A DNA stretch of 64,000 bases from Tubulanus polymorphus (lineage: Eukaryota; Animalia; Nemertea): NCBI RefSeq assembly GCF_964204645.1, contig NC_134031.1, positions 9,858,001-9,922,000 of the forward strand. Reading direction: 5' to 3'. How positions within the stretch are numbered: position 1 is the first letter of the stretch; every line of letters starts with the position of its first letter. This document shows positions 1-64,000 of this stretch, one piece after another. Under the pieces are notes generated by a model. It worked only from the letters and a program-made list of their open reading frames with translations. It did no database searches and was not told the DNA's origin. The translations under genes were made by a program, and so were the position numbers.

Positions 1-1299
1 TAATGCGGCTAAATAACACAGGGGGCGACACTGTACGGACAGCATTTTGCGGTATTTTTCTCGCTTTGCGATCATCTCAAGGTCGTCTCATTGAAATAAT
101 TTTGCGAGTATCAAATCGACAAATCGTATCATATTCCCTAAACCCAATAAAATGAATTTATTATTACTTTTATTAGTTAACTCGGAACTCATGAACTCAT
201 GTCGTCTCAGACGCCTGAGACGACACCTTGGGTTCATGAGTTCCCAAGTTCATAACTTCCACAGTTTATGATATTTCGAGTTTATTTGGGCATGTACAAC
301 ACTATGAAATTATGCGACATAAAGAATCCTATTATAAGGATGTTAAATCCGATTACGTCAAGAATTAGCTAAAAAAATGATGTCCCGCATCAACCAAGAC
401 TGGTTGACTGTGCCCAATTCTGCACTGGCAGTCATATGAAGTCGACCGGCAACCAGTCTATCATCAGACATCAGCTTTCTTGATGGTTTATAGAAAATAA
501 ATAGATGCAGGTATCCAATGCATGGGTTTTCACGCAGGATTCTGTTATGTACTGGGGGCATTGCTCACCTTCCGAGACTTGACGATCTTAAGATGAAACT
601 ATCATGGCAGCTGCCAGGCCAACGGGCGACAAAATCGACGAACAATCCTGAAATAAAAAGAATCTATTTTGACAGAACAATTAGTTTTGTTGAAATAATT
701 ATTTTCGATTTTAAATTAAAGTCCAAATAACAGCATACAGCCTGGCTGCTCGTGCAAGTTTGAATGCATCATGTAAACTAAAGAAATTCGGATTGGTCAG
801 ACTGTCAATCAGGAAAATAAGATTTTTTCCTTGGAAGTTGCGATTTTTACTCCAATGGGTAAATTTAAATGTTACAAACAATGTGTTCTTTTTGTCTTGT
901 CAGTTTTTATACATAAGACTTTCTGTAAGCAAGAGGGAGAGGGCATACGCGCATACACACAGCATGGGGGTTGAAGAATCATGTAACTAAAATATTGATT
1001 ATTATTACTTATAAATATTGATCCATGAGCATTGGGCCCAGAGGGCATACGCTAGATTGCTTCATTTCGACTCTGTAAACGGTCCTGCATGCAATGATGG
1101 ATAGAAGCAGGGAACTTTTTATGTTTTTATGGGAATAATGATACATCACAAACAAGGATCAAGGGCCGGTACCGTACTGGTAAGTTAAATTTTTTTATAA
1201 GTCTAAGAGAGGGGTTTGCATTTGTTTCTGGCAAATTGCTTAGATGGTACACCGCATTGAAAAGAAAAAAGTCACCACGCGCAGAACATTGCCAAATCG

Positions 1300-2321
1300 G
1301 ACAGTATCGTGTTAATTTCCGGCCTTGAACTTACCATCGGCAACACACACCCTGTGCATTTATCGAATGAAAACTTGTTCGGTTCACAAAGTCTCTTTCA
1401 ATTTCATTTCTTGGAGCTTGACTACGTATATGTGTTCCATCAACACAACCAATAACACCGGGGAAATTTCCGACTTCATAAAAATCAGATTTCGTTTTTG
1501 CCAGTTCTGCTGAGCCTCTCGGAAACCTGATAAAATCTGATTCTTCGAGCAAAGTGCGTCGGTTACACGAGTAGTAATAGATTTCGAAACTGTTGATTTC
1601 GATACACCAAAACTTTCTCCGATTACCTCCAAAAATGAGCCACTGTTATAAAATCGAAGTGCCATAAGAACTTGCAGTTCGACAGTCAAAGGCAATCCAC
1701 GATTGCACGTTTTTTTCTGCCATCAATGGTCTACATATTTCAATGATTCTCTGCACACCCGCTGTTGAAATCTATGTATATAAAGTTAAATTTGTGCTTC
1801 CTTTACCGGTATTGTTGAAATTGTGTACCATTACTGTTGGATATTTGTATACAGTATTATCGTATTATCCTTAAATCCTTCGCGTTTCGCTTCACGTAGA
1901 ATTGAATAGATTTAGTAAACCATGAACTTCTAACCGTATAAATTTTCGGGGCATTTTTGTAAATGCACATTCTTATCCTGTCATTCGTATTAGAAGTATG
2001 CCAACACTACGCTATGGCTGGATATAGCAATTGTAAGTTATCAAATTATCACAATTTTCCGCTAATTTTATTGTATTGTTACTCATTTAGTTGTTTTTGT
2101 ATTGTAGCAAACCGGTACTCGGTACTCGTTATTTTGCAGTCGTAAATAAAATCCGAGTTGAAGCTATTCCGTCGTTTTCGTTGATCGTAGTTGCTGACAC
2201 CCGCTCTTGTAAAGCGATATCTATTATAGCATTCAACATCCGTGATTTCGAGTTGATTTGTAATCCTTCGATATTCTTTATTTTTGGTTTCTCTACCCGC
2301 TAATAAGTAGAATGTCGCCAT
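1300..2321 (-). pseudogene. PIF/Harbinger (HARBI1-like) DDE transposase, frameshifted and split by a solo LTR
   Basis: Fragments read MATFY...RYRFTRAG|VQRIIE...LPLTVELQVLMALRFYNSGSF...GVSKSTVS and FPGVIGCVDGTHI...FVNRTSFHSINAQGVC, typical of HARBI1. A Harbinger-like terminus (rev. comp. AGAACCCGGTTCCACAG) with AACTC subterminal repeats lies at ~2340-2472. Confidence 0.9.
1763..2199. mobile_element. Solo LTR (437 bp, TGT...ACA, 5-bp TSD CCCGC)
   Basis: CCCGC at 1758-1762 and 2200-2204 flanks TGTTG...CTGACA. Removing the insert restores the transposase frame RFTRAG-VQRIIE. Confidence 0.8.
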
Positions 2322-3170
2322 TTTAAATTTATTTTTGATTCAGGTCTGACCCAGAGTTAGAATTTCACTCAGAGTTAAGGAATTTGACTCTTGAGTTAAA
2401 TTTAACACACAACCGTGGAACCGGATTTAACCCTGAGTTAAAAGTTAATCAAGAACTGTGGAACCGGGTTCTGTATTCTTTTAATTTATCTTGCATTTAT
2501 TGCACAAAAGAGTACTAGGTAAATTTATTTTATGAACATTTTTCCAAATATTCTCATAAGTTTTTGCAAAATTCTTCGACCTACAGAGTTTTCAGGGGAT
2601 AAGAATCCCATTATTGAAAGGCGCCACGGGATGTTTATCCCCCGTCATTTCTAGTTACATTCCCTACGACCCACGTCTCACGAGAATTCCTTCAATGATT
2701 GGCAGAAACCACTATATATATTTACGGCGCCTAATGTGATTTCTACCAATCTCGAAATTCGAAACCGAAGGAAAAACCCGGAGAGTTGACAAAGTGTCTC
2801 TGCTAGCCAAAGCTACTCTTGTAGTGAAATGAATTGCCTTATATACTTAGCTAAAACATCGAAGTCAATATAAACGGTGTTTACTAAAGATAAACGTTAT
2901 TTGAAATTATAAATTATTCCGAATGAAGAGAATAAATGAATGAAAGCTAATAAATGAATCATGGATTTTTAACTTAATTATGATCTCATTTTTAATTGAA
3001 TTTATAATCAATTAACATAGATGATTTTAATTAAATTCAAATTCAAAGAATAAATTCAATGCTGCGTATCTCAGTGCTGCCATCTTTCAATTTAAGAAAA
3101 AGCTAACGATTAGAAACGACTGTAATACTAACCACTAAAAATTAATTTTAATAGATTTTTTCCTAAATAA

Positions 3171-5381
3171 ATGGACGAGAAGATACAATGTGAAATTTTT
3201 GGTGAACTTCAAAGAAAAAGTAATATTACACGACATAAGAAAACTGTGATAACAATAAACCCTCTCATATAAACTGCCCAAATTGCAATAAATCATTCTC
3301 AAGAAATTATGTTATAAAACATTCAAAGAAGTGTAAAATTAATAATTTAATGGTTAATGTTGATAGTAACGAAAATAATAATAATTCTGTTGAAACTGAA
3401 CCTGAAATGATTTGGAAAAGACCTTTTTCATCTTATGACAAGAATAATATAAAGAAACATTTCTGTGAGCATTGTCGAATAAAATTTCGCCCTGAAAATG
3501 TAGAAGAATGTGAGAAACACCAATTAAATGAAGTACATTTAAATAAAATTTGTAAATTTGAAACAGAATTCAATGAAAGAAAAAAATATATATATATTAG
3601 GAAAATAAAATATGAGAAAACGTTACCAGATAATAAAGAAACACTTGAAAAGTTAGAAAACCAATACTAGAAAGAAACTTTAAAAGAGGACGTTCGTTTG
3701 TGAAACGCATGTAGACCCAGACACCTCCCACATTGATTGGAAAATTTGAATACCGGCTATTCAAGTGTCATCCTACTGCGTAATTCAAAAATTATTCTTT
3801 GGGATTCAAAAATTGAGGAATCAACCATAAATTCTGCCATAAGTTTTACATTTATTCAAAAAATTGAGTAGGAGGCCGGTGAAGGTTTTAACGTTTCAAG
3901 TTTAAGAGACTGAATGCAAGTGGATTTAGGGGTTGGACTAGTCCTACCCTTCAGAATTTGAATGTGCCCGCCAAAAAGTATTTGAATAGATTTTCTAAGC
4001 AAAAATAAATCCAAATGGCATAAAATAACCCTTTTGGTCCTATATATTCGGAGGGCCAAAGGAACCCCACCCATGTTTGCCTTGCACTTAGATAACCATA
4101 AAATAAAAGTAGTCAGGAAGTATTAATGGCAAGAAAACTTGAGTAAAATATTTATTAAACACATTTTATAACAGGATATGATCTGTATTCAAATGTGTGT
4201 CTGCCAGATGATGTTTCTTCTAGGCTGTTTATATCCTAAAAATTAAAAAAAACAAAAACAACGACAATAGATATTTCAATACATGTCCCCTGGACAAGAA
4301 TTATTTCAGAGAGAGTCTATAAAACGTGAATACTTGATTGTACAATCTAATGGCATAGCAGTTGGCTCCAGTTGAAAAATCATTGGACAAAAGAATAAAT
4401 CCCAACTTGAAGACACCATTTCTGATGCGGAATTTGAGGAAATCTCTAACTAACTGGCCTTAAAACGACCTTAAACGTCTGTCAACCAAATCGGAAGTGC
4501 GTCATCAACTGGCAAACCGATCACATAAGGACGTTCGTCTAACGAACGTCCTAATCATGAATTAGTAAGAAAAACGTATTATTGTAAATATTGTACATTG
4601 ATTATTACGACAAGTAATTCAAATCTACATAATAAAACAATAAAACATAAAGAAAATGTAAGTAAATAACAAGAACTTAATGAACATCTATTGCCAAGAT
4701 ATGATAAAAAAAAAAAATCACAATGTATTTAAGAGTATTTAAGACAAGAAGATTCTGTGATATTTTGTAAAGAATGTGGATGGCAAAGAAATTTATGGGG
4801 TGATGAAAAAACTAGAGATATTCTTATAGAACCAAAATTAAAATATCTAGATGAAATTTTTAAAATATTTTCTATAGAAGATCATACACCAGAATATATG
4901 CAATGGCATGAAAAAATGAAAATAATAGAAAATAAAAATGGTGAAATAACTAAGAAAGATATAATAAAATCAATTATTCCATCAACATGTTACACAAGAA
5001 AAGAAAATGTATTTATATTTATAATTTAACGATTATTATAAAAAACCTCAATTAACAAAAGAAGATATGAAAAATATAAAAGAAACATTCATAAAAATAT
5101 TGAGATATTATGTGGATAATAAAATAACATATTCAATTAATTATGAATTCTTTTTGAATAAAATTGCACATTTTTTAAACATCGATATTATAATTCCCTT
5201 TGATGAATTAACAAATAAAAAGAAACAAAAAGAGTGAGATGAAATGTGGAATAATATAGAATTTTATTTAAATAAGAAAAATTAAATGGAAGAACCTAAA
5301 GAAATAATAGAAAAACAATTAGATGAAAATGAAGAAGCCAATAGTGATTTCGAGTACGATGATGTCGATATTATGTTTTAA
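3171..5381 (+). pseudogene. Polinton-associated multi-zinc-finger ORF, degraded, convergent with pPolB
   Basis: Repeated CxxC...H motifs (CPNC, CEHC...HQLNEVH, YYCKYC, FCKEC). Frame resumes after the 3685-4555 insert (KETL|NHELVRKTYYCKYC). The 3' end recurs inverted at 60690-60980 next to another pPolB C-terminus. Confidence 0.65.
3685..4555 (-). mobile_element. Non-autonomous Helentron/HINE-like element
   Basis: Subterminal IR AGGACGTTCGT at 3687 and terminal hairpin AGGACGTTCGT-CTA-ACGAACGTCCT at 4528-4552. Inserted in an A/T run with no clear TSD; interrupts the ZnF ORF. Confidence 0.6.
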
Positions 5382-8300
5382 CAACCGTTAGGTAATGTTT
5401 TTATTCCATCATCCAAAATATATCTTTTATCATCGAATGGATTGAAGCTAGTTTTTTCAACTTCATTAATGTACATCTCGTGATCTTCTGGTCTTAAACA
5501 ATTCATTTTATGTTTCATTACTATTGCGTTATATAAACACTTTATATAATCTTGAAATTCTATACGTTTATCAACCACATGCTTTGTTATTCCTTTTAAC
5601 TTTTTAGCTTCATGATCTTTAGTTCTATAAGTATACATTTTAATTCTTATCCCAACAAATCAATCATTTCATCACCCCCTAATTCATCTTTAAACTTTCA
5701 AGGAATTTTTTTTATTATCATTGCCAAATAGTTCTTGATCTTTTGGATAATTGCTAAAGTCAAAATGATGTTTTTATGTTTTTAAGTCTTTTTTTATGTT
5801 ATTTGTCTTTATTTTTAGTACGTAACAATCGGTATTGAACGCTATTAATGGAAACCCACAGTTAAATGTGCCATCTTCAGTTGATAAATCATAAACATAG
5901 TCAGATGGGTTGGATGTTTCAAATAAATCTTTAACTTCTTCAGTTATATCTTTTTCTGTATGCCTAAGATTAAAACAATTTTGCTTAGATTTAATCACTC
6001 CAATATTCATATTAAAACCTAATGAATTGCATAATATATTTAATCCTGATAAAGCAACTTTTCCTATTTGTGCAAAAGATATTGTTTTGTGGTTTTTACA
6101 TCTTTTTGAACCATCTGCTGCATGAAATCCAATGAAAAACCATTTTCTTAATTTATATTTTGCATTTAATACATAATCTGGCACGATCTTTTCTTTGGTT
6201 GAAGTATTACTTTTTAACTATTGCATGCATATAGAATTCGTCATTATATTTGGTAGCAAAATCGTTAGGGTTATTCACAAGTATTATATAAACTGCTGTT
6301 GATTTCATATGATCCACAATTCTAAATGTTTCATTTGGATAATTTCTTCACAATATTTTTTAATTCTTTTTAATTATTTCAAATCTTGGTTACATAAATA
6401 CCAACAATATTTAGTGCGCCTAACATATTTATAAACGCCTGCTGATCCATCTCCCATAAAAAATCCTTTGATAAAATATTCTTTTTCTTCTAATGTTTGT
6501 GGTTCTATGTAATATATATTATTAATTATTTCATCAAATGACATATGATTCATTCTTGGATAAAATCTTTATGTAATAATTCATCTCCAATTTTCATATC
6601 AGTTGGTTTTGTTTCATCACCACTTTGTTTAAAAAAATTATGATCTTCAGTTACATCTACAAACTCTAATTTAGTTCCAACTCTATAAATCTTTAAATTT
6701 AATTATATTCTTTAATTTTTTCCATCCATTTTTTTGTCAAAAAATCCATTAATCCATTTATTTGTATTAATTCTTTTTCACCATATGAAATATAAGGTTC
6801 ATTTTGTTTAGGAATTATTTCTGAAATTCTTCTAATTGATATTAGATTATTATATCTCAATAATATTGGAGTATCAGCTGTTACAAAATCAAAATATAAT
6901 ATTTCAATATGTTTTTCCCCAAAAAGTGGTTGTAAAACGTTATAATAAAAATCATACGTAAATAATTTTGATATTTCTAAAACAGTTGAACCAATGAATA
7001 TAGGTTTATTAAATTTCATTGACGTTCTTTTCAATTTCACTGCTGTTAAATAATCTTCAAATCTTTTATTTCCTAAGTGTCTAGGATTTGATTGTAAATG
7101 TCTCAATCGTTCCGAATTATTTACTAATTCAATATCATTTCCATTTCTAATATTTTCACATGTTTTTCCATGAAAACTATTATTCATTAATCTAAAAAAT
7201 CTTTTTCAAAATCTGTTTTAGATATTGTTCTCTGTTGAGTATTGAAATCTATATATTTTTCTAACCACTTCGATTGATTAAATTTAATATATCAATATAC
7301 TTTGTTTAATTTCATTCCTTGTTTTAGATAAAATCTTAATATTCTATAATGAACAATATAATTATATTTATTATTTTGTGTTAATATTAATTTTTCAGTA
7401 AAAGCATGGTCTTTCGGTTTTATTTTTTTCTGGTATTCACTTAGATAACTATCATCTACGGCTAAATGTTCTGGGCAATATGGTAAGTTTTTAGATTTAA
7501 ATTTTTTTCATCATCATTATATTCTGTTAGATATAAAGCCTCTAATAAAGAATCTTTAATATTTTCATCTTTTGTCTCTGGTAATTGCATTAATTCGAAT
7601 ACATTTATTTCTAAATTATTAACTTTTCTATTTTAGGTATCATTTTTATAGTTTCTGGATATTGATCAATTTTATATAATGTTTCATATTTCCGATAATC
7701 TGTTATTCTACAAACATTATCCTGCGTTCGGTGTAAACAACTAATAATTGACCATACAAACATTTATTATCTTCATTGTGAGACCTGCTCACAATTATTA
7801 CTGCTTTTGTTGTAAATGGTAATTTAATATAAGATGATGCTTTAATATCCTTTTCTGTTGTTAAGTTTGAATCATTTTTAAACATTGTATTACTTTTTGA
7901 TGCTTCATTCCTTTTTGTATTATATATATTTAAATCTTAAAATACAATTTCATTTAATGTTTAACCAGAACCCTCGAAATATCTTTCTTCAATATGACGT
8001 TTAAATTCATTAAATATTTTTTCTAATTTCTCTTTATTTTGTGTTTTTGAAATTATTTCTTCAGAATGTGTTTGAATGTTACACTCCATTTTTACTTCTG
8101 ATTTTATGAAACTTACTTTTCCAGAAATACTAATTTTTGGATATTCAACATCTGTTACAAAGTCCATTATTTTTTCCATCATTTCAATATATTTACTATA
8201 ATCTTCTATTGTTGGTGCCTTTAAAAAATCTAAATATTATAGCTGCCGGTACAATTTTACTACGTAATGTTTCTAAAATTTCAATTGTATCTTTTATTTC

Positions 8301-8782
8301 TAGTGAATCAATACAATTTTACTACGTAATGTTTCTAAAATTTCAATTGTATCTTTTATTTCTAGTGAATCAATATAATTTCTAACATTTTCCATGTGAG
8401 GTTTATTTGGAATAGATTTAGTTTTTGAAGCTGGTTTTATTACTTGTTGAGGTTTATCATCAAAATATTCTGTTCCTAAATTATTTTTATTTAAATTTTT
8501 TTGGTGTTTTTGTGATTCGAGATGTCTTTTATAATTCCTTTTTGCTATAAATTCATTACAAACATAACATTTAATTTCATCTTTTTTCATATTTTCTAAT
8601 TGTTCTTTTCTTTCATTGGAATTTTCTGGTGTCTCAAAATCTATAACATTTTTTTCAATGATTTACAGTTTTTTCGTATCCAGATTTTTTAGATTCATCG
8701 ATGTATTTTTTTTACAATATGGACAATAATATTGATTTTTATTAACATCAATTTTTTCTTTCTGGAACTCACTGTCTCCCAT
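5378..8782 (-). pseudogene. Polinton/adintovirus protein-primed DNA polymerase B (pPolB), copy A, internally deleted, intein-containing
   Basis: N-terminal Zn fingers (YYCPYC, CYVC...HLESQKH), ERYFEGSG, SSYIKLPF...NEDNKC, motif B MNNSFHGKTCEN, KPIFIGSTVLEISK, motif C split by an intein, C-terminus KLKGI...FDDKRYILDDGIKTLP. Many stops and frameshifts; 62-bp tandem duplication at 8251-8374. Confidence 0.92.
5834..6887 (-). mobile_element. Intein with LAGLIDADG homing endonuclease in pPolB motif C (copy A)
   Basis: YFD|FVTADTPILL (block A; TTT here, TCT/Ser in the other copy), VDVTEDH (block B), YFIKGFFMGDGS and WFFIGFHAADG (LAGLIDADG motifs), YVYDLSTEDGTF...LIAFN|TDC (blocks F/G). Confidence 0.9.
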
Positions 8783-8854
8783 TTATAAGGAAAAATATTA
8801 CTTGTGGTGATGAGTGATTTGTCGACCTCTCGCACTCTGATCTGAAAACGTCAT

Positions 8855-10260
8855 TTAATAAATAATCAATTGTTAAATTATATAAAGTAACTGCTAATGT
8901 TGATTTTAAAATATCATTTATATAAAATCTATCGACATTAATATTTCCTATTTTCAATACTTTTTAAGCCAGCCTTAAACTATACAAATGGAGCGAATTT
9001 AAATGACATGATTTCCAGAGTAAAGGCTCTTTGACTGTGCAACTGGGCATATATTCATACAAATCATTCATTAGAGTATTATCCATTCTCCATCCCCTGA
9101 CGCTGAATTTTGAAAGAGGGTCGTTCAAATTTAAAAGAGCTTTTTCGCGAAAATCTGATCGCAAAAATATCTATTTTAAAGGGCCAGTCTGAAAGCAAAG
9201 ACTCCTCTATGATTGGCTTAGCCGCAGAGATCAGTAGGTGTTCACGTGAACCCGCGGTATCGTCTACCGTTTTACTTCCGGGTTTCATTTTAAGTTCTAA
9301 AATTATATTTCAATATCGATTTCTGTGAAATCTTTAGTTGATTTAGTTTTTGGGAGGAATATTTTTATTTGCACTACAGAAAATATCATCGACAATTGTG
9401 CAGTCAGGGAAAAATAGCTTTTTCTCAAATCGGATGGATCAAGTGGAAACTGCGAATTCAATAGAATTTTATTCTGCAAAAAATATCAAATCCAATTCAA
9501 TTTTACGTTATTGAACAAGGTTAATCAGCAAATTCAATTTTGTTTTTATTGAGCAAATTTTTGAAAATTCAATTCTATTCTGCATTCCTAATCAATAAGA
9601 CCAAGGGAAAAGATTTATCTGAGGTATTTGTTCTTGCCAGCTCCAGTCGCTGTCTGTGCTACTTATAAAAACACGATATTAGCCTGGGATTGACTCTATG
9701 AGCTGGGAGTGTATTTGGAAAAATTTAACCCACAGAATGCACCATTTGCCATTTTGTGAAAAGCTGACAGGCTCGCCATAGTGCTTCTTGGGCTCTAATT
9801 TAAATATCATTGTATATCTAACAGTTCCAACTGATAATAATGCTCCATTATATAATCCATTTCAAAATATTTAGATAATTTAGTTATAATTAATTCAACA
9901 TTTATAATATTACTATTTTTATGTTTATCATATATTTCAGTTATAATGTTTTTAGATCATTAATGATAAAATCTTCATCTAATTCATAAAATCTTACAGA
10001 ATTTCCAATTAAATCAGTAATATTTTCTACATTATAATTTTCTTTATTTATTGTTGTTTCATAATCAAATAATTTTCAAGTAGTATTCTTAATATGAGTT
10101 CAAATCATTGATTTCAAATTTCATTTCTTTGTCACGGTTAAAATCAAAACCAAAACATAAACTCGGTCCAACAGTTATATTCATTTTAATATAGTGAAAA
10201 AATTATTCTTTACATCTTATAACTAATTCATAAATTACAGGAAAGTTATTTAAATCAATT
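8855..10260 (-). pseudogene. Polinton small-ORF cluster, split by an ~830-bp insertion at ~8968-9795
   Basis: KIGNINVDRFYINDILKSTLAVT...DYL and the adjacent ORF match the uninterrupted paralog at 36190-36860. Confidence 0.6.
8968..9795 (+). mobile_element. Unclassified interspersed repeat; partial inverted copy at ~18885-19490
   Basis: ~600 bp of clear inverted similarity, e.g. GTTCACGTGAACCCGCGGTATCGTCTACCGTTTTACTTCCGG vs 19184-19226. The empty site is visible at ~36320. Confidence 0.7.
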
Positions 10261-10380
10261 ATGATTTCTAATTTCTAATTGAAAATGATTAAATTTTGAA
10301 ATGCAAGGTTTAAAATCACACTCTGATGAATTATGATTAATTTGTGTTCCAAATTGATTTACATTACTTAATGGTAAAAT

Positions 10381-12960
10381 GAAAGGCTGAATCCAAGAAC
10401 ATGTCTATCGCACTTTTGAGTCCAAACGTCTACTTTTACTTAGTAGCCACTTGAGAACAATAAGCAATTAACGATATCGGCTACTTTTCCTTAAGTATAC
10501 ATTTCAAAACAGTCACTCTGAAATTGTATTCCTTTCAATTCGGTTGGTTTTATATAGTGGCTGTTTCAAAGAGTCTACTATAGAAAAGTGACCATTTTAA
10601 AACATCTGGTTTTGATAGTGCACACTAGCAGTAGAGGTGACTGTAAAACCACCCGTCTGTAAACGGTGACTTTGTGATAGTAACTCCTACCATAGCAGCT
10701 ACTCTCAAAACACATCGTTCCTAAAAGTCAACTATTGAAAAGTGACCATTTTGAGATGGCTTGGTAATTTCCTGTTTAAAATAGCAGCATCTGTTAAAGA
10801 TTTGCAGTGATACGTGACCGGTTCAAAGGTACCATTAAACCCTATATGCTTTGTATACAGAACTCTGTATGCTTTGTATACAGTTCTGTGAATAGAAAAT
10901 CAAAGTTTTTGAGTTGCTAAGAATCTAATAATTTTTATATTACGCTCAACAAAATGGCAATATCCAATAGGAAAACTATTGATTTATATAACATCATCAT
11001 GGATTAAATCCATTAATACTAATACGTATTGTATAGTGCCTGTCCTAATTTCAGGGGCGGATCCAGGTGCATGTTGTGACCATGTCGACTAATAAAAAGG
11101 GCATAGACTGTAATTTCAGTTTCACATACTACCCTACTTAGTTGAGTAAATTGTTTATATAGGTTATCAAAAACCCAGCAGCAGCTATCGGTCAGCAGGT
11201 CAATTACACTGGCTAACTAGACAGTGATTGATGAACGAATGAACAAATTGCATTGGCCTGCAAAAGTTTTACCTCTTGGTAATAAACTTAGCACCGCAAT
11301 ATTTTAATTTGAATAATAAAATAATACGCCAAAATGTACAATGTTTGAACTTCGCTGAATCGAAGAACCAATGACTCGCTGAATTATAAGACAATTATCT
11401 GTTTTTCCAACTAACGTCTTTTTCACTTTGTCGTAAAATAATAACTACTAATATGTGGCACCATATTCGACAACAGAAGTGCATTCAGAGTAAGAATAAC
11501 GTTACCAAAACTTGAATTTGGAAGCGAATGCGGGCTAGAACCAACTGAGGTACCGATTTAAGGTGCAGATATATAGGGAATCCCTATCATAGCGACCAAC
11601 ATGGTTGTAAATTGCTTCCATGCCGGAAAGTGAATAATTTTCGATCTAAACGACTACAGAACCCGAAGAAGTGGAATAAAATACTCTAATCCGTTAACTG
11701 TAGATAAATTAAGAAATACCACAATATAATTTTGTATCATGAAATTTATCAAAGTTAAATCACTCCGTTTTAGGAATGCCTACATTCCACCTGATGATGG
11801 CTGTTAGTCAACAGTTGAAACGTTGCGGTTTCACCAAATTTTATCATATTTAAAATTCTATTACGGGAGTTCATCATTCATGACCCCGGTGACGATCACC
11901 AAAGGCCGTTACTGTAATCCAAATGAAATCTTGAATACCATACAAAGTTTCTTATTGCTATTAAATTCGATCAAATATGGGCTCAATTTAGATGATTGTT
12001 TAAAATCCACATGGATTTGTTAAAGAAAAAATCAATGATTCAGCGAAATTAGAATTCAGGGAAATTCGAACACTTCGAAATGCACATTGTAATTTAAGAT
12101 GCAAAGAAATCTAGGCTACCGCTGAAAATAAACTACCATTTCAATAATGAGAGGTTAGCCTGAATGTATGATTGCGCTTTTAATTCAAGAATTTAAATCA
12201 AAAATGAATGCAGACCTATGCTTTGAAATAGCTGCATTTGTTAGAATTGAATTCTTAATTGAATTATATCGCCATGAAAAGAAGGAAATTTCAATTTATC
12301 TTAAAACTACATAACTATTGACAATTTGTAAACAAATTTAACTCCAATCTCGACTTTAATTGGTTAGAGTTGGGAATCTCTCATTACATTTTACATCCTC
12401 AAAGAGTATCTTCAATATCTTCAGATCTTAACTGAGTCACTCTAAATAGAACAATACCCAAAACTATAGCATGTCAGTGAGTAGAGATTTCACAATAGTT
12501 TCTGAGTATGTTTATATTGTCACGTATCACTGCAAATCTGAAGCATATGTTGCTGTAGTGTATTTATAACAGGGAATCTGGCAAGCGATCTCAAAATGGT
12601 CCTCTTTCAATAGTTGACTTTTAGGAACGATGTGTTTTGAGAGTAGCTGCTATGGTAGGAGTTACTATCACAAAGTCACTGTTTACAGACGGGTGGTTTT
12701 ACAGTTTTACTGCTAGTGTGCACTATAGAAACCAGATGTTTTAAAATGGTCACTTTTCTATAGTAGACTCTTCGAAACAGCCACTATATAAAACCAACCG
12801 AATTGAAAGGAATACAATTTCAGAGTGACTATTTTGAAATGTATACTACTTGAAAAGTAGCCGATATCGTTAATTGCTTATTGTTCTCAATTGGCTACTA
12901 AGTAAAAGTAGACGTTTGGGCTCAAAAGTGCGATGGACACGTTCTTGGATTCAGCCTTTC
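10381..12960. mobile_element. Non-autonomous long-TIR DNA transposon (Sola-like), copy 1
   Basis: GAAAGGCTGAATCCAAGAAC...GTTCTTGGATTCAGCCTTTC, TIRs ~380-430 bp, 4-bp TSD AAAT at 10377-10380 and 12961-12964. No transposase seen. Confidence 0.85.
11787..11828 (+). ncRNA. Candidate minimal type I hammerhead ribozyme (Penelope-type)
   Basis: CCAC-CTGATGA-TGGCTGTT-AGTC-AACAGTT-GAAA-CGTT-GCGG: both core boxes, a pairing helix II, palindromic AACGTT helix III remnant, imperfect helix I. Lies in a ~740-bp segment absent from the paralogous transposon copy. Confidence 0.5.
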
Positions 12961-13329
12961 AAATATTCAATATCCTAGAATTACAAATTGTACTTATATT
13001 TGCTTCGAATGTTTTTGTAGGATTTATTATATGGCAATTAATATAAAAATGTGTGAAAGGTACTATATTACCAAAATATCAACATTTGATTTTAGTTCAT
13101 CGGGACTAATTCCAAACAGTTTAGCTAAAGGTTTTCTTACCATAAAATTATGTTGTTCATCATTAGCTAACTTTATTCTTATTTTATCATTAATATCACT
13201 TTTTAATAATCTGATTTAAAGTCAGCAGATACTCTTATTTTTAAACGAGCTCTTTTATTAATTTCTTCTGTTTATGTTTCTAGATTATATAAAACCGATT
13301 TTAGAAATAGATGATACCATTTATTCAAA

Positions 13330-16068
13330 TTTCTAACAAAAATTGGAAAAAATAATGGACCTTGTAACAGATGTTGAATATCCAAAAATTAATATCTCTT
13401 GGAAAGTAAGTTTTATAAAGTCAGAAGAAAAAATGGATTATAATATTCAAATACATTCCGAAGAAATAATTTCAAAAACACAAATAAAAGAGAAGTTAGA
13501 AAAAATATTTCATTAATTTAAACGTCATATTGAAGAAAGATGTTATGAAGGTTCTTGCTTATCATTGAATGAAATCATATTTTTAGATTTAAATACTTAT
13601 AACACAAAAAGAAATAAAACATCAAAAAGTAATAAAATGTTTACACATAATTCAAATCGTACAACAGAGAAGGATATTGAAGCATCATCTTATATTAAAC
13701 CACCATTTACATCAAAGGCAGTTAAAAATATTCAAAATGAAGATAATAAATGTTTTCTATTGTCGATTATAAGTTGCTTACACCCAACAGAAGATATTAC
13801 GCATAGTTTTAGAGTAAAAGATAATGGAAAGTATGAATCATTATATAAAGTTAATCAATACCCAGTAACTATAAAAATGATAACTAAAATAGAAAAAGTT
13901 GATAATTTAAAAATAAATGTATTTGAATTAATGCAACTACCAGAGACAAAAGGTGAAAATATTAAAGATTATACATTAGACGTTTTGTATCTAACAAAAC
14001 ATTGACGATGAAAATGACGATGAAAACGTTATAGATTTATTATACTATATAAAAAGATAAAAATGAACATTATATGTGGTTAAAACAAATAGCTATGTAG
14101 AAAATGTAAATTTATGACAGAGAATGATGCATTATTAAAAAATAAAGAATTATGTGATAATAATGATTTTTGTAAATTAATAATGCCAACAGAAAAAGAT
14201 TATAAATTCAAATTTTCTAACTATAAATTTAAATGTATAGTTCCATTTGTAATATATGGAGATTTTGAATCGTTGAATAAATAATTAACTGACCAAGATA
14301 GAAAAGAGATATATAATAAAAAGCATTTATTAAAATCAATGGATAAAGGAAATAAACGAAATGAAGACATAATACAAGACCCACCAATTATAAGTACAAT
14401 TTAAAAAGTTCATCAAAGAGCTGCTACGCATGGAATGTATATGAAATCAAACTATCCTGAATTATATGAAAGCCAATATATTTCTTTTAGAGGTGAAGAT
14501 GTAGTAAATGATATTTGTAATAAAATAATTGAGCTAGAAAGTGATTTTACACAATTATTATATAAAAATAAAAAAATAATTATGACCATAGAGGATGAAG
14601 TTGATTTTAATTATGCAACTCATCGTTGTTACTGTGTAAAACGTTTTTTTTTTTATTTGATAAAAAATTCCAAGTTCGTGATCATTTAAATTCAAAATAT
14701 CGTGGAGCATTGGTAACTTACAAGTAAATAGATGTGAATTTCGTGCCAATATTATTTCCGAATTTATCAGGCTATGATACCCACTTATTTATAAAACAAC
14801 CATTAGGAAAATTAGGTGTTATCAATCGAGAAGTAGAAGAATATAATGCTATAAATGATGCAAATGTAAGAAAATATGATTTTAAACTATTAGCTAAGAC
14901 ATCGGAAAATTATATTTCATTTCAATGTGGTTGCTTTAGATTTTTAGATTCTTATAGATTTCTAGCAAGCTCATTAGATAATTTAGCAAATTGTTAAGTT
15001 GACAATGATTTTATAATAACGCGTTATTATTATCCAGATGAACAATAGTTTTAATTATCAAGATATAAAAGACAATACCTTATTCATTTCATAAAACGCA
15101 CGATGATTGCAAAGAAACAAAATTATTGAAAGAAAAATTTTATGATTAATTAAAAGATGAGTACGTGAAAGATGAAGTTTATAATAGAACATTAAATGTT
15201 TGATATACAGTATCATAATTTGCCGATATATTTGAAAAGTTTAGAGAAGTCAATTTAAATCATTTAAATGTTGACCCTTGTTATTGTTATTCAAGTCCTG
15301 ATTTAACCTGGCAATGTGGTTTAAAATATACAAAAGTAGAATTAGATTTATTAAAAGAACCAGACGTGGTATTATTGTTTGAAAATCTATTAGAGGTGGA
15401 ATTAGTAGGGTGATGGTAGATGGTATTTTAAAGCAAATGATTAATACAAATTATTATATATTGACGCAAATAATTTATATGGCTGGGCAATGATGCAACC
15501 TCAACCATAGAAAAATTTTATATCAACAGAAGTTGAAAATGATGATAAGACTAATTGGAAAAGCGCAATTATAAGGTTAGAAGATGATCCTCCAATTGGT
15601 TATTTCTTTGTAGTTGATTTAGAATATCCTAATGATATAAAATTTAAATCTTAAAACTTACCATATTGCCCAGAACATTTAGCCGTAGATGATAGTTATT
15701 GAAGTGAATATCAGAAAAAAATAAAACCGAAAGATCATGTATTTACAGAAAAATTAATATTAACACAAAATAATAAATATAATTATATTGTTCATTATAG
15801 AATGTCTAAAATTTTATTCAAAACAAGGAATGACATTTAATAAAGTACATAAATATATTGAATTTAATCAATCGAAATGGTTAGATAAATAAATAGATTT
15901 CGATACTCAGAGAATTATATCAAAAGCAGATTTTGAAAAAGACTCTTTTAAGTTAATGAATGATAGTTTTTATGGAAAAACTTGTGAGAATATTCGAAAT
16001 AGAAATGATATTGAACTAGTAAATAATTCTGAACGATTGAGACACCTTCAATCAAGTCCTAGACATTT
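13330..16068 (+). pseudogene. pPolB copy B, truncated before motif C
   Basis: SSYIKPPF...NIQNEDNKCFL, exonuclease motifs YGDFES and NLSGYD, FRFLDSYRFL, SIRGGIS, motif A YIDANNLYGWAM, motif B KLMNDSFYGK. Confidence 0.9.
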
Positions 16069-16069
16069 A

Positions 16070-18700
16070 TTAATGACTGTTATTAATAGAAAAGCCTGGC
16101 ACAAGTTAGGTAGTGATTCCGGATTTAACATTAGATTTTTTAAAAGTGATTGTTCTAATGAAATAAAGATAAGGTTAACAAATGATGAAAAACGTCAATT
16201 TTTAGTTAAATAACCTATAGCCAAACTGTAACTAAACTATATACTATAACTAAACTACAGGCAACTGCAATCTTAACTGTTATAGGGGCAGCAATTGTTA
16301 ACGATTTAGCTTTTGCAGGTGGGGGTTTTTATTTAAACATATTGATAAAAATGGTTCATTAACCGAGCAATAAGACATAATTTAGCATTAGAAAAATATA
16401 ACAAAGCTAATGAAGAATAGAGAGAAAAAGTCAAAATTATATAGATTTTATTAACAAAGAATTGTATAATCAGAAAATATCGCATAGGGATTTTCAATCA
16501 GTTGATGAAGCTATGAGTTTATATAACCCAGGAACAAATCGTGAAAAAATACATTTGTACAAACCTTAATTATCAGATTATTATACACCAAGTAATGAAC
16601 AACAAAAATATGAAATAATTTGGACGATAAAATAGATGGTGTTAATATCATTCCTCATGATATCAATACAACTAAATCAAAATCATATTTAGAAAAGCAA
16701 ATATTAGAATTTGAAAGTGATTTAAAAGTTTAAAAGAAAAATATTTAAAAAGTAAAATTATTTATTATTCTATTATTGATGGTTCAGTTACAATTAGTTC
16801 TGTAATAACATTTCTAGCAATATTCTCACCGTTAACACCTTTAGCTATCTCAATTGTGGAGTGCTTGGTTAATCATCAAGTGTTTTAACCGGTATAAGTT
16901 CAAAATTAGATATAAAAAGTAGTGAAAAAATTAAATCTAATAAAAAAGAAATTAATAAATTTAAAAATACATTAGATTATATAATTAGTTTAAATGGTAA
17001 TATTACAATTGATGAACAAGATGAAATATTAAAATGAATAATTAATTATCAGTAAAAATTTATAATTATGATTATAAATAATCAATTTTTCTATTTTATA
17101 AATGGTGGATAGTTTTCCAAAAGCTTTTCAATATAATTAATTAATTAAGTATAATTTTCCAGCGGTAGATTTTAATAGAAATATTTCATATAGAAATTTA
17201 GTTTTGCGTTCATTAATCAATTTAGATATTTATATTACTGAAAGAAATTTTTTTATGTCAAGAATGGAAAATATATTTAATACGTATAAAGTTACTTTTA
17301 CCCGGGATGAATATAATATACATATGAAATAAAACCAATTATGTAATATTGGCAGAATTAATTAAATTGTGCTGTTTATTGTGCAACGACAGGCTGTGGT
17401 ATAAGTTGGAATGATCAATTAAATAATTTATAAAACAATTTGCGTTATTCTGAATTATAATTCATTCATACCTTATTTAGATTTCACACGTATTTTCAAA
17501 TTAGAATTATATTAAATGAATTAGAATGCCCTTTACCGGGATCAAAATATTTTGAAGAATTGGATAACAATATCAATTTATCTAAGTTTTACAAAATATG
17601 TAATGAATTTAATATATAGATATAAATAATTCTGATTGTAGAGCGCATGGTAAAATACGAGGTGTTGGCGAACAGTTTGAAGTAAAGAGAATTTATTAAA
17701 GATGTCATAGAGTTGTAGCCTATCATAATTATAATATCGATAACATTAAATGTTGGATTAATTTTATTTTATATAATGGTAAAGGTTTTACAAAGCCTGG
17801 TATACAAAGAATAAATCAATCTATTATAATATATCAAATTTGCATTTTAGGATTTCAAGTTGAAACAAGATCACCAATCGTTGGAAAAAATGATATTTCA
17901 TTTGATGCGCCGAAACAATTTAAAGTCTCATTATCTCATAATGATAAAAATCGATCTATTCCAGAAAACATTTAAAAAAGTCAAAATTATTAAGAAAAAT
18001 CTCATATAAGATTAGATTATTGTATAGGGCCTAATTTGTTGATAATATCTAATGATTAAGTATTAAAAATTGGGAATATAATTGGGTATAATAATTTAAT
18101 TAGGACTGCTGGAATAAATAATTCATTTGGAATAAACGACATAAATGAAAAAGTTATCACTGCACAAAAACTAATGGCAGGTGAAAAAAAATAATAAAAG
18201 ATATACAAACAACAGAAACTAAAACTAAGAATATAAAATTAAATAATGATTCTAAAATAAAACATAACTATACATCAGAAAATATTAAAACTGATAATAC
18301 TCAACATGATATAATTGAAAGTAATAATAAGATATCACATTAAAATACCAAATTAGCTATAAATTGTATAGGCATTATAACAGGTGGAATATCATATTCT
18401 AAATTCTAAATTTGTATATGATATAAATAGAATTCGAGGGTATAGAAGGTGTAGATAATTATGAAATGGATACTTACGACGAACCTGGTATAACTGATGA
18501 ACAACCACCTGATTTTACTGACACAAGTTTAGTAACGATCACGAAACAGCATATAATTCTAATTTAGAAGGTCCTTATTCTAATAATCTAGAGGGATTTG
18601 ATAGAATAAAATAAATCAAGAATCGATCCTGCAATGATAATCTAGATTTAGTAAAACAAGACTTAGAATAAAATGAATTAATTCATCATTTTAACCCATA
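16070..18700 (+). pseudogene. Polinton/adintovirus accessory/structural ORF cluster, degraded
   Basis: GAAIVNDLAFAGGGFLFKHIDK...RHNLALEKY ORF, a TM ORF, a long ORF with LNCAVYCATTGCGIS...FRFHTYFQIR...PLPG, and the start of the GasderminX-like ORF. Same order as 60990-62000. Confidence 0.65.
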
Positions 18701-18754
18701 TTTGAAACAATATATATATTTTTATGTTATTATTCATTATTGTTATATATATTG

Positions 18755-18880
18755 TTTCATGTCAGAGGTTGAATGTGCATAAAAAATAAAAATAAATTCG
18801 AACTTGCGGGGATTTATTTTCATTTTTTTATGAGCTCGACCTTTCGACCTCTGGTATGAAACAACTTATTCCCTATTAAT
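18755..18880 (-). repeat. Degenerate Polinton hairpin terminus
   Basis: TTTTATGAGCTCGACCTTTCGACCTCTGGTATGAAAC...TTATTCCCTATTAAT plus inner AAATAAATTC...GATTTATTT; homologous to the termini at 29020-29172 and 53816-53971. Confidence 0.7.
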
Positions 18881-19621
18881 TTTGTTCACTTAAACGAAAT
18901 TGATTTGAATTTGTTTATGAGTTTTATTTGCTCAATGAAGTAAAACTGAATTGGATTTTTCGCTGAGTGAAATTTGATTGAATATGCAGTTTGAGTAAAT
19001 GGCTTATTAGCATATCAAGGTCATCCATCGATTTGATAAAAAGCTATTTATTTTTAATAACCGGACTTTGCATAACTGTCAATTTTCTGTAGTGTATTTG
19101 AAAATAGTCATCTCAAAACCAATTATCACGGAGATGTTACAGAAATCGATCTTGAAATACAAATTTGGATCTGTAAATAAAATCCGGAAGTAAAACGGTA
19201 GACGATACCGCGGGTTCACGTGAACACCTGCTGATTTCAACGGCTCAGCCTATCATAAAGGAGTCTTTGCATTCTGATTGGCATTTTAAAACTTTTAAAA
19301 CTTTTTAAAAATTTTTTACAGGACCCTTTTTAAAAATTCAGCTCCCTGGTGTTTTGGAGAACGGATATTAATGAATGATTTGTATAAATATATGCACAGT
19401 TGCACAGTAGTCAAAGGTTCTCAGCTCTGGAAACCATGTCATTTAAATTCGCTCCATTTGCATAGTAATAGGCTCAGCCTACGGCTGGCCTGAGAATGTA
19501 GCTTTTTGGATTTTACATTATTTTTTTCAGACGAACTTAGTATGGGCAATAAAACCACAAAGGAAAAATACCCGCTTTCGTAGCTGCTTTTCAGCTACAT
19601 ATAGTTTCCATTTCTTTGCAG

Positions 19622-19762
19622 GTGCTGAAACTGGGCTTGTGCCGATGTACCTTACTGAGATTTCACCGATAAATATACGTGGGGCGATGGGTGTTTTGCA
19701 TCAGCTTGCTCTTACTAGTGGTATATTTGTTGCCCAGATATTCGGTCTCAATGCAATTTTAG
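19622..19762 (+). CDS. SLC2A: Facilitated hexose transporter exon (TM4-TM5)
   Basis: ttgcag|...[44 protein letters not shown]|gt; matches the GLUT VPMY.E.SP..RG motif. Confidence 0.93.
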
Positions 19763-19939
19763 GTACATACTCTTGTGACAGTGTGATAGTTGGCCTATAT
19801 GAGTATATCATGACATTTTTTACACATATCCGTGGTGTATCCAATGTATAGTTGTACCAGCGTACAGTATTTCTAAGGGTGGCGACAAAATGTGCGGCAG
19901 TAGATTTGCGCCCAAGTGGGTTTCTACGAAAGCGTCCTG

Positions 19940-20067
19940 GGCCCAGTTTCACAAACAAGTTAAACTCAAATTGTTGGTGTAATTGCCATTGGTTACTTCA
20001 TGTTTTCAATGAGGACAACAATAAAACATAACCGTTTTAGGCTTAAACTTTTTCGTGAAACCGGGCC
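19940..20067. mobile_element. Tourist/Harbinger MITE (128 bp)
   Basis: TIRs GGCCCAGTTTCAC...GTGAAACCGGGCC; 3-bp TSD CTG. Confidence 0.85.
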
Positions 20068-22794
20068 CTGGTGAATACACTCGGAATACACTAGTTTTTT
20101 TCAGTAAAAAAAAATAATTTTGGTCGTTTATCCAGATCAATCCGGTCTATTCGGTAAGGGAGCATCTGTAAATGTCAATAGTTGCGTCAATTAGATTAAC
20201 TTTCTAATTCGTTTCAACCCGACGCCCCCCCCCCTCCCCCTCGATCAGACACATGCCAAAGTTGGAACTATTGATTTTCTAATGAGAGGCCACAGACAAA
20301 GATAAGACATTCTCACGAGTGTATTTTGATCATAACTTTAAATTGAAAAATAGATTAGCAAACTTACAAGTGGAATACCTATTATACTCTAATAGACTTT
20401 ATATAAACAAAATCAAATATATCTAAAATACCAACAGCATCCTAAAGAGAGACGGTTAAATCTACTGCTTGTAATATATATATTTGAAACTGCAATTCAA
20501 TTCAATGTTATCTTTATTGCACCGCAATAAATCGATAATTCGGCAGTCGTGACGAATCCGCGGGAGGCCTTCACCTCCACGCTCTTCCGCGAGTTATTCT
20601 AATTGAAGCAACTACCGAAATTTTTGAGATGCTCCCTAAATAAATTCGGCAAATAAATATCTCCTTGTTCCTATCAATTTTTAATGTAATACACACATGC
20701 ACGTTATCAGTATCGATTATGTACTGGTGCACTTGTTTGCACTAAAATTAATATAATTAATTGATAAAAATTGATATTATTGACATAAAGGCATGAAATA
20801 AACTATTATTATGCAGGCACTGCCGCAGGTAGTGATTCGAGCCTGATTTGTAGATAAATTTCCTAAACGCGTCATTATCTCAAATTAAGTACACAGATTC
20901 CATTTATCATGCTAAGTGAAACAAAAATGTTTTGATGCATGTTGGCATTAACTGTCTTAAATAAAATAAAACAGTACACTTATATACATGATATCCCTAA
21001 ATTTTGAAATAATTTGCTCTTACGGAGGGTATTTACATTGTTAATTATTTACAAATCTTGGTTGACGATTTAATAATAGTGTTAGAGAAGCGCTAATCGA
21101 TTTTAAAACCATATCGGATGAAAAATCACGATCGTGATGAGAATCTACACCTTACCAGCGCAGCTGAATGAACGTAAGTGGTGTTAGTATTTACGCACTA
21201 TCCATGGACGACTGTATTGCGTCATTTGACACAAGGGTTTGCAAAAGGTCTTTGGCGTGAAGGGTTAGGGTTACTTACAACTATCTTACTGATTAAACCC
21301 AACCAAGCATAACTTGTTATGAAATTTTAGAGCCCAGTATTTTCGAGACGTTTTATATAAAGACGCAATTTTTTAACCATCTTTTCGTGGCTTGTGGGAT
21401 TTTGCGGCATAAGTAATTTTTTTCATGACCTTTTTTGCAATCGGGTTTAATGGTTTTGTAAAGCTCCTCTATAGGACCACTCTATATCAACCATCGATGA
21501 TAATTGGAAATAGTAAAAAAATCAAATTAGTAATCGCGGAAGCATAGACTCATAGCCGGCTTGTGAAATCCGTCTAAGTCGGTCATTCTCTACTATCTTA
21601 TTCCCAAATTAACCACCGGCATATGGATATATCCGAGTTAAACGTATGCGACTTATCCGTCCTCTACCATAGCTGTTAAGGGAAAACAGATTTTTGGCCT
21701 TTTCTTAAATGACATCATATTTTGCCGCAATTGAAGTATCATTCTACAATGTAACATCCTCAGAGTTAACTTGAACCTGTTTAAGACATCATCCTCCAAT
21801 CAACGACCCCTACTTTAATTCTTTCCGCTTTGATTTGTTAGGGCTCCATAAGCGTGTGAACTTAAATTCAATCCCCGATTTCTTCGGAACTAGCTTCTTG
21901 CTTTGAAATTTATTTTTTCTCAAAATTAGTTTCTTCCGAGAAAACTAGTTTCTTCCGAGATACAAACTCAGAATAAACTTTTAAAAACTTTTGACTGGGA
22001 AAACTTGTTTATTCCAAGTAACAATCTGTTTTTAAAATCAAATACGTCTTCAGTATGTATCTACGGAAGCGCTCTTGTAAGGTTTGTGTAGATGTGACGT
22101 CACAAGATTTTAATGTAGTCTCTAGTAACTGTGTAAACCTTGCGGAAGTCGGATCTAATGGGACCAAGAAAAAACCAAGTCCAACTTAGAATATGTCGCT
22201 TTTCACGCCTTTTTCTGAAAACTACTACTTGAGAATTAATTTCCGTTAGCGGAAAAATTGAATCAACATCTACAAGAAATAATATAATAGAAATAAACTA
22301 TTTCGGGTTAATTTTTCTATACAAATACACTGACCAGAACTAAAATAACGACTGCTGACACGTATCGTCGATTCCAAGCTAGAACCGGCAACAGGGTAGA
22401 AATCGAACTGCAATATGGGATGATTTCGGTGAGTGATTTTAACTGTTTCTTCGGGACAAAGAAATGAACTTCTTTAAGAATGAAATGAACTAGTTTCAAA
22501 CCATTACTATGCATCCTACAATAAAAGCATCGTGTGGCCTTCATTTATTTACAAAAACACTTGAATATATACGTACGTGTATCTAGTAAATGTAATCTAT
22601 TTTTGTTATTAGGGGTTTCTGACACGAAATGTTGAATTCCGATAGAAATGTAACGATATCTGAATAATGCATTTTCTTTGTATGTACTGCACAATCTATT
22701 TTAAATTTAAGATTTTTTATTGTCAGACGACACCGTTGGAAATCTACTGTAGGAGATCAGCAATCGGTATGCCCCTTCAGGTATTCCGGATTAG

Positions 22795-23560
22795 AAAATG
22801 ACGGTTTCAGATAAGAGGTCGAGAGGTCGACTCGCCACCACTCACCACCACTTTTAATTTGTGTTCCTTATAGATTGGAGACAGAAAAGTATTTTTAGCA
22901 CCAATAAATAACAAAATAAAACCAGCAAAAAAGTTTGAAATTAAAAAATTAACTGATGTTACAAAAAGAAATTGAGCCAAAAATATCAAAACTAGAAAAA
23001 ATAAGAAATAAATATGGTGAAAAAATATCAGAGATTTTGAGTTTTTGTAGCGTAAATACAACGCGTGAATTTAATGTATTTTTACTTGATAAATGGGTTA
23101 CATTAAATAAAGTTGAATTAAAATTTTTAGAAGAATTTAAGATTATTATTAATTTATCATGGAAAAAATGAAGATGGTCATCATGATTTAGAAATTGTTG
23201 AATAAAAAATAAAGAAATTTTTTTTCATTTCTTTATTTTTTATTCAACAATTTCTAAATCATGATGACCATCTTCATTTTTTCAATGATAAATTAATAAT
23301 AATCTTAAATCATAATTTAGAATTACCTTTCACTACATTTTCTGATATCGCGACTCATTATAAGTTATATTTTTACCAATAAAACTTTTACATTATCCAG
23401 ATGCAACTAATATTTCTAATTGATGTTTGCAATAAAGATAATATTCAAAATTATTATTCGTAGTAATGTCATTTAAAGTAATATTATCTGGAGTTAATTT
23501 TATTTCTGTTATTCCTAAATAATCCAAAGTTTTTTCAATTGGAACATCACTATTTTTAGC
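22795..23560. pseudogene. Polinton-derived fragment with internal fold-back
   Basis: Starts with TGACGGTTTCAGATAAGAGGTCGAGAGGTCGACTCG, also upstream of the pPolB starts at ~8850 and ~43500. AT-rich ORF remnants switch strand at the 23135-23310 palindrome. Confidence 0.5.
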
Positions 23561-24368
23561 GATTTCTATTTCTTCACAGAAAACCCTATTGAGATTCGCG
23601 TGATTATTATTATTTTTCCCCTTTTCCACTCAGTTTTTGTTTAAAGTGCAAAGGCTTCCTTACCTTACCGCTGTTGCCGATACAATCCGTATGATATCCT
23701 TCTGCTCACTTCAAACTACAGATACTGCATGGGGATTTTGATTAATCCACGTTATAAAGGCACTGTCGAGCCGTAAACATCGGAAATTTGGCCCCGTTCA
23801 ATTAGTAGCCATGTTCTGTTTTCTTCCGACATTTCTCTCTTCTTTTTGAGAAAGAGCTATCGAATTATTCCCTCTCTTCTCCACAATCAATTTCAGTGTC
23901 AAAGTTCAGTGTCCGAGTCGAAGTGTTTACGAGCTCGGCGTTCGCGAGTCCGACAGGTTTACGGGCATTTGTTTGTTACCTCTTTTATATTATTGATTTC
24001 TTGTTATTCCGGTTATTTCATTTAAATATATTGCTGATCAGTTCATGTAATCAAAAGCGTCAATAAATAAATTTTGAATTGATCAAGTTTAAATCAAGGT
24101 CGTTGAGTCGCGGTCGGCTACTAGAGTGGGTAAACGTTCGTCTCAGAGAAAAACAAACGAAAGAAAAGTATCAGGTGGTTATCGATAGCCTACTACGGTA
24201 CACACAGTTGACAAACAGTGTTAGGCCTGTGCCGGTTGGTGCATACTGGGACTAAAATATACTGGTTGGTCAGTTGGTTCGGTTGTGAAGTGTGGAAGCT
24301 AAGAAAGCCTACCACCGGTATTTATTTGTCTATAGGCCTATTATATAGTAGCCAATACCATTTCAAGT

Positions 24369-24686
24369 ACGAAGTTGTTACCCGTACGTGACTGTACGGT
24401 GATATCCACAGGTTAACCGTACGTGAGTTCCTATAATCTGCAAACGCGCATGCGCGAAAAATAGAGTTTTGGTTAGGTGAGGCTAGGCTATTTGTAAATC
24501 AAAGTTCATCCACCCTGCATTTACGTACGTTCTGTGGCACAGTGGGTAAATCACTGGACTACAACTGGATTTTTTTTTCGTTTAATGGTTTCGAATCCCA
24601 ATATTGCAAGTCTCAGCGTCAACGTACTCACATACGGCTAACCTGTAGAAATCACCGTACAGTCACGTACAGGTAACAGCAGCGTT
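24369..24686. mobile_element. MITE with ~55-bp TIRs and an internal tRNA-like A/B-box remnant
   Basis: TGTTACCCGTACGTGACTGTACGGTGAT...ATCACCGTACAGTCACGTACAGGTAACA; internal TGGCACAGTGG and GGTTTCGAATCCC at 24536-24599. Confidence 0.7.
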
Positions 24687-24880
24687 TTAAGTATTAAGTG
24701 AGTACGATAAGCCTACCATGCCTATGTACTACAAACACAACTTTATCCCTCTCGTCGGCCCTACAGTGATGTTACTATAACTGGTTCCATTATAACATGG
24801 ATAGGATTCATCATCATCGTCAGTAATAGGGATAATAGGGGTTCAAGCCAAAGGTCGAACGGTCGAGCTCATAAAAAATA

Positions 24881-26017
24881 AACAAGAAAATTAACTTTAA
24901 TAAATTATTTGACGCCTGCGAAAAAATGTAGAATTTCTGGTTTAAGCTAATGTGGAATTGCAAATTTGAAATCGAAGTTTTAAGAAATTTCGGGAATTAT
25001 GAGATTTGGCGATTGGGTAGATGATACAGTCTTCGACTGGTCTAATCAAAAAAAAAAAATTGTCAACTTGTGACTTCGATTCACTTTTGCCTCTAAGCTG
25101 GTCTGCAACTTCATTGCCTCCATGGTTGAAGAAAGAGCTCTTCTGATGTCTGCTTCATCATGACTTTGAGCATATCGTGTAGCCAGCCAGCCCGGTCCTG
25201 GGGCCCGGTCTGGCTGTTACTCGATATCCTAGACTTGAGTCTGGGTTGAAGTAGACATTGTCATTTAAAAAACTTATTCATGTTATTCTGTATGAATTAC
25301 CCGTGTGTCTTGTATTTTCTTATTTTAAAATTTGTAAATTTATTGATTTTTGGAATTTTATCCCGGAATTTCAATGTAATAAGGATCAATAAAGTATTGA
25401 ATTGAATTGTCACCGTATACACATGCCATCAGTGGACGCGGAGCCATATATGACAGCTATGCTATTATAAATTGCTAATCTCATGAAACCTGCATACGTG
25501 TAATATCGAACATATTTTCTAAAACATTTGAATATTGAAATTATATGTTTACACGTTTTTATATAGACCGCTTGTAGCCGCCGATGAAATTCAAGCCGGC
25601 CCAACTCAGATCGTAGATAGCTTCGTCATTCCACTAGCATCCCCATGTCAGGGTCTGACTTTTATATCAGCCTTCCAAATCGTGTATACATCCGCCATTT
25701 AACCGAATAATCCGATTTACTTATCATTTCTATTTATCCCTGCCGCTCCTGATATAATCATACATCCTTTACTATTACAATACGTCTTTTCATGATATTC
25801 AATGCGATATAACATTTCGACGTTCAAACAGAGCTCATTATATAATCACATGGAGCCATTCTACATCTTTATCAATAATATTTTGCCAAATAGCTTGTAT
25901 GTGTACGCATAAACCTGTGACGTTTTGCACATCGATTTACGGTTGTCGTTTGTAAAATGACTGAATGGTTATCATTGTTTAGGTTTCATAATGGTAACGT
26001 TTTATAAGGCGTCAAAA
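24881..26017 (-). mobile_element. Helentron/HINE-like insert in the left terminal hairpin of the mini-Polinton
   Basis: Absent from the right TIR. Subterminal IR TTTGACGCCT/AGGCGTCAAA; minus-strand end ...TTCTTGTT in a T run. Internal 25050-25490 recurs inverted at ~37530-37930. Confidence 0.65.
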
Positions 26018-26186
26018 AATAAATTCTCACACGCTCGAATTTATTTTTCATTTTTTACTCACTCGCCCCTCCGACCTTTAACCTGAACCCCTATTATCCC
26101 TATTACTCTTAAAATATTCATATATATGAATAACATATAAATGAATAACTTCTAAAATCAATTTTGATAAAAAATTTAGTATTAAA

Positions 26187-27023
26187 ATGGAAGCAAATAA
26201 GAAGTACTACTGTCCAACATGTAAAATCAATATAGATAAATCTCAAAAAGCAAGACACAATAAAACTAGAACACATTTAGAAAATAAATTTAAGTTAGAA
26301 TATAAAGATGATATATTTGAAACTAAATTAGATGAATTAAAGAATGAAAAAGAAACATACAAATGTGATACATGTAATCAATCATTCAGTGATAAAAGAT
26401 ATTATAAAGAACATTTAAAATCTAAAAGTCATATTAGAAATATGAATAATGATAACTTATTTTCATTATTTAACATTAGAAATTATATCTCAGCAACAAA
26501 TTTAGTGTATGGAAGAAACTATAAAATTGATAATATTTCTATAATCAATCAAATATTATCAAATGGAGCATATTTAATTATTGAACTGATAGATAATGGA
26601 ATCAAAAATCCTAACATATTTAATACTGTTTTAAATCATAAAGGAACTTTAGATGAACAAATTATAAATATTCTTGAAACTCCTTTCAATGAAAGAAATG
26701 ATGATTTAATACTTTCTAGAGGTTACAATAATTTGATTAACTTAAGAATTGAAAAAAGACAATTATATTATTTAAATTTTGATGATAAACCAATTATCTA
26801 TAATGAAAATTCATCAAATATTGGTATTCAATGTGAATTAGATAATGAAACATCATTCAAAGATGTTGCAGTTCAATGTAATTTAGATGATGAATTAAGA
26901 AAATTCAATCCTAATGAAAAAGTGTATTGTTATTGTGGCGGCAAATATTTAAGATCACATAAATCAAAACATTTTCAAACAGTTAAACATATCAATTATG
27001 AAAAAATAATAAATATATATTGA
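26187..27023 (+). CDS. Zinc-finger protein (278 aa) of the mini-Polinton, open frame
   Basis: YYCPTC...HNKTRTH, YKCDTC...HLKSKSH, C-terminal CYCGGKY...HFQTVKH. The mirror copy (28939 to ~28300, - strand) has two nonsense changes. Confidence 0.7.
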   Translation: MEANKKYYCPTCKINIDKSQKARHNKTRTHLENKFKLEYKDDIFETKLDELKNEKETYKCDTCNQSFSDKRYYKEHLKSKSHIRNMNNDNLFSLFNIRNYISATNLVYGRNYKIDNISIINQILSNGAYLIIELIDNGIKNPNIFNTVLNHKGTLDEQIINILETPFNERNDDLILSRGYNNLINLRIEKRQLYYLNFDDKPIIYNENSSNIGIQCELDNETSFKDVAVQCNLDDELRKFNPNEKVYCYCGGKYLRSHKSKHFQTVKHINYEKIINIY

Positions 27024-29178
27024 AATAAGATTAAGCTGTATGTTTCAAATATATAGTAGTTAAAGCATGGAGAAATTAGTTAATGAATAACTGTTAGGTA
27101 GTAAGTTTAATTGTTATTTGATTTGAAACATATAAAAGTTAAATATTTCTAAAATATTAAATATTTATCAATTTATTGATTTTTTTCTTTAAATAAATGG
27201 ATGATTTCAACATACCAACCGGAAGTAGTAATTTGAAGCATTATCTTATAGCAGAAGGGTTAATATTGGCTGCGCTTTACTTGTACTATGAGAATATTTC
27301 AAAAGATCTAATGAATGAAAATATAAAATTTAGCAAGAAATTAAAGAAGTTAAATGGAAACAATCACAGAAAAAATAACAATAAAAAAGTGAATGATTTA
27401 AAAGAATTAGAGGATTAAAACAGCATCTTTTGATTTAATTTATTCTATATATTTTGACTATAAAAATGAGTGAAAATAAGGTATTAGAAATGTTACACCT
27501 TATATATAAAAATCAACAGAATATTAAATCAATTATTATGATTTCAGGTCATTCTCAGTTTATACTATAAAACAGTTGTTAGAAATCTATGATAGCTGTA
27601 AAATTAGATATACACAATTGAAAGATAACAAATTATATTTCAGATAGATTGAATAATATTAAGTGTTGTGAAATATGCAAGAAAAGATATAAAAATAAAA
27701 AGAGTTTGTGAAATCACATGTATATTCATGAATTAGATGAAAAATTATATGAATCAAAATAAGAACTTGACTGTTAAATCAGCTGAAAATTTATTAGTTG
27801 AAATGTATGAAAATGAGTAAATTATATTTATGTTAAAAAGGGGGGTTGAGGTATCAATGTATTAAATACGTATCGATGTATTAAATACGTATTCAATACG
27901 TACAAATACGTATTAATGTATCAAATACGTATTAAATACATATTATGCTTTATCTTCTAAATTTTAGTCACAGAAGTAATTTATGTTTTAATTCATTCAA
28001 ATATGATATTGTGATTCCTTACATTTGACTAGGATAATACAAGAGTGATATTAGTTAGTTGGCTTATTAAATTAGAGAAACAATGAAATAATACTAACAG
28101 TTAAAGTTATTTAATATCTTTTTGAATCTTGTTAAATTCTCTTCAGTCTATTGTTTAACAAGAACAATTTAATTTCCTGTTGAATCTATTTGAATTCTAG
28201 TCAATTCTCGTTAAACAATATACTGAATAGAATTTAACAAGATTCAAAAAGAAATTAAATAACTTTAACTGTTAGTATTATTTCATTGTTTCTCTAATTG
28301 AATACCAACATTTGATGAATTTTCATAGATAATTTGTTTATTATCAAAATTGAAATAATATAATTGTCTTTTTTCAATTCTTAAGTTAATCAAATCATTG
28401 TAATCTTTAGCAAGTATTATATCATCATTTCTTTCATTGAAAGGAGTTTCAAGAATATTCATAATTTTTTCATCTTAAGTTCCTTTATGATTTAAAACAG
28501 TATTAAATATGTTAGGATTTTTGATTCCATTATCTATCAGTTCAATAATTAAATATGCTTCATTTGATAATATTTGATTGATTATAGAAATATTATCAAT
28601 TTTATATTTTCTTCCATACACTAACTTTGTTGCTGAGATATAATTTTTAATGTTAAATAATGAAAATAAGTTATCATTATTCATATTTCTAATATGACTT
28701 TTAGATTTTAAATGTTCTTTATAATATCTTTTATCACTGAATGATTGATTACATGTATCACATTTGTATGTTTCTTTTTCATTCTTTAATTCATCTAATT
28801 TAGTTTCTAATATATCATCTTTATATTTTAAATTTAATTTATTTTCTAAATGTGTTCTAGTTTTATTGTGCCTTGCTTTTTGGGATTTATCTATATTGAT
28901 TTTACACGTTGGACACTAGTACTTCTTATTTGCTTCCATTTTAATACTAAATTTTTTATTAAAATTGATTTTAGAAGTTATTCATTTATATGTTATTCAT
29001 ATATATGAATATTTTAAGAGTAATAGGGATAATAGGGGTTCAGTTTAAAGGTCGAAGGGGCGAGTGGGTAAAAAATGAAAAATAAATTCGAGCGTGCGAG
29101 AATTTTTTTAAATTTTTTTTTATGAGCTCGACCGTTCGACCTTTGGCTTGAACCCCTATTATCCCTATTACTATCGTC

Positions 29179-29200
29179 ATCATCATCATCATTGTCATTG

Positions 29201-29241
<41 letters not shown>

Positions 29242-32040
29242 TTTATTTTCCTTTACAATTTCAGTTACATATAACGCAAAATCATGGATTTATTTCGCAG
29301 TATATATAACAGAAATAGAGAGGAGGGAGCAGTAAAAAGCCGAGGCTTGTATGAAACTGGCCCCTAAACCCATCCCGAAACCCAGTTTTCACAGCCTTAC
29401 GCTGATACGGGCCACATTAAAAAGAATTAAAATGACACTCGGTCTTGCCACCAATTTTTTTCTAATTCTACATTTTTCGTTTTAACGCATCGTTAAAACC
29501 AGATTTTCGTTTTAACGCATCGTTAAAACCTGTTTTTCGTTTTAACGCATCGTTAGAATATTGGGGAGTAACATCTGGGTTATGAATATAGTTTAGTTTT
29601 TCAAAACTGCGATTAGGATCAAAGTTTTGATGAACCTAAGCATGACGCTTCGAAATCTTTGGGTTTGAGTTCTCAATTGTGTGGACTACATAATTTTTGA
29701 GATACTTTTAAAAAAATTGATATTCCGTTATGGAAAAGTACGTCAAATTGTATGAATACATATATGTTTTATGTTATGATACGTGAGGCTACAAACGTTT
29801 GGCTTGCGACTTACGAGTTACATACGCATGCTTGCTTGCTTGCATACATACATACATACATACATACATTCATACATACACACATACGTATATATAGTCA
29901 TGACTATATTTTATGTTATAAAGCGTGGCTGCAAAAGTGGCAAGTTCGCGCGCGCTTAGATGTTAGATGTGGAATCGAAAATCAAGTTTCCAATCCAAGA
30001 GTGGCATTTTGATTTTTGCCTCTTAGTCTTTGAGGCGCCCAGCAGATGTATTCTTAGCAGATGTAATCTTTGACTATTGTTACAACTTCAATATTTTTGT
30101 AATGCTAAGCTCACCAATTGCAAAATATATTCAGTTTGTGATATATCTTCGTTGTATATTGTTGCTTAATTCAGATGTTGATTCTTTCATCAACTAGATG
30201 AGGTGGTACAATGCCCCCACTCTGATGAGTGAACAGCATTTGAGAAAATATGAATAACAACATAGCAGATGTAAATCTAGCCAGCAACGACAAGGAATTT
30301 AATTCAAGAGGGAGAGAGGTAGACGAATCTTGTAGAGAATAATACAAGGCTCTATCACGCTTACGTAATTTTTCAACAAAGCCCCTGGTGGCCGTTTACA
30401 AAGAAATCGCTCGGAATCAATTTACGTAGACCCCCTGGTGGCCACATCTAGAACTTGCAACAAGAATGTCCCCATACTAAGTTTGAAAAACGTTAGTTAA
30501 GAATTAAAGGCTCCATTGATTGGTCACAATTTGATCTACAGCGACCTGATATCATGTCTAGCATTAAAGTCAGTTCACTTTTAATCAGTTCACTTTTCCG
30601 AGAATGAAAATGAAAACTTTGATTTTTCCATCATTATTAATTTTTTTAACGCGGCGTTAAAACGAAAAACTGGTTTTAACGATGCGTTAAAACGAAAAAC
30701 TGGATTTAACGGTGCGGTAAAACGAAAAACTGGTTTAAACGTAGCGTTAAAATTCGTTTTAACGTAGCGTTAAAACGAAAAACTGTTTTCTTTGTTGTGT
30801 GTGTTTCTAATATACAGTGCATAGTGAGGTCCGTGAATGTATCGCAATCAAACTGACAGTGCTATACGCATTGATAGACCGTCAGTAGGAAAGCGGCACA
30901 AACACGTGAATATTGAATACATGTTTGTACACTTACGTATATACAGTCTTGATCGGGTTTTATTTACATTGTCACGATTATGTTTTTGGTAGTTTTTAAT
31001 GAGACCGATGTCAAGAGGCAACTTTCCAGTCACCATTGCGCGTAGATAGACTGAGCTTGCTATCCTAAGGCCAAAAACGGAGGCAGCGTTCCAGCTATCG
31101 CGGCAATGAGACTGCGTTTACAATCAAAACATCAGAAAGAGTAAACTAATGCGTATGTGATGATATAGAGCAAAAGTGGTCAGACAGTTCTATGTGTATT
31201 GATACACCGTCATCCCTGTTCGATCTCAATCAGAACATACCTCAAGTGTCAAAGTCGGGATATGTAGGTGTAAGTAATAAAAAATGGCGTTGGGTTTAAT
31301 TAATAGACTACGCTAATGGTGTCGATTGTGATTCTGTTTACTACGTTCAGTCCGCTTGCGTCCAGGTGTATAAGTACATCGTTAAGAGTCCAAATATGAA
31401 GGCTTTGTTGAAGCATGATTTCTTGGTTTAGGCGATCTATTAGCGAGTTTTTGAAATAAATTATAGTGTTGATGCGGCCAGACTGGTTTTAACGATGCAT
31501 TAAAACGAAGAACTGGTTTTAACGATGCGTTAAAACGAAAAACTGGTTTCAACGAAGAGTTAAAACGAAAAACTGGTTTTTAACGATGCCTTAAAACGAG
31601 AAACTAGTTTTAACGATGCGTTAAAACGAAAAATGTAGAATTAGAAAAAAATTGGTGAAGACCGAGTGTCATTTTAATATCAGCCACCATACATACAGCA
31701 AGCACACAACATATTCACACAACACAATCACATCAAAATCTCTCATACGTATAAATGCATGTTTGAATATAAATTCGAATCCAAATAAAAATTTAATCAT
31801 AAAGGGTCATTATTTCTAATAAGACGAAAGAAAGTAAGTTTTTTATTTTCTTTTAAAAATGTTTAATGATTTCGAAGTTTGAGTTGTTTTATCTAGATTG
31901 TTCCAAATATTGGGTCCTTTAATTTTCAAAGATTGTGATTTTAATACAGTATTAAATCTTCCGGTAGCAATTTGGTTCGCAGAACGTAAATTTCGGTTAT
32001 GTAAATCATAACTTCTTTTAAAGCAATTTATTAAAATATT
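29179..32040 (-). mobile_element. CR1/L2-group LINE 3' remnant with (GAT)n tail, split by a TTAA element
   Basis: 31830-32000 reads ...KIKGPNIWNNLD...SLNIFKRK.KTYFLSSY. The 3' UTR ends AATAAA-(GAT)n at 29179-29247, and the repeat continues at 24808-24821 across the mini-Polinton. Confidence 0.7.
29431..31673. mobile_element. Non-autonomous TTAA-specific DNA transposon (Kolobok-like) with 31-bp palindromic subterminal repeats
   Basis: TTAA|AATGACACTCGGTCTT...AAGACCGAGTGTCATT|TTAA. Arrays of TTTTCGTTTTAACGCATCGTTAAAACCAG at 29475-29556, 30645-30785 and 31483-31632. Confidence 0.8.
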
Positions 32041-32042
32041 GG

Positions 32043-33110
32043 GTCAGGACTAGCCTAAAGTCTAATTCAGTCTATGCACTAATTCACTCGATAGGCCTAT
32101 TTTTAAAACAATACAGTGAAGTATTCACACGCAGAAAGGCTAATTGATTTGAGCCATGCAATCAAATTTTACTCAGGCCTTCTCTGACCTGCTGACATTA
32201 ATAGTCAAACCTAGATCCAAAACGTTCATGTGGTCACTGCTTGTATACCAGAAATCATGGTAGGCCTGTGCATTTTGCTGTACGTAGGTTTGGTATAACG
32301 ATTTCTCCAATCTTGACTGATAAGTGTACTGTACGCATTATACAATTGTACCAATATGAATAGGGCTTATTATTTCCTGCTTTTTTAAGGCTTACGTTCA
32401 TTCAAATATCCAACATCGGTGAAAGTTTGATTACTGTAAACATGTACTGTAGGTTTTCATGTTGTATGAATATTTTGCAGTTCAAATGGGTATGATGCTG
32501 ATTCCAATGTCAAACACATGAAGTTAAAATGCTCAAGGACAGTTATCACCAAGATATCTATATTCGACCGATGTTGCACCATAGAAGATCTGATTCTTTC
32601 AACTCAAGCAAAGTGATTCAACACGATCGACGTAACACTGGAATAGGTTTGCAGTGACTAACAGTTCATTTCATTTAGTCCTATGTACTTTTTGGCCAAT
32701 TTGGATTTGATTGTAATTGAAACTCTGGAACTGTTAACGAGAGACAAGTAAGACAAGTGGAAAAAAATGAACATTAATTTTCTAAGATCAAGAGTGACTC
32801 TCTACCGTTTATTAAGAAACCCACAAAACTAGTAGAATAGGTTTAATATTTACACACATGTTGCAGGTATAAATTGTTTATCAGTATATAATTTGTAATC
32901 GATAAAAGCCGAAATCAACATCGGCCCGAAAGCCAGACCAAATCAATTCATAATTTATTGATTGAATCTACACTACAATATATGTATTTATTCAAATATT
33001 TCAATAAAAACATTAACTTCTTAAATCTATTCTAAATCATAAAACGTTCTTAATTGTGAATTAACTCAATCTATCGACTCAGCAGGTGCTTAAGATGAGT
33101 TCTTAATAAA
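32043..33110 (+). repeat. Unclassified ~1.07-kb repeat; inverted copy at 40135-42322 interrupted by a solo LTR
   Basis: Colinear inverted similarity throughout, e.g. CAGGACTAGCCTAAAGTCTAATTCAGTCTATGCACT. Confidence 0.85.
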
Positions 33111-33119
33111 TATAACAAT

Positions 33120-36100
33120 AATTGTTCCACCTAAAACCCAAATTATTTCATATTTTTGTTGTTCATTGCTTGGTGTATAAAAATCTCATAATTTAGGTTT
33201 ATATAGGTTTAATTTTTCACGATTTGTTACTGATTCATATAAACTCCTTAAAAAGGTTCATCACCTGATTGAAATCTCTATGTGAAATATTTTGATTATT
33301 TAATTCTTTATTAATATAATCCATATAATTTTTTCTTTTTTCCCTTCATTCCTCTGCAGCTTTATTATATTTTTCTAATGCTAAATTATGTATCTTTTTA
33401 CCACTTTTAATCAATATGTTTGAATAAATAACCGCCACATGTAAATGAAAAGCAGAATCCAAGAACATGTCTATCGCACTTTTGAGCCCAAACGTCTACT
33501 TTTACTTAGTAGCCACTATAGAACAATAAGCAATTAACGATATCGGCTACTTTTCCAGTAGTATACATTTCAAAACCGTCACTCTGAAATTGTATTCCTT
33601 TCAATTCAGTTGGTTTTCTATGGTGGCTGTTTCGAAGAGTCGAATATAGAAAAGTGACCATTTTAAAACATCTGGTTTCGATAGTGCACACTAGCAGTAG
33701 AGGTGACTGTAAAACCACCGATCTGTAAACAGTGACTTTGTGATAGTAACTCCTACCCTAACAGCTACTTTCAAAACACATCGTTCCTAAAAGTCAACTA
33801 TTGAAAAGTGACCATTTTGAGATGGCTTGGTAATTTCCTGTTCAAAATAGCAGCATCGGTTAAAGATTTGCAGTGATACGTGAGAGGTTAAAGGGTACCG
33901 TTAAACCCTATATGCTTTGTATACAGAACTCTGTATGCTTTGAATACAGTTCTGTGAATAGAAAATCAAAGTTTTTGAGTTGCTAAGAATCCCCTAATTT
34001 ATATTACGCTCAACAAAATGGCAATATCCAATTGATTTATATAACATCATCATGGATTAAATCCATTAATACTAATACATATTGTGTAGTGCCAGTGCTA
34101 ATTTCAGGGGCGGATCCAGGGGCATGTTTTGACCATGTCGACCAATAAAAAGGGTATATATTGTTAATTTAGGGCGGAAAGGCATATCAGCAAAATTTTT
34201 TTAATTTAACTTCCATTAGAGCTTTCTGAGCATCTCTGAGAGGCATTAAGTCAAGAAACATAGGTTATATATCTAGGAAAAATATCTATTGTGTATCTCG
34301 GGTGGTTAACACGGCAAATTTTGAAAAAGAGAAAAAAAATTAAAAGGCACTTTGAAATTCCGACACGGTGGACACAGTCTAAATCCGCCCCTGAATTTAG
34401 AATTTTAAGATTTTTGTTTTACATTTGCGATTATAAAACATTCTGGTGCGTTCATACATCTTTGATTTTGTAGAAAAGAAAGATAAAAGAATATATTTGT
34501 CTTTTAGGCTTAGTTAGTTTTTAAGGAGAGATGAATATACAAATAAAATCATATGGTTCATAGAATTAATTACGTCCTATTTATCTCATTATCTGGATGA
34601 AGACTACACAAAATATTCCGAAAAAAATGTATCTAAAATACTTAGAATTAACCTTGAATTTATTGTTCATTTCGATACAAACGATTTTTAAGTAATCCAT
34701 GCTATGTTCACTTTGTAACGCTGTTCTCTGCTTGTTCGTTAATGAATATTGAATCATTTTATCGCTTGCTAGAAGTGATTCCCTGATCCAATCTTATTTC
34801 ATAATTATACAGTTTGGTTGAAATGAAATTACAAACTTATTATAAAAGATCCCACGATTAGCGTATAATAGTGCTGTGTTGAGACGTTCACGTAATTTTG
34901 AAATCAGCAATTTCATTGATAGAAAAAAACTTCGTTTGGCTTAAGACGTTAAAGAAATGTGATAGGCTGTAATTTCAGTTTCACATACTTTCCTACTTTT
35001 TTGAGTAAATTGTTTATATAGGTTATAAAATACCCAGAGGCAGCTATCGGTCAGCAGGTCACTCACACTGGCTAACTAGACAGTGATCGATGAACGATTG
35101 AACAAACTGCATTGGCCACCAAAAGACCACGAACCAAAAGTTTTACCTCTGAGTAATAATAAACTTAGCACCGCAATATCTCTATTTGACTTTATTTCAA
35201 GGTGCCAATAAAATAATACGCCAAAATGTACAATGTTTGAACTTCGCTGAATCGATGAACCAATGAATCGCTGAATTATAAGATAATTATCAGTTTTTTC
35301 CAACTTACCTCTTTTTCACAAATTGTCGTAAAATAATAACTGCTAATATGTGGCACCATATTCGCAAATAAAATTCGCTATAAATGCAGACCTATGCTTT
35401 GAAATAGCTGCATTTGTTAGAATTGAATTCTTCATTGAATTATATCGCCATGAAAAGAAGGAAATTTAGATTTATCTTAAAACTACACAACTATTGACAA
35501 TTTGTAAACAAATTTAACTCCAATCTCGACTTTTATTGGGTAGAGTTGGGAATCGCTCATAACATTTCACATCCTCAGAGAGTATCTTCAATATCTTCAG
35601 ATCTTAACTGAGTCACTCTATACCCAAAACTATAGCGTGTCAGTGAGTAGAGTTTTCACTATAGTTTCTGAGTATGTTTATATTGTCACGTATCACTGCA
35701 AATCTGAAGCATGTGTTGCTGCAGTGTATTTATAACAGGGAATCTGGCAAGCAATCTCAAAATGGTTACTTTTCAATAGTTGACTTTTAGGAACGATGTG
35801 TTTTGAGAGTAGCAGTTATGGTAGGAGTTACTATCACAAAGTCACTGTTTACATACGGGTGGTTTTACAGTCATCTCTACGTGTTTAAAAATGGTCACTT
35901 TTCAATAGTAGACTCTTCGAAACAGCCACCATAGAAAACCAACCGAATTGAAAGGAATACTATTCCAGAGTGACTGATTTGAAATGTATACTACTCGAAA
36001 AGTAGCCGATATCGTTAATTGCTTATTGTTCTCAAGTGGCTACTAAGTAAAAGTAGGCGTTTGGGCTCAAAAATGCGATAGACATGTTCTTGGATTCGGC

Positions 36101-36860
36101 CTTTCAAATGCTCAAGCGTTAACAATTGCTGATTCTATAATAGTTATAATTGCAGATACCATTTATTTAACAAAAAAAATTTAACGTCAATTGGAGGAAT
36201 TTATTTTTGTTTTTCTAAATAATCAATTCTTAAATTAGATGAAGTAACTGCTAATGTTAATTTTAAAATATCATTTATATCAAATCTATCAAAATAAACA
36301 TTTCGTATTTTAAATACTTTTTTTAAATATCATTGTATATCCAACAGTTCCAACTGATTATAATGTTCCATTATATAATCCATTTATGATCCACTTCTGA
36401 TACGCCATTTATCTAACAAAAATTACCATCTTCAAAATATTTTTTTAATTTTTATTATTATTATTTCAACATTCATAATATTATTAGTTGAATTTTCATA
36501 TATTTTAGTTATTATTTTTTTAATATCATCAATAATAAAATCTTCATCTAATTGGTAAAATTCTAAAGATTCTCTAATTAAATCATAAATTTTTTCTACA
36601 TTATAAGTTTCTTTATTTATTGTTGTTTCATAATTAAATGTTGTTTCATTATAAAATGTAGTATTTCTAATATGCGTTATTACATCATTAATATCAAATT
36701 TCATTTCTTTTTCACGTTTAAAATCAAATCCAAATTATATGCTCGGTCCAACATTTATATTCATATTTATATAACAAAAAAGTTACTCTTTACATCTTAT
36801 AAAAGATTAATAATTCATAAATTACAGGAAAATTATTTAGATCATTAATATATCCATAAT
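33120..36860 (-). pseudogene. Polinton small-ORF cluster interrupted by Sola-like copy 2
   Basis: AIVNA*AF|TCGGYLFKHID...HNLALEKYNKAAEE is rejoined in frame by removing 33447-36105 plus one AAAT; paralogs at 16260-16620 and 61000-61210. Confidence 0.7.
33447..36105. mobile_element. Non-autonomous long-TIR DNA transposon (Sola-like), copy 2
   Basis: Same TIRs and interior as 10381-12960; TSD AAAT at 33443-33446 and 36106-36109; different flanks. Contains a CAGGGGCGGAT...ATCCGCCCCTG hAT-type MITE at ~34106-34393. Confidence 0.85.
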
Positions 36861-37946
36861 TATTTCTTATTATGTACTTTCGCTTTAGCGAAGTCCATCT
36901 TGTTATACATATGAAACTTTCTTCCTTTGGTACAAAATAATTCCCAAACGAGGCTTAGTTTCTCTTCGGAACGTTTAAAACATACAATGCAGTAATAGAA
37001 GCTCTGACCCTATTGAATTTCATCGGAATCCGTTACTTATTTAACAATTTACTTATTTATTTGTTGTTGGAACTACATTTCGTCTCGGAAGAACGAATGC
37101 CCTTTTACGTATATTCATGCTTCACACACGTGCTCGTCACAGACTCGCTGCTATGTGATGTATCGATCTGTGTATGTATATGACAAGCGCCTCGTGCGTG
37201 GCCTAGTTTAAGTTTTCCTGGAAATTGCAAATGTTTCAACTGCCAAGGCTTCGTCGCGGCTAGCCGTGAAAAGCAGTGAATTTTATAGAAGTGCAGTAAA
37301 ACTGGGAAGTTGGAAATTGTTCAATTTACGTAAATAAATTGTCTTTCAAGCTTCGTACACAGCGTATAGAAATCGTCACACCATGAGTATATTTGAGTGG
37401 GGAAAGCCCGCTACCGTGTATATTCATGAATCGTGAATGCAGTTGTGTGTGATGGAGATCGTATCAATAGACAAATGTTAATGAAAACTTCTGGATTCAA
37501 TCAAGGGGGACATCTTAGGCTTTTTTGATAACTTAATAGTAATTTATAATAGCATAGCTGTCATATACGGCTCCACGTCCTCGGATGGCATGTGTTTTAG
37601 GTGACAATTCAATCCAATTCATTATTGATCCTTATAATTCCCAAATTAAATTTTCCAAAGTTACGCATTTTAAAATGAGAAAATACAACATACAAAACAC
37701 ATGCATAATTCAGAATAACATAAACAAGTTTATTTTAAATGACATTTAGAAATATTGAGTGACAGCCAAATCGGGACCGGGCCAGCTGTAGGCCACACGA
37801 TATGCTCCAAAAGTCAGACATTAGACGAGCTCCCCTCAGCCATGGAGGCAATGAAGTTGCAAACCAGCTTAGAGGCAGAAGTGAATGAAGTCGGACGCAA
37901 GTTATCAATTATTGACAATCTTCAATTTTCAAGAATTTCAAATTTC

Positions 37947-38048
<102 letters not shown>

Positions 38049-38139
38049 TAATGTATTAATTTATATTCATCATTTGCTTCAAAATACCTATCTCCCATGG
38101 CACCACTAATTCCACCTCTCATTGATTTTTCAAACAATA

Positions 38140-39860
38140 ATACCGTATCTGGTTCTTTTATTAAATCTTATTCTACATTTGTATATTTTAAACCACATTG
38201 CCAGGTTAAACCAGGACTTGAATAACAATTACAAGAATCAACATCAAAATGATTTAAATTAATTTCTCTTAATTTTTGAAATATATCAGCCAATATCAAA
38301 ACATCTGATTTTGAATATAAATCTACTAATTCACCATGGTTTTCATCTTAAAATGATTCCAAATATTTATTGTTCTTGTAAAAACTTCATCTTTTATGTG
38401 CTAATTTTTTAATTGATCATAAAATTGTTCTTATAATAATTCTGCTTCTTTAAAATCAGCATGTGTTTTGTAAAATGAATTGGACCTTTATATCTCGATA
38501 ATTTAAAATCTTGTTCATTTGGATGATAATATCGCGTCATTATAAAATCATTATCAACTGAACTTTTTGCTGAGCTATCCAATGAACTTGCTAAAAATCT
38601 ATACGAATCTAAAAATCTAAAGCAACCAATTGAAATAAAATGTTATTTTCAGATGTTTTAGCTAATAGTTTTAAATCATATTATCTCACATTTTCATCAT
38701 TTGTAACATTATATTCTTCTATTTCTTGATTAATTTTCCTGATAATTGTTTTAAACTAAATGAGTATCATATCCTGATAAAATATATTGGTACGAAATTT
38801 ACTTCTTTTGCTTGTTGATTACAATCTTCATGAGCAGCTCGATATTTTTCATTTAAATGATCATGATCTTTAACTTTTTCTCTCAAATAAATCAAAACAA
38901 TAACAACAATGAGTTGCATTATTAAAATCACTTCATCTTCTTTTATCATAACTTTTTTAAATTTTTGTTAAATAATTGTGTAAAATCACTTTCTAATTAT
39001 TCTATTACAAAAATCATTTACTACATTTTCACCTCTAAAAGATATATATTAACTTTTATATGGAATTCAGGATGATTTGATTTTTCATAAATTCCCTATG
39101 CAGCAGCTCTTTGGTGGTATTTTTTGATTGTATTTATAATTAACGGGTCTTGAATTGTATCTTCATTTAATTATTTCCTTTATCCATTGATTTTAATAAT
39201 TGCTTTTTATTGTATATTTCATTCTATCTTGATCGGTTAATTATTTATTCAACGATTCAAAATCCCCATAAATTACAAATGGAACTATATCTTTAAATTT
39301 ATAATTTGTAAATATTAATTTATAATCTTTTTCTGTTTGCATGATTAATTTTTTATATTATTACATAACTCTTTATGTTTTAGTAACGCATCTTCAGTTC
39401 TAAATTTAGATAAAAATTTTCTACATAAATATGTTTTGTTATGACTATTAAAATCACTTTCTGTTCTAACGAGTGAATCTATTTGTTTTAACCACATATA
39501 ATGTTCATTTTGATCTTTGTTATAGTATAATAATTCTATCGAATTCTTATCATCATAATGTTGTGTTGAATATAAAGCTTCTAATGTATAATCTTTAATA
39601 TTTTCACCTCGTGTCTTTGGTAATTGTATTAATTCGAATACATTTATTCTTACATTATCAACTTTTTCTATTTTAGGAATCATTTTTATAGTTACTGGAT
39701 ATTGATCAATTTTATGTGTTTCATATTTCCGATAATCTGTTATTCTACAAAGATTTTCCTGAGTTGAGTGTAAACAAATAATAATTGACAATAGAAAACA
39801 TTTATTATCTTCATTTTGAACATGTATAACTGATTTTGTTGGAAATGGTAATTGAATATG
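38140..39860 (-). pseudogene. pPolB copy C (N-terminal and exonuclease regions)
   Basis: QLPFPTKSVIHVQNEDNKCFL, HYMWLK, YGDFES, KVKDHDHL...YRAAHEDCN, FRFLDSYRFL, YSKSDVLILADIF, SSPGLTWQCGLK. Confidence 0.88.
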
Positions 39861-40596
39861 AGAATATAGCTGCAAAGCAGCGATGACGGGTTTTCTGCAA
39901 AGTCATTCACTAGGATGATGGGAATTCTAGTAAATTGAAATACTGATACATAGAATAAAATGCATTAACAGATTAAAACCTAATATGCAACCACTGTGTA
40001 AACGTCAAATGTGATACAGCTTTGAAACATACGCGGACATACAATCAACAAATATGAATTTATTCGACCAGGCATTTATTTTGGCATTCAAACATCATCC
40101 TGTATTATCACCACGCTTAAAATGGATCTGTCCTATTAAGAACTCATCTTAAGCACCTGCTGAGTCAATAGATTGAGTAAATTTACAGATAAGAACGTAT
40201 TATGATTTGGAATAGATTTAAGAAGTTAATCTTTTTATTGAAATATTTGAATAAATACATATATTGTAGTGTAGATCCAATCAATAAATTATGAATTGCT
40301 TTGGTCTGAGTCTCGACCGAGGTTGATTTCGGCTTTTATGTTTCACAAATTCTATACCGATAAACAATTTATACCTGCAAGATGTGTGTAAATGTCAAAC
40401 CTATTCCACCAGTTGCGTGTGTTTCATTATAAACGAATCAATGATATGCTTTGTAAATATGATGTAATAAAAATAAATTTGAATTTGAATTCGATTTGAA
40501 CAGGAGAATCAAGAATAACTTGTGTTTTTTCCACTTGTCTTACGTTAACAGTTCCAGAGTTTCAATTACAATCAAATCTAAATTGGCTAAAAGTAC

Positions 40597-41646
40597 TGAT
40601 CCGCAGCAAGATTTCGTAGTAGCTAAAAAATGTTTGTAATGTTGATTTTCTGTATCCGTTGGTGGTTATAAATGGGTGTCAGACAACAAACGATGTAGTA
40701 AGCAGGTTGTTGTTTGATGCTTTAATCTATCGGCGCTGTTCATAGATCAGCCTGGTGTAAAAATAATTCTTTCTCGGTTCTTCTGCTGCGATATCTGGCA
40801 AAAATTTTGAATCTTTTGTAAAACTTAAGAATAGTCGTAACCGTATTTGGTTGGGTCGGAACAATGAATTGTATTAATAATGTGGCTCGTGAAGGGATCT
40901 CGCTGTACCGTACCGTACTGTGATGAAAAAGAAGTTTTGAAAATATATCTAATTTGAGTAATCTGATTGTTATTTAAGAACAAAATGTTAATAATCGGTA
41001 AGTTTTAGGCAAATTAATTTGTATTAAATGTTAATACTAGCTCTCTAAAGTTTCTCTTGTTGTATACGTCTGTTGGTAATTCGCAAAGAATAGTTGTTCT
41101 TTCAACGATGATAAACATTCCTTCCGCGTCATGACAGGTTGGAAGGAAAAAGTTAGTTTAGCAAATCAGTTTTGAAAATAATTTTAAGATCAGCGAATCA
41201 TTAAGGCTAAATTCTACATGACCAAAACAGTCATGACAGTTAGGTTGCTGCTCCTTGCCAAAAGTCGGGTGGGAGAGTCGGCATTCTATGAATGCTGATC
41301 TTTCTATAAAAGGGGCTCGCAGTCTTGGGAGAGCAGACACTCGATAGATATTCGATAGAAACTCGATAGATACTTGATAGAAGCTTGTTTGGGACTTGAT
41401 TCAGGACGGGTTACCAGCAGGAGAGTACAATATGAACTTAGAGTTAGGAACTGGACTGTGTTTTAACTGGAAAGCTTACATTAATTATCAAGGTAAATAA
41501 AATTCGTTTTACTATTATTATATTCATTCAAATTTCCGGCATTCTAGTTTTTTCTTGGGTTTGTGCACGGACACATTCTCTCGCCAGGGACCGATCATCG
41601 CTTTTATTAAATAACGGCTAAGGAGAGGATTGTGACCGGTGTATCA
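40597..41646 (+). mobile_element. Gypsy-type solo LTR (1050 bp, TGAT...ATCA, 4-bp TSD GTAC)
   Basis: GTAC at 40593-40596 and 41647-41650; empty site AAAAGTACATAGG in the paralog at ~32680-32692; TATAAAAGGGG at ~41305 and AATAAA at ~41496. Confidence 0.88.
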
Positions 41647-42575
41647 GTACATAGGACTAAATGAAATGAACTGTTAGTCACTGCATACCTATTCCAGTGT
41701 TATGTCGATCGTGTTTAATCACTTTGATTGAGTGGAAAGAATCAGATCTTCTATGGTGCAACATCGGCCAAAGAGTGATATCTTGGTGTTGACTGTCCAT
41801 GGCCATCTAACTTCATGCGTTTGACATTGGAATCAGCATCATACCCACGTGAACTGCAAAATATTCACACAACTTGAAAACCTATAGTACATGTATACAG
41901 TAATCAAACTTTCACCGATTTTTGGATATTTGAATGAACGTTAGGCTTATTTCAGTATTCTAAAGCAGGAAATAATAAGCCCAATCAATAGGCCCTATTC
42001 CTATTGGTACAATTGTATAATGCGTACAGCTGTACCATACACTTATCAGTCACGATAAATCGGAGAAATCGGTATACCAAACCTATGTACAGCTAAATGT
42101 ACAGGCCTACAATGATCTCTGGTATACAAGCCGTGACCACATGAGCGTTTTTTTTTTATCTAGATTTGACTATTAATGTCATCAGGTCAGAGAAGGCCTG
42201 GTTAAATTTAATCACATGGCTAAAATCAATTAGTCTTTCTGCCTGTGAATACTTCAGTGTATTGTTTTAATAATATCGAGTGAATAGTGCATAGACTGAA
42301 TTAGACTTTGGGCTAGTCCTGATCAAATCCTATCCATTCATATCCTATCAAATCCTCACCCAAAGCCTATTCTTTCACGCATGCGCGTATGTAGATTATA
42401 GGAAGCAACGTACGGCGTTTGTAGGGAACTCACGTTAAAAAAAAATATGGAAAATATGTAAATAACAAAAATCAACATAATTACAAGAGGGTTTTTGACG
42501 AAAGTCAGAAAACACTAAAATAATAATAATCACGCGAATCTCAATAGGGTTTTCTGTGAAGAAACAGAAAACCCT

Positions 42576-43500
42576 AATGATGCTTTAATATCCTTTCTGT
42601 TGAAAATTTTGAATCATTTGTAAACACTTCATTACTTTATGATTTTGTATTCCTTATTGTATTATACAGATTTGAATCAACAAATATTATCCATTCAATG
42701 TTAAACCAGAACCCTCAAAATATCTTTCTTCAATATGTCGTTTAAACACATTTGATATCTTTTTCTAATTTCTCTTTTATTTGTGGTTTTGAAATTATCT
42801 CTTCAGAATATGTGTGAATAATATGCTCCATTTTTTCTTCTGACTTAATAAAACTTACTTTTCCTGAAATACTTACTTTTGAATATCCAACATCTGTCAC
42901 AAAATCCATTATTTTTTCCATTATTTCAATAAATTTACTATAATCTTCTATTGATGAGCCTTTATAAATCTAAATATAATAGCTGCAGGTCCAATTTTAC
43001 TATGGAATGTTCCTGAAATTTCAATTGTATCTTTTATTTCTAGTGAATCAATGTAATTTCTAACATTTTCCGTATAAGATTTATTTGAAATTTTTGTTTT
43101 CTTTATAGATTTTTTTTACTTGAGATTTATCATCAAAATATTATGTTCCTAAAATATTTTACTTAGATTTTCTTGATGTTTTTGTGATTTAAGATGTCTA
43201 ACGTAATTCCTTTTACTTATAAATTCAATACAATCATTATATTCAATTTCCTCTTTTTTATGTTTTCTAATTGTTCTTTTCTTTTATTTGAATTTTCTGG
43301 TGTCTCAAAAACATTTTTTTATGATTTGCCGTTTTTCATGTCAAGATTTTTGCAATTTGTCAATGTATTTTTTACAATATGGACAATAATATTTTTATTA
43401 ACATCATTCTTTTCTCTTTGGAACTCACTGTCTCCCCTTTTAAAGAAAAAAATTAAAAGTGGTGACGAGTCGACCCTCGACCTCTGATCTGAAAACGTCA
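42576..43500 (-). pseudogene. pPolB N-terminal (zinc-finger) fragment
   Basis: Paralog of 7840-8850 (GDSEFQ.EK.DVNK, NVRNYIDSLEIKDTIEI, KRHIEERYFEGSG). Confidence 0.85.
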
Positions 43501-44358
43501 TATTCTAATTATTCGTATTCCCGCACACCCGCACAGTACATACATAGAATCTGCATAGAATCTGCATAATCTGCATATACATGATAGACTGTTATTCCTA
43601 TCAGAATTCAACATCTCGTTAAGAAGCTGTTGGTAGTCGAATCTGATTGAAGGTCAATTCTATGTTCGAAAAAAACGGAAAATAAATATAGCTGCAAACC
43701 AGCGATTATAGGTTTTCCACGAAGCTGCGCCGTATAATTCAGAATGAAGGGAATTGTAGAAATTAGAATTATGTACATATATAGCACTGACAGATTCGAA
43801 ACTTATACGCCACTACTGTAAACGTGCTGTGTAATTTGAAACCGAACTCATCCGTGACGTACAATCAATAAATACAAATTGATTCCTGCGAGGGCATCCC
43901 CCGAGTAATCATGTACAACTATTATTATATCTCTGTTATGTTTCATACATTTGGAAAATATATACATTCAAACTATTTCCAACAAAAATCGGGACAATCA
44001 ATATTTATCCCTTAAGCGATTGTCTGTCTTTTGCCGCTCCGACTGACGCAGGGTTTTCTATAGGTAAGACATTAAAAGAAACGACATTGAATAACTGGTT
44101 TTGCAACCGCCCGGGTTTCTTTCATTTATTTAGTAAAAATCATCTGACTCCCCAGCGAGTTTGTATTTCTTATTTTTGCTTGTTGATGTGACCTAGTTTT
44201 TTCGTTGATTTTAAAGACACCCCAGTCGGCATAACGAGAGGGTATCTTTTTCAGCCTTATATTAACAGGTACGCCATGGTATATGACTATTCCTACACAC
44301 TGCTAAATGCATGATTTATCATGGTTCAAAGACAGATTACCCTCGTTCATAATTACAG

Positions 44359-44496
44359 GAACAGAAGAGCATTGGCCGTATTTGCTAGCAATAACAGGCG
44401 TGCCTTGTTTGTTTTCACTGATCTCGCTTCCATTTTTCCCGGGCAGTCCGCGTTATTTGTTGGTCACTAAAAAGGATCGCCCTGCGGCAGAAAAAG
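44359..44496 (+). CDS. SLC2A: SLC2A exon (TM6 and loop)
   Basis: ttacag|GTEEHWPYLLAITGVPCLFSLISLPFFPGSPRYLLVTKKDRPAAEK|gt; phase 1 matches both neighbours. Confidence 0.93.
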
Positions 44497-45029
44497 GTAT
44501 AAACTTTGCATAAATATCAACGTAGTCTCAAATATTTGTGACTACTTCAAAATGCATCACAATGGAACCGATTCTCATATACTGCAGTGCCTCTCGTCAA
44601 AAACTGATAAATGAACAAATAAACATATTGAATTGACATCATTCAATGATTACTTCGAGTTCGAAACATGTTTAATGTGCCGTAAATTCCCCATTAACGA
44701 CCCAGTCTGAGGAATTATGTTGGGCTTTAAAAATCAGCTTTCGAAATAGTTTTCTATTGAGTTTAAAAATCGTTTTATTTTTCTATCCATTTCGATTGAG
44801 TATATTCGATACATCTATGAACTTTTTTTTAATATCATTTTTTGAGATGAGAGGAACTTCCGTATTCTGTAATGAACAATATAATCATTTTCATAATTTT
44901 GTGTTGATATTAACGTTTCAGTAAGTACACGATCGTTTGGTTTCATTTTTTTCTGATATACACTCGAATAACTCTCTTCGACGGTTCTATGTCATGGTAG
45001 ATTTTAGATTTAATTTCTTTTTTTTTATT

Positions 45030-45230
45030 TTTAATAATAATAATAATAATTTATTGAGCCTAAAATCCATATAAAATATGCTCATTGGCTTTACAATATA
45101 AAGACACAATTTAAACATAAAGATAGAAAAAACAATTTACATCATTAGTTAAAAGCTTAAGTGAACAAATGGGTTTTAAGTTGCGATTTAAAAACATTAA
45201 GTTGTGTATACAATTTTAATAAAATTCACA
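45030..45230 (-). mobile_element. L2/CR1-group LINE 3' end with (TTA)n tail
   Basis: QLNVFKSQLKTHLF followed by TTGTAAAGCC...AATAAATTATTATT. Confidence 0.65.
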
Positions 45231-45429
45231 TTCGTAACGAGATGACATTACAGTAAGTTAGATGTTATTTCATCAGGATATTCTAAATCAACTACATGAA
45301 AATAACTGTCGGGAGTATCATATTTAATACTCATAACTGCACTATTCGCAATCGGTTTTGTCACCATCTTCAACTTCTGTTAATATGAAATTTTTATATG
45401 GCTGAGGTTGCTTCATTGCCCAACCCTAT

Positions 45430-45915
45430 AAATATTTAGCATCTATAAACAACAACTTACATTCATCATTTGCTTTGAAATATCTATCTGAATTAACCCA
45501 TTACACCATTTATTCCACCTCGAAACGATGATTCAAATAATAATACAATATCTGGTTCATTTAGTAGATTTAACTCTACTTCGATATATTTTAAACCACA
45601 TCGCCATGTTAAGCCGGGACTAGAATAACAATAACATGGATATACTCAATTCCAAAATGTTTTATGTTAACATTTCAAATTTTTTTCCGAATATTCCTGG
45701 TGATATTATTGCAATTGATTTTAGATATAAATCTACTAATTCACTATGATTTTTTCCCCAAAAATATTCCAAATATTTAATTTTCTTTTAAAAACTTCAT
45801 CTTTTACATCTTCATCTTTTAATTGATCATACATCAATTGTCCTTTTAATAATTCTGTTATTCTATTTAAATCACCATTCGTTTTATAAAACGAATAAGG
45901 AATTGCGCCTTTATA
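45430..45915 (-). pseudogene. pPolB fragment
   Basis: KGAIPYSFY, ELVDLYLKS, PCYCYSSPGLTWRCGLKY, EPDIVLLFE...RGGI. Confidence 0.8.
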
Positions 45916-46029
45916 CTTTTATCTCTGAGAGTGATACACTTGGTCATGAAAAGTCTCGGGAAGGCTGTTGGGTCTGTCAATCTTTTTGAACTATCACCGA
46001 CTCTATTAGGCCATCTCACTCTAAAGTTT

Positions 46030-49000
46030 GAAATGTAATGTAATGTTTATTTCATCAATAAAGAACATTTTACAATTATGTACATTCAAAATACATATTA
46101 TATAATACTGTATTGATAGGTTGCCACCCCGAGTCAAAAAAAAGACTGTAACCCTAAGAGGTGGGATGACACCTGGAAAAAAAAAAGTGATAATAATTGA
46201 AATGGAATGATGGTTTAATTCTTTATACATGAGTATTACAAAGTTCAGTTCATAGGTTCCGAGGATTTGAGTTAAGATTTTAATAATTTTCTAGGCAGGA
46301 TGTTTTATATCTACGCGTAAGGGTATGTATTGACGGTGATGTGCGAGTAAGATTTGGGATATTTTGCGTAATTAAGAGTATTATTTGCGTAATTAAGAAT
46401 TATTATTTATGAATGTTTTATGAGTAGCCCTACGTGGGTAATTTCTATTTCTGGTATTATACTGATGGTTAAAGGCGTTTGTTTGGAAGATATTTTTTAG
46501 TTGTTTAGGAATTGATTGTATTGTTTTGTTAATACATGTACGCAAATTTAAGCATTTCAAGTTTTATGAAATCGTCTAGTTTTAGGATATCGTATTTTAT
46601 AAAAATTGGCGCTGTATGTGCGTTTTATTCTTTAATATTAATTGGTCTTACTGCGTTTTTGTAATCTTGATAATACTGCTAATTGCTTTTTAGGTGCACT
46701 AAGCCCCCGTATCCCTAGAATGTAACTTAAGTGATTATGTATGTAATTGAAATACAGCAATTTCTTAGCCCAGGATGGTATTAGCTTTTTTACACATCTT
46801 AACATATACATGTTTTTGTTTATCTTATTAATCAATTGTTTGATGTGATCATTCCAGTTTAGGGGCTTGTCAATGGTTAAGCCTAAGAATCTAAAACTAC
46901 TCACAACTTTATTTAACCCTAAGAAGCCTAAACTATGAAGCCAGCATCTTAAAATTATGTCACTCATATTTCTATATTCAGTAAGGTGTCATTTGAAGAG
47001 AAATGTCTTAAAAATTGACTGGGCCAAATTTCCCCCAAAATTAGGTCCTGTAGCAGATCTGATACAACCGTTTTTACTTGACAAAAATCAAATAAAAATT
47101 TTCAGATTCAAATAAAGTTTTTCTTCATTAAGTACTTTAATTGGATACAGGATTTTCACTTGTGATACGCTAAAAAGCAATTTCGTAGTGTGACCGAAAA
47201 CGTTTGACTTTATCTTATGATCATTCAAGCAGACAGAAAGTTACCATTTTTGGATTTAGTTCACAAATTACTAGATAGAGGGAAGCACTTATCTGTATCA
47301 GGAATGATACAACCGGTCTTTGAGGCGCCTTTTTGAATATAATTCATACATATGTGATTTTGCTGAAGAAATAATTCTTTTGGCAAAATGGACGTATCAT
47401 ATATAATACTTGTGGTATCTTAGGGTTAATAATAATACTTAATATTTTGGCCAATAAAACTCAAGTCCAGATCATTATTATATCTTTTTGGATCCTTTTG
47501 GTTTAAAAAATATCGCAGCTGTTTTAGAAATATTTAATGTGAGTTTGTTAGCCCTAAACCAGTCCATTAAATGTTCAAATCGCTCTGTATATAGCTGTTC
47601 ATATCTTTTAAGTTGGGACCAGAGATATAAATAGTAGTGTCATTCGCAAACATGATCGCTTTCATATGTTCTAATTTGTTGGGAAAATCATTACTATATA
47701 ATAAAAATAACAATCCTCCTTGTACAGAGCCTTGAGGTACGCCATATTCAAGTAACGTCTGGATTTGCAATTGTTAAAATTTACATGAATATTTCTATCA
47801 GTTGAGTAGCTTCTGAACCAATAAAGTGCTTTTCCACGTGTTCGGTAGTGTGATAATTTGCTGAGAAGTATAGATATATCTAGCGAATCGAATGCTTTTG
47901 ATAGGTCCATGTAAATTCATATAGTAAGATGTTTTTTATCCATTGCCTTGTGAATGTTTGTAGTGAAATCCATATGAGCTTTATATGTTGAAAGACCTTC
48001 TCTAAATCCGTATTGATTGTCATAAATTAAATCAAATTTAGTAAGATATTTACACAGACGCTTATACATTATTTTTTCTAGGATCTTTGATCGTACTGGC
48101 AAAAGTGAAATTGGTCTATAGATAGATAATAGGTTCTTCTCTTTACATATTGGTAAAACCTCAGCTAATTTTGAACTGGAGGGGCATTCCCCTTCTACAA
48201 TCGATTTTTTTACTATAATACTAAAGTGGCTTGGATATTTCATGCTTGATATTTTTTAGAATCTTATTTGATATATCGTCGTATCCAGAGCTGTTTTTAT
48301 GGTTATATATCATTTATCAAGATGGACACTTCGTTTTCGTCAGTTGGGTGTATAAAAAGGATCGTGGTTTATTTTTCCTAAATATTTATCAAATTTCAGT
48401 TTTATTTGAATTGGTATTTTATTGGCAAATTGCTTCCAAACTGTACTGAATTATTTACAAAAGGAATTACTTATTCGTTCTGGATCAGTTACTCGTTTAC
48501 CATTTAGATTAAAATTATCAATAATTCCTGATTTATCATTTAATCTATTCATAGTTGTTTTAAGTAGTTCCTACAGTTTCTTAGAATTATGTTCAAAACT
48601 AATCATTTTGTTTGTTAGGTAATTCCGTTTTGCTATTCTTTTTATGTAATTGAATCTATTCGCGTGGGTTTAAAAATAGTTGGGTACATGTTATTGTTTA
48701 GGTTGATATCTAGAAATTTAGAAGTGTTGTTATGTTGGTTCACTTTACTTAAGTCAACATTTTGATCCATCCCAACAATGATGGATTTCTTTTCATTCAA
48801 TATTTTTTCAAGTAACGTGTTATATTCGAGTAAGAAATCATTTTCGTTAGTGTTGGGAATGCAATAAATTTCACCGACAATAGCATTTTCACTTAGTATT
48901 TCTATAAAGCATGATCCAAATTTTCCTTTATGGAAATTTAAATTGCAACTCCTCTTGTAGCATTGTACTTCGATGTTTTTCGTTTAATGTATAGCCACTC

Positions 49001-49230
49001 GAATAAGTCTACGTTTCTTCCTGTTACAATGGTTTCACAAAGTAGAATTATGTCAGGTGTGGAATGTTGACTTTTACATCGCTCTATTGATAGTTTGTCA
49101 AATTTACTTTGTAGACCTTGAATATTCAATCGTACAACATTTAATTTACTACTGAAAGTTTTAATTTTGCTCAGCTCATCAATTTCAGTATATGGGCTAT
49201 CGTAATCACTCAGTCTTAGATCTGGATCAA
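46030..49230 (-). mobile_element. CR1/L2-group non-LTR retrotransposon ORF2 (APE + RT), degraded
   Basis: LNIQGLQSKF...DIILLCET (endonuclease), YRPISLLP, NQYGFR, MDLSKAFDSL, GVPQGS, FANDTT, FRFLGLTIDKPLNW; (CATTA)n tail at ~46030. Confidence 0.92.
46917..47425. mobile_element. piggyBac-like MITE inserted in the LINE
   Basis: TTAA|CCCTAAGA...TCTTAGGG|TTAA. Confidence 0.8.
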
Positions 49231-49801
49231 TTATAGAGTTTAAGTTTTTTTTCGTACCGTACTGTCAATGTTACCTGACTGACACAAACCTCATAAGTTA
49301 ATATAGACACTGCCATAGTAGCTTTGATATATAGTGTTATGAGATGAATATGGGATTTAAATAGTTTCATAAGATATATAAGAATTCTATACAAGAGCAG
49401 GTTGGTTACCATGTGTAGTAATAGCAATGGTAACTATCTATATCCCCCAATTTATTATCTATTGTTTTCTGAAAGGGGTTTTCTATCTTCCATCTATTAT
49501 AGGGGGAAAATTACTCAAAAGAGTCGGCAGGGCCCGACCTCTGATTCCATAACGCCATATTGCAATTACTAACCTCAAGGGCGTTATATGTATTCTAAAG
49601 CTCAACATCATTCTATGAACGGGGTGCAGTGGTTTAAATTTTTATAATCTACGACATAGCAGACATGTTTCAAACGAAGTTTTAAACACATTTCAGAACA
49701 TAAGGACAGAATTTAGTTCCATTCTGAGGAAGATTAAAAACAGTTTAGACTTCGTTCATCTTCATCCAATAATTTCATAAAACATTCATCTTGCTTTAAA
49801 G

Positions 49802-49992
49802 CACTGAAGTTTTTTCGTGGGCCTCAACACGATGTCACAACAGATATTCAAGAGATGGAGCTAGAAGCGCATCAGATGGAACAAGAACCTCCATGGACAT
49901 TCTCGCACTTGTTCGCGACAAAAGAGTTAAGATTACAACTAGTGCTCGTTAGTTGTCTTGCTTTAGCTCAACAGTTGTCAGGTATTAACGTG
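49802..49992 (+). CDS. SLC2A: SLC2A exon (intracellular helices, TM7)
   Basis: aag|ALKFFRG...DIQEM...LRLQLVLVSCLALAQQLSGINV|gtgcgt. Confidence 0.93.
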
Positions 49993-50132
49993 GTGCGTAC
50001 CTTTTTTCCGTGAATGTGGAGTTAATATTAATTACAATGGAAGTGTCAAGCGTCGAACTTATTCTTTAGTTGTTTCTACTGTCGAAAACCACAATTTTGT
50101 CACTAAAAAACGATTTGTATTGATATTTTTAG

Positions 50133-50243
50133 GTATTCTATTACTCAACTGGTGTTTTTCGAGACGCTCAGATACCGGATGAATACACGCAGTATGCGAC
50201 GTTATCGACAGGTTTCATCAATGTTCTCATGACAGGAATTTCG
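50133..50243 (+). CDS. SLC2A: SLC2A exon (TM7-TM8)
   Basis: tttag|VFYYSTGVFRDAQIPDEYTQYATLSTGFINVLMTGIS|gt. Confidence 0.93.
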
Positions 50244-50365
50244 GTGTGTTGAAACTGATCTTATTGAAACTGATCTTATCACACTTACATCGAATCTGGC
50301 TGGGGGTGTCGATTCAGATTGGCGCATGGCATCTCAACTTGTTGAAATATTGAATGCAATTTCAG

Positions 50366-50543
50366 GTGCCGCTAATGGAAAAGAGTGGTAGACGTCCCCT
50401 CCTACTATCCGGGATGGTATTGATGATTATGTCAGCTAGTGTTATAGTACTTTGTCTCGGTTTACAGCACATAGCCACCTGGTTATCCTATCTAACTATC
50501 CTCTGTATGATACTCTTTGTAATCGGTTTTGCAATTGGCCTGG
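50366..50543 (+). CDS. SLC2A: SLC2A exon (TM9-TM10)
   Basis: ttcag|VPLMEKSGRRPLLL...LFVIGFAIGLG|gtgagt. Confidence 0.95.
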
Positions 50544-50948
50544 GTGAGTAGTTCATCTGCCATTTATAGATAATTCATGTTTATTTAGTAATTAACAGAC
50601 GTTTGAAAGAGAAAAATAAAAGTGAACCTCTTTTGAAATTACCATAATTCAATCGTTATCCACAAGCTATCATTTCGTGTTTCATCTCGAGAGAAATTTG
50701 AGTTTGGGAGGTATTTGACCGAAAGGCTTTACTTACATTTCTTTGGTCGTCCTAAGGCGACCCTAATTACTCAAAATTGCGCATTTCTTTGATGAATCTG
50801 CGTAATTGTTTTACATACTTAGGAGAGTTACATCCCACTGCGAGGAAATGAGATTTAATTAATTGATTTAATCAAACACTGCGTTATTTTAAATATGAAT
50901 TTTCGAATTCATTCGACGATGATAATCTGTATAAACGTTCCATTTCAG

Positions 50949-51076
50949 GATCCATACCCCAGTTTATAGGCGCGGAGTTATTCAAACAGGGACCACGACC
51001 CCCTGCAATGTCTTTCGCCGGTATGTTGAACTGGTTAGCAAATTTTTTGGTAGCGATGCTATTTCCCATAATGCAG
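50949..51076 (+). CDS. SLC2A: SLC2A exon (TM10-TM11)
   Basis: ttcag|[42 protein letters not shown]|gttagt. Confidence 0.95.
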
Positions 51077-51339
51077 GTTAGTCGTATGCATATCTCTGAT
51101 CATTCCTCTAAATATAATCAGCAATACAAGATGTAATGGACATTTGTGAATTATATCGGTTTCTTGCGCCAGAGCTCTTTTGAAAAATTTAATTTCACAT
51201 TTCTTTTGCTTTTCTGACTTCGGACTTACGACTTCAACTACTGATGTGAAAATGCATTGACATCAACAACTAATCCAACAAGAGGACCGTAAGGCCCATA
51301 TGAATAGGGATATGATATAAAGGATAATAAGGATATGAA

Positions 51340-51720
51340 GTGTTAAAACTATCTGTAATTCGTAGATTTTCAGGATTAGAGATTAATGAAAACCTTACCT
51401 GGGAGCCACATGTTAATAACTAATCAACAAATCAAATGAAAACCTCTATCTACTAACGAGTGTAAAGAATATTCTACATAGTTGTCGTAAAAACTTATTT
51501 ACGATAGGTATAAACATAGTGCTCTTGTGTATACCCGTACTGTTTGGGGACCTATCCTAACAGTCAAGCAATCTGACTCTATTTCAAAATTAAAACGAAA
51601 TGTGTTAGACTAATCAATAATTTAGCCTATAATGCACCAACAGGGCCAATATTTAATAAATATAGTATATTGTAAATTCCAATGCTAATTAGCCATATGC
51701 TTGCAAATTGAATTATATCT
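51340..51720 (+). mobile_element. LINE RT C-terminal fragment
   Basis: GLEINENLTWEPHV...NLYLL..VK...VWG; similar to 46640-46900. Confidence 0.7.
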
Positions 51721-52516
51721 TATCGAGCTCGAAACATCAAATTCAATTCAATCTTATTCAAATTAAAACAAATCTAATTTTATTTTATTCAGCAAAAACA
51801 TCAAATCTCATTTAATTTTTGTTTGTATAGATTTTTCGAAAATCATTGAAAGGAAAAAATAATTTATATAAAGCATTTGTTACTTAAAAGAATCACAATT
51901 GAACTGTGTTAATTAAAACAGGAGCTCGAGAGCACGACCTTCCGTCCTCTAATTAAGGGATGATCAAGCTAACCATAACAGAGCCGGCAGTTATAAAAGT
52001 GAAGTGTTAACAAATTGTTATTGATTAGGCAAAACATAGAACCTCATTTAATTTAAGCCGTAGGACACTTTGTTTTCAAAGCGATTAATATGTACTGTGT
52101 GCCCAAGTCAATTTTCCACATCCAACAACATTATATCTCACTAATTTGTCTATATTGGTATGAATCCCGGCTTTTAAGATCATTGATCTCTTGTTCCATA
52201 TTTATAATATCAAATGTCACTCAAATGTACGACAGTCATTGGGGAAACGTAGAGTAAGCGATACGCCAGAGCTTTGAAATTCAATTATTCCTGATGTATC
52301 ATTTGCCATAATTAAAAAAACCAAACTATTGAATAAAACAATGCTTATGAAACTCACTGAAAAGTTCAGTTGCCCTATATTCAAACCGAGTTAGACAAAT
52401 AACTTAAACTCCTTGTCAATTCAAAATGAAACGTGTGGAGCTAGGCCCAATTACACGTGTTTTCTCCTTCACCAAATATTTCTTCACCTTATTCATCGCT
52501 TTATGTGTATTTTCAG

Positions 52517-52735
52517 TCGGCAATGATGCAGTATGTGTTTTTAGTTTTCATTGCAATCACTGTATTGTTCGTGATTTGTGTCTGGCAACTCCTTCCCGAG
52601 ACAAAAAACAAGAGTTACGATGAAATATACAAAGAATTCCATACACCATATTCCAAGGAAAAGGACAACGCCGAACGTACAATGGTAGATATGATTGATA
52701 GTCATTTTTATCTAATGCTTGCTTTATATGATTGA
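52517..52735 (+). CDS. SLC2A: SLC2A exon (TM12, PETK, C-tail); 3' end uncertain (possible donor at ~52685)
   Basis: ttcag|SAMMQYVFLVF...LLPETKNKSYDEI. Confidence 0.88.
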   Translation, partial: SAMMQYVFLVFIAITVLFVICVWQLLPETKNKSYDEIYKEFHTPYSKEKDNAERTMVDMIDSHFYLMLALYD

Positions 52736-53069
52736 TCATTATACCTATATAAGCACAGCTCGGAGGCTACAATTCCATTTGGTTAAGTATCCTCAATGCC
52801 AATCAAAGTGTCGATTTTATTTTAATGAGTACCCAATTCAACAGGTGACTCTACTGTACCAGGACACTTTCAAATAATAGGCATTAAGAAAAACAAATAA
52901 AGCATTAAGCCTTCTCACTTTTAAGATGCAGCTAATCAACACAACAAAACTAGAAAGAATCTTTCCATAAGGTCGAAGACACTGAGAGACAGTTACGAAC
53001 TCTTTCGTCCAGACCACTTCCACGCGAGAACAAAACTTGTACGCCGATACGAGGTCGTAGTCTACGTTC

Positions 53070-53145
<76 letters not shown>

Positions 53146-53406
53146 GTGCTTATATAGCGCCTTTCCAATGAATGCTCAAAGCGCTGTCACTCAATTATTA
53201 CCCAGCTTCTGTTACCAATCCAGTACATTCTTACTCTCCCTGGGAAGATGCAACACCGATACGCTGCAGAGCGATCAAGGCGTCGTCAGCCAGTAGCAAT
53301 TGTGAATTAATGCCTTGCCTAAGGACACTACAGCACAGCCGGGGTTCGAACACACAACCTCCCGATTGGGGGGGGCGAGCACTCTACCACTAAGCCACAC
53401 TGCTCC
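53070..53406 (-). mobile_element. tRNA-derived SINE with L2-like tail and (TTA)n
   Basis: A box TGGCTTAGTGG, B box GTTCGAACCCC, core GTGTCCTTAGGCAAGGCA, tail AGCGCTTTGAG...GCGCTATATAAG; (TAA)n at 53070-53145. Confidence 0.88.
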
Positions 53407-53815
53407 ACACTCAAGCCACAATCATCCCAGTTGCCGGGCCAAACTTTGAAGTGAGGATCAGAAAACTGTATTAGTGACGTGAAACATGATGAACCGGTTT
53501 TCCAGGTATATAGAGGTCAGAAACTGACGATCTGCGCGAACCAGTTACGCGATGATTAGTTGCGCGAGTTGTTACATCGCGCAGCTAAGATATTTTCATG
53601 ATCAGTTGCGCGATAAAGGTCAGAAACTGACGATCTGTGCGAACCAGATACGTGATCGCGTAATTCAATTTAATATATCTTTATTGTCCTTTGAGTAATA
53701 TAAAATACAAGTCAGGTTTTTTAACAATAAAGATGAGAAAAGGATAAAATACAGAATTTCCAGGAAATTACAATAAAACCGCAGTTACAAAATATGGATA
53801 AACATCAACATTATT

Positions 53816-53971
53816 AGAGTAATTGTATAAATGGGGGTTCATACCAGAGGTCGAGTGGTCGAGCTCGTAAAAGATATGAAATAAATTCTCGCACGCTCGA
53901 ATTTATTTTTCATTTTTTACTCACTCAATTTCTCTACCTCTGATATGAACCCCCATTTATACAATTACTCT
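53816..53971 (+). repeat. Polinton left terminus (hairpin)
   Basis: AGAGTAATTGTATAAATGGGGGTTCAT...ATGAACCCCCATTTATACAATTACTCT, followed by ATAAATGAAT repeats and the MEANKKYYCPTC ORF as in the mini element. Confidence 0.85.
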
Positions 53972-54265
53972 TATAATTCCATATATATATGAATAATACA
54001 TAAATGAATATCATATAAATGAATGGTCATATAAATGAATATAATTTACAAGTCTCAACACGCATCGTTTATTATTGATTTTCGGTGTAAATTGAAAGGT
54101 TTTACCACATTGCGAAACTCCTCATGTAACAGCTGGTAATGCACAATAAGATGAAATAACATTTGAATAGTATAAATACACAACTGTTTCTATTGCATCA
54201 TACGTGATGTAGGTGCGTTGAGGTTAGTGTCGTGTTCAATTTTAATAAATAATTTTGTATAATAA

Positions 54266-55900
54266 ATGGAAGCGAACAAGAAGTACTACTGTCCAACATG
54301 TAAAATTGATATAAATAAATCTCACAAAGCAAGATATAATAATACTAAATCTCACTCAGAAAATAAATTAAAATTAGAATATAAAGATGGTATAGTAGAA
54401 ACTAAATTAGAAGAATTGAAAAATGAAAATGAAACATACAAATGTGTTACGTGTAATCAATCATTCAGTAACAAAGGCTATTAAATCTAAAAGCCATATT
54501 AGAAATATTAATAATTATATTTTAGGTTGAGATTATTTAGATGAAAATAATGATCAAAAACAAAGCACAATTAAAAGAATAAAAAAGAAATTAAACAATA
54601 AAAGACCATACATGGAAGATGTAAGAAATTATATTAATTCATTTGATGATAAAAAAGAAATAGAGATAATGGAAGAATTTAAAGGTGATATTGGTCGAGC
54701 TGCTATTGAGTTTAGATTTTATAAAGGTAAAACGTTAGAAGAAAATAAAAAACTAAGAAAATATGAAAAGTATTATAAAAAATGATTACAGACGTAGAAT
54801 ATCCTAAAATAAGTATATCTGCTAAAGGTAAATTTATGAAATCTGAAGATAAACCAATATATGATATAAATTCTCATTCACAACATATTTCAAAACAACA
54901 TATAGATGATAGATTAAATAAATGTTACAATGAAGTAAAAAATAAAGTAGAAAAGAGATATTTTGAAGGGTCTGGTTTAATATTGGATGAAATATTTATG
55001 ACGTTACATGTGTAAAATACAAAATATAATAAATTAACTAAATGAAAACAATTGATGAAAATAATTTATCACATTATAAAGATGTTAACATAAATGTATC
55101 TTAAATGGAAGTTATATTAAACTACCATTTAAAACTAATGCTGTTATAAATGTACAAAATTTTGATGATAAATGTTTTTATGGGTAATTATAAGTTGTTT
55201 ACATCCAACAGAAGATATTACACATAGTTTTAGAGTATCAAATTATATACTATTTGAAAATAATTATAAGATAGAAATGTACCCTCTTAAAATCAGAACT
55301 ATTCCAAAAATAGAAGGAGATAATGATTTAAAAATAAATGTATATGATTTAATAAAATTACCAAATACAAAAGGTAATAAAATTGAACATTTTACATTAG
55401 AACCTTTATACCTATCAAAAGATTATGATTCAAATGATGCTCATATATTATATTATGAGAATCATTATATGTGGATAAAACAAATCGATTTATTTTTTGT
55501 TAATGTATCAGTTTCATTACAATGTATTACAATCTCATTTTGGAGAAAAGCATATAGAAATTATGTATTTTGATACTGACAGTTACATTTTAAAGATTAA
55601 AACTAATAATCTAAGAAATGATTTAACTAAATTAAAACATCATTTTGATTTTAGTAATTATCCTAAAGATAATCCGTTATATAATTCTGAAAAAAAGTTC
55701 CAGGCAAATTTAAAGATGAATTAGGTTCTGACGAAATGATAGAGTTTATAGGAATTAGATCTAAAATGTATAGTTACAGAACTAAAGAGCATGAGGCAAA
55801 AAATCAAAAGTTGTAACAAAATGTATAGTAGAAAAGAATATTCATTTTAAAGATTAAATCAATTGCATATTTGATGAAGAAACTAACAAACATAAGATGA
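54266..55900 (+). pseudogene. pPolB copy D: ZnF N-terminus joined to an intein-free motif C region
   Basis: MEANKKYYCPTC, KRYFEGSG, GSYIKLPF...NVQNFDDKCFLW, then a deletion junction at ~55495 and HIEIMYFDTDSYILKIKT...GIRSKMYSY. Confidence 0.88.
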
Positions 55901-55914
55901 AATGTCTGAAATAA

Positions 55915-58040
55915 TAAATTGTCGCGGCCAATAAAACAAATAAATATTACATGCGACAAAAACCAAAATGATGAATTGTCGCGGGCGACAAAACCAAAAT
56001 ATTGAATTGTCGCGGGGGACAAAACCAAAATAATGAATTTTCGCGGGCGAAAAAAAACCAAAATATTGAATTGTCGCGGGCGACAAAACCAAAATAATGA
56101 ATTTTCGCGGGCGATAAAACCAAAATAATGAATTGTGGCGGGCGACAAAACCAAAATAATGAATTGTCGCGGGCGACAATACCAAAATATTGAATTGTCG
56201 CGGGCGACAAAACCAAAACATTGAATTGTCGCGGGCGACAAAACCAAAATAATGAATTGTCGCGGGCGATAAAACCAAAAAATGAATTGTCGCGGGCGAC
56301 AAAACCAAAATAATGAATTGTCGCGGGCGACAATTCCAAAATATTGAATTGGGCGATAAAACCAAAATATTGAATTGTCGCGGGCGACAAAACCAAAAAA
56401 ATGAATTGTCGCCGGCGACAAAACTAAAATAATGAATTGACGCCGGCGATAAAACCAAAAAAATGAATTGTCGCGGGCAATAAAACTAAAATAATGAATT
56501 GTTGTAGGCGATAAAACCAAAATATTGAATTGTCGCGGGCGATAAAACAAATAAATATTACATGCGACAAAAACAAAAATATTGAAGTGTCGCGGGCGAC
56601 AAAACCAAAATATTGAATTGTCGCGGGCGACAAAACAAAAATATTGAATTGTCGCGGGCGACAAAACCAAAATATTGAATTGTCGCGGGCGACAAAACCA
56701 AAATGATGAATTGTCGCGGGCGATAAAACCAAAATAATGAATTGTCGCTGGCGATAAAACCAAAATAATGAATTGTCGCGGGCGATAAAAGCAAAATATT
56801 GAATTGTCACGGGCTACAAAACTGAAATAATGAATTGTCGCGGGCGGTAAAACCGAAATAATGAATTGTTGCGGGTGATATAACCAAAAAATTAATTGTC
56901 GCGGGCGACAAAACCAAAATATTGAATTGTCGCTTGCGACAAAACCGAAATAATGAATTGTCGCGGGCGACAATACCAAAATATTGAATTGTCGCGGGCG
57001 ACAAAACCAAAATGATCGATTGTCGCTGGCGATAAAACCAAAATAATGAATTGTCGCGGGCGATAAAAGCAAAATATTGAATTGTCGCGGGCTACAAAAC
57101 CAAAATAATGAATTGTCGCGAGCGGTAAAACCAAAATAATGAATTGTCGCCGGCGATAAAACCAAAATATTGAATTGTCGTCAGCGATAAAACCGAAATA
57201 TTGAATTATCATGGGTTATAAAACCAAAATATTGAATTGTCGCGGGCGACAAAACCAAAAAAGTGAATTGTCGCGGGCCAAAACTAAAATAATGAATTGA
57301 CGCGGGCGATAAAACCAAAAAAATGAATTGTCGCGGGCGATAAAACTAAAATAATGATTGTCGCGGGCGACAAAACCGAAATATTGAATTGTCGCAGGCG
57401 ACAAAACCAAAATAATGAATTGTTGCAGGCAATAAAACCAAAATAATGAATTGATGCGGGCGATAAAACCAAAATAATGAATTGTCGCGGGCTACAAAAC
57501 CAAAATCATGATTTGTCGCGGGCGACAAAACCAAAATATTGAATTGTCGCAGGCGACAAAACCAAAATATTGAATTGTCGCAGGCGACAAAACCAAAATG
57601 ATGAATTGTCGCCGGCGATAAAACCAAAATAATGAATTGTCGCGAGCGATAAAAGCAAAATATTGAATTGTCGCGGGCGACAAAACCAAAAAAATGAATT
57701 GTCGCGGGCGATAAAACTAAAATAATGATTGTCGCGGCGACAAAACCGAAATATTGAATTGTCGCAGGCGACAAAACCAAAATAATGAATTGATGCGGGC
57801 GATAAAACCAAAATAATGAATTGTCGCGGGCTACAAAACCAAAATCATGATTTGTCGCGGGCGACAAAACCAAAATATTGAATTGTCGCAGGCGACAAAA
57901 CCAAAATGATGAATTGTCGCGGGCGATAAAACCAAAATAATGAATTGTCGCGAGCGATAAAAGCAAAATATTGAATTGTTGCGGGCTACAAAACCGAAAT
58001 AATGAATTGTCGCGGGCGACAAAACCAAAATATTGAATTG
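55915..58040. repeat. Tandem array of a 31-32-bp unit (~65-68 copies)
   Basis: Consensus AAAACCAAAATAWTGAATTGTCGCGGGCGAY; the long minus-strand ORFs here are by-products of the repeat. Confidence 0.97.
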
Positions 58041-60690
58041 AGATGATTTTAATCTAACATAATTATTACAAGAACCATTTTATGATCAATTAAAAGAGGA
58101 GTGTGTAAAAGATGAAGTTTTTACTAGAACATTTAATATTTGGAATCATTTTAAGATAAAAAATCATGGTGAATTAGTAAATTTATATTTAAAATCAGGT
58201 GTACTGATATTGGCTGATATATTTGAAAAATTTAGAGAAGTTAAATTAAATCATTTTAATGTTGATCCTTGTTATTGCTACTCTAGTCCGGGTTTAACTT
58301 GGCAATGTGGTTTAAAATATACTTGTGTAGAATTAGATTTATTAAAAGAACCAGACATAGTTTCATTATTTGAAAAATCAATCAGAGGTGGAATTAGTGG
58401 TATTATGGGAGGGGTATTTTAAAGCAAATGATGAATATAAATTATTACATATTGACGCCAATAATTTATATGCTTGGGCAATGATGCAATATCAACCATA
58501 ACAGAAGTTGAAAATGATGATAAAACTGAGTGGGAAAGCGCAATTATGAGTTAAAAAGATGATGTACCTATTGGTTATTTCTTTGTAGTTGATTTAGAAT
58601 ATCCTGATAATATAATGTTTAAAACAAGAAACTTACCTTATTGCCCAGAACATTTAGCCGTATATGATAGTTATCTAGAAGTGAATACCAGAAAAAAAAT
58701 AAAATCGAAAGACAATGGTTTTACAGAAAAATTAATATTAACACAAAATAATAGATATAATTATATTGTTCATTATAGAATGTTAAAATTTTATCTAAAA
58801 CAAGGAATGAAATTAGAGAAAGTACATAGATATATTGAATTCAATCAATCGAAGTGGTTAGAAAAATATATAGATTTCAATACTCAACAGAGATCAATAT
58901 CTAAAGCAGATTTTTTTAAATTAATGAATAATAGTTTTTATGGAAAAACATGTGAAAATATTAGAAATAGAAATGATATTGAATTAGTAAATAATTCTGA
59001 ACGATTGAGACATTTACAATCAAGTCCTAGACACTTAGGAAATAAAAGATTTGAAGATTATTCAACAGCAGTAAAATTAAAAAGAACGCCAATGAAATTT
59101 AATAAACCTATAATCATTGGTTTAACTGTTTTCGAAATATCAAAATTATTAATGTATGATTTTAATTATAATGTTTTTCAACCACTTTTTGGGGGAAAAC
59201 ATATATAAATCTTATATTATGATTCTGTTACAGCTGATACTCCAATATTGTTGAAATATAATAATCAAATGTTACTTAGAAGAATTTCAGAAATAATTCA
59301 TAAGCAAAATGAACTTTATATTTCGTATGGTGAAAAATTATTAATACAAATAAATGGATTAATGGATGTTTTGACAAAAAATGGATGGAAAAAATTTAAA
59401 AATATAATAAGAAATAAAACAAATATAAGAATATATAGAGTTAGAACTAAATTAGTGTTTGTTGATGTTACTGAAGATTAATTTAATTAAACAAAATGGT
59501 GATGAAATAAAACCAACTGATATAAAAATATAGATGAATTATTACATAAAAGATTTTATCCAATAATGAATCATATGTCATTTGATGAATTAATTGATAA
59601 TATTTATAACATAGAACCAGAAACATTAGAAGAAAAAGAATATTTTATCAAAGGATTTTTTATGGGAGATGGTTCAGCAGAGCAGATGTGTATAATTACG
59701 TTGGAGGCAATAAATATTGTTGATATTCATGCAATCAAGATTTGAAATTATTAAAAAGAAATAAAAAATATTGTGAAGAAATTTATCCAAATAAAACATT
59801 TATTAGAATCGTGGATCATATGAAATCATCAGCAGTTTATAGAATACTTGTGAAAAACCCTAAAGATTTTGCTACAACATAATGATGAATTCTATATTCA
59901 TGCAATAGTTAAAAGTAATACTTCAACCAAAGAAAAGATAGTGCCAGATTATGTATCAAATGCAAAAATCTAAGAAAATTGTTCTTCATTCGATTCTACG
60001 CAGCAGATGGTGCTAAAAAATTTACGGGTTCTCCAGTAATAATATTTGCACAAAAGGAAAAGTTGGTATATCAGGATTGTAATTCATTAGGCTTCAATAT
60101 GAATATTGAATTAATTAAATCTAAACCAAATTGTTTTAATTCAAGACACGGAGAAAAAGAAATATCCAAGAAGTTAGAGATTTATTTGAAATATATAACC
60201 CATCAGATTATGTTTATGATTTATCAACTGAAGATGGAACATTCAAATCTGGTTTCCATTAATCCTCAGAAATACGGATGCGTACACACTAAAAATCAAG
60301 GCAAATAACATAACAAAAGACTTACAAACATTAAAACATCATTTCGACTTAAGCAATTATCCAAAAGATCATGCATTATTTAGCAATGATAATAAAAAAA
60401 AATTCCTGGAAAGTTTAAAGATGAATAAGGGGGTGATGAAATGATTGAATTTGATGGGATAAGAAGTAAAATGTATAGATATAGAACTAAAGATCATGAA
60501 GCTAAAAAGTTCAAAGGAATAACAAAGCATGTGGTTGATAAACATATAAAATGTCAAGATTATATAAAGTGTTTATATAATTCAATAGTAATGAAACATA
60601 AAATGAAGTTGAAAAAACTAGTTTAAATCCATTCGATGATAAAAGATATATTTTGGATGATGGAATAAAAACATTACCTTAAGGTTATTA
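58041..60690 (+). pseudogene. pPolB copy E (polymerase domain), intein-containing
   Basis: LADIFEKFR, SSPGLTW, SIRGGIS, HIDANNLYAWAM, KLMNNSFYGKTCEN, intein in YYD|...|TDA, FDDKRYILDDGIKTLP. Confidence 0.92.
59224..60273 (+). mobile_element. Intein with LAGLIDADG homing endonuclease in pPolB motif C (copy E)
   Basis: YYD|SVTADTPILL, VDVTED, YFIKGFFMGDGS, FYAADG, YVYDLSTEDGTF...LILRN|TDA; 1050 bp with frameshifts and stops. Confidence 0.92.
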
Positions 60691-60989
60691 AAACATAATA
60701 TCAACATCATCATACTCGAAATCACTATTGGCTTCTTCATTTTCATCTTATTGTTTTTCTATAATTTCTTTAGGTTCTTCCATTTCATTTTTCTCTTTTA
60801 AATAAAATTCTATATTATTCCACATTTCATCTCGCTCCTTTTGTTTCTTTTTATTTGTTATTCATCAAATGGAATCATAATATCGATGTTTAAAAAATGA
60901 GCAATTTTATTCAAAAAGAATTCATAATTAATTGAATCTGTTATTTTATCATCCACATAATATCTTAATATTTTTATGATATTGCAATT

Positions 60990-61775
60990 GATACTGCAAT
61001 TATAACTATTTTAGGATCGGCAATTGTTAATGCTTTAGCATTTACAGGTGGTGGTTATTTATTTAAACATATTGATAAAAATGGTTCATTATCAGAACAA
61101 AAAGTCATAACCTAGCATTAGAGAAATATAATAAAGCAGCAGAAGAATATAGAGAAAAAGACAAAATTATATGGATTATATTAATAAAAAATTATATGAT
61201 CAAAATATTGCACACTTCCAATACCATCTAAGATCCCCAATAATTAAATATTTGAATACATCATTTGATAGAAAAAAACAATTCAAAATATTATTTAAAG
61301 ATTCTATTCATAATGATAAAAATAGATCGATTCCAGAAAATATAGTAAGATATCAAAATTATTTAGATAAATCTCATGTAAGATTAAATTATTGTATAGG
61401 TCCTAATTTATTAATTATTTCTGATGATTAAATATAAAAAATTGGAAATATAATTGATTATAACAATTTGATTAAAAATGCAACAATAAATAATTCATTT
61501 GGATTAAATGATATAAATAAAAAGATTATCACTGCTTGAAAACTAATGGAAGGTGAAAAAATTAAAAAGATATACAATCAACTGAAACTAAAACAAAGAA
61601 TATTAAATTAAATAATTGTTCTAAATTAAAAGATTACAATACATCAGAAAATATAAAAACTGATAATATTCAACATGAAATAATCAAAACTAATAATGAT
61701 ATTAAATCACATGAATATACTAAATTAGCTATAACTTGTATAGGAATTGTAATAGGAGGAATATTATATTTTTAA
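60990..61775 (+). pseudogene. Polinton small ORF fused by deletion to the C-terminus of the long conserved ORF
   Basis: GSAIVNALAFTGGGYLFKHIDK...; then SIPENIVRYQNYLDKSHVRLNYCIGPNL...IGNII.YNN (paralog 17870-18410). Confidence 0.65.
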
Positions 61776-61798
61776 TTTTAATTTTTTTTATTATATAA

Positions 61799-63264
61799 AT
61801 GGATGTAGAAGGTGGAGAAGATATTGGAATGGGTACTTTTGATGAACCCGGTATAACTGAAGAACAACCACTTGATTTTAATGAAACAAGTTTTAGTAAC
61901 GATAATGAAACAGCATATAATTATAATTTAGCAATACCTGATACTAATGAATATGTTAATAAAGCAAGTTCAAGATTGAATATTGAAAATTTAAATCCTT
62001 GACTAGAAAAAAAAGAATTGAAATATGATGAATTAACTGAAAAACTTGAACCAATATTAAAAAAATCTGGATACAATATAACTCATAATGGTGTGAATTA
62101 TTTAGTAGAAGATTTGAAATATTTAAATGGTGATTATTATTTGCATTTGCAAGATGACTTTTATTTTAAGATATCTTGGAATAAAAGTCTCGATAAAATA
62201 ATAACAAAATAAACTTAAATTAAATTAGATCAATCTGGAATTAAGAAAATCAATAATGATGTTATAACAGATGTTACAGAAGAGGAGATAAATAGAAGAA
62301 TATTAATCGAAGAAATGATGATTTTTTGAAGATAATTGATGAAAATTTAGAACCAGAAACAATTCCTAAAGAAGTTATTAATTCAAAAACCAGTAAACTT
62401 AAATCAACCGAAGTTCAAACTGAAAAACTTTTACAGAATGGATTTTTTGACGCAACAAATCAAGAATTTTAAGATTCAAATTTCTGAAAAAGCAATTAGA
62501 GAAATAATAAGTATAAGAAATGAAGCTGATAAAATTGCTAAAATTAAATTGATAAGAAATCATAAAATAAACGATTTAGATGATGAATTATCTAAATCAA
62601 GAAAATAATTCGAACAATAAATGTAAGATAGAGATAATAAAGTTATCGAAGAAATTGTATTTAAAAAAAGAAATGCATATTTTAAGAAAGAAATTGATGA
62701 TTTAAAAGATAATTTAGAAGTACAGAAAGAAGAAAAAAAATTATTTAAAATATATGGTTATTGTATTATTAGATTAAAAGTTATTTTTAATGATTTATTA
62801 ATTAAACCAAATTCTAAAGTATCATCGAAAGATAGAATAAAATTATTATCTAAGTTAGAAGGTATCACAATTCTTTCAATTCTAACAGCTGTAACTGTGT
62901 TGTAAATAGCTGTAATTGTTGTAAATATCAGCTGTAAGCTGATATTTACAACAATTGGTTTAGCTATACCAAATTCCTTAAAATCTACACCTAACCCTAA
63001 ACCACCTGATAAACCACCGAATAATAATAATTCTATACAAGATAAAGTTAAGGATGGCTTTAAAAAATTAGTAAAATATTTATGGGAATTATCTAGAAAC
63101 AAACTGCTGCAGCATTTCCCGGAATTATTGCATCAATTGTTGGTTTTGTTTTAAAATCTGCTGGAAACATTATTAGTTTTGCTGCTGAACATATAATCTT
63201 TTTTTTAATAACAGTTGTTAGCGCAATTATTTCTGGATTAGTTAATTTGATAAAAAATAAATAA
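61799..63264 (+). pseudogene. Adintovirus GasderminX-like coiled-coil/membrane protein
   Basis: Acidic N-terminus with ETSF, coiled coil, EGITILSILTA, Pro-rich linker, KVKDGLKKL...FPGIIASIVGFVLKSAGNIISFAAEHIIFFL; lies directly upstream of the capsid gene. Confidence 0.65.
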
Positions 63265-63284
63265 GTAATTTTATTTCTTAATAA

Positions 63285-63540
63285 ATGAGTGGGAGTAATA
63301 TAAATTCTTCTGCGAATTATATAATTTCTAATGCTATTAAAGCAGAAAGATCTCATCATATAATTACTCATAATCCTTCTAATATTAATCCCGATGAAAC
63401 TTTATATGTTAGAATTCCTCGATTAACACAAAATACTTTTTATGTTCCAAATAGTATTTACTTATCAGCTGATATAAAAGTTACTGGTCATGATAATAAT
63501 TATGTCGTAGATAATGTTGGAAGATATTTAATTAAACAAG
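63285..63540 (+). pseudogene. Polinton/adintovirus major capsid protein N-terminus, truncated
   Basis: AIKAERSHHIITHNPSNINPDETLYVRIPRL...VPNSIYLSADIKVTG...VVDNVGRYLIK resembles the NPS.I.....L.V.FP.L...VP...L...N.GR.. start of Polinton double-jelly-roll capsid proteins; similarity stops at ~63540. Confidence 0.7.
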
Positions 63541-64000
63541 AGGACTTCAAAGTCCTGGGGTTCGAAGAAGCAAAGTCTGATGTAATAAATTATTAATTAC
63601 ATACACATTACATGGTTTTCCGCATTTTGCACGTGGTGAATGATATGCTTTGTAATTATATTAAGGTGTAATAAAGTTATGTTGAATTTGAGTTGTTTAC
63701 ATCTGACGTCTTCGATAAAATGAGGCGCGCAGCTGAGCTTGCCTGTTAAATCAACATATTTGGTTTACACTAAAAATACGCTTACTTGAAAAACTATGTA
63801 GTGTATCAATCTAGAATTTTCGGCACAATATCCGATGCTAAATACCTTACTTTAAAGGTTAATTTGATGTAAATCGGATCGCAAATATTTCTAATATTTT
63901 GTTCTTAACTTATGAAGTGGAAGCCGGTGTCGGCATCAACGCTGTACGTACGGGTACTGGTGCTTTAACAGGATCAGCATTGATGGTATATTTATGCGCT

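Follow-up and report, generated by a model that had tools for sequence, protein, structure and literature searches.

A decayed LAGLIDADG intein, related to those of giant-virus polymerases, in motif C of a Polinton protein-primed DNA polymerase

The DNA analyzed in this study, a single stretch of 64,000 nucleotides (here called the window), carries a GLUT-type transporter gene, several decayed copies of a Polinton DNA polymerase, and an insert in one of these copies that is the subject of this work (W1; Table 1). The intron at 19765-44358 of the transporter gene is 24.6 kb long and full of Polinton debris, and the polymerase copy with W1 lies approximately 6.5 kb beyond the last detected GLUT exon; W1 sits in a viral fossil polymerase gene and not in a host gene. 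A second, decayed intein copy (W2) is housed in another polymerase fragment, and further fragments at approximately 13.4 to 16.1, 38.1 to 39.9, and 44.7 to 45.9 kb stop short of motif C. The window also holds other repeats. A 31-bp tandem satellite of approximately 2.1 kb (55900-58040) separates the empty-site polymerase copy from the W1 copy. A 3-kb unit at 26017-29109 has 785-bp inverted arms (96%) and a zinc-finger open reading frame (ORF) at 26145-27023, and part of it resembles 54236-54539, upstream of the empty-site polymerase. Two copies of an element of approximately 2.6 kb with inverted ends of approximately 440 bp lie at 10377-12970 and 33443-36115, and reverse transcriptase fragments together with a DDE-transposase helix-turn-helix fragment were found at 47570-48255 and 1387-1722, both on the minus strand.

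Table 1. Features of the window; a slash marks the junction of an intein or of an empty insertion site
Feature	Position	Strand	Basis or remarks
Polinton polymerase fragment housing W2	5089..8572	-	tblastn
W2, second decayed intein copy	5834..6887	-	1054 bp; 5 frame switches; YFD/FVTADTP...IAFN/TDC
GLUT1-4-type (SLC2A) transporter gene	19621..52650	+	five detected exons; spliceosomal AG/GT signals
Third polymerase fragment, more distant, with empty site	55479..55721	+	HFGEKHIEIMYFD/TDSYILK; junction 55574/55575
W1 N-extein, broken protein-primed Polinton PolB	58042..59223	+	tblastn; motif A DANNLYAWAMMQ; motif B KLMNNSFYGKT; first half of motif C YYD
W1, decayed class 1 intein with LAGLIDADG endonuclease	59224..60273	+	colinear with the 354-aa P0002 intein; exact ends
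W1 N-terminal splicing (Hint) region	59224..59560 (right end approximate)	+	Ser1; block A SVTADTPILL; block B VTED; matches to P0002 and Mimivirus inteins
W1 first LAGLIDADG motif	59641..59676	+	YFIKGFFMGDGS; GFFMGDGS at 59653-59676
W1 second LAGLIDADG motif	59979..60011	+	LFFIRFYAADG; FYAADG at 59994-60011
W1 C-terminal splicing region	60170..60273 (left end approximate)	+	block F VYD at 60212; terminal Asn before Thr+1
W1 C-extein, broken	60274..60700	+	tblastn; remaining motif C (TDA) and polymerase end
Capsid-like ORF fragment, likely the element's major capsid gene	63285..63593	+	ESM Atlas lead only

When the longest open piece of W2 was used as the query, 6 of 117 candidates matched. P0002 (1693 aa, encoded on a 13-kb contig), the best match that was a whole protein, is a protein-primed PolB interrupted by a 354-aa segment at YGD/S...N/TDS. 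In tblastn searches of the window, the intact P0002 intein aligned end to end with both W1 (E 2e-52) and W2 (E 7e-94), and the Mimivirus intein also matched both (E 1e-22 and 8e-31, respectively); these matches rule out a chance resemblance of motifs. The Hint region of W1 is 60% identical to that of P0002 over the first 86 residues and 37% identical to the Mimivirus intein (E 3e-11). A Hedgehog-type Hint domain was ruled out, since both intein ends and the nuclease are present and empty alleles exist, and a spliceosomal or group I intron was ruled out because coding homology spans the first to the last codon.

The preliminary description of this DNA had reported a 1050-bp insert splitting motif C, and its limits proved to be exact. 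The insert divides the motif as YYD/S...N/TDA: the codons TAT-TAT-GAT (YYD) end at 59223 and Ser1 (TCT) starts at 59224, while the terminal Asn codon (AAT) ends at 60273 and is followed by ACG-GAT-GCG (TDA). The motifs it had named, SVTADTPILL, GFFMGDGS, FYAADG, VYDLSTEDGTF (at 60212-60244), and the terminal Asn before Thr+1, are all present in W1, with Arg-Asn preceding Thr+1. The exception concerns VTED(H): VTED occupies 59467-59478, but a stop codon comes next and the His is unreadable in W1; it can be read in W2, where block B is VTEDH and where Phe replaces Ser1. Decay had also been understated. The motifs of W1 are spread over three frames, with seven frame switches relative to the intact P0002 intein, and the frame of Ser1 contains 20 stops. 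Neither W1 nor W2 can splice or home at present. An HMM search for Hint and LAGLIDADG domains, as had been proposed, found no intein or LAGLIDADG family in Pfam among the five stop-free pieces of W1, which are short and decayed, and only sub-threshold matches in one piece of W2 (LAGLIDADG_3, E 0.021; Hom_end, E 0.029). Intact relatives, in contrast, scored above the cut-offs: P0029 for Intein_splicing and Hom_end, and P0002 for LAGLIDADG_3; Intein_splicing fell below its cut-off in P0002, P0004, P0039, P0042, and P0043. W1 is thus confirmed as a genuine intein that has decayed; its family is known, whereas the kind of protein that hosts it is new.

Comparison of the two inteins and their hosts gave further information on their history. 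The W2 polymerase (5089-7525) and the W1 region (58596-60979) are 87% identical at the DNA level. Their exteins diverge by 7.7% with no preference among codon positions, the pattern expected of decay following integration. Divergence of the inserts is 12 to 13.5%, above the extein value (p 0.003 to 6e-5); third positions are in excess among the differences (p 0.005-0.04), an effect concentrated in the last third and the near flanks, and the synonymous shares (29/80 vs 15/63) are little different. A tract at 59990-60330, compared with 5.8 to 6.1 kb, shows approximately 18% divergence and crosses the C-terminal junction of the intein; it is a possible conversion tract. This modest signal, which depends on the frame assignments, hints at conversion between different intein alleles and is only suggestive of separate acquisition of the intein by W1 and W2. 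The empty-site copy (YFD/TDS) groups with the W1 and W2 exteins and three empty relatives (SH-aLRT 99; all tree supports given here are SH-aLRT values). Four sequencing runs from one organism, possibly the source of the window (at most two samples from one study), yielded 950, 286, 86, and 238 contigs matching the window, which cover 30 of 30 window bins and bridge both W1 junctions, with a depth that does not equate to copy number; the filled form is therefore real and has many variants. None of the joints listed for these contigs crosses exactly over the W1 insert.

The W1 polymerase is assigned to the protein-primed PolB enzymes by its homology to P0002, which is PF03175 positive, and by its placement in the extein tree; its N-extein matches P0002 from query residue 781 onward with 48% identity (tblastn, E 4e-109). 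Downstream, the ORF at 63285-63593 had no Pfam match, but its ESM Atlas features scored 0.97 to Preplasmiviricota clusters, one of which has Sputnik_MCP_1st on 10% of its members, with a sub-threshold recognition value. Pfam analysis of 119 stop-free window pieces found no integrase, packaging ATPase, or protease; the copies are fragmentary, and the W1 copy runs toward the end of the window. A comparison using the ORFs of 22 IMG/VR loci likewise revealed no retrovirus-like integrase, packaging ATPase, or protease in the window, and no terminal repeats were found for the W1 copy. These features resemble those of Beta adintoviruses/Polintons as described in the available text of PMC8502044, which have a divergent PolB with a weak or absent PF03175 score and, as here, a capsid-like ORF downstream. 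They differ in that the main text of that paper, as available, does not mention an intein, and in that integrase, ATPase, and protease genes were not found in the window.

The insert of P0002 matched 548 of 1976 candidates. Among the best 120 of these matches, 115 carry PF00136, including the PolB proteins of Mimivirus (39%, E 8e-55) and Mimiviridae sp. ChoanoV1, and five are protein-primed polymerases (P0002, P0029, P0039, P0042, and P0043). Additional carriers, fragmentary or broken, are P0001, P0003, the 55-member P0004 cluster, P0410, and L001. The presence of an intact intein in several Polinton lineages had been missed in the preliminary description; these relatives uphold what it had said of the identity of the insert, its site, its giant-virus affinity, and its protein-primed host polymerase. 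The five intact carriers fall into two polymerase classes whose exteins are approximately 25% alike. P0039 has a PF03175 score of 111 bits, compared to 0 to 62 for the others; we read it as Alpha class and the remaining carriers as Beta, on the basis of the description in the available text of PMC8502044 and of class motifs.

The anatomy of the intein is conserved. An N-terminal Ser is found in W1 and all intact carriers; block B reads TEDH in W2 and in six of six aligned inteins and is broken after TED in W1. The VYD...N/T end (block F Asp, terminal Asn, and Thr+1) is present in W1, W2, and the intact carriers, and GFFxxDG and GFYxxDG, with both LAGLIDADG acidic residues, are kept in all six aligned inteins. 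W1 indeed lacks a penultimate His, as had been noted, but this does not hold throughout the clade: a His precedes the terminal Asn in P0004, P0029, P0042, and P0043, although not in P0002, P0039, the Mimivirus intein, W1, or W2. The penultimate His of class 1 inteins is common but not universal. A model of the P0002 intein, built from a six-row alignment (pLDDT 78, pTM 0.82), best matched TliVMA, PhoVMA, PI-PfuI, and PI-SceI (best E 5.5e-14), followed by mini-inteins and I-DmoI. The predicted fold, which is that of the intact relative and not of the window copy, comprises a splicing (Hint) domain and a LAGLIDADG endonuclease. In this modeled architecture of a splicing domain with a two-motif LAGLIDADG nuclease, the P0002 intein appears to resemble the archaeal TliVMA, PhoVMA, and PI-PfuI and the yeast PI-SceI inteins; it differs from them in sequence (12 to 19% identity), host protein, and insertion site.

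The intein is rare and patchy among Polintons. Of 117 other nearest polymerases, 2 carry it, 77 have an empty D-T/S-D site, 33 have an empty D-C-D site, and 5 are truncated, so that the site is empty in 110. The 33 polymerases with YxD-C-DS in place of D-T-DS are Beta-type proteins among P0308-P0424; these variants could be homing-resistant targets. Scans of IMG/VR with P0004 and P0002 gave no match; with the extein alignment as the query, 22 loci were retrieved, and the intein was absent from all 20 of those in which the polymerase ORF was long. A profile search of 50%-cluster representatives returned 3133 matches at E<=0.001, and the best 150 included 131 new proteins, none with a protein-primed extein (P0211 is an intein-only fragment). 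In the P0029 cluster (136 members, contigs of up to 1 Mb), the 15 members listed comprise 7 full-length filled, 5 empty, and 3 fragmentary polymerases. The filled members listed have inteins 96 to 99% and exteins 99% identical to those of P0029, and the empty members listed are 94 to 98% identical, with two exactly 346 aa shorter; filled and empty alleles therefore occur together at 94 to 99% identity.

From this patchy distribution, it is likely that homing among Polinton lineages, in which the nuclease would cut empty sites and repair would copy the intein in, lies behind the spread of the element. Repeated precise loss can also produce such a pattern, and a single old gain in Polintons followed by vertical descent, many precise losses, and little homing between lineages would account for the similar identities of inteins (45 to 50%) and exteins (41 to 48%) among Beta-type carriers. 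An extein tree was built from 70 rows, namely, 7 filled rows, the window empty copy, and the 62 best polymerases with an empty D-T/S-D site, with D-C-D and truncated rows excluded. On this tree, the filled rows require six changes, at least five of them forced by starred branches. They are no more clustered than in shuffles (85 of 500 as low), and change counts do not separate gain from loss. We nevertheless consider vertical descent improbable. The extein of P0039 is 24 to 25% identical to those of the other carriers, yet its intein is 42 to 49% identical to theirs (49% with P0002) and is placed within the clade; closely related polymerases include both filled and empty alleles; and both acidic residues of the nuclease have been retained.

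Separate intein and extein trees, which had been suggested at the outset, gave one clade of nine Polinton inteins (SH-aLRT 99 to 100 for the whole intein, 91 for the splicing part, and 98 for the nuclease part) and scattered filled exteins. This clade is most closely related to inteins that occupy the same site in giant-virus PolB proteins, that of Mimivirus among them (42 to 49% identity). Across the two polymerase families, the inteins are 38 to 49% identical, whereas the exteins show only background similarity and no alignment. The Mimivirus PolB intein (P0095) shares with the Polinton inteins the family features of motif C (pol-c) inteins, namely, the site D/TDS, Ser1, Asn, and Thr+1, and two LAGLIDADG motifs. 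Its ends (SVTGDTP...VYDLET...KN/TDS) and size had been given correctly: it has 351 aa, compared to 337 to 354 aa in Polinton carriers. The host differs, since the Polinton polymerase is protein primed and has no significant alignment with that of Mimivirus, and the window copies are broken. When two contig collections were scanned, 160 loci were kept and 149 were parsed; all 149 have the intein at xGD/TDS of a giant-virus-type PolB, and many are GVMAG labeled.

The same intein family was also observed in type II topoisomerases at D/TDG or D/CDG (P0181, P0263, P0288, and P0292) and at PolB motif B (N/S) in 12 proteins; it has therefore moved between sites more than once. One PolB with this intein, P0098, is labeled as coming from a Heimdallarchaeaceae MAG and may be either a mis-binned viral contig or a genuine archaeal carrier.

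The direction of transfer was examined in trees built under LG+G4 with short searches, rooted on six motif B inteins and including 38 of 183 giant-virus-type rows. The best trees place the Polinton clade deep inside the giant-virus family, near Mimivirus and ChoanoV1, and nested trees are 30 to 35 log-likelihood units better than the alternatives. It can be envisioned that the donor was not a giant virus, with the same intein and the same homing: the Polinton clade would then be sister to the giant-virus motif C inteins, stem from an unsampled third party, or even have passed its C-terminal part on to some of the giant viruses. In the deeper search, the AU test did not reject a tree in which the Polinton inteins fall outside every giant-virus motif C intein (p-AU 0.096), and a family that also occupies topoisomerase II and motif B sites is mobile between sites. 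However, that tree is 35 units worse (RELL 0.04), and the family is diverse in giant-virus-type PolB proteins (149 of 160 loci parsed, all at xGD/TDS) and rare in Polintons; a donor other than a giant virus is therefore judged unlikely. A first AU test had given p 0.46 from a quick search, the free tree of which was 31 units from a better tree. The Polinton inteins have a shortened C-terminal end, FN[CSTA]G[FYST]xLIxxN, that recurs in 40 of the 217 motif C inteins of giant-virus type but in 0 of 12 motif B and 0 of 4 topoisomerase inteins; a tree uniting the inteins with this end and the Polinton inteins was not rejected (p 0.49). The crossing of an NCLDV-type intein into a protein-primed PolB, as put forward in the preliminary description, thus stands as regards kinship; these trees make transfer from a giant virus to a Polinton likely without proving it. 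When set against 92 distinct giant-virus-type junctions, the empty Polinton site agreed at a mean of 16.1 of 30 bases, compared to 8.4 +/- 2.0 for 207 control 30-mers; this agreement derives from conservation of the motif and shows only that a common target exists.

We favor the explanation, with a probability of approximately 0.7, that a LAGLIDADG intein in Polinton motif C was gained once from the matching site of a giant virus, spread by homing among Polintons, and entered animals on an integrating element. In a carrier that is still intact, translation would yield a precursor polymerase containing the intein. Judging from the residues in place (Ser1, the His of block B, the Asp of block F, the final Asn, and Thr+1), class 1 splicing of the established kind would follow and would restore the catalytic D-T-D, which the element needs for replication. 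In the manner established for LAGLIDADG nucleases, the endonuclease would convert empty alleles: it would cut the empty motif C of other copies that share the cell, and the intein would be copied into them during repair. A jump between the two polymerase families would be possible since motif C is almost the only DNA that they have in common; the similarity is observed, and cleavage across families is presumed. First contact would have taken place where a giant virus and a Polinton occupied one cell, perhaps that of a protist, and carriage into animals would have come later.

An animal host for the window is likely, given the spliced GLUT-type gene and its 24.6-kb intron. The first GLUT exon matched vertebrate GLUT proteins (E 1e-13) better than transporters of Plasmodium (1e-6) or of plants (3e-4), and the AELFxQGPRP exon matched only vertebrate GLUTs. 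It could be argued that the window comes from a nonanimal eukaryote with long introns and holds a protist-like endogenous viral intein of the type reported for algal giant-virus polymerases, since mammalian GLUTs are heavily represented in the PDB library with which the transporter was compared and since Beta-type PolB proteins also occur in nonanimal data sets, according to the available text of PMC8502044. This seems very improbable, because the three exons tested match vertebrate GLUT1-5 first and the 24.6-kb intron lies within repeat-rich sequence. From the GLUT-type gene and the many decayed copies we infer germline residence; the entry into an animal germline that had been proposed earlier is likely on these grounds, with the qualification that both window copies are dead and the gene that houses them is viral.

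Inteins are stated to be absent from metazoan genomes in the available text of PMC8529194. Full-text literature searches, including the available portions of PMC12220804, PMC3671162, PMC5718144, and PMC13768754, brought up no description of a splicing intein in either a Polinton or a protein-primed polymerase, and a term count gave no occurrence of the word intein in the accessible text of 10.1101/2024.03.25.586562; supplements, Repbase, InBase, and subscription journals could hold one. HNH and VSR endonuclease domains in Polinton pPolB (10.1101/2023.08.22.554363; PMC11071308) are likewise nuclease insertions in Polinton polymerases, and the available text of PMC11071308 suggests that such domains stem from intein invasions. 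As far as the accessible text goes, those cases comprise nuclease domains only, and the word intein does not appear in that of 10.1101/2023.08.22.554363; in contrast, the inserts reported here include a full splicing domain within a catalytic motif, with empty alleles. Likewise, PMC10710043 describes inteins within virus-like DNA polymerase genes that lie on nuclear scaffolds in Klebsormidium, Tetrabaena, and a labyrinthulomycete, and it proposes viruses as the vectors; the hosts there are algae and protists, and the main text, as available, mentions neither Polintons nor animals. Judging from the literature searched, an intein has apparently not been described before in a protein-primed polymerase, and the host kingdom is likely new for this intein family. 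The scope of the finding is set by its being in a viral gene, dead in the window, and parallel to the endogenous giant-virus inteins already known in algae.

In conclusion, these results provide a route by which inteins may enter metazoan genomes and a concrete case for the suggestion, in the available text of PMC11071308, of intein-invaded Polinton polymerases. They imply that Polintons and giant viruses have shared cells closely enough for recombination and that Polinton lineages of different classes have met in one nucleus, which bears on whether these elements have a real infectious cycle. A bolder and more tentative reading, to which we give somewhat less than even odds, is that the giant-virus homing intein that crossed into protein-primed polymerases is still cycling among Polintons of both classes inside animal genomes. 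If so, families of the P0029 type would depend on protein splicing and would undergo homing in animal cells.
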